64,000 nucleotides of DNA from a virus (IMGVR_UViG_3300025732_000030:14500-78499); one strand, 5' to 3'. Counted from the first letter of the stretch, positions 1 to 64,000 are shown. Notes: generated by a model from the sequence alone, not told the origin. Program-made: numbers and translations.

Positions 1-2
1 CT

Positions 3-3000
3 TCTTATCATATACCTGGAAGAGCAGCAAGAAGATGGGGGCCTAATTCTTATTTTGAAAATGCACCAAATTCTCTTTCTAATGGGGATAGTTTTCCAGG
101 AGATACTAAAATATTTCAAACAATAAATACAGCCACACAAACATCAACTGGTGGTACAACATTGCCTGATGGTGGAACTATTGTTGGTGTGGGTGATATG
201 GGATACTGGCAATCTACAGAAATATATCCAGATGATAGGCCAGATATATGGAATGCAAGTGACCACATGTGGACTGGAAAATTTCAATCTCCAAATCCAT
301 CATATGATCTTTGTGGTTTACCAATTAGACACCACAAGTTTCCTGAGAATGTAATTTATAATGCTGTTACAGGTAACTTAACAAACTTAACTGGCTCAAG
401 CCACTTTAGAAAAGACGCTGTAACTGGGGCTCTCTTCATTAGAGTAATGGGAGTAAGATTTAAAAATATTATTCTTCCAAAAGATAATGATGGTATTGAT
501 ATACAAAATATAGTTGGTTATGAAATATTAAGGGGTGGTAGAGATGGTAACAAATCTATTGTTGCTAAAGGTATGATAAATAACTTTAGAGATTATGAAA
601 GACAAGGGGTTACTGCAAACACAAGAAAGGGGTTATATGCTAATTATCCTTTTAATACTATTTATCCTGTAGGAAACACATTAAACTCTTCTGACCATAA
701 TTATCAGTATAATGATCCATATATAAAATCAGTAGATAATAATAATGATGTTGTAAATCAAGATATACCAAATAATCTTATTACTTTTCATTCACCAGAT
801 ACAACATTTAGAAATCCATATTTAGGTATACCAGAATTAAAGTTATATGGATATTTATCTGGAACAGCAACTCAACAATTTATTGAACCACAAGGGCATC
901 CTAAATTTACCTTACTTTCAGATGAGGCTTTATGGGTTGCAATGGTTGCTGGTTTATTAGATGTGCTATTAAGATCTGGTGGCAAGAAAACATTTAACTA
1001 TCCCCAAGGTAGTTTTATTAGTCAATTCCAACTTCCTGAAGTAGCAGCAACTACAGCATTGCCCGGAGTACAAGCTAATCTGACTGCACTTACTGGCGTG
1101 ACTACAGCTAATCAAACATTTAATACTGCAATTAATACCTATACCAATAGTGGTTTTGCCTTGTCACAAGCATTTAGTGGACAAAGCACTTTAGACAATA
1201 TTTATAATAACCACAATCAAACAGTTCTATTGGCAGGTGGGAACTATGATCCACAAACATATAGTGTAGAAGCATCTGCATATTCAATGCTTCCTTCATG
1301 GGTATCTACAACATTATCTATTGCTGGAGCAGTATCACAAATAGCATTCTTTTTTATGGAAGGAGCAGGTGCAGCAATTGACGTATTATATGCTTTAGGT
1401 CCATTAAGACAATATGCCCTTCAGTTAATTGCACATGGTTTGTATGATGTATTTAATCCATTTAATATTAATGATACAAAAAGATTTAGAATTGCGGATG
1501 CATTTTATATTGCAAAAAATACATCAGCAGAAGTAAGAAACTATCAAAACACAATAACAGGTAATACAGATAGTTATACAATTAATAACTATAAAAGACC
1601 AAAGATCCTTACTATTAGAACTGAGAGAGCAAATAATAATCAGACTGCGGGTCCAAAGTTATTAGTAGGTGCAACTATTGCTTCTGGTTTAGACCAATCT
1701 TTAGGTTCATTAAACATGTTTGATGATGCAGGGTTTGGACCTAAAATAAATGACAAGGATAAAAGTAAAGAATTTCAAGCAAAAATTGCAAGTCATTATG
1801 GAGCATTAAAAATAAATATAGAAGATCAATATGGTAATTTAAGAAGTATTATACAATTACCAATAACACCATGTGAGCAACATATTCCAAATTTACCAGT
1901 TTCAAATATAAGTGTTAACTATAATTTACCAGATGGAACCCCTACATCAACAATAATACAACAAAAAATAATTCAATCTTCTATAGAGTTATTTAATGGA
2001 GATACTTATGTATGTAGGTTTACTGAAAAAAATCCAATGTTCTTTTTCTATGATTGGTTATATGGTGAACCAAATGGTTATGAATATAATTACTTTAATA
2101 ACCAAATGATCCCTGAACCAAGATTTTGGTCAAATAGTGAAAAATATGACATTAGCAATTTACAAGTAACTAATATTGCTGCTTGGACGGCCATAATAAA
2201 TAATGCAACAACAGGTACAGGATTCCTTCCTAGCTCATATTATAATTTAGATAATGATAATTATAATATGACCAATGATCATCATGGGGCTTATCCTGGT
2301 TTTATGTTTGTTAAAAATTCATATTTCTATTTATCAGCTTCAGGTGTTAGGGACTTTGTTGTTGAATCAGATGTATTATTAGACTTTAGAGAAGTTGGTG
2401 TATTTGATTATGAAAAATGTTATCAACCCTATCAGTACACAGATTTATATGCCATGTTTAGAATGGATAAATTAACTGCTACTGAAGGAAATTTCTACAT
2501 ATATGATCAGTCTTTAAGTATTAGTAGATTAACTAATAGGTTTACTTCTTTTGGATTTCTGCAGTCAGTATTTTATGATCCCACTGTTGCAGAGCTTTGC
2601 TATACATATTTACCAAATACAATAACATATTCATTACCAACAACTGCTAATACTGCAATTGATTATTGGTATATGTTTTTACCATTTAATAGAAAAAACT
2701 TTATCGGTCAAATTAGTTCTGTAAAATCTTTTGCTAAAACTGGTGCTTTTGTAACATTTAAAAATGAAAGTCCTATTGTATTTCAAGGAGTAGATACATT
2801 AGAAATGGATGGCTCAGGTACTAAAGTTATTATTGGTGACGGAGGTTTATTTGCAAGAGAACCTCAAAATGTTGTAGTAGCAGATCAACCATATATGTAT
2901 GGCTCTTCACAGGGAAGATTATCAGTTATATCTACTCCTGCAGGTATGTACTATGTTTCACAAGATCAAGGTAAAATATTTTCTTATGGTGAGGGGCTTA

Positions 3001-4118
3001 CAGAAATAAATCAAGCAGGTATGAAGTGGTGGTTTGATGAATTTTTACCATCTAAATTACTAGCAGACTTTCCTCAATTCCCCTATGCAGATAATCCAGT
3101 AGCTGGTGTTGGTACGCAAGCTATTTATGATAATGGCAATTCAGTATTATATTTCTGTAAAAAAGATTATAAACTAAAAACATATGATCAGTTTGGTAAT
3201 CTAATAAAACCACAAGTAACATATGTGAATACAGGAAAAGAAAGTTACTTTTTATATGTTCCCATTGGAGCTGACGGTAAATTATTAACTCCTGTAAAAA
3301 TGCCTTTAGGAGATCCATTAATATTTGAAGATGCTTCTTGGACAATGAGCTATGATCCAAAATCTAAATTCTGGATTAGTTTTCATGACTGGCATCCAAA
3401 TTTAATTATTCCTACAAAAGAAAGTTTTGTAAGTATTGTTAAAAATGAATTGTGGCAACATTATTTTTCATGTAATGACTATTGTAATTTTTATGGTACA
3501 CAGTATCCATTTGAAGTTGAGTTCCCAGTATCAACAGGTCAAACAGTAACTACTTTAAAATCAGTAGAGTATATTCTTGAATGTTATAGAAGAGATACTA
3601 TACATTGCATGGATCAGTTTCATGTGCTTGATTATAATTTTGATCAAGCTGTGATTTATAACTCAGAACAAATCTCTGGATATTTAAATCTTAATATATT
3701 TCCCAAAAACAATGTGACTCTATCTTTAGATTATCCTAAACTTAATCAATCTAACTTAGCTTCATTTGATGTATTATTCTCAAAAGAAGAACAGAAGTAT
3801 AGAATAAATCAGTTCTGGGATATTACAAAAGATAGGGGGGAATTCCCACTTACTGCAGGCTATCCTCCAACAGGACCACTTGTTCCAGGAACAACAGTTC
3901 TTTTAGGAAACTATCCACAAGAATTATTATGGATTACAGAATCTAATGGATATAAAAAATCTATTAATCCAAATTCTGTAAACTATAATAAAGATTCTAT
4001 GCAGAGAAAGAAATTTAGACATATGGTTAACTTTATACATCTAAGTAAAGCAGATACTAGAGATACCAACATGATCTTTAAAATGTTTAATACCAAAAAT
4101 CAATATTCTTTTAGATAA
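3..4118 (+). CDS. Tail stabilisation/hub-type virion protein, 5' truncated
   Basis: The frame is open from position 3 (SYHIPGR...), so the 162 start in the track is internal. Motifs IRHHKFP, GYEILRG, FNGDTYV, WTMSYD..WISFHDW and its position before the cargo genes fit crAss-like tail stabilisation proteins. Confidence 0.7.
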   Translation, partial: SYHIPGRAARRWGPNSYFENAPNSLSNGDSFPGDTKIFQTINTATQTSTGGTTLPDGGTIVGVGDMGYWQSTEIYPDDRPDIWNASDHMWTGKFQSPNPSYDLCGLPIRHHKFPENVIYNAVTGNLTNLTGSSHFRKDAVTGALFIRVMGVRFKNIILPKDNDGIDIQNIVGYEILRGGRDGNKSIVAKGMINNFRDYERQGVTANTRKGLYANYPFNTIYPVGNTLNSSDHNYQYNDPYIKSVDNNNDVVNQDIPNNLITFHSPDTTFRNPYLGIPELKLYGYLSGTATQQFIEPQGHPKFTLLSDEALWVAMVAGLLDVLLRSGGKKTFNYPQGSFISQFQLPEVAATTALPGVQANLTALTGVTTANQTFNTAINTYTNSGFALSQAFSGQSTLDNIYNNHNQTVLLAGGNYDPQTYSVEASAYSMLPSWVSTTLSIAGAVSQIAFFFMEGAGAAIDVLYALGPLRQYALQLIAHGLYDVFNPFNINDTKRFRIADAFYIAKNTSAEVRNYQNTITGNTDSYTINNYKRPKILTIRTERANNNQTAGPKLLVGATIASGLDQSLGSLNMFDDAGFGPKINDKDKSKEFQAKIASHYGALKINIEDQYGNLRSIIQLPITPCEQHIPNLPVSNISVNYNLPDGTPTSTIIQQKIIQSSIELFNGDTYVCRFTEKNPMFFFYDWLYGEPNGYEYNYFNNQMIPEPRFWSNSEKYDISNLQVTNIAAWTAIINNATTGTGFLPSSYYNLDNDNYNMTNDHHGAYPGFMFVKNSYFYLSASGVRDFVVESDVLLDFREVGVFDYEKCYQPYQYTDLYAMFRMDKLTATEGNFYIYDQSLSISRLTNRFTSFGFLQSVFYDPTVAELCYTYLPNTITYSLPTTANTAIDYWYMFLPFNRKNFIGQISSVKSFAKTGAFVTFKNESPIVFQGVDTLEMDGSGTKVIIGDGGLFAREPQNVVVADQPYMYGSSQGRLSVISTPAGMYYVSQDQGKIFSYGEGLTEINQAGMKWWFDEFLPSKLLADFPQFPYADNPVAGVGTQAIYDNGNSVLYFCKKDYKLKTYDQFGNLIKPQVTYVNTGKESYFLYVPIGADGKLLTPVKMPLGDPLIFEDASWTMSYDPKSKFWISFHDWHPNLIIPTKESFVSIVKNELWQHYFSCNDYCNFYGTQYPFEVEFPVSTGQTVTTLKSVEYILECYRRDTIHCMDQFHVLDYNFDQAVIYNSEQISGYLNLNIFPKNNVTLSLDYPKLNQSNLASFDVLFSKEEQKYRINQFWDITKDRGEFPLTAGYPPTGPLVPGTTVLLGNYPQELLWITESNGYKKSINPNSVNYNKDSMQRKKFRHMVNFIHLSKADTRDTNMIFKMFNTKNQYSFR

Positions 4119-7100
4119 TGAAAAAATCTCTGAAAAAAGGTTTACCTGGTGGCCCAAATGAAAAACTATTTTCAAAAGAAGGATATAGAAGTACATCCTC
4201 TGATGTAAATAATTTATTTAATATCATTCCTTCTGGTAATATTACTATGAAGGAAAAAGATGGAACACCATTAAAAAAAGGACCTTTATTAGGGATTGAT
4301 AATTTGGGTAATTCACAATTAATGCTTCCTGGTGCAGATTATCAATTTCCTGGAAATGTTGTTCAAGAGGTTCCATTAGCTAAAAAGGGAGGGCCTTTTC
4401 AGAATAGCAATATTTATGCAACTAATAAACTATTTGCAATAAATCCATTATTTAAAAAAAGAAAGAAGGGTAAAAAAGCAAGGGGTATTTATAATCCTAA
4501 AGCAAAGTATACTTATGATGAAGGTGGAGAAACAAATTGCCCATTAGGTTATATGTGGAATGGTATAGAATGTATTCTTAATCCTTTTGAAACAAGACCA
4601 AGTCAAAGAGCAGCTGTTTATATGGATAAAGATGGTACTTATAAGATGGACCCAGTATACCAACAGTTCTCTCAACAAAAGTTTGATGTAGCAGAATCTA
4701 ATAGAAAAGCACAAGAGTTTAATAAGATGTATGTTCAGTCTAAAAACTATAAAAGACTTTTAAAGAAACAAGGTTATACTCCTGAAGAAATAGAAGATAG
4801 AATTAATTCTGTCATGAACATAAATGACTTCAGGTATATTGATCAAGGTCAAAGTTGGGTAGGTGCTGATGAAAATACAGGTAAGGAATTTATATCATAC
4901 AATGTAACAGATCCAGGTGATTGGCCTGGGTTTGATCAGATAGCAGCACATGAGTGGGGTCATGTAGGTGTAGACTCAGGAGCTAGTCCTCTTAAACAAA
5001 AAGAAAAAGAAGAGTTTATTAATAGGATAAATAAAGAACAGGCAGGAGTTACTGGTAACCCAGATGACTTAGTGCATGATATGGAGCCTCAAGAAAATAG
5101 GGCAGACTTAGTACAATTAAAACTACAACTGCAAGAATCTGGAATATTTGATTCCACAAAAAGAAAAAGATTCACAAAGAAAGATCTTAACAAATATAAG
5201 GAGGCTATGAAGTCTTCTGAAAGAAATTGGGATAACATGTGGAATAGAATGTTTAGATTATATGATGATGATAGCATTATATATTTGATGAACAATGTTG
5301 CACAAAATAATTCCAATGAAGATGTCCAAGTTGCAAAGTATGGTTTTGAATTAGATCTTACAGAAGATGAAATACAAAAATATGTTAAAGGAGGATACAT
5401 AGTAGAAGACATTTCTGTGCCTTTATTAACTAGAATGCAACTTGCTGGTGAAGTTCCTGAATCAACATATACACCCATCGCACCTAATTATTTAGAAGAA
5501 AATCCAGAAACATATTCTCAAATTGTAAATAAACCAGAGGTCTCTACAGAAAGAGAAGGTTCAGATATTGGTAAACTAAGAGCAGAGTTCCGTGAACAAA
5601 ATCCATTAGATATATTTTTAGATGAGAAGAAAAGACAATATCTAAGAAGAAATAAAGGATTAAATAAATCTGCTGGAGTTACTATGGAAAAATTTCCAGA
5701 AGATGTTCTTCAGAACTTTATGAAAGAGTATGATTATAAAACAAATAATTATGCTGTAAAAAAACTTGGTAAGAAAGAAGGATGGAATCCTAGAAGAAGA
5801 GGTGAATGGGTAGATGAACTCACACCCGGTGAAAAAGATGCTGTAGCAGAATCTAGATATGGTTCTAAGCTACAACCAAGTTATTGGTCTAGATCATTAG
5901 CAGGTGTTCAAGAATTAGGTAATACTCTTCTACCAGGTCAGCCATTACAGTTTGATATTCCCGGGCTCACAAAGAAAGAGGAAAAAGAAATGAGAGACTC
6001 TAAATTAAGTGCTCTTGAGACTCTTGCACCAATAGATATTCCAGGTGCAGTTATAGCCAATCTTTCCAAAAATACTGGATTATCTACAGGTTCTGATTAT
6101 AAAGAACAACCAAACGTATTATCTGGTGAAAAAATGTCTAATGTTTCTGATATAGATGCAACATTATTAAATCCATTAACTTATGCAGGACTAGAAGCAC
6201 TACCTGAGCTTGGTGTAAATTTAGTTAAGGGTATTAGTAAAGGCATTTCTGCAGCACCAGAAGCTATTTCAAATTTAAAAAAGTTTATTACTACAGAAGC
6301 ACCTTTAAACTTGGATACGCCAGTTAATAATATTGATAATGTAGTAGATGTAAGATCAAAAGTTTTAGAAAGTGTTCCAAAAGATGCTCCATATGTTATG
6401 TCAGATGAACTTTTACCTGATTATAAAACATTTAAAACTAGAGGACGATCAATAACATATGATGAGGGTGTTGATCTTTTAGAAGATATGGCAAATAAAT
6501 ATCCTGTGCTTCAAGAAAGTCCTAAAATACCAGTATACTATCACGGAACTACATCTGCCTCTTTACCTGGTATAATTAAAAATGAAGGACTATTACCTGT
6601 TGGTGAATTAATAAGAGAAGGTAAAATTCCATTAACAGGTGAGCTAGGTTCTGGAGTTGCAGGTATAAATAATTCAAGTATATCAACTGCAATGGCAAGA
6701 GGACATCAGGGTGCATTGGATTATGCAATTGGTTTATCTGGAAAAAATAAAGTTAATGTGGAAGATGATTTGGCAAAATGGTTTGAAAGAGGTGGTAGAG
6801 AATCTTTTGTTGAGTCACCATATAGTCCAGATATTTCTTTTTATGATGATTTAAAAAATAAAAGATTAACTGAATGGCAAAATTTATCTGATGCTGAAAA
6901 AGCTTTAGTTCAAGATAATTATCCTGTTATGTTTGGAATAAATCCTACAAAAGGAAATACTGAAAGATTTGTTATTCCAAAAACAGATATATCAGATGAA
7001 GTTGGTATTTCTGGTAAAATTAATTTTGAAGAAATTCCTTCTATTTTTGTACCAAAAAGTAAAGTAGCAGCTCTTCAAGAACAATTGGGAACAAAAACAA

Positions 7101-7255
7101 AAGTATTACCCATTGAGGATTTTATGCAGAATTATAAAAATGCAGATCAGTATAATCAAATGGGTTATTCAAAAGGTGGTATAGTGGCTCAACTTCTTAA
7201 AACACAAATTGATAAACTTATAAAACAAGGATACATAATAGAGGAGATTGATTAA
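4118..7255 (+). CDS. Modular virion cargo protein: zincin metallopeptidase module plus C-terminal ADP-ribosyltransferase-like module
   Basis: HEWGH (4949-4963) with a downstream ENRAD helix. YYHGT..SLPGII..GLLP (from about 6536) with a distal DEV.I.G.I strand (about 6995). Start overlaps the previous stop (TAATG). Confidence 0.65.
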   Translation: MKKSLKKGLPGGPNEKLFSKEGYRSTSSDVNNLFNIIPSGNITMKEKDGTPLKKGPLLGIDNLGNSQLMLPGADYQFPGNVVQEVPLAKKGGPFQNSNIYATNKLFAINPLFKKRKKGKKARGIYNPKAKYTYDEGGETNCPLGYMWNGIECILNPFETRPSQRAAVYMDKDGTYKMDPVYQQFSQQKFDVAESNRKAQEFNKMYVQSKNYKRLLKKQGYTPEEIEDRINSVMNINDFRYIDQGQSWVGADENTGKEFISYNVTDPGDWPGFDQIAAHEWGHVGVDSGASPLKQKEKEEFINRINKEQAGVTGNPDDLVHDMEPQENRADLVQLKLQLQESGIFDSTKRKRFTKKDLNKYKEAMKSSERNWDNMWNRMFRLYDDDSIIYLMNNVAQNNSNEDVQVAKYGFELDLTEDEIQKYVKGGYIVEDISVPLLTRMQLAGEVPESTYTPIAPNYLEENPETYSQIVNKPEVSTEREGSDIGKLRAEFREQNPLDIFLDEKKRQYLRRNKGLNKSAGVTMEKFPEDVLQNFMKEYDYKTNNYAVKKLGKKEGWNPRRRGEWVDELTPGEKDAVAESRYGSKLQPSYWSRSLAGVQELGNTLLPGQPLQFDIPGLTKKEEKEMRDSKLSALETLAPIDIPGAVIANLSKNTGLSTGSDYKEQPNVLSGEKMSNVSDIDATLLNPLTYAGLEALPELGVNLVKGISKGISAAPEAISNLKKFITTEAPLNLDTPVNNIDNVVDVRSKVLESVPKDAPYVMSDELLPDYKTFKTRGRSITYDEGVDLLEDMANKYPVLQESPKIPVYYHGTTSASLPGIIKNEGLLPVGELIREGKIPLTGELGSGVAGINNSSISTAMARGHQGALDYAIGLSGKNKVNVEDDLAKWFERGGRESFVESPYSPDISFYDDLKNKRLTEWQNLSDAEKALVQDNYPVMFGINPTKGNTERFVIPKTDISDEVGISGKINFEEIPSIFVPKSKVAALQEQLGTKTKVLPIEDFMQNYKNADQYNQMGYSKGGIVAQLLKTQIDKLIKQGYIIEEID

Positions 7256-7297
7256 ACTTATTTGGTTTACTACTTAAATTTATTTTTAGTATATTTA
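7253..7297 (+). promoter_or_regulatory. Putative late promoter TAAACTT-N6-TTTA-N20-TATATTTA
   Basis: The same three elements occur with identical spacing at 13989-14033. They resemble the Bacteroidota -33 TTTG / -7 TAnnTTTG promoter. Confidence 0.55.
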
Positions 7298-7313
7298 ATA
7301 TATAACGTGCAAC

Positions 7314-10300
7314 ATGGCAACAAAAAAAGTTAGAATCCGCAAACCCAATGAAGGTGAACAACCCGGGTTTATTAGTAAGCTCAGTAAGTATACAGAGACC
7401 AAGAAAGAACAGTCTCAATATTCTGATGAAGATATATATAGGTATATACTTACTAAAGTTCAAGAAGGAGATTTTCCTGAACAAATTATTGCGGATTTAG
7501 AAAAATATAAAATTCCAAGATCAAAAGTAGCTGACACTGCTTATGATTTATATGATGATTATAAAAGGGCTGCTGAAGAAAAGAAAAAAGAATCTGGTAA
7601 AGCACCATATGATACAGAAAATCCTTATAATACAGAAACTGCATCCACAGAAGATGAAACTGCAGAAGAAGTTTATGATGAAGAAGAAGATGATGAGGAA
7701 ATACAAGAAGCTCAAGCCGGGGGTCAGTTTATAGGTAATAGCATTTTTCCAAAACCAACAAAACCTTATTATGTGGGGGCTGATGCAGAGCCATATGATA
7801 ATGCTTATAAAACAGGTGGGGCAACTAGTAAAAGATCTTTTATTAATAAGTTTGTAAAAGATAAACTTAAACAAGCTGCAGAAGGTGATGAGGTTCAGAA
7901 CAATGAATTCTATTTACCACCTACCGGAACTATAGATGATCCAATGGGTAAGTATACTCAAAAAGCAAAACTATTTGCAAAGACAGTACAGAATACTGGT
8001 AATCAAGCAGTATATAAAGAACAAGCAGAACAAGCATATAACAATTATATTCAAAATATGGGCGGCCCCATGAATCAACAAGATTCACATGACCCATTAG
8101 AACATTTACATATATATGGAGAAGCTTTAGATCATACATTAACACAAAATACTTCAGGCATGGCTGATGAATTTCAATTTGGTGGAATAAAAAAATTAAA
8201 AGAAATGGGTGGAAATAGAAGAATAAGAAGAGCTAACAAAGCTTTATTTGGAACACCATATGCTATACCTGGTGTAGATGTTAATTATGAGTTTGGTCCT
8301 CTAGGAGGATTAAGAAAAGCAACAGCAGATTGGGATGTTTCTGTACTGGGAGATCTAGTAAAATTCTTACCACAAAGAGGAGGGTCTTTTAACTCTCCAT
8401 TTAATGCTGGCTATTCATTAGTTTCCACGCCTGCAAAAATGCGGGATAAAGTTATTAGAACAATAAATAATAAAGCTTTAGATGAAGTTGCAGCAAATAC
8501 TCCAGGATCTGATGCTACAAGAAATAATACTACAAATAATAAGGCAGAACTAACTTGCCCTCCGGGAGCAACATATGATGCTAATAAAGGTTACTGTGTA
8601 GACATGAACGGTAGAATGGTATTCTCACCATCTACTATGCTTACTAAAGATTCATCTGAACTTTTAACTAATCCTTTTGTAAATCCTTATGCTGATCAAA
8701 TTCCAGGAAGCTATGAGAACTTAAAAGCAAAACAAGCTAAGACAAATGTATTAACTAATGCTGGTGTATCTCCATTACAAGCTAATACAGCACCTATGTC
8801 AAATATTGCTTGGATGGGTTCTAATGTGGGAATGTTTAAAGAAACTTGGACACCAGAAAAACTTGCATTTGAGAAAGCTGCTGAACCAGAAAGTTACTCT
8901 GATACAAATAAACCTTGGTATTATTTTACGGATCCTTCAGGAAAACAATATGATACACAATATGTAGAAAGTTTTGATCCTTTAACAGGAGAGCCAACTT
9001 TTAATAAAAATTATTATAAAAATAAACCTGCTGATATTTATGATAAAACAGCATATTATCAGAAATATATTGCATCGTCACCCTATTCTTATCTATTAGA
9101 TGAAAATTATAGAAAAGCCAATAATATAAATAAGTTTGAGGACTATACTCCTGAACAGCGAAAACAGTTATATGATTATGGCCAATATTCTTATTTAGTA
9201 ACAGATAAAGAAGGTAATGAATATTCAGCACGAAGTATGGCTCCAGATTATAAAGAACAGGTTTATGATCCAGCTGTGAAGGCCTACAAACCACAATACG
9301 ATATGGGATTATACAATGAGCAGGTAATGGAAAGTTTAGGATTAACCATACCAGATCCATATCAAACAGGTGGTTTTATAGATTCTGAAAATCCAGATCT
9401 ATATAAATTCATTTATGGTGGAGATGATCTTTATGGAGAAGGAGGATATCTTCCAAAAGCAGAATATGGAGATTGGTCAAAAAGTAGATTTAATACAGGT
9501 TTTAAACCAAGATATAGCCAACAAAGAGAAAGATTAACTCTTGATCCAGCTATTATGAATCCATTTGGTGCAGATGGTTGGAGAGAAAATGCCATGAATA
9601 CTTTTAGACAACGTGTTACTGAAGATAGAAATAAACAAGGTACAACTAATAATACTACTCAACCTACTACGACTACTACTAATACACAGCAAGGAACTAA
9701 TACCCAACAAGGTACAAATACACAGCAAGGAAACAATACACAGCAAGGTGCACCTGGAACATTTAATTTTATAGCTCCACCATCAAGAAGAGGAATCTTT
9801 GGTCTTACAAGAGACTTTAATTATGGTTCAGGATTCTCACCAGTTAACTGGCAAGTTCCTGAAGGAACAACATCCATTAGAGAAGTAGCTTATAAAGATC
9901 GTGGTAAATGGTATAATCCATTTGATACTAAAAGAATTAAAGAGTATTATGCAATGGGACTACCTGGTGCAGAAAATACTACAGGACAACCTGCTGGAAC
10001 TACTACTCAACCTGGAACCACCCCTTCTACTAATCAACCAGGAGGAACACAAACTCCATCTGCACAAGTTAGAAATGTATCTGGTATGACTATTACTAAT
10101 GTAGATGGCAATGAGGCAAAAGGTATAGATAGAAAAGGTAGATTAGTTTCCGGAGATCTTACTGGTGATAGACAAATGAATAGGCAAGATAGAAGATATC
10201 AAAGAAGACATGGTAGTCCTGATGAGCCACAAGATCCAGATTTAACTGCACTTGGGTTTCAACCTGATATGTCAAATATGCAAGATATGGAAGAAGTACC

Positions 10301-11336
10301 TACTGCTATTAATACTGGAGGTATAGAACAAATTGATATGCCACAGGGTAAACCAAATACTGTATTATATGCTAATTCCCCATTAGCATATAAGCAAACA
10401 GAAAGTGCACCATCCCAATCTGTTAATCCTAAAAGTATTTGGGATCCTAATAGTGTAGTTCCTAATACAGTTAATCAAGATGTTCCACAAAATAATCTTG
10501 GTCCTGTTGGTTTTGGCACAACACAAAATACTCAACAAGGAGTACCACCATTATTACAAAGAACCAATGTTTCACAAACAGTAACTCAAAACCAGGCAGA
10601 TGCTCAGTCACCAAAAGATATTTGGGATCCAAATAATATTATATCTGGCTCAAATTCTAATGTATCTAGTACAAATCCTGTAGTACCACAAGTGGTTTCT
10701 CAATCTAATACAAGATTGATGGGAAATCCATTTGCAGATGCTCAACAAAATATATTTAATAAACAAGCTCCTACAAATCCATTTGGAGTAATTAGAAGAG
10801 CACATGGTGGTGAGATGGATTATATGCCAGACTATATGGCATATGGTGGTTATCTACCACAAGCGGGTCCTGGTATTGTAGTAGATCAACCAGAATTTAA
10901 TGATCCAAATTATATTGGTAAAGTAGTTGAAGAATCTGGATTTAGTTGGGATCCAAAACAATTGGGAGCAGACCTATTTGGTGGTAAAATGAGTTTAACA
11001 GGTATGGCTACATCAATTGGTGATGCATTTAAGAATGAGAAAAACTTTGATCAATATAGAAAGATGGCTAGATCTTCTGATGCAGCAACTCCAAATACTG
11101 GTCAGTCAGGTTTTGGTTCAGCTGAAGTACCTGGAAGTAATATGGGATACATGGGGGTAAATGATATAAACTCTGGAAGAAGAATTCAAGGTATTGGTTG
11201 GCAAGGTAATGAGGTAATCACTAAAAAAGGTGGTCAATTAGGTTCTAATTATAAAAAAGGAAGTGTTTATACATTAACAGCTAAGCAGATTCAAGAGATT
11301 GTTGCTGCGGGTGGTAAAGTAGAATATATAAAATAA
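7314..11336 (+). CDS. Large low-complexity putative head cargo protein
   Basis: 1340 aa ORF with T/Q/N/P-rich tracts, many xxGG motifs and a C-terminal motif shared with the previous ORF. Confidence 0.7.
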   Translation: MATKKVRIRKPNEGEQPGFISKLSKYTETKKEQSQYSDEDIYRYILTKVQEGDFPEQIIADLEKYKIPRSKVADTAYDLYDDYKRAAEEKKKESGKAPYDTENPYNTETASTEDETAEEVYDEEEDDEEIQEAQAGGQFIGNSIFPKPTKPYYVGADAEPYDNAYKTGGATSKRSFINKFVKDKLKQAAEGDEVQNNEFYLPPTGTIDDPMGKYTQKAKLFAKTVQNTGNQAVYKEQAEQAYNNYIQNMGGPMNQQDSHDPLEHLHIYGEALDHTLTQNTSGMADEFQFGGIKKLKEMGGNRRIRRANKALFGTPYAIPGVDVNYEFGPLGGLRKATADWDVSVLGDLVKFLPQRGGSFNSPFNAGYSLVSTPAKMRDKVIRTINNKALDEVAANTPGSDATRNNTTNNKAELTCPPGATYDANKGYCVDMNGRMVFSPSTMLTKDSSELLTNPFVNPYADQIPGSYENLKAKQAKTNVLTNAGVSPLQANTAPMSNIAWMGSNVGMFKETWTPEKLAFEKAAEPESYSDTNKPWYYFTDPSGKQYDTQYVESFDPLTGEPTFNKNYYKNKPADIYDKTAYYQKYIASSPYSYLLDENYRKANNINKFEDYTPEQRKQLYDYGQYSYLVTDKEGNEYSARSMAPDYKEQVYDPAVKAYKPQYDMGLYNEQVMESLGLTIPDPYQTGGFIDSENPDLYKFIYGGDDLYGEGGYLPKAEYGDWSKSRFNTGFKPRYSQQRERLTLDPAIMNPFGADGWRENAMNTFRQRVTEDRNKQGTTNNTTQPTTTTTNTQQGTNTQQGTNTQQGNNTQQGAPGTFNFIAPPSRRGIFGLTRDFNYGSGFSPVNWQVPEGTTSIREVAYKDRGKWYNPFDTKRIKEYYAMGLPGAENTTGQPAGTTTQPGTTPSTNQPGGTQTPSAQVRNVSGMTITNVDGNEAKGIDRKGRLVSGDLTGDRQMNRQDRRYQRRHGSPDEPQDPDLTALGFQPDMSNMQDMEEVPTAINTGGIEQIDMPQGKPNTVLYANSPLAYKQTESAPSQSVNPKSIWDPNSVVPNTVNQDVPQNNLGPVGFGTTQNTQQGVPPLLQRTNVSQTVTQNQADAQSPKDIWDPNNIISGSNSNVSSTNPVVPQVVSQSNTRLMGNPFADAQQNIFNKQAPTNPFGVIRRAHGGEMDYMPDYMAYGGYLPQAGPGIVVDQPEFNDPNYIGKVVEESGFSWDPKQLGADLFGGKMSLTGMATSIGDAFKNEKNFDQYRKMARSSDAATPNTGQSGFGSAEVPGSNMGYMGVNDINSGRRIQGIGWQGNEVITKKGGQLGSNYKKGSVYTLTAKQIQEIVAAGGKVEYIK
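9681..9752 (+). repeat. Four imperfect 18-bp tandem repeats encoding NTQQG(T/N/A)
   Basis: aatacacagcaaggaact / aatacccaacaaggtaca / aatacacagcaaggaaac / aatacacagcaaggtgca. Confidence 0.85.
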
Positions 11337-11342
11337 ACTAAC

Positions 11343-13988
11343 ATGCAATACAGAATAAAAATAGTTGAGGAACCAGAAATCTATAAAGTAAGAGTTACAG
11401 ATGTTCCTAAAGCTAAAACAGGCTATCAAGTTGATGGATCTCTGGCAAATGATATAACAGCATTTGGTGGAGGAAATATAAAACTTGATCAACCAAAAGC
11501 AGTTGCTAGAAAAACAATAACTAAAGTTCCAAGAGAAGAAGCAAATCTAGAAGCTGAAGGTGGGGAAACTGTATTAACATTTGATCCTAGTGGTTATCCA
11601 TTATTCTATGAAATTAAAGGCCCAAGACACAGTCAAAATGGTGTACCTTTAAATTTACCAGATGACAGTTTTATTTTCAGTGATACAAAATCTATGAAAA
11701 TAAGTGATCCAAATATATTAGAAATGTTTGGTAAGAAAGCTAAGAAAGGAGGATATACCCCGGCAGAACTATCTAAACAATATCTAAATATAAATAAACA
11801 TAGAGAAGTTCTACAAGATAAAGACTCAGATAAAATTGAGATTAAAACTGCACAGTTAATGATAAAGAAAAGCATCTTTAAATTAGGTGCATTAGCATTA
11901 GCTCAAGAATCTAAAAAAGGTTTTCCTCAAGGAATTCCTGTAGTTGCTAAAACTTATATGGAAGAAGCAGGTATATCTGAACAAGACATATTACCAAATG
12001 CTGAACAACCACAAGAAGGTGTGCCACAAGAAGGTCAACAACCTATACCTCAAGAACAAATGCTGCAAGGTGAAGCTCCTACTATGCCTGATGGTTCTCC
12101 AGTTGCTATGCCGGAAGAACTCTCTCAAGGACAACCTATGCCACAAGCACAGCCTACTATGGGCTATGGTGGAATTAATTTGAGAAGAGCAAGAGATGGA
12201 GAAGAAGTAACTTTAAATAAAATTAAAGAAAGAGTAAGAATGCAGTTAGAAAATGATGTGGCTGCAGATGATATAGTAGTTGCTTTAATTAAAGGTGGTA
12301 TAAATTTAGAAGATATACAAGATATATTTGTTAGTTTAAGAATTCCAGAACAACAAGCAAAAAGATTTGCATTACAAGGCTTGGAAAAATATCAACAAAT
12401 GGTTGCTGCTCAAAGACAACAACAACAGCAACAACAACCTCAAGGAATGCCAATGGTTGGCCCACAAGGACAAGGAGTGCCACCACAACAAATGGATCCA
12501 AGAATGATGCAGATGATAGCTCAACAGCAACAAATGCAACAAGCACCCATGGCAAAATATGGAATGATCCTAGGTGGTTTTGATATGCCACTTATTATGT
12601 CTGATGGAGGTTACTTAGACAGATTTGATCCTGGTGGCACACCTAGACCAAAAAATACTAAAAAAGTTGGTAAAGAAGAGTATAATGCAAGTGATTGGGA
12701 AACAAGAACAGATGAAACAGGAGAATACAAATACAATAAAAAAACTGGTGAAGTAATTGGAAAAGCTAAAGTTAAAACAAGAGAAGAAAGGGGACCAGTT
12801 ACTAGAGGTGGGGGATATACTAAAGAGCAAGTTTGTGCTTGGATGAAACAAGAAGGTGGAAACTATTATGGGTGGACTGCAGATGAAATAATTGCGGCAG
12901 GAATTGCTGCTCCATCACTTAAAGGATATTTACAAGGGTGTGAAGTAAAAGGAGAAACAGAAAGTGAAGAAGCTATATATATGGACGGAGAACCTGTTGT
13001 TGACTGTGAACCATGTTTAGACAAAGATGGAAAACCAATGGTAGATGCAAGTGGGCAACCTGTTGTAAGAACTAAAGATCCTACTACTGGGTTATGCTCT
13101 GATTGCCCTACAGAAACAACAGAAAAAGAATGTTACTGTACAGATCCTAATACTGGTCAAGAAGTTATTGTAGATTGTGGTACTAATTGTGATGAATGGG
13201 TAAAGAATCCAGAGCCAACACCTGTACAAGAACTTCCTGAAGATCAATTTGCATTAGCAACTTCTTTAGCTGCTCGTCCAGTTAATATAGCTCCAATTAG
13301 AGGTAGAGCTCCTGGTGTAAGGGAACAAGTTTTTGGTATTGATTATTTAAATCAAGCCATGTTAGCATCTGGTATGAATCAAGGTATGCAAAAAAATATG
13401 GCTCCGTTATTACAAAATAATCCTGGTGCTGCACTATCTGCTATGTTTACAGGACAACAAGAAGCTCAAAGAAATATTATGGGTGCTGCAGAAGCTGCAG
13501 ATAGATTTAATTCACAACAATCAAGTGCAATTAGTGCTAAAAATACAGCATGGCAAGATAAACAATTACAACAAGGTATAACTCAAGATGATTTATATAA
13601 TACCAGGTTTGCTACATATAAAGGAAATGTAGCACAGGATGACGCAAATTATTGGGCTAAAGCTAGTAATGACTATAGTAAATTAAAAGGTGATGCAAGA
13701 GCAGCTGCTGCTGCCAATGCTGGGCAGGGAATGAAATGGATATTTGGTCCTGGTGGTAGAGAATATATTGTTAATACTAATAACAAACAAATCACACCAG
13801 AAGCACCAGATAAAACTACAGCTGAAATGGTAGCAGATTATAAGAAACTGGGTTATGATCCTGATCAATCTATTAGACTTGCAGAACTTGATGTAAGAAG
13901 ACAACCAAAAGCAAAGTTTGGTGGAGTTATATATATGGGCAATGGTGGGTATATTTATGGAACTAATACATATCCATTTGAGTATTAA
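11343..13988 (+). CDS. Putative head cargo protein (EAEGGE...GPxH..GV domain)
   Basis: N-terminal ANLEAEGGETV...GPRHSQNGVPL...FIFSD domain, which I recognise from crAss-like cargo proteins, followed by Q/P/M-rich and Cys-rich segments. Confidence 0.65.
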   Translation: MQYRIKIVEEPEIYKVRVTDVPKAKTGYQVDGSLANDITAFGGGNIKLDQPKAVARKTITKVPREEANLEAEGGETVLTFDPSGYPLFYEIKGPRHSQNGVPLNLPDDSFIFSDTKSMKISDPNILEMFGKKAKKGGYTPAELSKQYLNINKHREVLQDKDSDKIEIKTAQLMIKKSIFKLGALALAQESKKGFPQGIPVVAKTYMEEAGISEQDILPNAEQPQEGVPQEGQQPIPQEQMLQGEAPTMPDGSPVAMPEELSQGQPMPQAQPTMGYGGINLRRARDGEEVTLNKIKERVRMQLENDVAADDIVVALIKGGINLEDIQDIFVSLRIPEQQAKRFALQGLEKYQQMVAAQRQQQQQQQPQGMPMVGPQGQGVPPQQMDPRMMQMIAQQQQMQQAPMAKYGMILGGFDMPLIMSDGGYLDRFDPGGTPRPKNTKKVGKEEYNASDWETRTDETGEYKYNKKTGEVIGKAKVKTREERGPVTRGGGYTKEQVCAWMKQEGGNYYGWTADEIIAAGIAAPSLKGYLQGCEVKGETESEEAIYMDGEPVVDCEPCLDKDGKPMVDASGQPVVRTKDPTTGLCSDCPTETTEKECYCTDPNTGQEVIVDCGTNCDEWVKNPEPTPVQELPEDQFALATSLAARPVNIAPIRGRAPGVREQVFGIDYLNQAMLASGMNQGMQKNMAPLLQNNPGAALSAMFTGQQEAQRNIMGAAEAADRFNSQQSSAISAKNTAWQDKQLQQGITQDDLYNTRFATYKGNVAQDDANYWAKASNDYSKLKGDARAAAAANAGQGMKWIFGPGGREYIVNTNNKQITPEAPDKTTAEMVADYKKLGYDPDQSIRLAELDVRRQPKAKFGGVIYMGNGGYIYGTNTYPFEY

Positions 13989-14033
13989 TAAACTTCAAAA
14001 ATTTATTAAACTTATAAAATTTTAATATATTTA
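13989..14033 (+). promoter_or_regulatory. Putative late promoter TAAACTT-N6-TTTA-N20-TATATTTA
   Basis: Second copy with identical spacing, in the intergenic gap before 14040. Confidence 0.55.
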
Positions 14034-14039
14034 CAATAT

Positions 14040-15554
14040 ATGGGAACTTATTTACAAGGTGTACAATCAATAATTCCATCACTGCAGCCGCATGATAATG
14101 GACTTAATGTTGTTGCTAACCTTTTACAATTAAAGCAGTCACAGTATGATTCAAATTATAAATCATTAAATAAGCTTTACGGTCAGTATTATTATGCAGA
14201 TCTAACAAGAACAGATAATCTTGAAAAAAGAGATAATACTGTAAGACAAATAGATTTTGATTTAAAAAGAATTTCTGGACTAGATCTTTCATTAGAACAA
14301 AATGTTAATCAAGCCATGCAAGTATTTAAACCATTTTATGAAGACACTTCATTAATGAAAGATATGGCTTGGACAAAAAACTTTAACATGCAGTTGGGAG
14401 AAGCAGAAGGATTAAATAAAAGTACTGATATAGATAGAAAAAAACTTTATTGGGAAGAAGGTGTTCAAGCTCTACAATATAAAAGAAAAGAGTTTATGGA
14501 AGCTTCCCCAGAAGAAGCAATGTCATTTGAGAATCCTATATATACTCCATATGTGAATGTCCAAGCTAAGTCAATGGAGATATTTAAAGACTCGGGAATT
14601 TCTATGGATGTGTCAGATACAGATGGTAACTATATAATAAGACAAAAAAATGGGGATATTTTAACTGAACCATTGAGCAAACTATTACAAGCACAGTTAT
14701 CATCAGATCCAATGGTAAGAGCTGTTTATGATACTAAAGCATATGTGAACAGAAAGAAATGGGTTTCTGCTAATGCATCAGAATATGGTGGAGAAAAACA
14801 AGCTGAGATGCAATATCTACAAGATGCTTATGGAAAAATGAAAAAAGAAACAGAAGACAGGCATGCTGATTATCAAGATGTTGCTAAAGCATATGATGCT
14901 AAAATTAAAGATATTAAAGCTCAAATAAATGCTAAAGGGAGTAGTCCAATGTTAGAAAAACAATTGCGCCAGTATGAAAGCAATAAACAAATTAATGATG
15001 AATTATTATCAAGCTCATCTAAACAATTAGAACAATTTAATAATGCATATTCAAGTAGTGGCAATACATCTACAGGATTTAAAAATCCATATGACAATAT
15101 TAACACTTTAAGATTTATTGTAGATAATAGTGTATCTAATAATTTCTTTTCTGAAGATGTAATGTTTGCTGCAGAAAGTCTTTCTAAAAGAGAAATGGTT
15201 AGAGATATTAAACCAGATCCATTTGCTGTCATTGATAGAAGGCATGCAAATAGAATGGCTGAAATAAATAAACAAGCTTACTATGATAAATATGATTATG
15301 ATGGAAACTTAAAACCTGTAAAATCTTCTAATACTGGAAAAGGAAAAGGAAGTGGAAGTAGTGGTGGTAATAATAGTGGTAGTGGTGCATTTACTCCTCC
15401 AGGATTAAATGGTGGTGGTGGTAACAACAATAATAATAACAATGGTAGTAATGGTAATAATACTCCAAAGCCCACTATTGTAAAAAATAAAAAAACAGGT
15501 GCTGTGACTATAAAAAAAGATGATGGCTCTTCTGTAACAATAGATCCTATATAA
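14040..15554 (+). CDS. Putative virion/ejection protein, coiled-coil with G/N/S-rich tail
   Basis: 504 aa ORF with its own upstream promoter-like motif, located directly before the giant genes. Confidence 0.65.
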   Translation: MGTYLQGVQSIIPSLQPHDNGLNVVANLLQLKQSQYDSNYKSLNKLYGQYYYADLTRTDNLEKRDNTVRQIDFDLKRISGLDLSLEQNVNQAMQVFKPFYEDTSLMKDMAWTKNFNMQLGEAEGLNKSTDIDRKKLYWEEGVQALQYKRKEFMEASPEEAMSFENPIYTPYVNVQAKSMEIFKDSGISMDVSDTDGNYIIRQKNGDILTEPLSKLLQAQLSSDPMVRAVYDTKAYVNRKKWVSANASEYGGEKQAEMQYLQDAYGKMKKETEDRHADYQDVAKAYDAKIKDIKAQINAKGSSPMLEKQLRQYESNKQINDELLSSSSKQLEQFNNAYSSSGNTSTGFKNPYDNINTLRFIVDNSVSNNFFSEDVMFAAESLSKREMVRDIKPDPFAVIDRRHANRMAEINKQAYYDKYDYDGNLKPVKSSNTGKGKGSGSSGGNNSGSGAFTPPGLNGGGGNNNNNNNGSNGNNTPKPTIVKNKKTGAVTIKKDDGSSVTIDPI

Positions 15555-15579
15555 TAATATTAATTTAATTTATAATAAC

Positions 15580-17904
15580 ATGCCTGATCCTCAATATAAA
15601 CAATATGATGACCCAACTATTCAAGTAGGTGATACTGTAATAGGACCTGATGGTAACAAAGGTGTTATTAGGCACTTAAAAGATAAATGGGGTCGGCCAT
15701 CTGATAGTAAATGGTATGGGTGGGATGATAAAAGTAAGATATATACTCAAGGTCCAAAAGCTACTGCAGTATCTGATACCATTAAAAAAATAATAAAGCC
15801 TATGACCACAGGAGACTTAAGTGGTACATGGTCAGAATGGGATTTTAATAATCCAAGAACAGCTGTACAAAGACCGGGTACTGTATTAGATAAACAAGAT
15901 ATATCAAAAGGAGTAACATTAAATCTTAATCAAGGGTATGATACCTATGTTAAACCTGCACTTACTGTTTCATTAGATCTATTGGAATCTTTAGAAAGTA
16001 CAGGTGCTATAAGTAAACAGGAAATATATGATATATTATCTCCAGGTACAGGAAAATCCACAGAATACAAAGACCCATTGGGTTATGATACAATGGATGA
16101 ATGGGTAAAAAAATATGATCCTGATTATTTTAAAGGAACAATATATGATAAAAATATATATAAAAGTGTTAAAGCCTATAAAAATGCAGTTGCAGAACAA
16201 GGTGCTGATTTTTTTCTTGCAAGAACTAATGTTGGTAGACGTACACAATATGATAAAAATGGTAAGCCAATAATGGCAGCAGACTATGGTACTACAAGAG
16301 ATATGCTTAGCACAATCCCACAAACAGATAAAGATATAAAAGAAGAAAATTATACAATGCAAGTTATAAATAAACTTTCAAGTTGGATTGGTAAAAATTC
16401 TGGATTAGATCCTGTTAAAAATGCTATGAAAATGCAAGACCTAGTGCCCTTACTAACAGCTGCTAATACATATGCATTGAATATGCAAGATGTAAAAGAT
16501 TTTCGAATAAAAGCCAAATCCAAAATTGTTAGTTCAATGTATAATGGTTTAAAAGATAGAAAAGATATTAAAGAGGAATTTGGAAAACCAGTATTTGATA
16601 AAAACAATAAGTTTGTGAAATATAATATGGACAATTTAAGATTTCAACTAGATAAATCTTTTGATGAAGCTGGAAACTTTGATCCTTACTTTATTCCAAA
16701 AACTAATTATGAAGGAGACTTAAGACATAAAAATTATTATGATAAAAAACTTTATGGAGATTCATTTAAACCTATTGATCTTTTTAGTCCTCATAAAGGC
16801 GGTAGAGAGGGTATGATTGATCCATCAGATTTAGAACCTTGGCAAAGACAAGAACTAGCATCATATAAAACATTTGATGATTTTATGGGAGCAGGGATGG
16901 GTGATATACAAAAAAGATCAAAAAAAGAAGCAATAAAAAAAGGATATCCTATTTACACAGATATAGGTGCTGGAACATATGTACCAGATGTTATTCCTTA
17001 TTCAGAAACTGGTATTGGTGAATTATTTGCTGATGAATTTCAAAAAGCTGTTAAAAATATTTATACAGATACAGATGACAGAAATGTATTAGGTTTAGGA
17101 TATAATAATATACCCTTTTTAGACTTTGCAGGTGCTGGTGGTACAGGAATTTCTGCAGATGCTTTATCAAAAAAAATAAGACTCAGTGCTGGAAAAAATT
17201 CTGATGCACTTGTTATTTGGAATACCTTTCTTAGGGATTGGGATAATGGAGATATAAAAAATAAAATTAATGGTAATGATAGATTAATTAGTTTTCATGG
17301 TGCTGGGACGGTTGGGTATAATGAGTCTTTAGGAGAAGATGAAGATATAGGTGATTCAAGTGAAAAAGGTATTAAATTAATTAATGACTTTATAGAGTGG
17401 ATACCTAATAATAGATCAACTGACTTTGGTATAACTGCATATAAATATGCTGTCAATTCTTTTGATAAATCTGCAATGGTTTTAAACTTTCCTCCTGCAT
17501 TTTTAAAAAGTAAAAAAGAAGATAAAACTAATGGTTATTTAACAGATACTGATATTAAGTTATTAGAACAACATGGTGCATCAATTATTGGAAATCAAGG
17601 AGATTTTAGTAATGAGCTAATGCTTGCACAAAAAACACCATTACAAACTCATATTGATTATAGAAAAAAATTTACTTGGACACACCCAACAGGTTTAGCA
17701 TCATATGAAATATTAAAAGGTAAACCCGGTGAAGCTGATTATAAAACTATCACAAGAATTTATGGTTTTAATGAAGATGGTTCATTTGGCAAAATATTAT
17801 CTGAACAAAGAAATTCTATAACAAATTTCAGAGATAATATTGATAAAGCATTAAATGATGCAGTAATTGAGTTAAATAACATAGTTAATGAAATGAATAA
17901 CTAA
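15580..17904 (+). CDS. Putative virion/ejection protein, function unknown
   Basis: 774 aa Cys-free ORF, co-oriented, 10 bp before the first giant gene. Confidence 0.65.
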   Translation: MPDPQYKQYDDPTIQVGDTVIGPDGNKGVIRHLKDKWGRPSDSKWYGWDDKSKIYTQGPKATAVSDTIKKIIKPMTTGDLSGTWSEWDFNNPRTAVQRPGTVLDKQDISKGVTLNLNQGYDTYVKPALTVSLDLLESLESTGAISKQEIYDILSPGTGKSTEYKDPLGYDTMDEWVKKYDPDYFKGTIYDKNIYKSVKAYKNAVAEQGADFFLARTNVGRRTQYDKNGKPIMAADYGTTRDMLSTIPQTDKDIKEENYTMQVINKLSSWIGKNSGLDPVKNAMKMQDLVPLLTAANTYALNMQDVKDFRIKAKSKIVSSMYNGLKDRKDIKEEFGKPVFDKNNKFVKYNMDNLRFQLDKSFDEAGNFDPYFIPKTNYEGDLRHKNYYDKKLYGDSFKPIDLFSPHKGGREGMIDPSDLEPWQRQELASYKTFDDFMGAGMGDIQKRSKKEAIKKGYPIYTDIGAGTYVPDVIPYSETGIGELFADEFQKAVKNIYTDTDDRNVLGLGYNNIPFLDFAGAGGTGISADALSKKIRLSAGKNSDALVIWNTFLRDWDNGDIKNKINGNDRLISFHGAGTVGYNESLGEDEDIGDSSEKGIKLINDFIEWIPNNRSTDFGITAYKYAVNSFDKSAMVLNFPPAFLKSKKEDKTNGYLTDTDIKLLEQHGASIIGNQGDFSNELMLAQKTPLQTHIDYRKKFTWTHPTGLASYEILKGKPGEADYKTITRIYGFNEDGSFGKILSEQRNSITNFRDNIDKALNDAVIELNNIVNEMNN

Positions 17905-17914
17905 TTAATATATA

Positions 17915-20900
17915 ATGCCTGGTATTGAAGATTTTAATGAAAAGTTAACAAAATTAGCAAATGCTAGTTCAAGTAGAATGCTTGAAAATGAAATGCGTTT
18001 GTATAATCCCAATGATCAAATAACTCCATATGCATATAATGCTGGAAAAACAAGTGGCTCTCATTTTAAAAGATATTACGCATATGGTCCTGAAACATTT
18101 GAAAGAATAGGTTTTTCACCATTTCAAAATAATGAAAAAAATTTTAATGAAGGTACTGGAACATATGCTGAATTTAAAAGATCTATTGTGCATGGTTTTG
18201 CACCATTATTTGCAAGAGGATTTGTATCTGGACCTAAGAGTTTGGGGAGAATGCTTAAAGGAGATTTTAGTGATGACCCAGAAGAAGCAGCAGCATATGC
18301 AGAAGCATCAGCAATTGCATCATCTACTAAAGGTGGTTTAACGGGATTTGGAAGTAATTTATTAGTAAACTTTGGTTATACTGCAGGAATTATAATGGAA
18401 GCAGTTGCTGAAGAAGCTTTAACATTAGGTTTAAGTAGTGAATATACTATCTTCAATGCAGGTAAAAATTTAGTAAGAGGTGTTAAATATGTTGGTCGTG
18501 CACCAAAGGTTGGTAAAGGAATATTAGCAACAGAAAGTATACTACAAAGAACTAATCAATTACAGTCAACACTTAAAAAATTAGATAATATAACTGATGC
18601 AAGAAACTATTGGAAATCTCTGAAGGTGGATAGATCAATGGGTAATGTAGCTGCAAAGTCAAAAAGTACAGGGAAATCTGTTTTAAATTTTTTTAATCCT
18701 ATTAGCAATACTACAGATGCAATAATTGATGTTGCTAAATCTTCTAAGAATTTTCAGGGTCTAGAAAAAATTTCTAATGCTGCATTCAAAACTGTTGGGG
18801 GTTTATATAGAGATATTAGAAATGTTAATATGGCTTTATCAGAGGGTAGGCTAGAAGCAGGCTTTGTTAGAAAAGATACTTTTGATCAACTATTTGATGA
18901 GTATAGAGAAACACATAATGGAGAAGATCCACCTGATGATCTTCAAGATGAAATGCGTCAAAAAGCAAAAGAAGCTTCAGAAGGAGCTTTGCTTGCAAAT
19001 ACTCTTTTAATTTTTGCTACAAACAAAATTGTTTTTGACAATGTTATGTCTCCTAAAAGAGGGATAGCAAGAGTATTCAGCAAAAAAATAGCTGATGTTA
19101 AAAAGAACATGGCCGGGAGAACAGTAAGAGAGTTTACTAAAAAGACACTTAAAACTGGTAAAGAAGTTCTTACACCTAAATTATCTGTAATTAAAAAAGG
19201 TTGGAAAGGTTGGAAAGGTACTGCTCAAGCTATAAAAAAACAAGGATTTCAAAAAACTGTATTAAAAACAATTGGCTATGCTAAGGCAAATATAATGGAG
19301 GGTATCCAAGAATCAATGCAAGATGTAATTGCTAAAACCTCAAAAGATTATTATACAGAATCTTTTTATTCTGAACCTGTTGCTTCTTATTATTATACTG
19401 AAGGTTTTTTAAATAAAAAAAACAAAGAAGACAAATCATTTTGGGATCACTTAGGAGAAGGATTTCAAGCACAAGTTTATGAAACTGATGCAAGAGGAGA
19501 ATTTGTTTTAAAGAAAGGAGAAAAACAATGGAGTGGAAAAGGTTTTGAAACATTTTTATCTGGTTTTGCAATGGGGACAATGGCAGGCCCAGTCAACAAA
19601 GCATTACCATTTATTCAATCTAAGATTGCTAAATATAAAAATAAAGCTCAATATGATGCTCTTAAAGCTAAGCTTGCATCATATAATGAATCAATGGCAA
19701 AACAAGTTAATGATACTTTTAAAAATGATCCATTAAATATGCTTAATGCAAGATTATATAATCTTGGTGTGCAATCTAAACTTGCTGATCAAATTGCTGA
19801 TCCGGATACAAAAGCAAAACAAGATGCAATTGAAGAAGCTACTGTAAAGCAAATATCTCAAATGATTGAACTGGGTGCAACAGACATTTGGTTGGATCAT
19901 TTAGAAAATATTAAAAATCTTACACAAGAAGAGTATGCAGAATATCAGGGGATTACAATGGAACAAGCTGATGGACATACAGAAAAGATAGATCATATCA
20001 TAAATAAAACACAAGACATTCTTAAAAATTATGATAAGGTAAATGAAATGTATCCCAATCCTGTAGACTTAAATGAATACAAGAAGGGTTCAGTAGAATA
20101 TCAAAAGGCCGCTTTATTTTCTAAAGCATGGGATGAGGCTGTAAGAAATGTAATTTTTTATAATGATAGTTATAAAAATACTCTTGATAGAATGCAAAAA
20201 GTTTATCGGGATATGGCATCAAACAAATTAATTGGTAAAGTAGATCCTTTAAGAGTACAAGCATTATTTAATGAAGATGATTTAACTGGAGAAATTGGAA
20301 TGCTTAAAACAGAAATTGAAGCTTTAGAAGGTTCTGAAGATCCAAATTCTAAAAAACAGTTAGTTGCAAGAAAAGATTCTTTAAAAGCTTTAGAAGAATT
20401 TAAAGAAAACTATAATAGTTTTATGGATCACTTCTATAAAACTGCTAGATCTCAAGAAGATGATGAAGTACAAGCTATAGAGTCTCAACTAAGTGACATT
20501 GAAACCCAATTAAAAGGTAAACCAAGAAGAGCTGAAAGAGTAAGATTAGAAAGAGAACAAAAAAGATTAAATACAAGACTATCTCAGTTTGAAAAAAATG
20601 AGGAGAGAACACTTGAGAGACAAGAACTAAAAGATAAAAAAAATAGAATCATTGATCTCAATAATCAGATTGATGAATTAACAAATACAAAAAATAATTT
20701 TTCAGTTCCAGCATATTATGATCAATTTACCACAGCCAGTCAATATCAAGAAAGAGAATCAGAAAGAATAGATAGAAAAATTGCTGATTTAGAGCAAGAA
20801 CGTGATTCAATAAATACTGAAGTAGAGTCCACTATGGATTTTACTAATGAAAAAATGTTAGCTAATCTTGAAGGTTCATTTAAAAAGTATTTGAAAACTC

Positions 20901-23900
20901 TTGCTAATCAAAGCAATGAAACTTTATTAGATAGTAATATGGATCAAGCCTTTGAAATGCTTGTTGATTATTACAGATTAGGTAAAGAAGCTCAAGGTAC
21001 AGCAGAGGCCATTAATATTTTGAATGATCCTGCTGGTTTTGTGGAACATGTTGAAAATAATTTTGCTTGGATGTCAGATCTATGGAACAATAGAGAAGAC
21101 ATGATACTAAAAAATATAACAGAGCAAACAAAAAGAATTCAGTATAACAACTTGTTAAATATGTTAGCTGCTGAGGGCATCTATGTTGATTTAGAAGAGT
21201 TTGCAAACTGGAAAATGAATGGTGAACTACCTACTGAATTTTATGACTCAGTTAATAAAAGAGTTGTTCCAAAAGGAAGTATATTATATAATCAAGTTGC
21301 TCAAAAATTTATTGAGTTAGACTTTTTAAATAATATGGTGGAAAGTAAAAAATCACCAGAACAAAAACTTGCGGATAGTTTAAAAATGTTAAATTTATTA
21401 GAGCAAGAAGAACTTAATGAGCTTCAAAAATATAATGTAAAAAAAGAAATTGGTAAAATTGATGATAAAGAATTTACAATAGATACTGTTAAAAGTAAAT
21501 TAGGGATTGATCAATACCTAGATGCTACATATACAACAGAAGATGGAAAAACTGTAAATATTACTTTTTATAAAGATTCTGATGGAAACATTAAATATAC
21601 TGATGCTCAAGGATCAATAGTTGGTAATATATCTATTAAGCTTAGAGATGGAAAAATATTTGCTTATAGAGAAGAGCCAGATCCAGTTGAAGTTGAAGCC
21701 ATCAAAAAAAGATATGATCAACTTAGAGCAGAGGCTGCTGAAGGATCTATTGCAAGTACATCAAATGTAATCTTAGAAGGTGGTGTAGTTTCATTAGATG
21801 ATCTTAATGCAGATACTCCAATTGCTAATATGCCTGAAGAATTAAGAGAACAGCTTAAAGCAGCATTTGAAGATTATAGAGATGACCCAAAAAATGAATA
21901 TTTATTTCCAGAAAACCTTACTGAAGAAGAAATAGAATACAGATTTGTTAAATTTATAAAAAGTGAGTCAGAAGCATTAGAGCTTATTGAAAATTATATT
22001 AAAGAACAAAGGCTTAAAACTTCAACTTCTGAGGGAGAAGTTTCTGCTCCAATGATTACTTTATCAACTGGTAAAAAAATATCTGCAGAGAATGCTACTG
22101 ATAAACAAATTCAATCTGTATTACAACGCTATAATATGGAAATTAATGCTATAGAGAATAATAAAAATAAATCTATAGATGATGAAGTAAGGCTAAAAGA
22201 ATTAAAAGAAAAGTATTCACTTTTAGAATCTTATATTAAAAGTAGAATTAATAAAGCTCTTACTCCGGAAATGCAGAATGCTCTTGAGTTAATTAAACAA
22301 TTACAGAAAGAACAAGAAAGAATAGAAGCATTACCAACAGGATATAAGATTGGTATGAAGATTCTTAGAAGGGTAACAAATGTTATTCAAAAATTCTTGG
22401 GTAAAAAATATGAATATAAATCTAAACCAGAAATTGAAGCTGCCTATAATTTAACAATAGGGGAAGGTCAATCAGTTAAAGACTTTATTGATATTTTAAA
22501 AGCAAGTAAGCTTCCAGGATTCAATGAGAAATCTTATGAAGCTATAGAGGCATTCATGAATGAATATAGTGATACTGATTTAAAAGGTATTGATCCTGCA
22601 TTATTAGCTGCAAGACGTGGAGATAGAAAAGCTCAGGAAGAATTTGAAAAGTATGGATTAGAGTGGGAACAAACAACCACTTATAGATTTGTAGGGCAAT
22701 CAGAAGTAGATGTGCTATTATCTGGAAAAAATGTAGATAGCAAAAGGGGAATGGCAGATGCTGGTATTGATGTAACCACATCCCCAAAAGTTACAAGTGC
22801 TGCTACCAATGAATATAGAGTTACGTTCAAAGAGAGTTTTGATGTGAATAATGGTTTAGGTAAAGTAAGGGAAAAAAATAAAGAATTAGGAGATCATCAT
22901 CTTGAAAAAGGTAGGGGTTATTCTTTAAATGATGTTGTTAAAATAGAAAGACTAGATGAAAATGGAAATGTTATAGAAACTATATACAGCCCTAATATAG
23001 ATAGTTTAAAAGAAGCAACAATTAACTTTATCACAGAACAAGCAACATATCAATGGGGTAGAGATAGAGGTAATGTAATAGATAGACTAACTAAAAAATA
23101 TTTTAGTGGTGAAAAAGTTCAACCAGATCTTAATGAAATTTCACAAGAAGCATTTGATAGTTTGTTTGGAAGAAATGGTATTTATAAAACTATAAAAGAT
23201 TATATAGATACAAATGATTTAATTGTTGTAGCAAATGGTCTTATAGTATATGATGAGGAAGCAAATGTAGCTGGGGAAATAGATTTACTTCTTGTTGATA
23301 GAAAAGGTAATTTTCAGATTATAGATATTAAAACTGGTGAAACAGCCAAGTGGAATGGGTATAATAATCCTAAAAGTGATAACTATGAAAAACAAATTGA
23401 GAATACTTATCAGCAAATGGTATATGCTAGACTATTGAAAAATATGTTTGGTATAGATGCTAAGATAAATATACTACCTATTGAAACTACTGTAGATCCT
23501 ACAACAAGTAAAATACTTACTGCAAAAAGACCAGGCTCTCCACTGCTATTGAAGGCAGATAAAATTTTATTTCCATTAGAGCCAACCCAAGAAATGTATG
23601 ATAAACTTGATGCTGAAATACCTGTAACAGAACCTAAATTTAAAGGAACAGTTCCATCTAGTAATGTTGAAGATATACTTGATGATCCTAATCTTAATGA
23701 TGTTGAAAATTCAGACTATGAAAATGAAAATCCAGAGGAAGAAGATGATGATGATCAATTAAACAGTGTTAAAGAATATAATAAATTAAAATCTAAAATT
23801 GAAAAAGCAGACTATGATCAGTTGCAACTTCTTAAAGTAGATCTTGCAATGAACATTGTAAAATTTTCCCCTGCACAGTTTACAGAATTAAATAAATTAA

Positions 23901-24343
23901 TTGAAGAAAAAGAAGCAGCTTTAAAAGTACAGGATGAAACTGAAGATGGAGAAGTAATTATTTACAATATAGGTGATCAAGTTTACTCAGAAAATGATAT
24001 CTTTACAAATACGGGTAGGAAATTTTTGAGTGCTAATCAAACAGCAGTTATATCAGAGATTTCTGGAGATAAAATTACTATTAAACCAGAAGGTAAAAGA
24101 ACTAAAATGGAAATGAGTATAGAAGAATTTAAAAAGAAATTTAAACCTGCAAGCACATTGTTTAGTGGAGAAGAAACAGATGGTCCTGTAGTTGACGAGA
24201 GTGAAGGAGTTACTCAAGAATCTACAGATACTGTTTCAGATTTATTGGATGGTCAAGATGCTGCTTCTAGACAAAAAGCTTTAGAAGATCAAGCTATAGT
24301 GGAAAATACAAGAGATAATTTATTAGATGACTTAGATTGTTAA
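17915..24343 (+). CDS. Giant ejection protein 1: hydrophobic N-terminal segments, coiled coils, PD-(D/E)XK nuclease domain
   Basis: 2142 aa. AGEIDLLLVD...IIDIKTG...YQQMVY nuclease motifs (about 23270-23425). Gly/Ala hydrophobic helices near the N-terminus. SH3/KOW-like segment at about 23960-24130. Confidence 0.8.
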   Translation: MPGIEDFNEKLTKLANASSSRMLENEMRLYNPNDQITPYAYNAGKTSGSHFKRYYAYGPETFERIGFSPFQNNEKNFNEGTGTYAEFKRSIVHGFAPLFARGFVSGPKSLGRMLKGDFSDDPEEAAAYAEASAIASSTKGGLTGFGSNLLVNFGYTAGIIMEAVAEEALTLGLSSEYTIFNAGKNLVRGVKYVGRAPKVGKGILATESILQRTNQLQSTLKKLDNITDARNYWKSLKVDRSMGNVAAKSKSTGKSVLNFFNPISNTTDAIIDVAKSSKNFQGLEKISNAAFKTVGGLYRDIRNVNMALSEGRLEAGFVRKDTFDQLFDEYRETHNGEDPPDDLQDEMRQKAKEASEGALLANTLLIFATNKIVFDNVMSPKRGIARVFSKKIADVKKNMAGRTVREFTKKTLKTGKEVLTPKLSVIKKGWKGWKGTAQAIKKQGFQKTVLKTIGYAKANIMEGIQESMQDVIAKTSKDYYTESFYSEPVASYYYTEGFLNKKNKEDKSFWDHLGEGFQAQVYETDARGEFVLKKGEKQWSGKGFETFLSGFAMGTMAGPVNKALPFIQSKIAKYKNKAQYDALKAKLASYNESMAKQVNDTFKNDPLNMLNARLYNLGVQSKLADQIADPDTKAKQDAIEEATVKQISQMIELGATDIWLDHLENIKNLTQEEYAEYQGITMEQADGHTEKIDHIINKTQDILKNYDKVNEMYPNPVDLNEYKKGSVEYQKAALFSKAWDEAVRNVIFYNDSYKNTLDRMQKVYRDMASNKLIGKVDPLRVQALFNEDDLTGEIGMLKTEIEALEGSEDPNSKKQLVARKDSLKALEEFKENYNSFMDHFYKTARSQEDDEVQAIESQLSDIETQLKGKPRRAERVRLEREQKRLNTRLSQFEKNEERTLERQELKDKKNRIIDLNNQIDELTNTKNNFSVPAYYDQFTTASQYQERESERIDRKIADLEQERDSINTEVESTMDFTNEKMLANLEGSFKKYLKTLANQSNETLLDSNMDQAFEMLVDYYRLGKEAQGTAEAINILNDPAGFVEHVENNFAWMSDLWNNREDMILKNITEQTKRIQYNNLLNMLAAEGIYVDLEEFANWKMNGELPTEFYDSVNKRVVPKGSILYNQVAQKFIELDFLNNMVESKKSPEQKLADSLKMLNLLEQEELNELQKYNVKKEIGKIDDKEFTIDTVKSKLGIDQYLDATYTTEDGKTVNITFYKDSDGNIKYTDAQGSIVGNISIKLRDGKIFAYREEPDPVEVEAIKKRYDQLRAEAAEGSIASTSNVILEGGVVSLDDLNADTPIANMPEELREQLKAAFEDYRDDPKNEYLFPENLTEEEIEYRFVKFIKSESEALELIENYIKEQRLKTSTSEGEVSAPMITLSTGKKISAENATDKQIQSVLQRYNMEINAIENNKNKSIDDEVRLKELKEKYSLLESYIKSRINKALTPEMQNALELIKQLQKEQERIEALPTGYKIGMKILRRVTNVIQKFLGKKYEYKSKPEIEAAYNLTIGEGQSVKDFIDILKASKLPGFNEKSYEAIEAFMNEYSDTDLKGIDPALLAARRGDRKAQEEFEKYGLEWEQTTTYRFVGQSEVDVLLSGKNVDSKRGMADAGIDVTTSPKVTSAATNEYRVTFKESFDVNNGLGKVREKNKELGDHHLEKGRGYSLNDVVKIERLDENGNVIETIYSPNIDSLKEATINFITEQATYQWGRDRGNVIDRLTKKYFSGEKVQPDLNEISQEAFDSLFGRNGIYKTIKDYIDTNDLIVVANGLIVYDEEANVAGEIDLLLVDRKGNFQIIDIKTGETAKWNGYNNPKSDNYEKQIENTYQQMVYARLLKNMFGIDAKINILPIETTVDPTTSKILTAKRPGSPLLLKADKILFPLEPTQEMYDKLDAEIPVTEPKFKGTVPSSNVEDILDDPNLNDVENSDYENENPEEEDDDDQLNSVKEYNKLKSKIEKADYDQLQLLKVDLAMNIVKFSPAQFTELNKLIEEKEAALKVQDETEDGEVIIYNIGDQVYSENDIFTNTGRKFLSANQTAVISEISGDKITIKPEGKRTKMEMSIEEFKKKFKPASTLFSGEETDGPVVDESEGVTQESTDTVSDLLDGQDAASRQKALEDQAIVENTRDNLLDDLDC

Positions 24344-24347
24344 GAAG

Positions 24348-27300
24348 ATGAAAATAGTTTGTGCATTATCACCAAAACAAGTAGAGAACTTATATAAAGA
24401 TATATATAAAAACATGTTGAATTCATTAGAAGCTGATAAAGCTTTTAATGCTAATGACTACATGAAAACTTTATTTACACAAATTGCTGAGAAAAAAGAT
24501 GTTCCAACAGCAATGAAATTTTTACAGCAAGTGCCTAGCATTATGAGAGCTGTTGGTGTAAAATCACAGTTTGATAATTTAGATATTTCTTTAGACGCCC
24601 TTAAGCCATTGGTTACAGATTTTAAAAATGAAAAAGATGGTTTCAAGAATGTACTTAACTATTTCAAGCCAGAGATGTCTGACAAAGACAAACTGGAATT
24701 ACTTGTAGCAAATCAATTTATCTCAAGCTTACCTACTGAAATAGAAGATCCTAAAGAGATAAAAGATCCTTTTAGATTTAAACCATTTAGTTGGTTAAGT
24801 ACTACATTTCAACAATTAATACAACTTAACCCACTTAATAAATTAAAGTTATTAAGTGAAAAACCAGATGCTAATAAAAATAGGATTTACAACACTATAG
24901 ACAAAATACAAGCTGCTATTAGTGCTGAGCAAGCTTTAGTAACTGATGGTACATTAACGGTAGCTGGTAAAGTATTAAAACTAAAACCTGTTAGACTATT
25001 AGATCTTTATGATACAAACCAAGCAGATATTGATAACACTACTGCTCAAGATGTAATAAGAACTAAATCTATTAAAAATAGACCTGCGGGAGTTGAAACA
25101 CAAGATACAATTGCTTTAGTTTTATCAGATGAAGATGGTAATTATTACCACTTTACAGAGGACGGAAATTTTTCTACTGAAGAAGAAGGAGGAAAAATAG
25201 TTTATCAGTTTATGAGAAATGTAAACAAAGATAATACTACTGGAGAATATGTTGCAGTAAATCAATATGGGTATGATGATCAGATTCAAACACCAGAAAT
25301 GATTGCAGAAAAATTAGAAATTACTGTAGAAAAAGCTAAAGAACTTCAACAAGAAGAATTAAAAAACTTATACGAAATAAAACAAGCTGTTGTAAACAAT
25401 CAGCAAAATCCTCTTTTAAATGTGGTTGAATTAAGTGCGGGTGTTCCAGAAAGTTTAGCACAAAAGAAAATATCATTAAAAAATTTAAGATCTCTTCCAT
25501 TTGTAAATAATGCAACATTTAAAACAATAACACCAGTAATTGAAAAAGGATCAGATGTATCTGCAGTTATTACATTAAATGGTACTATATATCCGGTGGA
25601 TAAACCAGATTTATCTGAAGTTTTAATACAAAAAATAACATCAGTTCTTACAAATCCTAAACTATCTAATAAACAAAAGTATGACTTTGTAAATCAATTT
25701 CTTTCTGATAAAGCTTCAATGAAAGCAAGAAGACATACGTTACTTTATAATCCTGGAACAGATGCCCTCACTTTTCAATATACTGAAAAAACAAATGCTG
25801 ATGGAACTGGTGGAACATATACATTACTCAATGACCAATTAAATAATAAATATGATTTAGTATATGATGTTTTAAGATATGCAAAAGGTGATAGTAGAAA
25901 GGGTAAACCTTTTCCTGCTAAAATGACTTATAATATTGATGTCCTATCTAGAAATGGATATCAAGATTATAATATAGAAACAGGAGAAATTAGTGATGAG
26001 TATACACCTTATATTCCATTATTAGAAACACTAGATGCCGCAGATATTAAAATATCTGAAAGCACAGATCCTGGATTTTATAATACATATATTAGATTTA
26101 GTATTCCTTCAGATATTTCTATAGATGCAACTGAAGAGCCAAAAGTGAGATCACAATATGTAGGTAAATTTATTTACTCAACTCCGGGATCTGGAAAAAC
26201 TACTTTAGCAAATACAGATGAGAACATTATAGATACTGATGAGTTAATTGTAGAAGAAATGAATAAAAGGCATCCTGACTTTAAACAGGAAGCTAATGAA
26301 CCCATACAAGAGTTTATTTTAAGATATGTTATAAAATATGACCATAAAGCTGAAATAAACAAAATAGTTTTAAATCAAGTTAAAGAACTAACTGCTAGTG
26401 GTAAAACTGTTCTTACAGGTACAATGGCATTCATTAAAGATGTTGATGTTGTATTTAGAATGAATCCTACAAGCAGTAGAGCAATTGAAAGATTTGGTTC
26501 AGTTGAGAAAGCAAAAGATTTTGCTAAAAAAGAAAAAGATGAAGCTAATAAAGCAAAGAAAAAATCAATTGAAACAAAAGGAATAGAACAAAGTATAATG
26601 ACATCTTTTGTTTCTGAACCTGTTACGCAAACACCAAAAGAAGAAAGAGATAATATCATAGAACCTGAAAACACACCAAAACCAGAAGAAGGAGGTCTTG
26701 GTAGTTTGCTTGATGATGAAATGTACAGATCTGGTAAAAATTTAGATTTAGAAAATATTACTTCTGAAGATATAAAAAATGCTGAGACATGGTGGAATAA
26801 CTCACCACTGTCTAAGTTTATTGATTTCAAAACAATGGTTAACATTGTTAACTCTGATGTTTATGCAAAGTTTATTGCATATGGAGCTGTGTTAAATAAT
26901 AAATATGGTGAGATTCAAATTGGTCAAAGAACTAGTATAGTAGATGTATATCATGAAGCATGGCACGGATTTACTCAGTTATTCTTAACTCCAACTGAAA
27001 GAAAAGCTTTATATGATGAAGTTGCAAAACAAGAAGGAAGCTTTACACTATTAAATGAAACCACTGTTAAATTTAGTGACGCAACATATGGACAGCTTGA
27101 AGAATATCTTGCAGAAGAATTTAGAACTTATGCAAAAGAACAAGGTGTTAAAGCTAATTCACCTAAAAGAAATAGTATATTTAGAAAAATTCTAAACTTC
27201 TTAAAAAATCTATTTAAATCTAAAAATACTAAAGATAAACTCTTTAATGAGTTATACTTAGCTGGAAAAAATAAAAAGAATAGTCAAAAGTTCTTAAATA

Positions 27301-30300
27301 AATATTCTCCGCTTGTTAATACTTTCAGCTTTAAAGAACTTAACAGAGGTATAGAAAATGTAGTTGAACCTACAATTGATGCTTTAGATAAACAAGATAG
27401 TAATCTTGTATCAAAAAGTATTGACTCTTTCTTTTCATTAAGAGCAGATAAAAATTCTGAAGAGACAGGTACTAAAGAGGCAACTATAAGAATCTTTACA
27501 AATGAAAAAACAAAAGAAAAAGTATATGCTGAAGCTAAAGTAGATTTTCAAAATAAACTTGATACGGCTAAAGAAGAATTAGAAAAAATACAAGATGACC
27601 CCACTAAGGCATTAGAAATTGAAAAGCTTCAAAATAAAATAAGAATATTTGAAACTGCATTAAAAAATTGGGGTGATAAAAAGTCAGGAGTAATTGCTTA
27701 TCATAATGAGAATAGTGATTATAAAATCATCAACAAAAAGTTTAAAGAGATAAAAGATGAAGAGGAAGATGATACCACTACACAATCTCAAACTGCTAAT
27801 AGTAAAACAGTAGAAAATAGTTCGCAAGGTGAAACTTTGGGAATAAAAGATGATACTCAAACTAAATCTTTATTAGATTTAGCAAGTTCAGAAACTATTG
27901 TTTTATTATCTAGTTTACATAAAATAGAAAATGGCAAAACTGTGCTAAATGAATTAGGTTATCCAGAACTTGCAGATTTTGCAACTACTTGGAATAATAC
28001 TATCAGAGCTCTTAATGGAGAAAAAAATCCATCTAAAATGCTTGAAAATATTAGAACTTCTGCACAAACAATATATCCTGAATTTAAACAATTATTAAGA
28101 AAGCTTCCGGGATATACAATTGAAAATGGTAAGATTGTTATCAATGAAAAAAATAGATTTGAAGTAAAAACATTAAGTGCATTTTGGCAAGATTTTCAAA
28201 AAACAAGAGTAACTTATTTACAAACAACAATATTTGATAATAATATTGCTGAAGTTACTAAAGCTTCAATTGAAACAATGAGCTTAATGCGTAAGTTTCA
28301 AGCTAAGTTTAAAAGTGATCTTGAAAATAAATTCATTGGAAGATCAGCAGAAAATGTTGCATTCTTAAAAGTTGCAGAAGTTGTAGCAGAATTTGGTAAA
28401 GATGGAAAATTAGATTCTGATAGAGCTTATGAATTTGCAAGAGCAATAGGTTTATATTTAGATGATTTATCAATCATTAAAAATGAACTTAATCTAAATC
28501 AGAAAGCTAAGCAGATGTATGGTCTCATATATATCTATAGGGCAATGTATGATATAGATAATGCAATGAAGAATCCTAAAACAACTCAGAAAACAGTAAC
28601 TGAAATAAATGAGTTTTTATTAGATCCAATTGGTAAACTAACTTCTGGGTTTAGTGCAGGGACTATTGCTGAAAAAGAAGTAAGACAAAAAAATGCTATA
28701 GACAGAATTCTTGGTTTACAAGCTAAATATGGTTTTGATTCTGCAAACTTTGCAGTATTAAATGCAGAAAAAAATCTTGTATTTGAACATATAGATGATC
28801 ACACTATAAGTTATATAACTTATGCTCTGAATAAAATGGATAATTTATCAGAGGCATGGACACCAGGTAGTGAATTTGAATACATGAGTTATTTAAATCC
28901 ATTAATTAATTCATTTACAACAAGACTTGGTATTATTAATACACTATTTGATAAGAATGATACAGAAGATGGTGTATACAACTGGGCTAAAAGATCTGGA
29001 AAATCCTTACAATTATTTATCAATTCAGGCACTCAGGTAGAAGCAATTGATGATGGAACAAATACAACTTCATTAGATGCTAGAGGTAAGTTCTTACAAG
29101 AATTACACAGCATGCTTAAAGGAGGAATGATAGAATTTATGAGACATGCATCTAAGTCATCATCTTTTGGTGCTAGAATAGACGGAGAAGGTGGTATTCT
29201 AGGTGGTGTTGGTAAAGGCACAGATACAAGATTATGGGTTGATATAGACAAATTTGCAGTAGGTAATGCATATGAATATGTTGTAAAAAATCATATGATA
29301 CCATATATTGCTGGTGAGTTAGAAAGAATAAATAAATTTAAAGCTAACAAAGAATTATTTAAAACATATAAAGGATACAACAGAGTTCTTGCGGATGGCA
29401 CTATGGCCGGTGAAAACTTTACTGCATTTGATAATGTTTTAACTAAAGACACAAAAGCAAAAATCTTAGAGGCAGTAACAGATCCTAATATTAGATTTGA
29501 AGATTATATAAAAACTAATCCTAAATTATATAAGGAAATCTTAGAAGAAATTACTAAATATTTTACTGATCAGACTAAAGATTTGCAAAACTATTATAAT
29601 GAAGCTAAGTATTTAAGCCCAGATCTTTTAGATAAGCTTTCTGTATTTAATCTTGATCAAGAGAAAGTTGAAGAAGTTTTAATGTCTGCATATGCAGTAA
29701 ACTCTTGGGTACAAAACTTTGAAACTGCTACTTTATTCTATGGTGATATTGTACAATACAACCATGAAAAAGAAGAAATGCATAAGAGAAACTCAGGTGC
29801 AACTTCTGGTGGATTAAAGATAAGAACAGACCAATCAATAAGACGTTATCTAACTGAATTAAATGGTAAATTATCTTATGCACAAGCTGAAGGATTAGAA
29901 ACTTTAGCATATACAGGAACTTATAATTCTGCTATTATTCAAGATATTAAAAGAGAATCTGTTTATTCTCCAATAATTGAAAGAGAACTTAGAAAAGATT
30001 ATACTGAAAGACTTAAAGGAAAAGTTCCAGCTGATAAATTATCAGAGGAAGTAGAGATGCGTGTGGCTCAGGATCTTAAGCCTTATGCAAAAATGGAAGA
30101 AGCGGATGGTCAAGGTTGGATTACAATTGATGCATATAGAAATCTTAAAATGGCATCTGATCAATGGAGTGATTTACAGGAAGAGTTATTTAAAAAAATA
30201 ATAAATAAACAACCTGTTAAATATTCTGACATTATTGAATTCTTTCCTGTATATAAAGTTCAAAACTTTGGACATTTAGCTAATACGGCACTACCCGTAA

Positions 30301-33300
30301 TGGCAATGCATAAGTTTGCATTAGCTCCCCTTATTCCACCAATGATAAAGAATTCTGATTTAGAATCTTTACATAAACAGATGATTAAGAATAACATTCA
30401 GTATGTAACTTTTCCAACAGGTTCTAAAGTTGGTAGTGTAACCTCTCAAGTTAATGAAAAAGGAGAAGCAGTTGCTGATAAAATTTATGATGACAAAGAT
30501 CAAAAATCATTAAAGACAAATATTAAGTTCACACCAAATAAAGTTTATTTAGAATATCTTAAGGATGTAACTAAAGTTCCTGTGTCTTATAAAAACAAAA
30601 CAGTATTTGCTACTCAGTTAAGAAAACTTATCTTATCTAACCTATATAGAAATGGTGAATTAACTGTTAAAAATCAAGTTTTAATTAAAGACTATGAAGA
30701 TGCAGTAGATGCCTACGGTGAGTTCTTAAAAATGGAATTACTTAATGAGATAGGCTATACATTTGAAGATGGTAAATACATTGGAAACTTTAAAAACTTC
30801 TTAGAACTTGTTCAAAGAGAATTGGGTAGAAAGAATATTCCAGAACACCATATTGAGTTTGTTAATATGAATCCAGATAATTCTTTGAAAACAGATTTAT
30901 CTTTCCATTTAAGAGCAGATGAGATTGAAAAAATTATTGTTTCATTAATTGAAAAAAGATTAGTAAGACAAAAAATTAAAGGTGAAGCATTAGTACAAGT
31001 TTCTAGTGCAATGACAAATGGTATTTGGGATAACCAAATTCAATTTGATAAAGCTGATATAGAGCAAGTAAGAAAGTTCATGGGAACTAATAACTTACCT
31101 TTCTATAACTATAATAAGGATAGAACATCAGCAATGAAAGTTGCTATTGCTCTTCAAGGAGACTTTGTTAATCTTTTAAACTTAGATTACAAAGGAGAAA
31201 AAATTGGTACAAGAGAAAGACTGAATCAGGCTATCAAAGATGATGAATGGTTAAATGCAAATGATGGAGCTAACAGAAAAGCAATTACTATGATTGCTGT
31301 TAGGATTCCTGTGCAAGGTCTTAACTCTATGGAATACATGGAAGTATATGAGTTCTTAGATGAGGCTGCTGGTCCAATTATTATACCACCATCAGAAATA
31401 GTTGCTAAGTCAGGAGCTGACTTTGACGTTGATAAACTTACTACATTTATGCCATCATTGGATAAATCTGGAAAGTTTGTAGAATCAGCAATATCTAATG
31501 AAAGACTTCAAAATCTTCTTAACCAAAATAAAGATACAGAAGAAGGAAAACAAATGAATGCTAGATTACTAAGCACTCAAAAGGCAGCTTTAGAGAATAA
31601 ACTAATTACTAGCATATCTAACATACTCAGTTTACCAGAAAATTATGCATCACTGGTAAGACCAAATGCCACTTACTTATTAAAAGATGCTATAGCAGAT
31701 AAAATAGCAGATAAGGTAACAGACTATAATAGATTTGATAATTATCATGGTGAAGAAACAAGATTAAATGAAAAAGGTGAAAAAGCTATCAGCCCTACTA
31801 GAGTATTAGAACCACTATATAATTTGCACAAACATGAGGCAAACATGATTGGTAAAAAAGTATTGGGTATTGTGGCTATTTATAATGCTCTACACCCTGT
31901 TCTAAATAGTTTGGGTGCATCAATGCCTAAAACATATAGGTATAAAAAATCAAAAGAAAGAAAATCTAGAATATTTTTACCGGTTAATAAAACAAAGGAT
32001 GGTAGAATATCACTATCAGAAACTACTACAGTGGATGGAGATTTAATCTCAGAACTATATTCACAATTAATGAATGGTTCAGTAGATGTTGAAAAAGATG
32101 CTTGGATATTTTTTATTCAAGGTAATGAAGAGCTAATTGGTTTAATGGCTATGCTACTTAAATCCGGAGTTCCAAGAGAACATGCCATTAAGTTTCTATC
32201 ACAACCATTAGTTAGAGAGTATGCAAAAGAACAAAGACTTTTAAAAAGTTCTTATTCAGATCTTATTACTGATAATAGCGGTATACCAAAAACTCAATTA
32301 ACTGTAAATTATTACGGTGAACCAATAGAGATAAAAATTCCAGATAAAGAAATTGCAGCAGCTAGAGTACTCTCAAGATTTGGTGTTGATAAACCAATGA
32401 GATTTGTAAAGGGTAATGCAGATCAAGCTTCATTAGATGCATTTATAAAGAAAGGAAATATATTAAACAAAGAAGGAGTATTTGATCTTAAATTACTAGA
32501 TGCTATATTAGAAGATCCAAATAATCCTGCACGCAAAGATCAGCAAATTGCTACATTATTACATGTAATGGAGTTAGAAAAACAATTCTCTGGATATCAA
32601 GAGCTAATGAGATTATCTAATCCAGATACTTCAATATCTAAAACTTTACAGCAAGTATTAAATAGAAATGTACTACTTGATGAAATTGAAAATGATTCAA
32701 GGGTAGAAAGTAAAATAGTAAACGCTTTAAGAAAGGAATCTATTTTATCTACATTTTTTGATAATCAAATTGTTCAAGATTTAGTTGAACCAGTATTTCC
32801 ATTAAGAAATTCAAAAGATATAAGTAATATTATTATTGGCCTAATAAAGAACAATAGTTTTCAGATAACAAAAAGATTTGGTGATACTGAAAAATTTATT
32901 TCAGAGATAAAAAATAACATGGTTAATTCTGTGTTCCAAAACTATATGATGGGTTATGTGCAATCTGAAAAAGACTTATTAAATATTCCGTCAGATCTTT
33001 TAGCTAAATACTTTACAAAAGATGTGTTCTTCCAAAATACAGGATATTCATTTGCAGAAGATATTTTTGATATTATAAATCAACATCCTGAACTAAAAGA
33101 TAAATATAGTTTATTATCACAGTTATCTATTCCAGAAGTTAAGGATGGTCAAAAGATTCTTACTTTAAATAACTCTAGATTATTAAGCAAAGGAAATATA
33201 GCTGAGCAATATTATCAAAATATTGTTGCTCTAGCTGATCCTAATGTTTCTAAGGTAGATGACCCAGTACAGAATAAATATATCAGTGACATGTTCCGTG

Positions 33301-36300
33301 TACTCCCACTTATGGCCATATACCAAAATGGAGTGGGATACAGTAGATTTGGCTTTAATGAAATCTTGCCATTTGAGGATTATGTTACAATCATGAATAA
33401 TGCCGCAGTAGATTTTAATAATCAAAGTTTTGAGAATAAACAACTATACATGGATAGAGTATTTAGTATAAGTATGAATCCTAAAAATAGAATCTTTAAA
33501 AACTTTGTGTCAGCTGCATTTGCATCTACTATTCCAACATTTGAAAAGAAAAACAGATTTACAGTTATTCCACAATCAGGAGTAAAAGATGCTAAAGCTG
33601 TTGTAAAATCTAGTATCTCTACACAGTTTATTGGTTTTGGAGAAGGTATAGTTGGTAAAGATGGTAAACGCAGTAGCACACAAATATACAGAGAGCAAGT
33701 TGGTAATTTAGCAAATACTGGAAAATATAGCAGTACAGATGTAATCTTTGTATCTGTTCCTGGACTAAGAGGTGATGCAGCAATTACCAAAAGAGAACAA
33801 GATAAAACAATCAAAGAAGCAATTAAAGCTATAGAAGCTGAAGCAACTATTCTTGTAGATAATAAAGCTTATACTTTTGATTCTAAAAATACTTACAACA
33901 CCGGAGAAAAAAGATTGTTTCAAAATCTTGAAGCCAAAGGTTATAACTATTCTGAGATTACAATTGATGGTGTAAAAATAGGAACATGGAGTAAATCTAG
34001 AACTACTCAAGCTCCTATAAGTACTGGAGTAGAAATTAGTTCTAATGCTAAAGGTCTTGCAGCTGCCCTTACTAATCCTACAGAGTTAGCTAAATCTAAA
34101 GGTAATCTCACCCAATCTTATCCAATAGAATTTAATGGTAAAACTTATAAAGATGTTGAAGCTGCATATCAAGCATTAAAAGATAAATCTGAGTCTATAA
34201 CAAAACCTACTAAAGAAAATAGTAAGAACTATAAATTAATGGTAGATTTAATAAAAGCCAAGTTACAACAGCATTCAAGATTAGTTTCAGAAATAACTAA
34301 ACAAGGTGGTTCTACTTGGGTTTTATCATCTACTCATCAACCTACTAATGCAAATACCGTATGGGAAACAGGAGGAAAAAATTGGTTTATTGAAGCTCTT
34401 AACGATGCTTACTTATCTACTCAACCTACTACAGCTCCTACTGTTATAACTGAAATTAAACCAGAAGATATAACTTTTAAATCAAATAGATTAGAAACAT
34501 TTGAAAGACAGGGAGACCTTGAATCAGTAAAAGGTTATGGATTAATTATAAAAGGTCAACCTAATGTAGATTTATTTACATTTAAAGATGATTCAGAATG
34601 GGTCATCATTGATAATAAGTCTAAATTACTAATACCAATTAGAGGAGGAATTTCTACTAAACGTGATATAGCGAAATTACTAAGCAATGATTTAACTTTT
34701 CATATATCAAAAGAAAGGAATAGAAAATTATTAGAAGGAATTGGTTTTAATTTTACTCAAGAACAAAAACCAGGTGATCAATTAGATTTATTTAACCAAC
34801 GTACTATAAATCCAAATCAAAAGTTTGATAAAGTACTTGCTAAAAAAATACAAGATAAACTTGAAAAACTATATCCTGAGATTAAATTAAACATTAGCAA
34901 TACTCCAGTTTGGGAGCAAGGTGATAATGTACTTAATCAAGAGCAATATAATAATCAAGTAAACTATAGGATTAAAACAGTTGATATTTTACTTACACCA
35001 AAAGCTGATCAAGTATTTGCTAAGGGTATTAAAAATAAATGGACACTGGATAAAATCTTAACAGAACTTCAGATACCTAAAAATCAAAAAGGACTTATAG
35101 AAAGAGTAATAGAAACAATGCCATACTTTGAGGGTATACCTTTTAACGCTCAACTTGCATATGCTATTGCTTCTACTTATAACTATACTATTGAGATTAA
35201 TACTTCTAAAGATAAAATTGAGGATGCTTTCGGCAATGTTTGGGTTGATAAATATCCTAATAAAAAAATTGGAGATTATATTACTATTGATAATAAACAA
35301 TGGAAAATAACAGGTACAAGATTTGAAGATGATAGTTGGGGGGATTCGGGTTTAGAACAAAGAGAATCTTTTATTGTAGGTTCAGAAGGAGAAAACACTC
35401 AATATTACTCTAATCTAACAGTTCCAGGTGGAACTAACTATACTGAACAAGAAGTAACAACACCGGGTGTTGTTCCTAATATTAAAGGGCATGCTCAGTT
35501 TGCTACAGATAAAGGTATAGGTTGGTTTAGGAGTGATGAAAGGACTAATAGTTTAAAGCAATTTAATGAGTTTGAAATAGGAGATACTTGGTATGCTCAA
35601 GGTAGCATCAACATGTATGGTAGAGAATACTATGGTAAAATAGTTGGTAATAATGAAGGAGTAGAAATTTCAAAAGAAGAATTTGAAAAAGCTAAGCAAG
35701 AATTTATTAGTAGTAATCCTTCTTATACAGATAATACTAAAACTCGTAGAATACTAGAAGTACAATCTGATTTGTTTCAGAAAGGTAGAGATAAATATTT
35801 TCTATATGAAAAAGAAGGTAAACAAACTGTTTTAGGTACTCAAATAATTGATAGTTCTGAAAACCAATTTCTTCAACTCCTCAACAAAGACAATAACTGG
35901 GTAACATTCTTTGTTAAATCTATTATTCAAGATAGTGCTAAGAAAGGATATGAGAAAGTTTTATTTCCAAGTGGTAATACTGCTAGTAAAGTTGAAGGTC
36001 ATACTACTTTAGAAGAGTTTAAGAAGCAAAAAGAAGATAGGATTAAAGAACTTGAAAAAGATGAAAATATTTATCACCTTGCATTAATTTTAGATAAATC
36101 TGATAGCGGTATTTTAGATTCTTTTCCTACAAAAGAAGAAGCTTTAATCGCAATTAATAGAAATAACAAAGAAATACAAGAATTGGATTCTAGTAGTGAA
36201 TTAACCTATGAACTTAGAGAAAAGAATTTAAACTTAAATGAAATAAATCAACTTAAACAAGAACTTGAAAGAATAGAAGGTCCAGAAGGTTTTGGTGCTT

Positions 36301-36971
36301 TAAAACCTATTTATAATTTCTATGAAAATGTAGTGGCTAATGTTCTTAAAAAACAAGGTTATACACCTACACAAGTTACAGATGAGTATGGTAATACTTG
36401 GAATGAGGTAATAATTAACCAAGCTAGAGATTTACAAAATGTATTGTTGCAAAAAAATGAAGCAGATAAAATTATAGGTCAAGCTAATATTAAAGCTATG
36501 ACAGTATTAATTGATGCTGTAAATCAAAGACAAGATACATTACCACATGAGTATGCTCACCATTATATTGCTTGGTTTAGAAATACTCCTATTGTTCAAG
36601 AAGGCATTAAAAGATTTGGTAGTGAAGAAGCATTAGTACAAGCAATTGGAGAACAAGTTGTAAAACAAAAAGGAAATGCCTATAATTGGTGGAAAAAGTT
36701 TACTAACTTTATCTTAAATCTATTGTCTAATAAACAAGTGTTACAAGTATTAACTGATAGTTTCTTAAATAGAACAAACTTAAATGAAGTTACCTATAAT
36801 GAAGAAATGGAAAGTCAGGAAATAGAAACTGAAACAACACAAGAAAGACAAGAAAAAATTGATACTTTAAATGAACTAGAATTTAAAAATTGGTTCACAA
36901 ATGAAGCAACTAAAAATCCAGATTTAGATATCTTAGATGCTCTAGATTATTATATGAAATGTAAAAGATAA
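24348..36971 (+). CDS. Virion-packaged RNA polymerase polyprotein with accessory domains
   Basis: 4207 aa. ADGQG (30102-30116), RIP.QG (31302) and catalytic GADFDVDK (DFDVD 31419-31433), as in phi14:2 gp66-type RNAPs. Two HExxH zincins (26952, 36546), a P-loop (26178) and a NADAR-like module (about 34030). Confidence 0.9.
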   Translation: MKIVCALSPKQVENLYKDIYKNMLNSLEADKAFNANDYMKTLFTQIAEKKDVPTAMKFLQQVPSIMRAVGVKSQFDNLDISLDALKPLVTDFKNEKDGFKNVLNYFKPEMSDKDKLELLVANQFISSLPTEIEDPKEIKDPFRFKPFSWLSTTFQQLIQLNPLNKLKLLSEKPDANKNRIYNTIDKIQAAISAEQALVTDGTLTVAGKVLKLKPVRLLDLYDTNQADIDNTTAQDVIRTKSIKNRPAGVETQDTIALVLSDEDGNYYHFTEDGNFSTEEEGGKIVYQFMRNVNKDNTTGEYVAVNQYGYDDQIQTPEMIAEKLEITVEKAKELQQEELKNLYEIKQAVVNNQQNPLLNVVELSAGVPESLAQKKISLKNLRSLPFVNNATFKTITPVIEKGSDVSAVITLNGTIYPVDKPDLSEVLIQKITSVLTNPKLSNKQKYDFVNQFLSDKASMKARRHTLLYNPGTDALTFQYTEKTNADGTGGTYTLLNDQLNNKYDLVYDVLRYAKGDSRKGKPFPAKMTYNIDVLSRNGYQDYNIETGEISDEYTPYIPLLETLDAADIKISESTDPGFYNTYIRFSIPSDISIDATEEPKVRSQYVGKFIYSTPGSGKTTLANTDENIIDTDELIVEEMNKRHPDFKQEANEPIQEFILRYVIKYDHKAEINKIVLNQVKELTASGKTVLTGTMAFIKDVDVVFRMNPTSSRAIERFGSVEKAKDFAKKEKDEANKAKKKSIETKGIEQSIMTSFVSEPVTQTPKEERDNIIEPENTPKPEEGGLGSLLDDEMYRSGKNLDLENITSEDIKNAETWWNNSPLSKFIDFKTMVNIVNSDVYAKFIAYGAVLNNKYGEIQIGQRTSIVDVYHEAWHGFTQLFLTPTERKALYDEVAKQEGSFTLLNETTVKFSDATYGQLEEYLAEEFRTYAKEQGVKANSPKRNSIFRKILNFLKNLFKSKNTKDKLFNELYLAGKNKKNSQKFLNKYSPLVNTFSFKELNRGIENVVEPTIDALDKQDSNLVSKSIDSFFSLRADKNSEETGTKEATIRIFTNEKTKEKVYAEAKVDFQNKLDTAKEELEKIQDDPTKALEIEKLQNKIRIFETALKNWGDKKSGVIAYHNENSDYKIINKKFKEIKDEEEDDTTTQSQTANSKTVENSSQGETLGIKDDTQTKSLLDLASSETIVLLSSLHKIENGKTVLNELGYPELADFATTWNNTIRALNGEKNPSKMLENIRTSAQTIYPEFKQLLRKLPGYTIENGKIVINEKNRFEVKTLSAFWQDFQKTRVTYLQTTIFDNNIAEVTKASIETMSLMRKFQAKFKSDLENKFIGRSAENVAFLKVAEVVAEFGKDGKLDSDRAYEFARAIGLYLDDLSIIKNELNLNQKAKQMYGLIYIYRAMYDIDNAMKNPKTTQKTVTEINEFLLDPIGKLTSGFSAGTIAEKEVRQKNAIDRILGLQAKYGFDSANFAVLNAEKNLVFEHIDDHTISYITYALNKMDNLSEAWTPGSEFEYMSYLNPLINSFTTRLGIINTLFDKNDTEDGVYNWAKRSGKSLQLFINSGTQVEAIDDGTNTTSLDARGKFLQELHSMLKGGMIEFMRHASKSSSFGARIDGEGGILGGVGKGTDTRLWVDIDKFAVGNAYEYVVKNHMIPYIAGELERINKFKANKELFKTYKGYNRVLADGTMAGENFTAFDNVLTKDTKAKILEAVTDPNIRFEDYIKTNPKLYKEILEEITKYFTDQTKDLQNYYNEAKYLSPDLLDKLSVFNLDQEKVEEVLMSAYAVNSWVQNFETATLFYGDIVQYNHEKEEMHKRNSGATSGGLKIRTDQSIRRYLTELNGKLSYAQAEGLETLAYTGTYNSAIIQDIKRESVYSPIIERELRKDYTERLKGKVPADKLSEEVEMRVAQDLKPYAKMEEADGQGWITIDAYRNLKMASDQWSDLQEELFKKIINKQPVKYSDIIEFFPVYKVQNFGHLANTALPVMAMHKFALAPLIPPMIKNSDLESLHKQMIKNNIQYVTFPTGSKVGSVTSQVNEKGEAVADKIYDDKDQKSLKTNIKFTPNKVYLEYLKDVTKVPVSYKNKTVFATQLRKLILSNLYRNGELTVKNQVLIKDYEDAVDAYGEFLKMELLNEIGYTFEDGKYIGNFKNFLELVQRELGRKNIPEHHIEFVNMNPDNSLKTDLSFHLRADEIEKIIVSLIEKRLVRQKIKGEALVQVSSAMTNGIWDNQIQFDKADIEQVRKFMGTNNLPFYNYNKDRTSAMKVAIALQGDFVNLLNLDYKGEKIGTRERLNQAIKDDEWLNANDGANRKAITMIAVRIPVQGLNSMEYMEVYEFLDEAAGPIIIPPSEIVAKSGADFDVDKLTTFMPSLDKSGKFVESAISNERLQNLLNQNKDTEEGKQMNARLLSTQKAALENKLITSISNILSLPENYASLVRPNATYLLKDAIADKIADKVTDYNRFDNYHGEETRLNEKGEKAISPTRVLEPLYNLHKHEANMIGKKVLGIVAIYNALHPVLNSLGASMPKTYRYKKSKERKSRIFLPVNKTKDGRISLSETTTVDGDLISELYSQLMNGSVDVEKDAWIFFIQGNEELIGLMAMLLKSGVPREHAIKFLSQPLVREYAKEQRLLKSSYSDLITDNSGIPKTQLTVNYYGEPIEIKIPDKEIAAARVLSRFGVDKPMRFVKGNADQASLDAFIKKGNILNKEGVFDLKLLDAILEDPNNPARKDQQIATLLHVMELEKQFSGYQELMRLSNPDTSISKTLQQVLNRNVLLDEIENDSRVESKIVNALRKESILSTFFDNQIVQDLVEPVFPLRNSKDISNIIIGLIKNNSFQITKRFGDTEKFISEIKNNMVNSVFQNYMMGYVQSEKDLLNIPSDLLAKYFTKDVFFQNTGYSFAEDIFDIINQHPELKDKYSLLSQLSIPEVKDGQKILTLNNSRLLSKGNIAEQYYQNIVALADPNVSKVDDPVQNKYISDMFRVLPLMAIYQNGVGYSRFGFNEILPFEDYVTIMNNAAVDFNNQSFENKQLYMDRVFSISMNPKNRIFKNFVSAAFASTIPTFEKKNRFTVIPQSGVKDAKAVVKSSISTQFIGFGEGIVGKDGKRSSTQIYREQVGNLANTGKYSSTDVIFVSVPGLRGDAAITKREQDKTIKEAIKAIEAEATILVDNKAYTFDSKNTYNTGEKRLFQNLEAKGYNYSEITIDGVKIGTWSKSRTTQAPISTGVEISSNAKGLAAALTNPTELAKSKGNLTQSYPIEFNGKTYKDVEAAYQALKDKSESITKPTKENSKNYKLMVDLIKAKLQQHSRLVSEITKQGGSTWVLSSTHQPTNANTVWETGGKNWFIEALNDAYLSTQPTTAPTVITEIKPEDITFKSNRLETFERQGDLESVKGYGLIIKGQPNVDLFTFKDDSEWVIIDNKSKLLIPIRGGISTKRDIAKLLSNDLTFHISKERNRKLLEGIGFNFTQEQKPGDQLDLFNQRTINPNQKFDKVLAKKIQDKLEKLYPEIKLNISNTPVWEQGDNVLNQEQYNNQVNYRIKTVDILLTPKADQVFAKGIKNKWTLDKILTELQIPKNQKGLIERVIETMPYFEGIPFNAQLAYAIASTYNYTIEINTSKDKIEDAFGNVWVDKYPNKKIGDYITIDNKQWKITGTRFEDDSWGDSGLEQRESFIVGSEGENTQYYSNLTVPGGTNYTEQEVTTPGVVPNIKGHAQFATDKGIGWFRSDERTNSLKQFNEFEIGDTWYAQGSINMYGREYYGKIVGNNEGVEISKEEFEKAKQEFISSNPSYTDNTKTRRILEVQSDLFQKGRDKYFLYEKEGKQTVLGTQIIDSSENQFLQLLNKDNNWVTFFVKSIIQDSAKKGYEKVLFPSGNTASKVEGHTTLEEFKKQKEDRIKELEKDENIYHLALILDKSDSGILDSFPTKEEALIAINRNNKEIQELDSSSELTYELREKNLNLNEINQLKQELERIEGPEGFGALKPIYNFYENVVANVLKKQGYTPTQVTDEYGNTWNEVIINQARDLQNVLLQKNEADKIIGQANIKAMTVLIDAVNQRQDTLPHEYAHHYIAWFRNTPIVQEGIKRFGSEEALVQAIGEQVVKQKGNAYNWWKKFTNFILNLLSNKQVLQVLTDSFLNRTNLNEVTYNEEMESQEIETETTQERQEKIDTLNELEFKNWFTNEATKNPDLDILDALDYYMKCKR

Positions 36972-36976
36972 ATATT

Positions 36977-39900
36977 ATGTCATTCTGTTTAAACTTTGGT
37001 GATCCTAATGTACAAAAAATGGTAAAAGATTTTGGAGAGGTTAAAGTCTCTAATCTTATCCAGGAATTTTTTAATAGTGAAACACCTATATATGATGATT
37101 TCATTAAAAATAAAAATGTTAAAGAGGCATTAGGTTTAGTACCTATATCTAAAGTGAAACAAGAAATTGGTAAAAGCTTTCCCAAAGAAATTAGTGGAAG
37201 CCAAATGATTAGTTTAAAGAGTGCCGTTTCTAGAAAAAACAACTATAATTTTAGTAATAAAATTTCAGTAGTATATTCTTTATATAACTTAGAGCAAATA
37301 GGGCAAGCAGATTTAAATACTTGGGGTCTTAGAAAAGTTAAAGGTAAATTAGATATTGATGGCAAAATAGATAGAGCAAAATCTAGAATTGTAGATGCTG
37401 GTCAATCAAATAAACCTGTATCAGAATTAGAAAATCTAATTAAAACAGGAGCATATATAAAACCAGAATTCAGAGAGAAAACTCCTGAAGAATTATTATA
37501 TGAACAAGAAGCTAGAAAGATACAAGAGGAGGATGCTAAAAGAGCAGGTGTAGATTATAGCGATGACTACTTATTTGGAAGAAATTCTGAAGGACAATTG
37601 GGTGTAGATCCAAATATTACAGAAGCAGAGTTCAGAAGACAAGCAGACATTGTAACTAAAATGGCAGCTGTAGAAGAAGCTACTGCAGATAATTTTGATG
37701 TTAAAAAAGAAAAAGCTATTGAGGTTGCTACAAAACTTGCAGATAAATTATCTGAAGCTATGAATGTAGAATGGGAGTTAGTAACTCCTGAAGCTGCTGA
37801 AATATTATTAAAAAATACTCCAACAGAATATGCCGGAGAACCAGCATTTTTCTTTGGTAATAAAGTATACTTTGTAGAAGGTAATCTATCACTTGATAAT
37901 GTACTACATGAATTTGCACATCCTTTAATAAAGGGAATTGAGCAAGAGAATCCTGAGCTATTTGATAAGTTATATACTGAATTAAGTATGACACCAGAGG
38001 GTCTAGATGTTATAGCATATATAGAAAGGGTATATCCAAGACTTCAAAAAAGCACAAAAGCATTTATGCGGGAAGCATTAGTTACTTCTATTGAAAGAAA
38101 AGGTACAGCTCCATCTTCTAAATTTAAAAAATTCTTAGACAAACTAATGTTTGCTATCAAGAAAATTATTAGAAAAGTGTTTAGCCCGCAAGCAGCCGCA
38201 AAGATTAATTTAAATAAATTAAGTCAAAGTACCACTTTAGATCAATTAGCAAATATGCTTGCTAATGAGGAGTTTGAGATAGAAACAGTTGATATTTTAG
38301 ATACTGATTCTGCAGAGTTTAAAAAACTAGAAAATAATATTTCTAGAAGAATTGCAGAACTTAAAGAATTACCGGTTGAAAAATTGCAAGAAGAGATTAA
38401 TAGAATCTATGACAATAACATGCGGCAGCTTAATAGTTTAAAGCAAGTGCCATTTAAAGTAAAAGATTTATTAGTTAAAAGTGGTGGTACAAAAATTTTA
38501 AATTATATTCGGGAAGAGCTTTCAAAATATCAAACAGTTAATGTAAGAGCAGAAGATATTGATCCAGAAAATGTTATCAGAGCTGTAGAAGATATAGAAA
38601 AAGAAACAAGACTTAGAGCCCTTGCTTTAATAAACTCATTAAATGAAATAAAAATATTTACTGAAAGTATTGAAAAAATTCTTGATGATTTATCAAAAGT
38701 AGAATCACAAACAAATGAAAATATATCAAGAGTTGTTTATTATAAAACTTCATTACAAAATCAAAAAGATTTAATAGATAACTTAAAAGATATAGGATTA
38801 GATAAAGAAACTTTATTTTTTAGTACTCTTAACTCAATTCAAAATTCAATTGAAAAAGCTAATAAAAAAATAGAAGAAATTGAATTTAAGTTTATATCTG
38901 ATTTCTTTACAGATGAGACTGAATTAATGAAAGGCAGTGTTGAAAAAAATTTAAAAGAAAGGGTTGGTATAATCTTAAAGGCAGAGGGATATTCTGATGT
39001 AGAAATAGATAAATTTATAAATAATGTAATTGATACAAAAGATAGGGAAACATATACATTAAAAGATCTTGGTTTAACTGGAGTAAGTTCAAGAAGAGCA
39101 AAACTGGTTGTTAAGGCTGTAAATGAGTATATGTTTAAAAGATTGGGTAAACAGCAAATTGAAGAATATTTAAAAGGGCAGAGAGGAGATATTTCATTTT
39201 TTACAGGATTTATAACTCCATATGCAAATATGGATGATCCAATTTCTGGTTCCTTTACAAGATTTATAAAAACTAAAATATTTGAAGCTCAACAATCAGC
39301 ACAAGATCAAGCAGATGAAATAACATATAAATTACTACCATTATTAAATGCAGTAGGTTATCAACCACATAAAGTAGATCAACTTGGTGATATGCTATTA
39401 TTTTTAGATAAAGTTGGTTATGTAGATAATAATGGAGATTTTCAAGAAAAAGAAGTTTGGACATTCAAAAATAAGTTTAAAAATTATAAATATGATTTAG
39501 CAAAACTTCAAAATGATTTTGCAGTTGCAAGACATAACAATGATAAACAAGGTATGAAAGATGCTTATCAAGCAATTCAAGACTTTGAAGAAAAATATAT
39601 GCATAGAAAATATACAAAAGCTTTTTATGATATACAAAAAATTTGGAATACCGGATCTACAGTAACTGATCCTTTTACAGGAGAAGAAATAACTGTATCT
39701 CCTAGTGTAGCATTTGATGCATATGTAGAAAGACAGAATCAACTTTCTAAAATGAATACATTAAAGAATGTTAATTTCTTAGACTTAGAGGACTTATATG
39801 ATTTTAATGACTCAGAGGAACAGGCCAGATTAGAATATAATAGGTTATTTGATATATATTCCTTAGACGGTAAACCAAAACAAGGTGAAGAACTTCAAAG

Positions 39901-42900
39901 AGTGTTATTAAGAAAAAAACACCGGGAGCTATCTAGAAACATGTATGATTATGATGTGGATAGTGATAGAGTACAAAAAGATCTTGACAATTTTCATAAT
40001 AGATTATTGGCCAAAGGAATAGACCCAGAAGCAGAGCCTAAAGAAGGAGAAACTAAAAATGAATATCAAAAACAGATTGATAAGTTCATACGGGCTAATT
40101 TTAAAACAGCTTATACATCTAAGTTTTATTCTGAAAGAAAAAGAATACTAAATGAGATTAGACAAATTACAGAAAAAGTTGCTAACAAAAAATCTCAGGT
40201 AGCTTTAGATTTAGCTGAGTTATATAAAACTAGATATAATTTATCAGTATCTACATCAGATGCAAATGGACAACCAAATGGTTTAAATCTTTCTCCCGAA
40301 CAAATTAATCTTTTAAAGAAAATAGAAGATGAAATAGTAATATTAGAAGAACAATTTAACAGAAAAACAGGATTAACAAAGGATCAAACAGCTAGATATG
40401 ATTCTTATATTGCAAAGGCAGCATCTGGAACTAAATTAACTGAAGAAGAAAAAAAAGATTATCTAGAAATACTTTCTGTTAAAAATGAAATGGGATTAAA
40501 TTCAACGGAACTAGCGGCACTTAAAGCTAGATTTGCTGAACTAAGAGAACTTGAAAGTAAAATACCTACAGATTATTATTTAGAAGCATTTAATTATGCA
40601 ATAAGGAATTTAGAACTTCCAGAAATTGATATGGATAATGCAGATAAGTGGATTAATTCAGATGACTTAACTAAAGCATTAGAAAATCCAGAATTTGCAA
40701 AATGGTTTGGTAGAAATCATTACCAAAAAGAAGTATTTGATTTGGATTTAAATCAGAAAGTTGTTAAAAATTTTAGAACAGCTGCTTGGAGTATGAAAGT
40801 TCCAAATAATTCTGATCATTTCTTTTCAACATCTATGATTGATCCATTAACAAAAGAAGAAATACAAATTCCAGGAAGACCAACAGGAAAATATACTAAA
40901 AGTAAAATAAAGAATGAGTTTCTAACCATGCCAAAAGGAGAAAATTGGGATAATTATGTAGGAACTATTATAGATAACAGAGGGAACTTTTTACCAAAAG
41001 AATACATAGTTGGTAATTCAGATTCAGCATTTGATAAAAAATATCAAAATGAAGAATATGAAGAAATAAAAAAGAATGGTGGCCCAGAGTTTCAGCTATT
41101 AAATGCAATAACTGAATCTATGTTACAAATTCAAAAAAATAAACCTGTTTCAAGTAGGTTATATTTAGAAATGCCAAGATTTAGAAAAAGAGGCAATTTA
41201 GAATATCTAATGACTGGGGAAACTAAAGAAAACATAGTAGAAAAAATTGGTGGATTTAAAGGTCTATGGAAAACATGGTTTGGTAGAGATATAGATGATG
41301 CAGAGTTTGGATTTAACCATGATCTTAATTATAATTTAGTAACTACAGATTTAGAAGGAAGGCCAGTTAATAGAGTTAAAATAAGGGGTTTATATAATTT
41401 AGAACAAAAACGTGTTTCTAAAGATGTATTGAGAGGTATGTATGACTATCTTTTGTCATTAGAAGAACAAAAAGTACTACTGGAAAATGAACCAATTGCT
41501 AAAGCTTTAGAAAGTGTTCTTGATAAAAATGGTGTAAAAGATCTAAATAGAGTTGATAGAGAAGAATATCGTAGAACTGGTAAAAAAGAATTCATTAAAA
41601 AAGAAGGAAATAGAAGACGTGATGTAATTAACCATATGGTTGAAAAAATCTTTTATGGTAAAATTGCTGGAGACTTTTCTGATGAACATCCAACAATAAC
41701 TAAAATTGTTCAAGGATTATTTAGAAGATCATCAAGAGCATTCATTGCATTTGACCCACAGTCAGCTATTAAAAACCGTTGGGGGATGCTTTATCAAAAT
41801 GCCATATATGCATCAGGTGGTAAAAATGTTACACCACTGTCATTAGCTAAGGGATATGCAAAAGCTAAGCAATCTGCAATGTACTGGGTTTTTAAAGATA
41901 TTTATGAACAAGGAATTAAATCAGCTGATATACAGTTAATAGAAAGAATGGACCCAACAGCAATGTTTGGTAAAAACTTTGGTAAATCATCTTCAAGATC
42001 AAAATTAAAAGACTTAGCAGATTTAACTTATGCTTATGACTTTAGAAGAACTATGGAACTTGAAGCAGCCATGGAAATGTTCTGGGGTATAATGTATAAT
42101 AAATATATTCCTCAAGCAGGTTCATCAGAAGATATTACTTATGCAGATGCATGGGAAACAGATGATAAGGGGATTTTAAAATTAAAAGATGGTATTGATC
42201 CAGCATATGATTATAAAAAAGTGGATCATGAATATAAATTTGGAGATACTTTTGAAAGTATTGGTAAAAGATATAATATAACTGCTGAACAAGTTAAACA
42301 AAGAAGTGGTATAACAGATATGTCAAAACTTGAACCTGGAGATAAAATTACTGTAGGTAATATGGAAGAATTTATAAATATGAAATTCTTACAACAAGGT
42401 ATACAAAAAAAGACAACAGGTTTAATGGATGTATTTGATACACCACAGGCTGAAAAATATTTAGTTTATCGAGCATTCACTTTTTATAAAAGATTTGCTA
42501 CAGGAATATTTCTTGACAAATATCAAATAGATACAACTAAAGGTAATAGAGGTGGTTATGTTTATAACTGGGATACTAATGCTTTAGATAAAGGTTATTA
42601 TACCAATACTTTACAAAATGTTTGGAGACTTATAAGATCTGTTGGTAAAGATTTGGCAATAATGACTGAAGATGAAAAAATAGCTACAAGAAAAATGATT
42701 ATAGAAAATATTGGTTATTTTTTAATAGCAATGATAATTGGTTCATGGTATTTTGGTTTTGACCCGGATGATGAGGACAAGTGGGACAAATTAAAAGCAA
42801 GAGGTACAACAACACAAGGACAACTTGAAAATCATCTCCTTTATCTTTTACTGATGACTAAAATGGAAAATGAAGCTTTTTCTCCTTTAGCTATTTATAC

Positions 42901-43177
42901 ACAAGGAACAAAATATTTTAAAACAACAACAATTGCACTAGATAATACAGTAGTGTTATATGGTAAAATTGCACAAGATCTTAAGAATATGGCAGAAGGT
43001 GATGATAATGAAGCTAGATATAGTCAAGATGTGGGGTCTTATTCTTGGCAAAAGAAAGGGTCATTAAAGCTTTGGAACCATCTTTTTTCAACTTATGGTA
43101 TTAAAGGTAAAAATGAAATAGAAGAAGGTGGTATTTGGTCTATTAAAAAATACCAAGCATTTGAAAATGCTGATTAA
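36977..43177 (+). CDS. Giant ejection protein 3: zincin, LysM domain, C-terminal TM helix
   Basis: 2066 aa. HEFAH (37907-37921). LysM-like HEYKFGDTFESIGKRYNIT...LEPGDKITV (42227-42356). Hydrophobic IGYFLIAMIIGSWYFGF (about 42710-42760). Confidence 0.8.
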   Translation: MSFCLNFGDPNVQKMVKDFGEVKVSNLIQEFFNSETPIYDDFIKNKNVKEALGLVPISKVKQEIGKSFPKEISGSQMISLKSAVSRKNNYNFSNKISVVYSLYNLEQIGQADLNTWGLRKVKGKLDIDGKIDRAKSRIVDAGQSNKPVSELENLIKTGAYIKPEFREKTPEELLYEQEARKIQEEDAKRAGVDYSDDYLFGRNSEGQLGVDPNITEAEFRRQADIVTKMAAVEEATADNFDVKKEKAIEVATKLADKLSEAMNVEWELVTPEAAEILLKNTPTEYAGEPAFFFGNKVYFVEGNLSLDNVLHEFAHPLIKGIEQENPELFDKLYTELSMTPEGLDVIAYIERVYPRLQKSTKAFMREALVTSIERKGTAPSSKFKKFLDKLMFAIKKIIRKVFSPQAAAKINLNKLSQSTTLDQLANMLANEEFEIETVDILDTDSAEFKKLENNISRRIAELKELPVEKLQEEINRIYDNNMRQLNSLKQVPFKVKDLLVKSGGTKILNYIREELSKYQTVNVRAEDIDPENVIRAVEDIEKETRLRALALINSLNEIKIFTESIEKILDDLSKVESQTNENISRVVYYKTSLQNQKDLIDNLKDIGLDKETLFFSTLNSIQNSIEKANKKIEEIEFKFISDFFTDETELMKGSVEKNLKERVGIILKAEGYSDVEIDKFINNVIDTKDRETYTLKDLGLTGVSSRRAKLVVKAVNEYMFKRLGKQQIEEYLKGQRGDISFFTGFITPYANMDDPISGSFTRFIKTKIFEAQQSAQDQADEITYKLLPLLNAVGYQPHKVDQLGDMLLFLDKVGYVDNNGDFQEKEVWTFKNKFKNYKYDLAKLQNDFAVARHNNDKQGMKDAYQAIQDFEEKYMHRKYTKAFYDIQKIWNTGSTVTDPFTGEEITVSPSVAFDAYVERQNQLSKMNTLKNVNFLDLEDLYDFNDSEEQARLEYNRLFDIYSLDGKPKQGEELQRVLLRKKHRELSRNMYDYDVDSDRVQKDLDNFHNRLLAKGIDPEAEPKEGETKNEYQKQIDKFIRANFKTAYTSKFYSERKRILNEIRQITEKVANKKSQVALDLAELYKTRYNLSVSTSDANGQPNGLNLSPEQINLLKKIEDEIVILEEQFNRKTGLTKDQTARYDSYIAKAASGTKLTEEEKKDYLEILSVKNEMGLNSTELAALKARFAELRELESKIPTDYYLEAFNYAIRNLELPEIDMDNADKWINSDDLTKALENPEFAKWFGRNHYQKEVFDLDLNQKVVKNFRTAAWSMKVPNNSDHFFSTSMIDPLTKEEIQIPGRPTGKYTKSKIKNEFLTMPKGENWDNYVGTIIDNRGNFLPKEYIVGNSDSAFDKKYQNEEYEEIKKNGGPEFQLLNAITESMLQIQKNKPVSSRLYLEMPRFRKRGNLEYLMTGETKENIVEKIGGFKGLWKTWFGRDIDDAEFGFNHDLNYNLVTTDLEGRPVNRVKIRGLYNLEQKRVSKDVLRGMYDYLLSLEEQKVLLENEPIAKALESVLDKNGVKDLNRVDREEYRRTGKKEFIKKEGNRRRDVINHMVEKIFYGKIAGDFSDEHPTITKIVQGLFRRSSRAFIAFDPQSAIKNRWGMLYQNAIYASGGKNVTPLSLAKGYAKAKQSAMYWVFKDIYEQGIKSADIQLIERMDPTAMFGKNFGKSSSRSKLKDLADLTYAYDFRRTMELEAAMEMFWGIMYNKYIPQAGSSEDITYADAWETDDKGILKLKDGIDPAYDYKKVDHEYKFGDTFESIGKRYNITAEQVKQRSGITDMSKLEPGDKITVGNMEEFINMKFLQQGIQKKTTGLMDVFDTPQAEKYLVYRAFTFYKRFATGIFLDKYQIDTTKGNRGGYVYNWDTNALDKGYYTNTLQNVWRLIRSVGKDLAIMTEDEKIATRKMIIENIGYFLIAMIIGSWYFGFDPDDEDKWDKLKARGTTTQGQLENHLLYLLLMTKMENEAFSPLAIYTQGTKYFKTTTIALDNTVVLYGKIAQDLKNMAEGDDNEARYSQDVGSYSWQKKGSLKLWNHLFSTYGIKGKNEIEEGGIWSIKKYQAFENAD

Positions 43178-43181
43178 AAAT

Positions 43182-43210
43182 AAAAGGGAAGATTATTTCT
43201 TCCCTTTTTT
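43182..43210. terminator. Bidirectional intrinsic terminator between convergent arms
   Basis: Perfect inverted repeat aaaagggaaga-ttatt-tcttccctttt with A-tract on the left and T-tract on the right, at the strand switch. Confidence 0.85.
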
Positions 43211-43384
43211 AACTTTTTTAAATTTACTTATATCAACTCCTACAAGTTCACTTGTATTAAGTTTAAACTTACCAAGTGTACCTTCTTTATCCTTGCTTAC
43301 AAGAACATAGCCATTATTTTCTGATACAAAGTTGATATATAATTCTTGGCCATTGAATTCAATTTTCATTTTTTTATTTTTCAT
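43193..43384 (-). CDS. Small hypothetical protein
   Basis: 63 aa ORF filling the gap between two terminators. Its stop codon lies in the terminator loop. Confidence 0.5.
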   Translation of the reverse strand: MKNKKMKIEFNGQELYINFVSENNGYVLVSKDKEGTLGKFKLNTSELVGVDISKFKKVKKGKK

Positions 43385-43404
43385 AAGATTTATAATATAA
43401 AGTT

Positions 43405-43438
43405 AAAAAAAATAGGGGAACAGCCTAAGCCATTCCCC
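43405..43438 (-). terminator. Intrinsic terminator, cUUAGg-loop hairpin plus U-tract
   Basis: The minus strand reads GGGGAAUGGC-UUAG-GCUGUUCCCC then UAUUUUUUUU. The G-U pairs only work on the minus strand. Confidence 0.8.
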
Positions 43439-43474
43439 CATCTTTGTTGTTATTTATTACCCCTTTTGGGATCT

Positions 43475-44671
43475 TTAGAAAAAGTCTGATGAATCATCAT
43501 CATCATCTTCTTCAATATCAAATATTAGGTCATCTAAGTTAGCATCTTCTGATGCATCTTTTTCATCTGACTTAATTAACTCTAATTCAACAGCATCTCT
43601 TTCTTCAGGAGATACTTCTAGACTCATGTGAGATGCATTTTCACCTGTATACTCTTGATTCTCATCAGCCTCATATCCTGGGAAACTTTCTTCTGTCTCT
43701 GATCCTTCTAATGGAAGATCCATCCAATCATTAAGATCTTCTTCTTCATCTTCAGGATCTACACTATCTACAACAGGAGCTTCAAAAGTATTTCCAATCG
43801 GATCAGTATAAGTAACAACTATATCTGACTGAGCTTCTTCTGCTTCTGCAATAGCAATTAGATCTAGTAAATTTGTTTGATTAGGATCAATTACATCTTC
43901 CTCAGCTTCAACAACTACAGGAATAGGCGTAATTACCTGTGCAGGTGCAGTGCACTGTTGAAAGTTATTAACAGTTGATATAAAATAATGCAAGACACGT
44001 TGATCTTCCATCCAAGTTTTAGGATGTGAATGCTGTAAAGCAATTGTAACATAATTATAAAATGCCCACAAACTATTACTGTCGTCATATACATGACTTG
44101 GTCTGTCCATTTGTTGTCTTATAATACTAGCTTGCTCTGTAGTAAGAATCTGATACTCAGCAAACAAGATACCCAATAACTGAGCTTGTTTTCTCTTGTT
44201 TAATGTGATATCTTTCATAGAGTCTTTGTCTGCACAAAGTTGGTTATAATACATGTTAGCATTAGCTATTTGATCTTGTATGGTTTTAATTGTCTCTTCA
44301 TCTGCAGTTCCAGTATGTTTACGAGCCCAACTTCCCATGTCTCCACATACCATAGATGTTCCTGTCAGATTAATATAGGCACCCACACCACACTTAAATC
44401 TTACTTGTTTGTTATAACTGTTTGTCCATGCAAACATCATAGATAGCTCAGGGTCATTATTAAAATTTAATTTATAAATTCCGTGAGCAATTTGTCCATC
44501 AGCAGTACATCTGTACTCTTCACTGACAACACCAAAACCTGCAGCAGCAAGCTCAGTATATACATAATCAATTACTGATTGGTGACTAATTACAGTGTAA
44601 GTAGCACCATGATTTGGTAAATCCACACTAACTAAGTGTGCTTTTGTACATTCGGCAATTTTCTTTGGCAT
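43475..44671 (-). CDS. DUF932-like phage protein with long acidic C-terminal tail
   Basis: TYTVISH...NSYNKQVRF..GVG...SLWAFYN.VT.ALQH pattern. The likely start is MPKKI at 44671, right after the PolB stop, rather than 44707. Confidence 0.65.
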   Translation of the reverse strand: MPKKIAECTKAHLVSVDLPNHGATYTVISHQSVIDYVYTELAAAGFGVVSEEYRCTADGQIAHGIYKLNFNNDPELSMMFAWTNSYNKQVRFKCGVGAYINLTGTSMVCGDMGSWARKHTGTADEETIKTIQDQIANANMYYNQLCADKDSMKDITLNKRKQAQLLGILFAEYQILTTEQASIIRQQMDRPSHVYDDSNSLWAFYNYVTIALQHSHPKTWMEDQRVLHYFISTVNNFQQCTAPAQVITPIPVVVEAEEDVIDPNQTNLLDLIAIAEAEEAQSDIVVTYTDPIGNTFEAPVVDSVDPEDEEEDLNDWMDLPLEGSETEESFPGYEADENQEYTGENASHMSLEVSPEERDAVELELIKSDEKDASEDANLDDLIFDIEEDDDDDSSDFF

Positions 44672-44672
44672 T

Positions 44673-46571
44673 TTAAAATAATTTATATTGTGTAACAATA
44701 GGCTCAAGATCTCTTATTTCTTTATTGATCTTGTCCAAATAATAATCATAATTAATATCATATTCAGTAAATGGCTTTTCTTTATAGTTAATTAATAAAG
44801 TTTGTAACCATCTACCTGCTTCTATTTGTATTTCCCGGTTATCAGTATTATTTTTCTTAATAACCTTTGTACCTGTATTAGATATAAAATACCTGATAGT
44901 ATGCTGTAGTTTTTCAATTAAATATTCCCCGTCAACAATTTTATGTTGATAAAAGTTCCAGTCTCCTTTGATTTTTACACCACCACAGAAGTCAAATATA
45001 TCTGTGTTAGATTTAATATAATCCTCGGGTTTAATTCCATCTACAAAATATGCATGGATAGCTTTAGGAACAACTAAGAAACTTTTGTTTTTATGCATTG
45101 CTAGATTAGCAAACTCAAACCTACCCTTGCATTTAGACTTACCTTCTTCTGTTATAGCAATGTAATTATTTACATCACCTAAAATAACCTTGGAATATTT
45201 ATCATGTTCTAGTTGTAGATTAGTAATCTTCTCCCATCTTTTACAAATCTCCATATACTTATCTACATACTGTCTAGGGATCATAGTCTCTAAACCATCT
45301 GTGTTTTGCATAAGTGGCAAAGCATTTGGTATTTCCTCACAGATCATCTCATACAACATAGTAAGACTAAGTTGACCATTGATGGTAATTCTCATAGTAA
45401 ACTCTGGGTCATACAAGAAACTATTCTCATCATTGCTGAGCCCATAAGTTGAATTTAGTATAATCTTATATACATAGTTCTTAGGATCTTTCTTCGGGAT
45501 CTTTTTTCTTTCTTCAAAGAACCATTCATACAGATTACAAAACTCTTGTTCAGGCAAATGTGCCGGGGCCCATTTATTTCTAATAGCAAGATTAGGATAG
45601 AAACTAGTAACGTCAGACGTCATTATTATCATATCTTCATTAGATGAATATACTTTAGTAGCTCTAGCTCCATGAATACCACCAAGACCATAATCTGTTT
45701 TGACACCTTTATACTGTACAGAATATTTAAAACCACCTTTTGTTTCTCCTGGATATAATACTACATCCTGAAACTTTTTCAGAAGATTCTGAAAGGTAGC
45801 TGTTTTAAACTCTATATAAGGTAGTATAATGTCTTTAACAGTTATTTTAGTTCTGATAGTTCTCATTTTCCGCAACTCAAACTTTCTTATCCCCGTCTGT
45901 TTTGTTAAAAAATGTAAAAATAATTCTTTAGATATTCTTGGTTCAGATGCAGAATATAAATCTATCCCATATTCATCTGTCAATTGTCTACGCAAGTCTA
46001 TCTGATCTTTACAGAGATGCATTATTTTCTTAGTAGATTTAACATCATTAATACAATATCTGATTATCTCAGGTATTTGTTCTGCTGTAACTTCAGTAGT
46101 GTGATGAATAGGCATGTCAATAATGTTATGCCAGTCCATAGTAAACTGAATCCACTTTAAACTTGATCTCTTAGCATTGTTGTCCCAATGGTTTAGTTTA
46201 AAAACATCTAGTTGTCTGATGCTTAAATCTCTAGGAGAATACTCCTGAAACTCTCCATTGTTACTTCTGTTAATTACATCTTGAGCTTTATTATATAAAA
46301 ATCTAGCAATAGTATTGCCAGACTGTTCTAATAACTGCTCTTTATTTCTTAAAATGTGCTCGGTGATTTGGCTATCAAAGCCAAGACCATTGAAACTTAC
46401 ATGCCACTCATCATAAGCAATGTTTCTTTCTAGAAATGTAACCAGTTCTAGAATATCATTTTTACTTTCATGAATAGTAAAGATTTCTTGGTCTTCAGAT
46501 TTTACTCCTTCAAAGCATGCAATAAAGCAGTTGCTTAAGGTTTCAAAATCCATTACATAGTGTTGTCTCAT
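44673..46571 (-). CDS. polB: Family B DNA polymerase with 3'-5' exonuclease
   Basis: ExoI DFET, ExoII FNGLGFD, ExoIII YCINDV. Polymerase motifs SDVTSFYP, KIILNSTYG and NTDG. Confidence 0.93.
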   Translation of the reverse strand: MRQHYVMDFETLSNCFIACFEGVKSEDQEIFTIHESKNDILELVTFLERNIAYDEWHVSFNGLGFDSQITEHILRNKEQLLEQSGNTIARFLYNKAQDVINRSNNGEFQEYSPRDLSIRQLDVFKLNHWDNNAKRSSLKWIQFTMDWHNIIDMPIHHTTEVTAEQIPEIIRYCINDVKSTKKIMHLCKDQIDLRRQLTDEYGIDLYSASEPRISKELFLHFLTKQTGIRKFELRKMRTIRTKITVKDIILPYIEFKTATFQNLLKKFQDVVLYPGETKGGFKYSVQYKGVKTDYGLGGIHGARATKVYSSNEDMIIMTSDVTSFYPNLAIRNKWAPAHLPEQEFCNLYEWFFEERKKIPKKDPKNYVYKIILNSTYGLSNDENSFLYDPEFTMRITINGQLSLTMLYEMICEEIPNALPLMQNTDGLETMIPRQYVDKYMEICKRWEKITNLQLEHDKYSKVILGDVNNYIAITEEGKSKCKGRFEFANLAMHKNKSFLVVPKAIHAYFVDGIKPEDYIKSNTDIFDFCGGVKIKGDWNFYQHKIVDGEYLIEKLQHTIRYFISNTGTKVIKKNNTDNREIQIEAGRWLQTLLINYKEKPFTEYDINYDYYLDKINKEIRDLEPIVTQYKLF

Positions 46572-46605
46572 AATAAATTCAGTTAAGCTGTTTCCCCGTA
46601 TAATA

Positions 46606-46638
46606 TCACATGGGGCAACCTAAGCCACCCCATAGTGA
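46606..46638 (-). promoter_or_regulatory. RNA hairpin (cUUAGg loop) in the polB leader
   Basis: The minus strand reads UCAC-U-AUGGGGUGGC-UUAG-GUUGCCCCAU-GUGA, with no U-tract. Confidence 0.65.
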
Positions 46639-46644
46639 CCTAAA

Positions 46645-47007
46645 TTACTTTTGTTTTTCAGAGTCAGTCATAAAAGACTTGTAGTCAAACTTCTTGGCGT
46701 TAATAGCAAAGTGCTCTACTATCTCTGTGATAGCTGTTACATCTTCAATATAAAACTCTTGGAAGACTTCAATCTTATGTCTGTCTTGTTTGGTGCCTTT
46801 AGCTCCCGTGATTACTTGCCCATACTCATCTAACTTAGGAAGCATATGTAAAGTATGCTTAGTAGTTTTAGAGATAATAACAAATACTTTTGTCCCGGGA
46901 TCAAAAATACACTCTACATAAGGGCATGATTCTGTAATAGGAATCATTCTAAAGGTTTGGCTTTCTTGCCAGCTAGATTGAACTAGCATCATTGATTTTT
47001 CACTCAT
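46645..47007 (-). CDS. Hypothetical protein
   Basis: 120 aa co-oriented ORF with globular composition (CPYVECIFDP, HMLPKLD). Confidence 0.75.
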   Translation of the reverse strand: MSEKSMMLVQSSWQESQTFRMIPITESCPYVECIFDPGTKVFVIISKTTKHTLHMLPKLDEYGQVITGAKGTKQDRHKIEVFQEFYIEDVTAITEIVEHFAINAKKFDYKSFMTDSEKQK

Positions 47008-47036
47008 TGTTGGTTTTTTTATAAATTTAATACAAA

Positions 47037-47603
47037 TTAATCTAGAATTCTTATATTTTCCAAATCTGCAACCTGAATTAATAAATTTTCTTTATCAAAA
47101 TCTGGTTTATCACACAATTCCACTACATCTTTTAGCAAATCTGGTTTTACACCTAACAGCTCTGCATATCTTTCATACCATTTATTTGGATATAAAAAGC
47201 TATGCACATAGACATAGTTCCCACTATTTTTCTCAAAGAAATCTAGGATTTTGATTTTAATTTTATTGTCAAATTTACTGAATCTTCCTTCAAAAAACAT
47301 TTGCCAATTTTCTTGGTGATCTGAAAAATCAAATATAAATACACTGGTGGTTTCATTTACTTTTACGTAATCATATAATCTTGTATGTTTTAATAAAACA
47401 TTAGTCTCAAAAGTTGTATACTCTGAGTCTGTTCTTGTTTTATATACACACACTAATTTCATATCCTCGGGAGAATATTTTTCATTCCAACTAACATAAG
47501 TTTCATCTGGAATAACACTTGTCCCCCTTTTAATGCCCAAGAGCGGATATAAGAATATCTTGGACTTTTGAAAATATTTACCGTACAGTGTATTAATTAC
47601 CAT
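47037..47603 (-). CDS. Hypothetical protein
   Basis: 188 aa ORF tightly packed after the nuclease gene. Confidence 0.75.
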   Translation of the reverse strand: MVINTLYGKYFQKSKIFLYPLLGIKRGTSVIPDETYVSWNEKYSPEDMKLVCVYKTRTDSEYTTFETNVLLKHTRLYDYVKVNETTSVFIFDFSDHQENWQMFFEGRFSKFDNKIKIKILDFFEKNSGNYVYVHSFLYPNKWYERYAELLGVKPDLLKDVVELCDKPDFDKENLLIQVADLENIRILD

Positions 47604-47607
47604 AAAT

Positions 47608-48624
47608 CTACAATTTTACATTACCAAACACTAAATCATATGGCAGTGTAAAGTCTTTGTTTTCATAATGATATTTAACCATATCACCTACATCATCAAA
47701 GTCTTGTTGCCATATGGCCATTGTCTCTCTTGAGACTTGAAAAGGATAAGCTTGGTTGTATTTGTCTATTACAATAAATGTAAAGTACAACGTCCACTCA
47801 GCCAAATCTGGTAAATCTTTTAGAAATTTATGAAAAACAAGTTTCTCATATACTACTGCCTGAATCCAATATTTATAATACTGCACTGATTCAGGAAACT
47901 CTAAAAGAGATTTACCTGTAGTCTTAAGGTCATTGATAAATATTGTTTTAGATTCTCTATCTATAACAAGATTATCTATTACTCCCTTAAAACCATATGG
48001 TAGATAATCCACGTCAACCTTCACTGGCAACTCACTATACACCTCTATGTGGTCATCTGTTTCAGCCCTATCAAATTGTAGTAATTGTCTTATGTCTTTA
48101 TTAGACTTAAGAACCTCAACACTTACTTTACAGCCATCTAAAGTAGGTTGATCTACTACCGTTTTATCACGGGCTTCTTTAAGAAAATTAAAGTATTGTT
48201 TGTTTTCCTCTGTAAGTATCTTATCAAGTCTCTGTTGATCTGTCTTAAGTGTTTGGTAGAGATTAGCTGTGAGTAGCTCTATAAGTATATCTGCTGAGTA
48301 GTCTTCCAAAGATAGAGAATTATTTTCAATTGACAAGTGTGTCCTGAAAATATTATCAATTATTTTTTTCTGACTATCAGTTGGTAGTTTTCCCGGCATG
48401 CTTGTAAAATAATCATCATACTTATCCTCTTCAAACAAGAGACAGTGTATGACCCTACCTGCTACCAGGTGAGGGCCAACACTATCTTCTCTTCTGTTGA
48501 GCACATAATGATTATAGAAAGCTACGGGAGAATAAAGAAGTTTACTTATACTAGAATAGCTAAAGTAAAACTTTTCTTTATAGAATTTTTCTAGTTCTTC
48601 AGAACCATTCAAAGTCATCTCCAT
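47608..48624 (-). CDS. PD-(D/E)XK exonuclease (RecB/RecE-like)
   Basis: FSYSSIS, GRVIHCLL, E..., KGVIDNL, INDLKTT and YWIQAVVY motifs. Confidence 0.85.
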   Translation of the reverse strand: MEMTLNGSEELEKFYKEKFYFSYSSISKLLYSPVAFYNHYVLNRREDSVGPHLVAGRVIHCLLFEEDKYDDYFTSMPGKLPTDSQKKIIDNIFRTHLSIENNSLSLEDYSADILIELLTANLYQTLKTDQQRLDKILTEENKQYFNFLKEARDKTVVDQPTLDGCKVSVEVLKSNKDIRQLLQFDRAETDDHIEVYSELPVKVDVDYLPYGFKGVIDNLVIDRESKTIFINDLKTTGKSLLEFPESVQYYKYWIQAVVYEKLVFHKFLKDLPDLAEWTLYFTFIVIDKYNQAYPFQVSRETMAIWQQDFDDVGDMVKYHYENKDFTLPYDLVFGNVKL

Positions 48625-49840
48625 TTGTTTTCTCTATTTGATTGTTATTTGATTCTTCTTCAGGGCTCCCTTGTTCTGCACTTAACTCTTCTTCTAATGC
48701 TATTAACTCTGACTTAAGTTCAGCTCTTTGAATATTAGTTATTGCAGCTTCTATGAGTTCATCAGTAACTGTATCATCTATTGTAGCTGTGACCTCAAGA
48801 GTGCTGTCTTCTTCTGGATTAATTAAATTTAGAGAAGTTATATTAAGCTTATCAAGATATTCTGGGTTAATAGTAACTTCTTTAATTTGAAAAACATCAT
48901 TATACACAATATTTCTATGAATATCATCACTATATTCTTGGTATAATCTTTTGATCATATCTAGTGTAAGTAATCCTTTTTCCTCAATCTGTTTTATAAT
49001 ATTATCAGAATTTCTACGTCCAAGATCTCTTGGTGCCCATCCAAAATAACTAAGCAGAGACTTAAAGTTTACATGGTTTCTAGTATGAGAATTAGATATT
49101 ATATTACTATAATCACTTAATAACATCTGCAAATAGAGTATGCTATTGTCATAATGAGAATTAGCCATAATTTCCATAGCAAGTACATGATTATCACGAT
49201 CAGTACTTTCAAACATATTTTTCAGTTGTTCATATACTATATCATCTATTACAGTAGAATCTTCACCATTTATTTTAGTAAGTAATTCTGACTCATGATA
49301 AATAGGTTTACTTTGCATAGCATTATAAACATCCTGATACTCTGGTTCAATGCCATATATATATGAACTAGTGTAATCAATAGCAGTATCATTAGAAAGA
49401 ATGTTTCTCATGTCTTGCCAATCTGAACAAATTGTTGTAGCACCTGAACCAGTAATAGCTGTTTCTAGTCTTTCAATATAAAATTCATCAGTGCAAATAT
49501 TTTTTACATGCTCAAGAACTTCATTTGCATTTGCAGCATATGTCCACATAGATGTAGTAAGTTTACCCATACTACTTTTGCCACTAAAAAATGCAGTTGC
49601 TTTTTCAGGATCTCTTACTACTCTAATACCAAGATTTAATGCAAGGTCTTTTAGTTTTATCCTTGGAATATTAACTCCCGGCAATAAATATATTGTGTCT
49701 CCTTTTGTAGGAATATATCCCGTTGAATTTGTAAAATCTGAAATCTGTGTGTCTAGACCTTCTATAATGTCTACACTAAATCCACTAATATTTGTATTAG
49801 TACAATTACCGTCTAACTCTATTTTAACGTATTTTTCCAT
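48599..49840 (-). CDS. Hypothetical protein with possible BRCT-like N-terminal domain
   Basis: IYLLPGVNIPRIKLKDL..LGIRVVRDPEKAT resembles a BRCT beta-alpha-beta start. It follows the MoxR gene. Confidence 0.6.
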   Translation of the reverse strand: MEKYVKIELDGNCTNTNISGFSVDIIEGLDTQISDFTNSTGYIPTKGDTIYLLPGVNIPRIKLKDLALNLGIRVVRDPEKATAFFSGKSSMGKLTTSMWTYAANANEVLEHVKNICTDEFYIERLETAITGSGATTICSDWQDMRNILSNDTAIDYTSSYIYGIEPEYQDVYNAMQSKPIYHESELLTKINGEDSTVIDDIVYEQLKNMFESTDRDNHVLAMEIMANSHYDNSILYLQMLLSDYSNIISNSHTRNHVNFKSLLSYFGWAPRDLGRRNSDNIIKQIEEKGLLTLDMIKRLYQEYSDDIHRNIVYNDVFQIKEVTINPEYLDKLNITSLNLINPEEDSTLEVTATIDDTVTDELIEAAITNIQRAELKSELIALEEELSAEQGSPEEESNNNQIEKTNGDDFEWF

Positions 49841-49853
49841 AATTTAATTTATA

Positions 49854-49886
49854 AAGATTAGGGGAAGTATTACCTTCCCCCATCTT
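49854..49886 (-). terminator. Hairpin in the intergenic region after the MoxR gene
   Basis: ggggaag-N6-cttcccc with aagat/atctt extension. A second small stem, ggtgg-N7-ccacc, is at 49917-49933. The U-tract is weak. Confidence 0.5.
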
Positions 49887-49939
49887 AGTTTTTAATCAGT
49901 ATAATGTTTGTTTAAAGGTGGTAAATGTCCACCATTGTT

Positions 49940-51109
49940 TTACTGGATAGCCATCTTCACCACATTCGTATTCTGCATAAGCTTACTAAATTTCACCTTA
50001 TTCCCGTTTACAATCTCTTTGACCATATAATATCTAAGGTCATTTGTAAATGCATCACATTCAGTAGTAAGTTTTGCTATTCTGTCAATTATTGCAGGTG
50101 CAACTGTTCCCTTCTCAGCTTGAACAAGTGAATAGTTTATTACCCGTGTTGCAATAATACTAGAAATATCTGCTCTAAACTCATCATCTTTACCAACAGC
50201 ACTTGTTAGAGCTCCCATTACATAAGTCTCATCTTTGGTTAAAATATCTTCCGGAGAAATTATCTTATCTAGTTTATTGTTGATAAACATAGTAAACATA
50301 GAACTAAAATCTGCTCCAACAGAACCTTCACCAATCATTTGAACTAATGGTAACTCATCTTCAAACTTTCCAATTGAACTAATAGCATTAAAGAATGTTG
50401 TAATAGATCTTGGATTAACTCTTTGAGTTACAAGTTCTGGATTCATCAACATAAAGTTGATACATCTACCATCTATACCTGCTGTCTCAGCCCATCTTGC
50501 CCACACATTAACATCATATTTCATCTCAACAGAAATAAATCTAGTCTTTTGAGCAACATCTAAGCTAGTAACATTATAGTCACCATTATCTGGATTAGTA
50601 GTTAAGATAACATGCCAATTCTTAGGTAATTTCCAAGACACATATTCTTGTCTATCTAATATCTCCATAGTTGCTTGCATGAATCTATGGTCAGCCCTAG
50701 TATAATCATCTAACACTAAAAATCCACCTTCACCTTTACCTTGAATCCACTCTGGTGCAGCATGCGCCATTCTTTTATCTACAACAGTATAACCTGCTTT
50801 AAGAGCCCCTTGAACTTGAGACTCAATTATCCATCTTTCTTTACCTTCTTGGTTTTTTACAAGAAATTCTTTTACAGGAAAACCAACAAGGTCACCTAAT
50901 TCTTCTATCTGAGATAGATTAAGTTTTACAACATCCATTTCAAGCTCTTTACCTAACTGCATAATAGCAGAGGTTTTCCCAAGACCTGCATCTCCTTCTA
51001 TGTTAATTGCTACAGGTACTTTACCTTCAGCTTGAATATGCTGGTTATTACTAACCATGTGACGGATAAATCCTTTTAACTCTTCTACATTTAATTGTAC
51101 TGTGCTCAT
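49940..51109 (-). CDS. MoxR-like AAA+ ATPase
   Basis: Walker A GDAGLGKT, Walker B LVLDDYTRA, sensor LTTNP, and LDVAQKTRF arginine finger. Confidence 0.88.
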   Translation of the reverse strand: MSTVQLNVEELKGFIRHMVSNNQHIQAEGKVPVAINIEGDAGLGKTSAIMQLGKELEMDVVKLNLSQIEELGDLVGFPVKEFLVKNQEGKERWIIESQVQGALKAGYTVVDKRMAHAAPEWIQGKGEGGFLVLDDYTRADHRFMQATMEILDRQEYVSWKLPKNWHVILTTNPDNGDYNVTSLDVAQKTRFISVEMKYDVNVWARWAETAGIDGRCINFMLMNPELVTQRVNPRSITTFFNAISSIGKFEDELPLVQMIGEGSVGADFSSMFTMFINNKLDKIISPEDILTKDETYVMGALTSAVGKDDEFRADISSIIATRVINYSLVQAEKGTVAPAIIDRIAKLTTECDAFTNDLRYYMVKEIVNGNKVKFSKLMQNTNVVKMAIQ

Positions 51110-51114
51110 AATTT

Positions 51115-52293
51115 TTATAGTTCTAATTTAATAACTTTTCCTGGTAATTCTTCATTCATACTTGATCTTTCTGACAATACCCAAAGGACATTACCTTTTG
51201 GTACTACAGATGTATAACACTCTCCATCAGTAAAATACACCAGGCTTGTATATTTCTTTTGGTTAGCATTATAATAATCCAAGACAGGATCAAACTCTGT
51301 TCCTCCTCTTCCTGCTATATTAATTTCAGGTTTTCCTTTGTAAGCTTCAATAGACTTAATGCTTGTATCACATTGCATTATAGTAATATCTACTCCTGCT
51401 TTATAAATATGATGGATTTCTCCCATAAATTCTTGCAGTTCAGCATTGCTTACAGAACCTGAAGTATCAATAGCCAACAACATATGTTGTTTCATTTTAA
51501 TCTTTAGACCAGGATTTTCATCATATCTTCTGTTTTCTTTTCTTCTGATTTTCTTAGTAAATACTTTTGTACTTATTCCAGTAAATCTTCTAATATATCC
51601 TCTCCAATCAAACTTAGGTGGTACTATTTCTTCAAGAACAATTACTCCTTCTATCTCACCTGGAATATATCCCCGTTTCTTAACAGTTTGTTCTTTGGCA
51701 TCAGATAAAACTTTTTGTAATTGTTTCTCTATTAACTTTTGCTCAGCTTCACTAAGTTCTTCAAACTCTTCCCAGGTGCTGTGATCAGGTGTGTTACCTT
51801 GTTCAATATTATCTAGCAACTTATCCATGTTCTCACATCCACAAGTACCATCTTTGTCCTTGTCTTGTTGAAGTTGTTTAAGTTTATCATAATAATATCT
51901 ACATCCTGCTTTTCTTTCAAGATATAAATCTTCATAGTCATCTATATTTATTCCTCCTTCCGGTAACCAATCTGCATTAATATACTGATTGATTTCCATA
52001 TCCATTGCTACATTTGCCAGCCTCTTGTCTCTAAAAGACTTGAAACTTGTAAGATGACCAAAAGCAATATGAAGTAATTCATGCTTTAGTAATCCCATTT
52101 GATGCATCTCACTCAGGTTTGTCCAGAACTCTTCATTAATGGCCAACTGAAAGTTGATACCATTCTTACTCACACCTGCAGTAGGAAGATCTTTTCTCCA
52201 TACTTTATTGAGCATAATAAGAAAGAACCCATAATAGGGCTCTTTCAACATAAGCTCTTTACTAATTTTACTTAGACTTTGTACTTTGTCCAT
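51115..52293 (-). CDS. Zincin (DUF2201-like) plus vWA domain protein
   Basis: HELLH..GH, NVAMDMEINQ, MIDAS DTSGS, GGTEF and YFTDG. Confidence 0.88.
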   Translation of the reverse strand: MDKVQSLSKISKELMLKEPYYGFFLIMLNKVWRKDLPTAGVSKNGINFQLAINEEFWTNLSEMHQMGLLKHELLHIAFGHLTSFKSFRDKRLANVAMDMEINQYINADWLPEGGINIDDYEDLYLERKAGCRYYYDKLKQLQQDKDKDGTCGCENMDKLLDNIEQGNTPDHSTWEEFEELSEAEQKLIEKQLQKVLSDAKEQTVKKRGYIPGEIEGVIVLEEIVPPKFDWRGYIRRFTGISTKVFTKKIRRKENRRYDENPGLKIKMKQHMLLAIDTSGSVSNAELQEFMGEIHHIYKAGVDITIMQCDTSIKSIEAYKGKPEINIAGRGGTEFDPVLDYYNANQKKYTSLVYFTDGECYTSVVPKGNVLWVLSERSSMNEELPGKVIKLEL

Positions 52294-52699
52294 CTTCTTT
52301 TAGTTTTATTTCTAACTCAAATTTGTCAGCTGGGTAACCCATTTGCTCTAACATTTTAGTCATGCTTTTAATGAAATATTCTAGGAATAATTCTATAGAA
52401 AGCACACTAGCATTATTAAGAGTCATTATAGATAAAATCTCTCCTGAAGATAATTTGGGATTTACCCAATCTCCTGAATAATTTTGTATTTTATCTATAA
52501 TATATGTATGAGCTTTTTTACAATCTTGTTCCCAATGCTCTAACTCAAAATCTCCATATCTAAATAATACCATGATTTCACCTGCATGTGTTTTAGGGTC
52601 TAAACCTTCTATAACTTTAAATGCAACATGTCTATTATCTACATCAGGAGACCTAAGCATATTAATCATGTTTCTTATTTCATCCTTTGTTAAAATCAT
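52268..52699 (-). CDS. Hypothetical helical protein
   Basis: 143 aa ORF overlapping the vWA gene start, with an N-terminal MLRSPDVDN motif. Confidence 0.7.
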   Translation of the reverse strand: MILTKDEIRNMINMLRSPDVDNRHVAFKVIEGLDPKTHAGEIMVLFRYGDFELEHWEQDCKKAHTYIIDKIQNYSGDWVNPKLSSGEILSIMTLNNASVLSIELFLEYFIKSMTKMLEQMGYPADKFELEIKLKEDGQSTKSK

Positions 52700-52710
52700 T
52701 AGTCTTTAAC

Positions 52711-53007
52711 TTAATAATTAATTAATAGTCTTTTAATTAAACCCACAGCACTTACTTTATGAAATAAATGTTCAAGCCCTCTTAAATCATTAATAGTTGA
52801 ACAGTTTATATTTAAATGTACATTCTCTCCATGATCTGGTGCTGACAATAACTTTATCATATAGTTATTATCAATACCATAATCCTTAGTTAAAAATAAT
52901 ATCAAATCTGGAAAAAAAGCATGTACATACTTCTGATTTTTTATATCATCAGCTTTCCAATTATTCTCTAATAAACTTTCATGTGTTATTTGTATTATAT
53001 CTTCCAT
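52711..53007 (-). CDS. Hypothetical protein
   Basis: 98 aa ORF, TAATG-coupled to the upstream gene. Confidence 0.7.
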   Translation of the reverse strand: MEDIIQITHESLLENNWKADDIKNQKYVHAFFPDLILFLTKDYGIDNNYMIKLLSAPDHGENVHLNINCSTINDLRGLEHLFHKVSAVGLIKRLLINY

Positions 53008-53348
53008 TAGTCTTCAATTTTTAAAGTTTTTATCATCCATTCTGTGGGTGTATTTATATTTTCAACCCATTCTTTAGCAGTAGGAATGTAATTGTTACAA
53101 TCTTCCTTTACATGTTGTTCTCCAACATATCTTGTATATACAGTTTTACCTTCTGAATTTTCAAAACTTGGTCCAAACTTTTTCTCACATTCAAATATTC
53201 CCTCACTATGGTGTCTGAACATTCTATGTTTACTATGTCCTATCCAAGCTTTAGTTTCATCAAACCAGTTATGAATCTCTATGTAATCAATTGGAAAACC
53301 TCCCCACTTTCTAGCAGAAGATTTTGCATGTTGCCAAGGATGTGCCAT
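53007..53348 (-). CDS. His-rich DUF6915-like protein
   Basis: HPWQHAKSSARKWGG...IHNWFD...HRMFRHHSEGIF...EQHVKED pattern. Confidence 0.7.
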   Translation of the reverse strand: MAHPWQHAKSSARKWGGFPIDYIEIHNWFDETKAWIGHSKHRMFRHHSEGIFECEKKFGPSFENSEGKTVYTRYVGEQHVKEDCNNYIPTAKEWVENINTPTEWMIKTLKIED

Positions 53349-53746
53349 TATTTTGTTTTCTTAAATAAATTACCATCATGATCATATTCATCTAGCTCCA
53401 CTCTTCTTATATTATTGTGTATAAGATATTCTCCTGAAGGAACTTTAATTAATAATACTCCATAACCTCCTTCATTATTCCACCAGTCTTCAATATCCTC
53501 TAATATATGTTCTGTTGCAAAATTTTCAATAGTATTACATAAATCTGAATTTAATGAAGTTAAAGCTTGATCTTTATTCCAAGAATCAATATATTCTATA
53601 TCATCAAACTCTGCATTTTCTTGTGTAGTGTATACTACATCTTCTATAGCACCATTATCTCCACCACCTTCATAATATACTTTGATTCCGGTAACACCTA
53701 AATCAGCCAACTGTAATAAAGTTGACATTAAATCTTCTTCTGTCAT
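53348..53746 (-). CDS. Acidic DUF6878-like protein
   Basis: VYYEGGGDNGAIE...DWWNNEGGYG pattern. TAATG-coupled to the DUF6915-like gene. Confidence 0.65.
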   Translation of the reverse strand: MTEEDLMSTLLQLADLGVTGIKVYYEGGGDNGAIEDVVYTTQENAEFDDIEYIDSWNKDQALTSLNSDLCNTIENFATEHILEDIEDWWNNEGGYGVLLIKVPSGEYLIHNNIRRVELDEYDHDGNLFKKTK

Positions 53747-53752
53747 AATTAT

Positions 53753-54181
53753 TTATTTGAATTTGTAAAACCTACCGAGGATATTACCATTTAAGAACTC
53801 ATCACTTTCTAATACTTCTCTGACAAATTGAAACTTGGTCTCATAATAAGTAAGTTCCATAGCAGAGTAACATATTTTAAGTATGTATCTTCTAATGTTT
53901 ATCCCGGCTTTATGTGCATCTTTCAGCACAGAATTGCTGCTATAATAGACTTCATAACTAAGTTTCTTCTGTATAGTATATTTCTTAGCTCTTTTATCCT
54001 GCATAGAAGACACGGCCTTCTTGCCAAATTTCTTCTTAGTTGTAGAATAAAAGTTCTTTTTTCCAATATACCTTACAAGCTTACCATCTATTACTGCCTG
54101 CATCTCATAGACAAAACCTACTGCTCCTTCTGGAATCATTGAATTTTCAAAGTCTTGTCCTTGGTATGACCATTTGCTCAT
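53753..54181 (-). CDS. GIY-YIG family nuclease-like protein
   Basis: GFVY...RYIGKK, YYSS, helix E (YYETK) and C-terminal N (FLNGNI). Confidence 0.75.
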   Translation of the reverse strand: MSKWSYQGQDFENSMIPEGAVGFVYEMQAVIDGKLVRYIGKKNFYSTTKKKFGKKAVSSMQDKRAKKYTIQKKLSYEVYYSSNSVLKDAHKAGINIRRYILKICYSAMELTYYETKFQFVREVLESDEFLNGNILGRFYKFK

Positions 54182-55161
54182 AATAATACTTGTTTTAATA
54201 ACGGCAAGAGATTGTCTCTTACTTTATCTATACCATGTACTTTAATAGCATCTGATAAATCTTTCTCAAGATCTAATATAACATACTCAAAACCATATCT
54301 AGATTTATATTTTTCCGCAGCTTTTATACCAGCCTCATCATTGTCAAACAACACACATACTTTTTGATACTTAGAACTAATGTTACTCATTATGTTCTCA
54401 GGTATCATAGTATTCTCACTGTCTGGTGCAATTGCTTCAGAATTACTAATCTTTAGTTTATTATATGCCATTAAATCTTTAAGGGAAGATGTTATAATTA
54501 AATAAGGTTTATCAAATACTAATTGTTCTGTACCTTGTATATAATCTCTTACCTTGATGAATTTACTGTCTTTTACTTTTGGCTGATAAATCTTATAGAG
54601 TGTCCCGTCTTCTTTAAAATATCCATAGATATAATTACCCTTGATAGTTATGCTAGACTCAACATCATTTTGATCTGTCTTTGTCATCACATAATATTCT
54701 AATGGAACAACATTGTATTTAGATAGTAATCTAGATCCAATGTGAAATCCCATCCAATATTTTTGGTCAAGAGTATTCCAGTGCCGCATCTCATAATCAG
54801 TAACTTTAAACTTACTGTGTTGTTTATAAGACTTTATAGGATTATAACCATTGTTTAGAACATATTGGTTATAGTCTTCAATTATCTTATAACTTGCAGA
54901 ACCTCTAGTGGGTAAATTAAATAGAACTTGGACAAGGCTAATTGCATCACCACCATTACCTGAAGAAAAATCTTTGAACTTATAGAAATTATTTCTGTCA
55001 ATATAAATACACATAGAAGGTGTCTTCTCCCGTGGATTAAATACTGACTTCATTTTAATATCTTGTCCCGTAAGTCTTTCTGTAAGATTGAGATAGTGTT
55101 CAAATGCCCATTCTCTTGGAACATCAGCTAAATCATATATTAAGTTTTTTGTAGAAATCAT
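54178..55161 (-). CDS. dnaG: DnaG-like TOPRIM primase
   Basis: EKTPSM..FKDFSSG.GGD N-terminal domain and TOPRIM IITSSLKD...FDNDEAG...KDLSD. Confidence 0.85.
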   Translation of the reverse strand: MISTKNLIYDLADVPREWAFEHYLNLTERLTGQDIKMKSVFNPREKTPSMCIYIDRNNFYKFKDFSSGNGGDAISLVQVLFNLPTRGSASYKIIEDYNQYVLNNGYNPIKSYKQHSKFKVTDYEMRHWNTLDQKYWMGFHIGSRLLSKYNVVPLEYYVMTKTDQNDVESSITIKGNYIYGYFKEDGTLYKIYQPKVKDSKFIKVRDYIQGTEQLVFDKPYLIITSSLKDLMAYNKLKISNSEAIAPDSENTMIPENIMSNISSKYQKVCVLFDNDEAGIKAAEKYKSRYGFEYVILDLEKDLSDAIKVHGIDKVRDNLLPLLKQVLL

Positions 55162-55184
55162 AGCAACCCAATTTAGTACATAAA

Positions 55185-55207
55185 GGGGGAGCTAGAATAA
55201 CTCCCCC
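55185..55207 (-). terminator. Hairpin between putative SSB and primase genes
   Basis: gggggag-N9-ctccccc followed by only UUUA on the minus strand. Possibly a leaky terminator or processing stem. Confidence 0.55.
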
Positions 55208-55221
55208 AAATGTAGGAGTTG

Positions 55222-55911
55222 TTAATCTAGATTGAAATCAGAAGATGTTCTACCTGGTGTAGGAAAATCATCATCATCATCCCCAAAATTGTCAACAGGC
55301 TTTACCTCAAGTTTCTTAAGATGTTTAGCCTCATCATATTTTAGAATTCTGTCAGAACCTTCTTGACCATAAGCATACTTGTTATTTTCTGCTTTTGGTA
55401 ACCACATATCATATGCAGTGTAACCAGATTTGTTCTCATATTCTTTACCAGCAATACAGAAATCTAAAAGTACATCTTTGATTGGAGCATTATCACTAAA
55501 GTTTTTTACAAATTCTTCAATAGTATTAAACTTGTTATCTTGCTCTTCAAACCATTGCATTATACCAGTTGCTTTAGATAGATTAGCTAAGAACATCATC
55601 AGAGATCTATCTCTTTGGATTTTAATTCCTGACTTTGTTTGTCCATCTGCAAATGCATACTGACTAGCTTTTACTCTACCAATTTGTCCTTGATATTTTC
55701 CTTTGCTTTCATCATCCTTATCCACTAGAAAACCTTCAAATCCATCAATAGGTTCTGTCTCAACATGTAGTATTAAATGTTTAGCACCATCAATAAATTG
55801 AAAGTCTTCTAAAGTAATACTATTAATTTTTAATGTGTGGTTTCCTGGTGCAATTGTTTTTGGCATTCCTGAACCACCTTCGTTTACTAGATCTTTTGTA
55901 CTTAGTCCCAT
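55222..55911 (-). CDS. Putative single-stranded DNA-binding protein
   Basis: Beta-rich N-terminus (IAPGNHTLKINSI) and acidic C-tail ending DFNLD. Sits between the AAA ATPase and the primase. Confidence 0.55.
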   Translation of the reverse strand: MGLSTKDLVNEGGSGMPKTIAPGNHTLKINSITLEDFQFIDGAKHLILHVETEPIDGFEGFLVDKDDESKGKYQGQIGRVKASQYAFADGQTKSGIKIQRDRSLMMFLANLSKATGIMQWFEEQDNKFNTIEEFVKNFSDNAPIKDVLLDFCIAGKEYENKSGYTAYDMWLPKAENNKYAYGQEGSDRILKYDEAKHLKKLEVKPVDNFGDDDDDFPTPGRTSSDFNLD

Positions 55912-55928
55912 TTTGTTTTTATTATTTA

Positions 55929-56648
55929 TTATTTATACACTTTATCCCAGTGAGTAATTAACTCACCCATTTTCATTTCAGAAATTACTATTTCTTCATT
56001 TCTTAAGTGCTCAGGTCTTGCACCACAAGTCACTTCTTCATTAGTTTTAAAGCTTAGGATGGTTTGATCACCTTTTCTAAACATATAACCAATGGCATCT
56101 GCATTTGCACAAATTAAAGATTTTATTTTTCCTGTTAAGTCTATATTAGCAGACATAACCATTTCTCCCTTATCATCTACCTGCTTGTCTTTAATGTGAC
56201 CAGATAAAATAATTTGGGGTGCTAATGTATCAATAAAATCTAACACTTGAAAGAATGCTTGCCTAATATATAAATAACCAGCACCATTTGGTAAAGTAAG
56301 AACACTGTCTCCAGTATAATTTTTACCCATGCTAGTTTTCTGGTATAGGCTAATTGCAAGTGGCATTACCATATCTTCTAAAGCTGTCACAGTATCAATT
56401 GTAACATACTTATATGGTTTACCAGCATCTTTGATTGCTTTACCAATCTCTTTAAGTTCTTGAAGATTACTTGCTTTGACTTTAATGGCTTCAACATAGT
56501 CTGCACCATTTTCTAAGTCAATAATTAAATTTCCTTCAAGACCAGCAAATGCACTTGTCTTACCAGTTTTAGGCTTAGAATAGATAATTAATCTTTTAGG
56601 ATTAACTCTATCAGCTTTTATCTTTTTAGTTGGAAGTACTATACTCAT
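55929..56648 (-). CDS. AAA_24/Sak4-like P-loop ATPase
   Basis: YSKPKTGKT, IIDLENG, VTIDTVT, ILSGH and ADAIGY motifs. Confidence 0.8.
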   Translation of the reverse strand: MSIVLPTKKIKADRVNPKRLIIYSKPKTGKTSAFAGLEGNLIIDLENGADYVEAIKVKASNLQELKEIGKAIKDAGKPYKYVTIDTVTALEDMVMPLAISLYQKTSMGKNYTGDSVLTLPNGAGYLYIRQAFFQVLDFIDTLAPQIILSGHIKDKQVDDKGEMVMSANIDLTGKIKSLICANADAIGYMFRKGDQTILSFKTNEEVTCGARPEHLRNEEIVISEMKMGELITHWDKVYK

Positions 56649-56649
56649 G

Positions 56650-57234
56650 TCATTTGTTTTTTAATGCTGTTGCAAGTTTCTGAAAACTACCGGCAATCTC
56701 TAATAAAATTGCTGATACATCTTCAGAAGATTCTGTTACATCCTTTAGTTTTGGGACAAACTCCTCTTCAAAGTCTGGAAAAACACTTAACTTCTTTTGC
56801 TCTACAGGCTCAGAAGTTCTGTTTTTATCATACTCATTGTAAGGAATTTCTTCAGAACCTTTGTTTACACAAACTAATTCTGATGTAGGAATAATGTAAG
56901 CAGAATATTCTTCTCCCCTTGAATTGGTAGAAACTTTAACTTCATACTCTTCTTTAAAATAAGGATTGTATCTGTATTTAAATAATGGTCTTTCCCAAAA
57001 CATTGGAACCATATCTGTTTCCATGCCTTTTGGATCTCTTGTAATGTCTACCATTTCCATATAAATATCAGAACCTTTGTTTAATTCATTTTCAAATAAC
57101 TGAATCTGTCTTCCAAATTTACCTTTGCTATAAAAAGCAGTCTTTGCAATAAATTGATAACTAGAATTTAGTTTTTCTAGATAACCAGAGTGATGTTCCA
57201 TCAACTCTTTTTCTTTTTCTCTTCTATTATACAT
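56650..57234 (-). CDS. Hypothetical protein
   Basis: 194 aa ORF tightly packed in the replication operon. Confidence 0.75.
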   Translation of the reverse strand: MYNRREKEKELMEHHSGYLEKLNSSYQFIAKTAFYSKGKFGRQIQLFENELNKGSDIYMEMVDITRDPKGMETDMVPMFWERPLFKYRYNPYFKEEYEVKVSTNSRGEEYSAYIIPTSELVCVNKGSEEIPYNEYDKNRTSEPVEQKKLSVFPDFEEEFVPKLKDVTESSEDVSAILLEIAGSFQKLATALKNK

Positions 57235-57243
57235 ATTTTAAAA

Positions 57244-58218
57244 TTAATGTGCGGATGTAGGTGGTGGGTCAATCTCAACAATTCTCATTACTTTATTGTC
57301 CAATTTGTAAAAGTTCATACCCATGAAACCATTTCTTGATTTTAATATGTGAAATATTAAAAGATCTGGATCATTTATAATATACTTTTCAGGACCATAG
57401 AATTTAATTTTTCTGTTAAAAGGACGATTAATACCTAACACAACATCAGCATGTTGTAGCAAAGCATCAGAACCATATAAATCAGAATCTAGAATATAAT
57501 TTCCATATGTACCATCTTTTGCTCTTTCAACAGTTTCAACATTTCTGTTTAACTGACTAAGAACTAAGAAAGCTACAGGAAATTTTTTCTTCATTTCTGT
57601 AAGGCCTTCACCTAAAGCATGTAGCATCTCAAACTTATCTTTCTGCCCCTTACCAACTCTAAATAAAGCTGAGTGATCTATAGTGACCAAAGTATTTACA
57701 TAACCTTCTTCTGTTTTATGTTTTTCTAAATAAGCATGAATAGTAGCACACATCTCTTCCACTGTACATGGATCATACACCACATCTACTATATCATATT
57801 TCTCGGTACTTTCATAAAACTGCACACACTTTTGAAAAATACTTTTATCAACAGGTTTTTCCTTACTCATCAGAGTGTTATAATCAGAACCAACATTCAT
57901 AGACAATTTTCTTATACCATTTGTTTCATCTAGCATTTCAAACTGAAACTTTAATATTCTGAAAGTTTGGTCAGGATTTATTTGTATAACATCATTAACC
58001 AACTGTTCCATAAATAAAGTTTTACCTGTTCCTGGTCTTGCACCAACAACTGTAATAGTTCTCCACTCTAATCCGTCACAAAAAGCATTATTAAAATTTA
58101 CCCAAGCTGTCTTCAATGATTTTAATTGACCACTGTGTCTAGCTTTCATTTTATAGAGAGCTTTTTTAAGAGCATCCCTTTCACTCACAGCCTTTAAAGG
58201 GCTTGCATTATTATACAT
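57244..58218 (-). CDS. dnaB: DnaB-like replicative helicase (motor domain only)
   Basis: GARPGTGKT, FQFEM, TIDH, LSQLNR, GSDALLQHADVV and KSRNG. Confidence 0.92.
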   Translation of the reverse strand: MYNNASPLKAVSERDALKKALYKMKARHSGQLKSLKTAWVNFNNAFCDGLEWRTITVVGARPGTGKTLFMEQLVNDVIQINPDQTFRILKFQFEMLDETNGIRKLSMNVGSDYNTLMSKEKPVDKSIFQKCVQFYESTEKYDIVDVVYDPCTVEEMCATIHAYLEKHKTEEGYVNTLVTIDHSALFRVGKGQKDKFEMLHALGEGLTEMKKKFPVAFLVLSQLNRNVETVERAKDGTYGNYILDSDLYGSDALLQHADVVLGINRPFNRKIKFYGPEKYIINDPDLLIFHILKSRNGFMGMNFYKLDNKVMRIVEIDPPPTSAH

Positions 58219-58228
58219 ACATTATAGA

Positions 58229-58417
58229 TTAATCTTTTTGAGTATCCTCTTTTAAGGGTTGTATCTTCTCATATAGAAAATGAGATAAAGTAATTATAGC
58301 CTCTATGGCTATATACTGTAAAATACTCACTTCTACAATATAGTTGTTAATTATTAGATACAAACACACACTCCCAATAATCCCAATAAGTAACTTCTTT
58401 AAATTTATGTGTATCAA
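58229..58417 (-). CDS. Small two-TM membrane protein
   Basis: Two hydrophobic stretches. ATGA-type overlap with the upstream gene. Confidence 0.6.
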   Translation of the reverse strand: MIHINLKKLLIGIIGSVCLYLIINNYIVEVSILQYIAIEAIITLSHFLYEKIQPLKEDTQKD

Positions 58418-59001
58418 AATAGTCTTTCTTTTATAAATATTACTTCATCATCTGGCTTGTTAATTATCATTTCACAATAATCTGCCAAGTCAGAGTCCCA
58501 TGTTTTGTCACTGCTTTGTTTTCTTATAAAGTATTGAGATGTCCTCATGTATTGATAATTGTTTGCTTTATATTCTAAAACATATTTCTTTGCAGCTAAC
58601 AAAACTATTTCCCAGTCATAATTGTAGTTCTCAAAGAACCATCTAAATGCATTTTCTAAATTCTTAGAGTTAGATCTTGCATACTTACCACTAGCAAGTT
58701 TAATGCTCGGGAATATCTCTGAATAATTTTTTACATTATCTTCAAAATTATCTCCTAATAAACTTTTAGATGTTTTTTTCTTTGACTTCTTAAAAAACCC
58801 GTCAATCTCAGTAGTAAAGATAATACTTTTATCTGTTAATGTCAAGTCTTCTTTTAGCCATTCATTAGAAATTAATCTTTTTATTTCCAGCTCTTTGTTT
58901 ATATAAGAATTAGGAATTATACCATATTTTACACAGTGTAAAACATAATAACTATTTGGAGTTATTCCTTCTCCAATAAATCTTAAAAATATATCTTCCA
59001 T
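58414..59001 (-). CDS. Hypothetical protein, possible wHTH replication initiator/helicase loader
   Basis: N-terminal wHTH-like segment, then F.....EIFP...YMRTSQYFI, reminiscent of phage initiator C-terminal domains. Located upstream of DnaB. Confidence 0.5.
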   Translation of the reverse strand: MEDIFLRFIGEGITPNSYYVLHCVKYGIIPNSYINKELEIKRLISNEWLKEDLTLTDKSIIFTTEIDGFFKKSKKKTSKSLLGDNFEDNVKNYSEIFPSIKLASGKYARSNSKNLENAFRWFFENYNYDWEIVLLAAKKYVLEYKANNYQYMRTSQYFIRKQSSDKTWDSDLADYCEMIINKPDDEVIFIKERLF

Positions 59002-59002
59002 A

Positions 59003-59704
59003 CTACCACTTAATTATATTACCTGTTTTTTGTGCAACAAGCTGTTGCACTTTTAAAAATGCATTATCAGAGTTCCATTCTTTTTGTCTTGTATATGCTG
59101 CACTTGCCGGATGGCTTACAAATATTTTATGGTTGTCATCACTTACTAAGTCTGCCCATCCTTGGGCTTTTTTCCCCATGTAAATATAAATAATTTCTTG
59201 CTTATTATGACTAAGATAATCAAATAAATGTGCTGTAAAATCATTCCAGATATCATAATGCTGACCAATCTTACCTACTTCTGTTGTAAGAGCTGTATTA
59301 AGCATTAATATACCTTGATTAGACCATCTTTTCAGATCTACATCTGTACATACTTTGTTACCACCATAAATGGTTCTGTTAATCTCATCAAATATATATC
59401 TGAGACTAGGTTGTAATTTACCTGTTTTACTACAGCTAAATGAAATTCCATCAGCTTGATCAAGATGTGGATATGGGTCTTGTCCAACAATAACTACTTG
59501 TAATTTATCATATGGACATTCTTCAAATGCTCTAAATAGATCTTTTAGTGGTGGAGTAAATCTTTTATCAGAACTACTTAGCTCGTACAGCTTACTTAAA
59601 ACATCTGTAAATTGAGAGCTAAATATATAAGATTTAAAAAACATATCCCAACCACTTGGCTTTAATTTTTCAAACATTTTTTGTTTAATTTCTTCTAAAT
59701 CCAT
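59003..59704 (-). CDS. ung: Family 1 uracil-DNA glycosylase
   Basis: VVIVGQDPY, ADGISFS, PSLRYIF, QGILMLNTALT and SHPAS. Confidence 0.93.
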   Translation of the reverse strand: MDLEEIKQKMFEKLKPSGWDMFFKSYIFSSQFTDVLSKLYELSSSDKRFTPPLKDLFRAFEECPYDKLQVVIVGQDPYPHLDQADGISFSCSKTGKLQPSLRYIFDEINRTIYGGNKVCTDVDLKRWSNQGILMLNTALTTEVGKIGQHYDIWNDFTAHLFDYLSHNKQEIIYIYMGKKAQGWADLVSDDNHKIFVSHPASAAYTRQKEWNSDNAFLKVQQLVAQKTGNIIKW

Positions 59705-59712
59705 TTTTTTAT

Positions 59713-59720
59713 TATTTTTG
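59713..59720 (+). promoter_or_regulatory. Possible Bacteroidota -7 element TAnnTTTG
   Basis: TATTTTTG lies 14 nt before the lone + strand ORF at 59735. There is no clean -33 element. Confidence 0.35.
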
Positions 59721-59734
59721 TTAAAACTATTATC

Positions 59735-60046
59735 ATGTCAACCAAAGTTAAAGAAATTAAAGACAATGCAATAATTGAAATAAAAATCAATAAAGTGTTT
59801 TATTTAATGTTAAAGAAAACCCTGTTATATGTTTTCAAACAGGAGATTGATTCTGAAAAAGTTGCTGAACTTATTAAAAAAGTTACAGATAAAAATGCAG
59901 ATAATGAACCACATACAGAACAGGAATTTGCATTTAAAACTTTATTTCTTTTATTAGCTGAAATTGAGGCTCAGGCAGAAAAAACTGATCAATTTGAAGA
60001 AAAAGACTTGGAAGATATAAAAAAGTCCATGATCAACCCAGATTAA
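59735..60046 (+). CDS. Hypothetical protein
   Basis: 103 aa ORF filling the gap between two - strand genes, with normal phage composition. Confidence 0.7.
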   Translation: MSTKVKEIKDNAIIEIKINKVFYLMLKKTLLYVFKQEIDSEKVAELIKKVTDKNADNEPHTEQEFAFKTLFLLLAEIEAQAEKTDQFEEKDLEDIKKSMINPD

Positions 60047-60407
60047 TATTTAAATCTCTTCCAAGTTCAATGGCAGACTCTATAGCCATTGCTAATTCAT
60101 CTTTACTACAATCTTTAAAAGATTTGCAGTATTCTGCACCTCCTCCGTCATAACAGAGGCCAGCATGTTTTTTAACTATGAATTTCATTTCTTCAAATGT
60201 ATAGCCAATTTCTTTGGCTAATTCTCTAATACAGGCGTGGATTTTAGCTAATTGTGCTAAACTCCCATTGTCTGAAGTTAGTCCCATAAAGACTTCAACT
60301 TCCTGACCTTCTTGAAGCTTATCAAGAAATAATTCATAAGAAATCTTTGTTTTGTCAGTTATATAAACTAACTTTCCTTTCTTTTTAACAAGTTTAAAAT
60401 TGAACAT
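60033..60407 (-). CDS. NinB/Orf-like recombination protein
   Basis: SLAQLAKIHACIRELAKEIG...KSFKDCSKDELAMAIE matches the NinB helix pattern. Confidence 0.6.
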   Translation of the reverse strand: MFNFKLVKKKGKLVYITDKTKISYELFLDKLQEGQEVEVFMGLTSDNGSLAQLAKIHACIRELAKEIGYTFEEMKFIVKKHAGLCYDGGGAEYCKSFKDCSKDELAMAIESAIELGRDLNINLG

Positions 60408-60415
60408 ATAATTAA

Positions 60416-60438
60416 TTTTTGTATATTATAATATATAA
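60416..60438 (+). promoter_or_regulatory. Promoter-like motif similar to the late-arm motif
   Basis: tttttgtatattataatatataa versus tttttagtatatttaatatataa at 7283-7305. Confidence 0.4.
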
Positions 60439-60440
60439 AT

Positions 60441-61478
60441 ATGGCAAAAAAACATAAACTAGGAGAACATACAACAGTAAAAGAAAATACTAAAATTGTT
60501 CTTGAATATCTGGAAAAATATTTCAATACCCCAAGTAAGTCATTAGCACGAAAAATATATGATGAAAATAGTGCTTTTTTTGAAAAATTTGAAACTGTTT
60601 ATACAAGAGTTAGATATTATAGGGGACAATCTGGCCACAGTAGTAGAGCTAAAGTGGCTGACAAAAAATATTTTCATGAACTTAAAACCACAGTAATGCA
60701 CAATTTTGAATCAATACCAGCATCACTTACTAAAAAGAGAGAAACATTTACTATACCTACAGGTTGTAAAAAACTTGGTATAATAGGTGACCTACATATT
60801 CCTTACCATGATGAAGATGCAATAGAAACTGCATGTGACAAAATGGAACAAGAAAATGTAGATAGCATATTAATCAATGGTGACTTGCTAGATTTCTACC
60901 AAATGTCTTTTCATGAAAAAGATCCAAGAAATGTACACTTTAAAGATGAAATAGAAGCAGGTAAACAATTTCTTGCATATCTCCGTTCTAGATTTTCAGG
61001 CATTCCAATATATTTTATACCTGGTAATCATGAAAATAGATTTGAAAGATACTTAAGAATAAAAGCTGCTGAGTTACTAGACATGGATGAATTTAGATTA
61101 GATGTAATACTTCAAGTAGCTGCACACAGAATAGAATATATTCCATTTAGAACTAAAATAGTCTTTGGAGATTATATCATAGAACACGGAGATAAACTTC
61201 CTGGTGCAGGTGGTGTAGTTCCTGCTCGCACAGCTTTAGTAAGATTTAAAACTAATTGTATTATAAATCACTTTCATAAAAGTTCTCAAAGTTCTCAAAG
61301 AGTTTATGGAACAGGTGAACCAACTAATATAATTGGTTATAGCATTGGGTGTCTTTGTGATTTAGCTCCAGAATATATGGAAATAAATGAGTGGAACCAC
61401 GGGTTTGCCATATTAACTAAAACTAAAGATACAGTATCTGTAGATAATTATAAAATAGAAGGTAATACAATAATCTAA
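60441..61478 (+). CDS. Calcineurin-like metallophosphoesterase with N-terminal helical domain
   Basis: GDLHIPYH, NGDLLD, GNHE, EHGD, NHFH and GCLC motifs. Confidence 0.88.
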   Translation: MAKKHKLGEHTTVKENTKIVLEYLEKYFNTPSKSLARKIYDENSAFFEKFETVYTRVRYYRGQSGHSSRAKVADKKYFHELKTTVMHNFESIPASLTKKRETFTIPTGCKKLGIIGDLHIPYHDEDAIETACDKMEQENVDSILINGDLLDFYQMSFHEKDPRNVHFKDEIEAGKQFLAYLRSRFSGIPIYFIPGNHENRFERYLRIKAAELLDMDEFRLDVILQVAAHRIEYIPFRTKIVFGDYIIEHGDKLPGAGGVVPARTALVRFKTNCIINHFHKSSQSSQRVYGTGEPTNIIGYSIGCLCDLAPEYMEINEWNHGFAILTKTKDTVSVDNYKIEGNTII

Positions 61479-61795
61479 TGTTTCTACCAATAATCTTAAA
61501 AGACAAAGATGGTGAATATATTGAGCATTTGAATATAACTCACATTACCAGAACTTCATTTGTTAATGTGATGAATCCAGATGCAGGAACTAAGATCCAT
61601 TTAAGAACAGGAGAAGTTATTACAACTCCTGTCCCTATGGATATAGTTCAAACTGAAATAGATGATTGCTATAAGTCTGCTGCTGCAATGATAATGTTTA
61701 ACATTCTTGCAGAAAAAGCACAGCTTACAAAACTTACTGGGGGCGTTGATTTAGATAACCCTGAGCAAGAGCAACCTCCCGTAAATGTAATATAG
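61478..61795 (+). CDS. Hypothetical small beta-rich protein
   Basis: 105 aa ORF, TAATG-coupled to the phosphoesterase gene. Confidence 0.7.
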   Translation: MFLPIILKDKDGEYIEHLNITHITRTSFVNVMNPDAGTKIHLRTGEVITTPVPMDIVQTEIDDCYKSAAAMIMFNILAEKAQLTKLTGGVDLDNPEQEQPPVNVI

Positions 61796-62000
61796 AAGCT
61801 TTTGTAAGACTATCTGTATTTACCCAATCATAGTTATATACTTTCCAATCAGTTGTACTTTCATCACTACATGATGAGATTAAACTAAGTCCCGGCAATA
61901 AATCCAATGTGTAATAATAATAATCATAGCCATTTTGGCTTTCTTCATCTAAGACTTCAACTTTTTCAAAGCCTAAGTCTAGTAGTTCTTGTTCTGTCAT
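61734..62000 (-). CDS. Hypothetical protein
   Basis: MTEQELLDLGFEK start typical of small phage proteins. ATGA overlap with the upstream gene. Confidence 0.7.
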   Translation of the reverse strand: MTEQELLDLGFEKVEVLDEESQNGYDYYYYTLDLLPGLSLISSCSDESTTDWKVYNYDWVNTDSLTKASILHLREVALAQGYLNQRPQ

Positions 62001-62587
62001 TTCTCAACCATTGTTTCTAAGAACACTGTATGGTTTAATACTTCAAATGCATAAGTATGAGATAACTCTTCATATGCTTTATTTTCTTTAGTATATATCC
62101 CGTGTTCTTTAATTCTTAAATTCCTTAAATTCTGTATAGTTAATGTAACCATCATAAGATTATCTTTATCTTCTGATTTCATCATGCCTATGACATTCCT
62201 TATCTCAATGTCAGATAGATAATTAAACTTCTTTAGTAGCATTAACTCAGCCATATATACAAAGGGCCGGAATTCATCCTTTTTACTTCCCTTATGATAC
62301 ATATACCATAGATAGTTCAGATTACCATCTGAGCCTTCTGTTATATTATAATGTTCTTCTGCAATTGCTGCAATTAGTTTCTTAAGTTCCTGTGTTTCCA
62401 TTTTAAAATATATGTCTGGTAAATATTCTGGAAAATATTTTGGTAATAAAAATTTCATTAAATTACGCAATGTAGTCCAGTTTATATTTGGACCTTCTCC
62501 CAATGTAATTTCTTCTACACTTGGACTATTTGGGTTTTTATATCTTTGTTTTGCTACCCAAGATTTTAATTTATCCGTTAAGCCCAT
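61997..62587 (-). CDS. Hypothetical protein (alternative start METQE at 62401)
   Basis: 196 aa ORF containing the EIRNVIGMMKSEDKDN motif. Confidence 0.7.
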   Translation of the reverse strand: MGLTDKLKSWVAKQRYKNPNSPSVEEITLGEGPNINWTTLRNLMKFLLPKYFPEYLPDIYFKMETQELKKLIAAIAEEHYNITEGSDGNLNYLWYMYHKGSKKDEFRPFVYMAELMLLKKFNYLSDIEIRNVIGMMKSEDKDNLMMVTLTIQNLRNLRIKEHGIYTKENKAYEELSHTYAFEVLNHTVFLETMVEK

Positions 62588-62799
62588 CTACATCTAGAAT
62601 TGATGTATGCATTTGCATTCTTGTTAGATTCAAATAGCCTAATATCTCCGGCTTGATCCTCAACAAATTTCCATTTAGTAAAGAAATATAAAAACTTAAC
62701 CTTTTGTTGCACAGCAAACTTGGTTTCAGAGTATTCATTTCTTTTTACCATTAATATTCTATAACTTCTCCTTTCCTCCCCTGTTCTTAAAATAATCAT
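62578..62799 (-). CDS. Hypothetical protein
   Basis: 73 aa ORF with YRI...FAVQQKVKFLYFFTKW pattern, in the small-gene array. Confidence 0.65.
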   Translation of the reverse strand: MIILRTGEERRSYRILMVKRNEYSETKFAVQQKVKFLYFFTKWKFVEDQAGDIRLFESNKNANAYINSRCRWA

Positions 62800-62817
62800 A
62801 TGTGTTGGTTTACTTAG

Positions 62818-63039
62818 TTACTTATCTAATCTAATCTGATTTTCATCCAATATCTCATGGAACTTATCTCTAATTCTTTCTACCATTTTAAACTCATCAT
62901 CCTTGAGTTCCTCATACTTCCATAGTTGTCTTAGCTCTTGAGAAATATCCCATAGAGCTGAATACATTTTACTACCTTGAACAGCAAAATCAAATTCTGC
63001 TTGATCTTCAGGGAGTTGAAAAGTTAATTTTGCTTTCAT
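62818..63039 (-). CDS. Hypothetical phage protein (MKAKLTFQLPED type)
   Basis: 73 aa ORF with ATGA overlap. A common small phage protein pattern. Confidence 0.75.
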   Translation of the reverse strand: MKAKLTFQLPEDQAEFDFAVQGSKMYSALWDISQELRQLWKYEELKDDEFKMVERIRDKFHEILDENQIRLDK

Positions 63040-63269
63040 AGTTTCTCTAGTTCTTGTTTAATTTCTTTCCAATACTGCATTTTCTGATAAGAATTATCTG
63101 ACAAAGATAATCTATTACTGTTAGGAATGCTCTTCATTATCTCATCTACCATAATTAATGCTAACTGGACGGCTGAAGGATATAATATTTTTGTATCATC
63201 CAACATTCCAGCTGGATTATATGTTGATATTATCTTAACCATTTCCCTTGCTTTGTCCTTTGCACTCAT
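63036..63269 (-). CDS. Small protein, paralogue of the adjacent ORF
   Basis: MSAKDKAREM...ALIMVDEI...YWKEIKQELEKL. Confidence 0.75.
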   Translation of the reverse strand: MSAKDKAREMVKIISTYNPAGMLDDTKILYPSAVQLALIMVDEIMKSIPNSNRLSLSDNSYQKMQYWKEIKQELEKL

Positions 63270-63583
63270 AGTTTTTCTATTTCGTGTTTAACTTCTTCCC
63301 AATAGTCATAAAATGTATCCGCATCTTCTTCTAGAATAGGTAAGTCCATTTCTAATATCTCATCAACTGCAATTAAAGCACATTGTTTGGCATTATATTC
63401 ATCAGTAATGTAACCATCTACATCATCCCATTGCTGTGTTGGGGCAACAAACTTCCTAAATAGTTCTTTTGCTTTTTCTTTTGGTGTCATCTTATTTTGA
63501 TTTAAAATTAATTCAACTTTTTTATCAATTACTGCATCACCATGTTCATCTAACCAATCTGATATAATGTTGTTCTTTTTCAT
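63266..63583 (-). CDS. Small protein of MTPKEKA...VDEI...EKL type with a 31-aa N-terminal extension (internal start at 63490)
   Basis: MTPKEKAKEL...ALIAVDEIL...YWEEVKHEIEKL. Confidence 0.75.
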   Translation of the reverse strand: MKKNNIISDWLDEHGDAVIDKKVELILNQNKMTPKEKAKELFRKFVAPTQQWDDVDGYITDEYNAKQCALIAVDEILEMDLPILEEDADTFYDYWEEVKHEIEKL

Positions 63584-63584
63584 C

Positions 63585-63983
63585 TTACTCTGGTATTACT
63601 ATATTATGTTCCTTTCTATACTCTATTTCTTTTTTAATAAGATTCTGGTGCCATTCTGCACCACCATACTCTAAGACAGCCTCTAACCAGTCATCATTCA
63701 TGTCACATAGCTTTACCCACTTTAGTGGCTCTTTACCATCCTTGCCTCTTCCTCCTCTTGTTGCATACTGTCTGACTACATCAAATGGAGCTGTGTCATA
63801 GACTGTGTGGATTTCTATTTTGTCCATATCTTTAGCCCCGTATCTAAGATATTCTGTACCTCCATCTACTGTGGCTTGATTAGGACAAGAGCATGTTACA
63901 TAGTCATGCCTGTGATAACTTATAATAGTCTCACCACAGACCAAACATTTGACTGAATTATATACTATCTGTCTGTCTTTCAT
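63585..63983 (-). CDS. Zn-finger protein (CxxC...HD...CxC...VDGG)
   Basis: CLVCGETIISYHRHDYVTCSC..ATVDGG. Confidence 0.8.
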   Translation of the reverse strand: MKDRQIVYNSVKCLVCGETIISYHRHDYVTCSCPNQATVDGGTEYLRYGAKDMDKIEIHTVYDTAPFDVVRQYATRGGRGKDGKEPLKWVKLCDMNDDWLEAVLEYGGAEWHQNLIKKEIEYRKEHNIVIPE

Positions 63984-64000
63984 CTTATTCTGATTTAAAG

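Follow-up and report, generated by a model that had tools for sequence, protein, structure and literature searches.

In the window, as we call the whole stretch of 64,000 nucleotides analysed here (IMGVR_UViG_3300025732_000030:14500-78499), three consecutive genes encode the giant proteins P1, P2 and P3, which a crAss-like phage carries as its RNA-polymerase cargo block, and the only four cysteines in their 8,415 residues all lie at the two junctions between the proteins. This rule is conserved among the relatives and changes together with gene splits and fusions. We consider it probable that the facing ends are docked and, most likely, locked by disulfides into a linear P1-S-S-P2-S-S-P3 chain, after selective removal of Cys elsewhere. 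The features concerned, with the N- and C-terminal Cys of each chain member given in brackets, are the following:

14040..15554, plus strand: 504-aa protein 5' of the chain, presumably a smaller cargo protein; Cys-free, as are its relatives
15580..17904, plus strand: 774-aa protein directly 5' of P1; Cys-free
17915..24343, plus strand: P1, 2142 aa, first chain member [-,C]; 1 Cys in the ORF translation
24194..24340, plus strand: P1 residues 2094-2142, C-terminal segment with predicted docking on P2 (complex model)
24338..24340, plus strand: TGT codon of P1 Cys2142, the final residue (..DDLDC*); invariant column in the 46-sequence alignment A2
24348..36971, plus strand: P2, 4207 aa, middle chain member [C,C], virion RNA polymerase; 2 Cys
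24360..24362, plus strand: TGT codon of P2 Cys5 (MKIVC); invariant column in alignment A3, inside the predicted P1-P2 interface
31419..31433, plus strand: P2 residues 2358-2362, DFDxD catalytic motif of the two-barrel RNA polymerase (alignment A3)
36960..36962, plus strand: TGT codon of P2 Cys4205, third from the end (..YYMKCKR*); near-invariant column in alignment A3
36977..43177, plus strand: P3, 2066 aa, last chain member [C,-]; 1 Cys
36986..36988, plus strand: TGT codon of P3 Cys4 (MSFC); invariant column in alignment A1

The translations reproduced every Cys position that an earlier note on this DNA had read in P1, P2 and P3, with no further internal Cys, and agreed with it that the ORFs starting at 14040 and 15580 are Cys-free. 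The outer ends, i.e. the N-terminus of P1 and the C-terminus of P3, have no Cys in the window. At the frequency of ~0.9% seen in other ORFs, ~75 Cys would be expected in P1-P3, against the 4 observed. With 4 Cys over 8,415 random positions, the chance of finding one at most 5 residues from each of the four junction-facing ends is ~3e-12, and that of all four falling at most 10 residues from any of the six ends is ~2.6e-9. The replication proteins had also been described as using Cys freely, which holds for 14 of the 15 minus-strand ORFs (replication side; 0.4-1.5% Cys) and not for the one at 61997-62587 (196 aa), which has none. Upstream of the chain, a family search (Pfam among others) with the 504-aa protein returned no family. 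The junction between the 774-aa protein and P1 has no Cys on either side and was used as a negative control among the junctions of the 2x2 table given below. An 881-aa cargo protein 5' of the chain contains a dense Cys cluster at residues 498-616.

The identity of the three proteins was established by BLASTP and conserved motifs. P2 matches phi14:2 g066 (PDB 6VR4; 4e-21), crAss002 gp33 (2e-19) and crAss001 gp50 (5e-16), and its residues D2358, D2360 and D2362, invariant in alignment A3, form the DFDxD motif named for the two-barrel RNA polymerase (preprint 10.1101/2020.03.07.982082). The C-terminal third of P2 contains variable accessory modules. A phmmer search of P2 against PDB sequences gave no match, and the link to 6VR4 comes solely via the BLASTP match to phi14:2 g066. 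P1 is similar to crAss001 gp47 (4e-8) and DAC15_61 (3e-9) only along a nuclease-like stretch; residues 1764-1844 are PD-(D/E)XK-like (Pfam PF12705, 19.4 bits, under the cut-off of 22). With weak homology and a reciprocal position, P1 is the counterpart of crAss001 gp47 and phi14:2 g067. P3 contains a zincin HExxH motif at residues 311-315, whose H311, E312 and H315 are near-invariant in alignment A1, and a LysM domain at 1754-1793. It has no direct BLASTP match to crAss001 gp49, and cr118_1 gp15 bridges the gap, with matches to P3 (7e-6), gp49 (8e-36) and phi14:2 g065 (4e-19); by this sequence link, P3 is the counterpart of gp49 and g065. The PHROGs scan of the three proteins returned no families, and the Pfam scan only the sub-threshold PD-(D/E)XK in P1 and the LysM in P3. 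Against the GenBank phage collection, P3 gave no match by tblastn and P2 only short, weak crass matches. The clade of the window phage is absent from that collection.

The 345 homologues from the database, with identities falling to 22%, follow the pattern P1 [-,C], P2 [C,C], P3 [C,-]. The C-terminal Cys is present in 118/120 P1 homologues, none of which (0/120) has an N-terminal one; P2 homologues have the N-terminal Cys in 113/120 and the C-terminal Cys in 118/120 cases; in P3, the N-terminal Cys occurs in 100/105 and the C-terminal in 0/105. Internal Cys frequencies in these homologues are 0.001-0.008%. The terminal Cys columns are invariant down to 21-27% identity (alignments A1, A2 and A3), and in A1 (32 sequences), where identity falls to 21%, no more than 19 columns are invariant, P3 Cys4 being one of them. 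The P1 C-terminus has a conserved motif, LLxDLDC. The P2 tail differs between clades (YYMKCKR, DRTSTDCQ, ILKAIC, NIKCNL, RELLC) while its Cys stays. The rule is kept in crAss001, DAC15, phi14:2, p-crAssphage, crAss002, cr118_1, cr50_1 and Flavobacterium phage Fpv3. Among full-length P2 homologues, P0175 alone lacks the C-terminal Cys, probably through a sequence error, since all its closest relatives have it. Internal Cys occur in a few relatives (7 in p-crAssphage gp44, 9 in IAS gp056), so the purge is not absolute everywhere, and at the IAS gp055/gp056 junction, where the DNA contains Ns, a C-terminal Cys has no N-terminal partner. The terminal-Cys pattern is a deep rule and not chance; our literature searches turned up no publication that deals with terminal Cys in the cargo proteins of crassviruses.

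At adjacent-gene junctions in 93 IMG/VR loci plus the window, 110 have both Cys, 58 neither, 4 only the upstream and 0 only the downstream one, counts which overstate the independent observations since the loci are mutually related. Among the four upstream-only junctions, one is a frameshifted start and three involve unrelated small ORFs. The independent events behind the rule are roughly five split or fusion transitions. P2 is split in three separate cases, and each time the added protein has Cys at both ends. In seven loci (L012-L016, L021 and L022), a protein of 242-655 aa between P2 and P3 has exactly two Cys, at residue 3 and at the last position, and the unsplit sister genomes (L017-L020) have no Cys at the site corresponding to the break. 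In L065 and L067, the added protein (583 aa) is [C4,C-3] and P2 is unsplit in the sister genome L068. The third case is a 396-aa [C3,C-2] protein in L043. On the other hand, where P2 and P3 are fused (p-crAssphage gp44, crAss002 gp33), the Cys left are just those at the P1 C-terminus and the P2 N-terminus, and where P1 and P2 are fused (cr118_1 gp14, cr50_1 gp059, Fpv3 gp32), just those at the P2 C-terminus and the P3 N-terminus; Fpv3 gp32, 4287 aa long, contains one Cys in all, at position -2. Cys numbers follow the breaks, being 2 in two-protein, 4 in three-protein and 6 in four-protein forms. At the level of sequence comparison, the fusions identify the putative partners of each terminal Cys. 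The pairwise co-occurrence that the earlier note proposed looking for in homologues, including split and fused genes, was therefore found.

Docking was modelled for the P1-P2 junction, using the last 250 aa of P1 and the first 500 aa of P2, with our own alignments built from the window and the IMG/VR loci only. The complex scored 0.76, while the highest of 3 control scores was 0.00; the mark for this score is reached by 58/80 solved complexes and 2/110 mismatched pairs, a rough calibration since our own alignments were used. The predicted interface joins P1 residues 2094-2142 (202-250 of the fragment), including the last four residues, with P2 residues 3-24, 45-68, 93-99 and 123-124. Between runs at least 1% of contacts agree and the partner pLDDT is at least 52. 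One of the three runs scored 0.00, and pLDDT was low (52-64). Structure prediction of terminal pairs, which had been proposed as a check, is in this way favourable at 0.76 and weakened by the run at 0.00; the model supports a predicted docking of the P1 C-terminal segment on the P2 N-terminal domain.

A similar arrangement is known in the cyanopodophage A4, where gp26 receives the C-terminal helix of gp27 and cryo-EM showed a disulfide between gp27 Cys1715 and gp26 Cys5 inside the capsid (PMC12002296, PNAS 2025). In the record of Anabaena phage A-4L, the only Cys of gp27 (1717 aa) is 1715 and the only Cys of gp26 (1114 aa) is 5. As in the window, two adjacent genes encode ejection proteins, the upstream one with its sole Cys third from the end and the downstream one with its sole Cys at residue 5. 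A4 differs from the crass cargo in its single pair, its lack of an RNA polymerase and its T7-like core stack. Its authors propose that ejection proceeds as a chain reaction and describe no general rule and no link to gene splits or fusions (PMC12002296). BLASTP of crass proteins against A4 gp26 and gp27, in a small database, gave no E-value better than 0.3; the two systems resemble each other in mechanism and do not belong to one family.

Closer relatives are phi14:2 g067-g066-g065 and crAss001 gp47, gp50 and gp49, which are homologous to the window proteins and have the same [-,C] [C,C] [C,-] pattern. The crAss001 and phi14:2 cargo proteins were detected in virions by mass spectrometry (PMC10172136; preprint 10.1101/2020.03.07.982082, records), and neither paper mentions these cysteines. 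Presence in the virion and delivery to the host, known for the cultured relatives, would by analogy apply to P1-P3 of the window phage. The window proteins are much larger (P2 has 4207 aa versus 2180-2412 aa in cultured crassviruses) and too distant for PHROG or Pfam matches. The only solved member is phi14:2 gp66 (6VR4), whose structure was determined alone. In crAss001 virions, disulfides are present in tail and portal-vertex proteins (PMC10172136). Cys suppression in ejected proteins was described for N4 gp50, DEV gp71/gp72/gp73 and the Schitoviridae ejection operon, and ascribed to envelope passage (PMC11445570). Schitoviridae share with the crass cargo a giant ejected virion RNA polymerase and near-total Cys suppression (PMC11445570), but the N4-like polymerase is one polypeptide with zero Cys, whereas the crass cargo consists of 2-4 polypeptides with Cys kept precisely at the joining ends. 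The window proteins have internal Cys depletion in common with Schitoviridae and not the complete absence of Cys.

Terminal Cys could be explained as neutral leftovers, if Cys were purged for periplasm crossing or unfolding and the ends were the least harmful places. Suppression in ejected proteins is indeed established (PMC11445570) and pairing is not needed for it, but the residues are invariant at the lowest identities in our alignments, the free ends have none in the 120 P1 and 105 P3 homologues, pairs arise anew at each split, and the Schitoviridae proteins are essentially without any Cys (PMC11445570). We reject this explanation as very improbable. Still less credible, and likewise rejected, is that the TGT codons act as a nucleotide-level signal, e.g. 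for re-initiation, at tight stop/start junctions. The gaps of P1-P2 and P2-P3 are only 4 and 5 nt, and all four Cys codons of the window are TGT; however, among terminal Cys codons 181 are TGT and 30 TGC (30/211), the offsets vary from 3 to 6 residues at the N-terminus and from -1 to -8 at the C-terminus, and the L043 pair is kept across an inserted homing-endonuclease gene. Moreover, in crAss001, DAC15 and the IAS virus, P1 lies on the strand opposite to P2-P3, kilobases from P2, and is still [-,C], which indicates that the rule belongs to the proteins and not to the DNA of gene junctions.

The remaining alternatives concern what the Cys would bind. Facing pairs might be bridged by a shared metal ion (Zn, Fe, Cu), in one form through a four-Cys tetrahedral node joining all three proteins. 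Thiolates are good metal ligands, the three-protein form has exactly four Cys, and the cluster of the 881-aa protein suggests that metal sites are tolerated in cargo proteins. However, a number of Cys that follows the breaks as 2, 4 or 6 fits pairs and not one site with a constant four ligands, the terminal Cys have next to them no conserved His, Asp or Cys that would complete a site, and the corresponding link in the A4 map is a disulfide (PMC12002296), so we regard metal bridging as unlikely. An equally unlikely possibility is non-covalent docking, with the terminal Cys binding a third virion component (portal, inner capsid, muzzle) or identical chains (P1-P1, P3-P3). In other phages, some smaller cargo proteins have a single terminal Cys for which the neighbours offer no evident partner (Fpv3 gp30 Cys5, p-crAssphage gp47 Cys-2, crAss002 gp30 Cys-8), which shows that terminal Cys can have other partners. 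Nevertheless, this does not predict that each fusion loses both fused-end Cys together while the other two stay, nor that each split adds two, and the modelled interface contains the P1 terminal residues together with P2 residues 3-18.

Of the pairing of facing Cys proposed by the earlier note, the conserved pairs, the splits and fusions, the P1-P2 model and the A4 precedent are all in favour; for the disulfide itself, we infer the chemistry at the P1/P2/P3 junctions by analogy with A4. Such bonds might also fix stoichiometry and ejection order, as the note suggested. In the disulfide-locked chain, selection would have purged Cys from P1-P3 except where polypeptide ends meet. The P1 C-terminal helix would dock on the P2 N-terminal domain and the P2 tail on the P3 head, and inter-chain disulfides would form in the virion between Cys2142 and Cys5 and between Cys4205 and Cys4. 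The result would be an unbranched chain of ~8,400 residues whose two outer ends are free. Since the Cys are 3-6 residues from the N-termini and 1-8 from the C-termini, there would be no loops and only tiny stubs, and such a chain, partly unfolded, could pass the narrow channel of a tail as a single thread. The cytoplasm would then reduce the chain to three proteins; we infer both the threading as one chain and the release by reduction. It is more speculative, and rather doubtful, that the thread exits in gene order, P1 N-terminus first, each protein pulling the next through the channel across tail and envelope, that reduction both frees and activates the RNA polymerase, and that the Cys pair is an evolved portable connector. 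The anoxic habitat of gut crassviruses makes thiol oxidation there less certain. No thioredoxin (PF00085) was found in the phage record, which is ~66% complete, so this has little weight.

No phages are more abundant in the human gut than crassviruses, and it is an open question how podophages get protein cargo of megadalton size through their narrow tail. In crassviruses, how the polymerase cargo is arranged inside the capsid and how it exits are unresolved (PMC10172136). One Cys pair per polypeptide break is a concrete hypothesis, amenable to gel assays with cultured phages, and it extends the single A4 structural observation to a whole phage order and beyond. Annotators gain a sequence signature to find chain members and to correct start codons (e.g. 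crAss002 gp33). The Cys-pair rule explains why the cargo genes tolerate fusion, splitting and strand change without consequence. If true, a portable Cys connector would let giant cargo genes split or gain modules and still be delivered as a unit.

The window encodes three adjacent giant cargo proteins, P1, P2 and P3, with only four Cys among them. The ORF listing and residue count gave exactly the Cys positions read in the earlier note:

17915-24343, plus strand: P1, 2142 aa, with a single Cys as its final residue
24348-36971, plus strand: P2, 4207 aa, with two Cys: Cys5 and, as the third-last residue, Cys4205
36977-43177, plus strand: P3, 2066 aa, with Cys4

Four Cys placed randomly would produce this arrangement with a probability of ~3e-12. 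The genes are separated by 4 nt (P1-P2) and 5 nt (P2-P3), a tight spacing that suggests equimolar synthesis of the proteins. The 504-aa and 774-aa proteins upstream of P1 are Cys-free, as the earlier note had it. Among the 15 minus-strand ORFs of the window (the replication side), Cys makes up 0.4-1.5% of residues in 14 and is absent from one (61997-62587). An antisense 156-aa ORF within P2 (26375-26845, minus strand) is most likely spurious.

The sequence of P2 identifies it as a crAss-like phage's virion RNA polymerase. Residues ~1780-2630 match phi14:2 g066 (BLASTP 4e-21; structure PDB 6VR4), crAss001 gp50 (BLASTP 5e-16) and crAss002 gp33, and a 51-sequence alignment shows no variation at the catalytic DFDxD aspartates (2358, 2360, 2362). 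P1 matches crAss001 gp47 and DAC15 gp61 weakly by BLASTP, in a nuclease-like stretch. P3 has a LysM domain and a nearly invariant HExxH motif, and is linked to crAss001 gp49 and phi14:2 g065 via cr118_1 gp15. The P2 homologues differ in length (2552-4286 aa) and in the accessory Pfam domains of the C-terminal third; database annotation gives PF08719 (YbiA/NADAR-like), PF13532 (2OG-Fe(II) oxygenase), PF18760, PF00075 (RNase H) and PF13671, among others. For P2 of the window itself, scanning against Pfam returned no family at E <= 0.01. The 78.5-kb IMG/VR record, of which the window is bases 14500-78499, is ~66% complete, and no member of its clade was found in the GenBank phage collection.

Three protein searches recovered 345 homologues, with identities from 100% down to 22%. 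A Cys lies within the last 10 residues in 118/120 P1 homologues, none having an N-terminal one. P2 homologues carry an N-terminal Cys in 113/120 cases and a C-terminal Cys in 118/120; for P3, the N-terminal Cys is present in 100 of 105 and the C-terminal in none. The homologues that break the pattern are apparently gene calls with a truncation or a wrong start. Internal Cys frequency is only 0.001-0.008%. P1 C2142, P2 C5 and P3 C4 are invariant alignment columns, C4 being among just 19 such columns in P3, and the Cys of the P2 tail is retained although the surrounding tail sequence differs completely from clade to clade. In the 187 distinct chain proteins from related loci (427,993 residues), 211 of all 226 Cys are terminal, encoded by TGT (181) or TGC (30) and located 3-6 residues from the N-terminus or 1-8 from the C-terminus. 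Translation of crAss002 gp33 (L010:17088-29825) probably begins 32 codons downstream of the annotated start, at Met33; the protein then opens with MSCTPSNP, which agrees with p-crAssphage gp44, itself starting MSC, and with the Cys rule.

The earlier note had proposed that the C-terminal Cys of one protein pairs with the N-terminal Cys of the next, and the expected co-occurrence was found. Of the junctions between neighbouring plus-strand genes of the window and of 93 IMG/VR loci, 110 have both Cys, 58 have neither, 4 have the upstream one alone and 0 the downstream one alone. The four upstream-only cases comprise one frameshifted start and three unrelated small ORFs. Since the loci are mutually related, the evidential weight rests on independent changes of architecture.

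Splits add pairs. In L012-L016, L021 and L022, an added protein of 242-655 aa stands between P2 and P3 with exactly two Cys, at residue 3 and the final residue, and the P2 C-terminal and P3 N-terminal Cys are retained around it. The sister genomes L017-L020 are without the added gene, and the only Cys of their P2 are the two terminal ones; the end of this longer P2 matches the final ~120 residues of the added protein. Loci L065 and L067 have a 583-aa protein with Cys at residue 4 and third from the end, whose final 27 residues are the tail of the unsplit P2 in L068. The N-terminus of the L067 protein (MATCPIKSDPDFQ) is similar to the P3 head motif MxxCP[IN]xxSxEW, a hint that an existing junction is copied as a cassette when new chain members originate. 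In L043, a 396-aa protein has Cys at residue 3 and second from the end, and the Cys pair persists despite an inserted putative GIY-YIG endonuclease gene. This 197-aa ORF (L043:8211-8801), with an N-terminus judged by eye to be GIY-YIG homing endonuclease-like, carries its own unrelated Cys, and the neighbouring chain proteins retain their terminal ones.

Fusions lose the Cys of the joined ends. In the P2-P3 fusions p-crAssphage gp44 and crAss002 gp33, which have no internal Cys in common, the only junction Cys left are the P1 C-terminal one and the N-terminal one of the fusion. The P1-P2 fusions (cr118_1 gp14, cr50_1 gp059 and Fpv3 gp32) all have a C-terminal Cys only and are followed by a P3 with an N-terminal one only; Fpv3 gp32 has one Cys among 4287 residues, at the second position from the end. 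The Cys absent from each fusion are precisely those of the joined ends, which identifies the partners as P1-C/P2-N and P2-C/P3-N. In phi14:2, whose g067, g066 and g065 would together have a mass of ~600 kDa, the facing ends read SNTIC (end of g067) and MAC (start of g066), then QECK (end of g066) and MSC (start of g065). In IAS virus (L100:15812-24794), gp055 has a C-terminal Cys and gp056 no N-terminal one; runs of N in the junction DNA indicate that this split is perhaps an assembly artefact.

Structure prediction for P1-P2, using the final 250 residues of P1, the initial 500 of P2 and alignments of the window with nine IMG/VR relatives, agrees with the proposed pairing. The complex scored 0.76 (runs 0.76, 0.00 and 0.78), whereas none of three controls scored above 0.00. 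The score mark is reached by 58/80 solved complexes and 2/110 mismatched pairs, counts that are only rough since our own alignments were used. Contact agreement among runs was at least 1% and partner pLDDT at least 52. The confident interface joins P1 2094-2142, including the final four residues, to P2 3-24, 45-68, 93-99 and 123-124, so both Cys regions fall within it. As a prediction, the model supports binding of the P1 C-terminal segment to the P2 N-terminal region.

A link of this type is already known from one structure. The ejection protein gp27 of cyanopodophage A4 inserts its C-terminal helix into gp26, with a Cys1715-Cys5 disulfide inside the capsid (PMC12002296). The A-4L record shows a single Cys, the disulfide residue, in each of gp27 (1717 aa) and gp26 (1114 aa), none in gp29, and two in gp28, three residues apart. 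BLASTP found no similarity between A4 gp26/gp27 and the crass chain proteins, which therefore resemble each other in mechanism. A4 offers one solved link, whereas the crass chain, known here from sequence, would have two to three and includes an RNA polymerase. Cys depletion of ejected proteins is likewise known from N4-like phages, but their polymerase is a single Cys-free chain (PMC11445570), unlike the three proteins of the window with terminal Cys at the joining ends. The crAss001 atlas shows disulfides in proteins of the tail and the portal vertex (PMC10172136); neither it nor the phi14:2 polymerase preprint (10.1101/2020.03.07.982082) mentions the terminal Cys of chain proteins, and our literature search found no description of the rule.

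We suggest that the facing termini dock, as modelled for P1-P2, and that each Cys pair would be locked by a disulfide in the virion, by analogy with A4, giving a linear chain without loops. As the Cys lie a few residues from the ends, the side stubs would be tiny and the chain could cross the channel as a single thread, to be cut by cytoplasmic reductants. A metal bridging the facing Cys fits poorly, since the Cys totals of 2, 4 and 6 follow the number of breaks, and attachment to a third partner is a poor match to the splits and fusions. The data contradict both neutral leftovers and Cys codons acting as DNA signals; in crAss001, DAC15 and IAS virus, P1 lies on the strand opposite to P2-P3 and retains its C-terminal Cys, which rules out a DNA-level explanation.

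Two cargo-type proteins of the window, at 4118-7255 (1045 aa; C141/C152) and 7314-11336 (1340 aa; C415/C428), have exactly two each, 11-13 residues apart. Similar short-range pairs occur in crAss001 gp45 (C390/C398), phi14:2 g069 (C369/C378), DAC15 gp59 (211/219 and 273/281) and A4 gp28 (1036/1039). The 881-aa protein at 11343-13988, which gave no family match, has 10 Cys, all within residues 498-616, including CxxC-type pairs (555/558, 585/588, 612/616), in what looks like a local metal-binding cluster. Lone near-terminal Cys were observed in Fpv3 gp30 (Cys5; L101:3054-4850), p-crAssphage gp47 (second from the end; L009:5588-8161) and crAss002 gp30 (eighth from the end; L010:6393-8066), with no obvious Cys partner in the neighbouring gene; they may connect these proteins to other virion components as additional links.

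What appears new, from the sequences, is a Cys rule for a two- to three-link chain with an RNA polymerase, in Steigviridae, Intestiviridae, Suoliviridae, a Flavobacterium phage and the window's uncultured clade. The short-range and terminal pairs suggest that ejected proteins tolerate only Cys forming tiny loops or end-to-end links.
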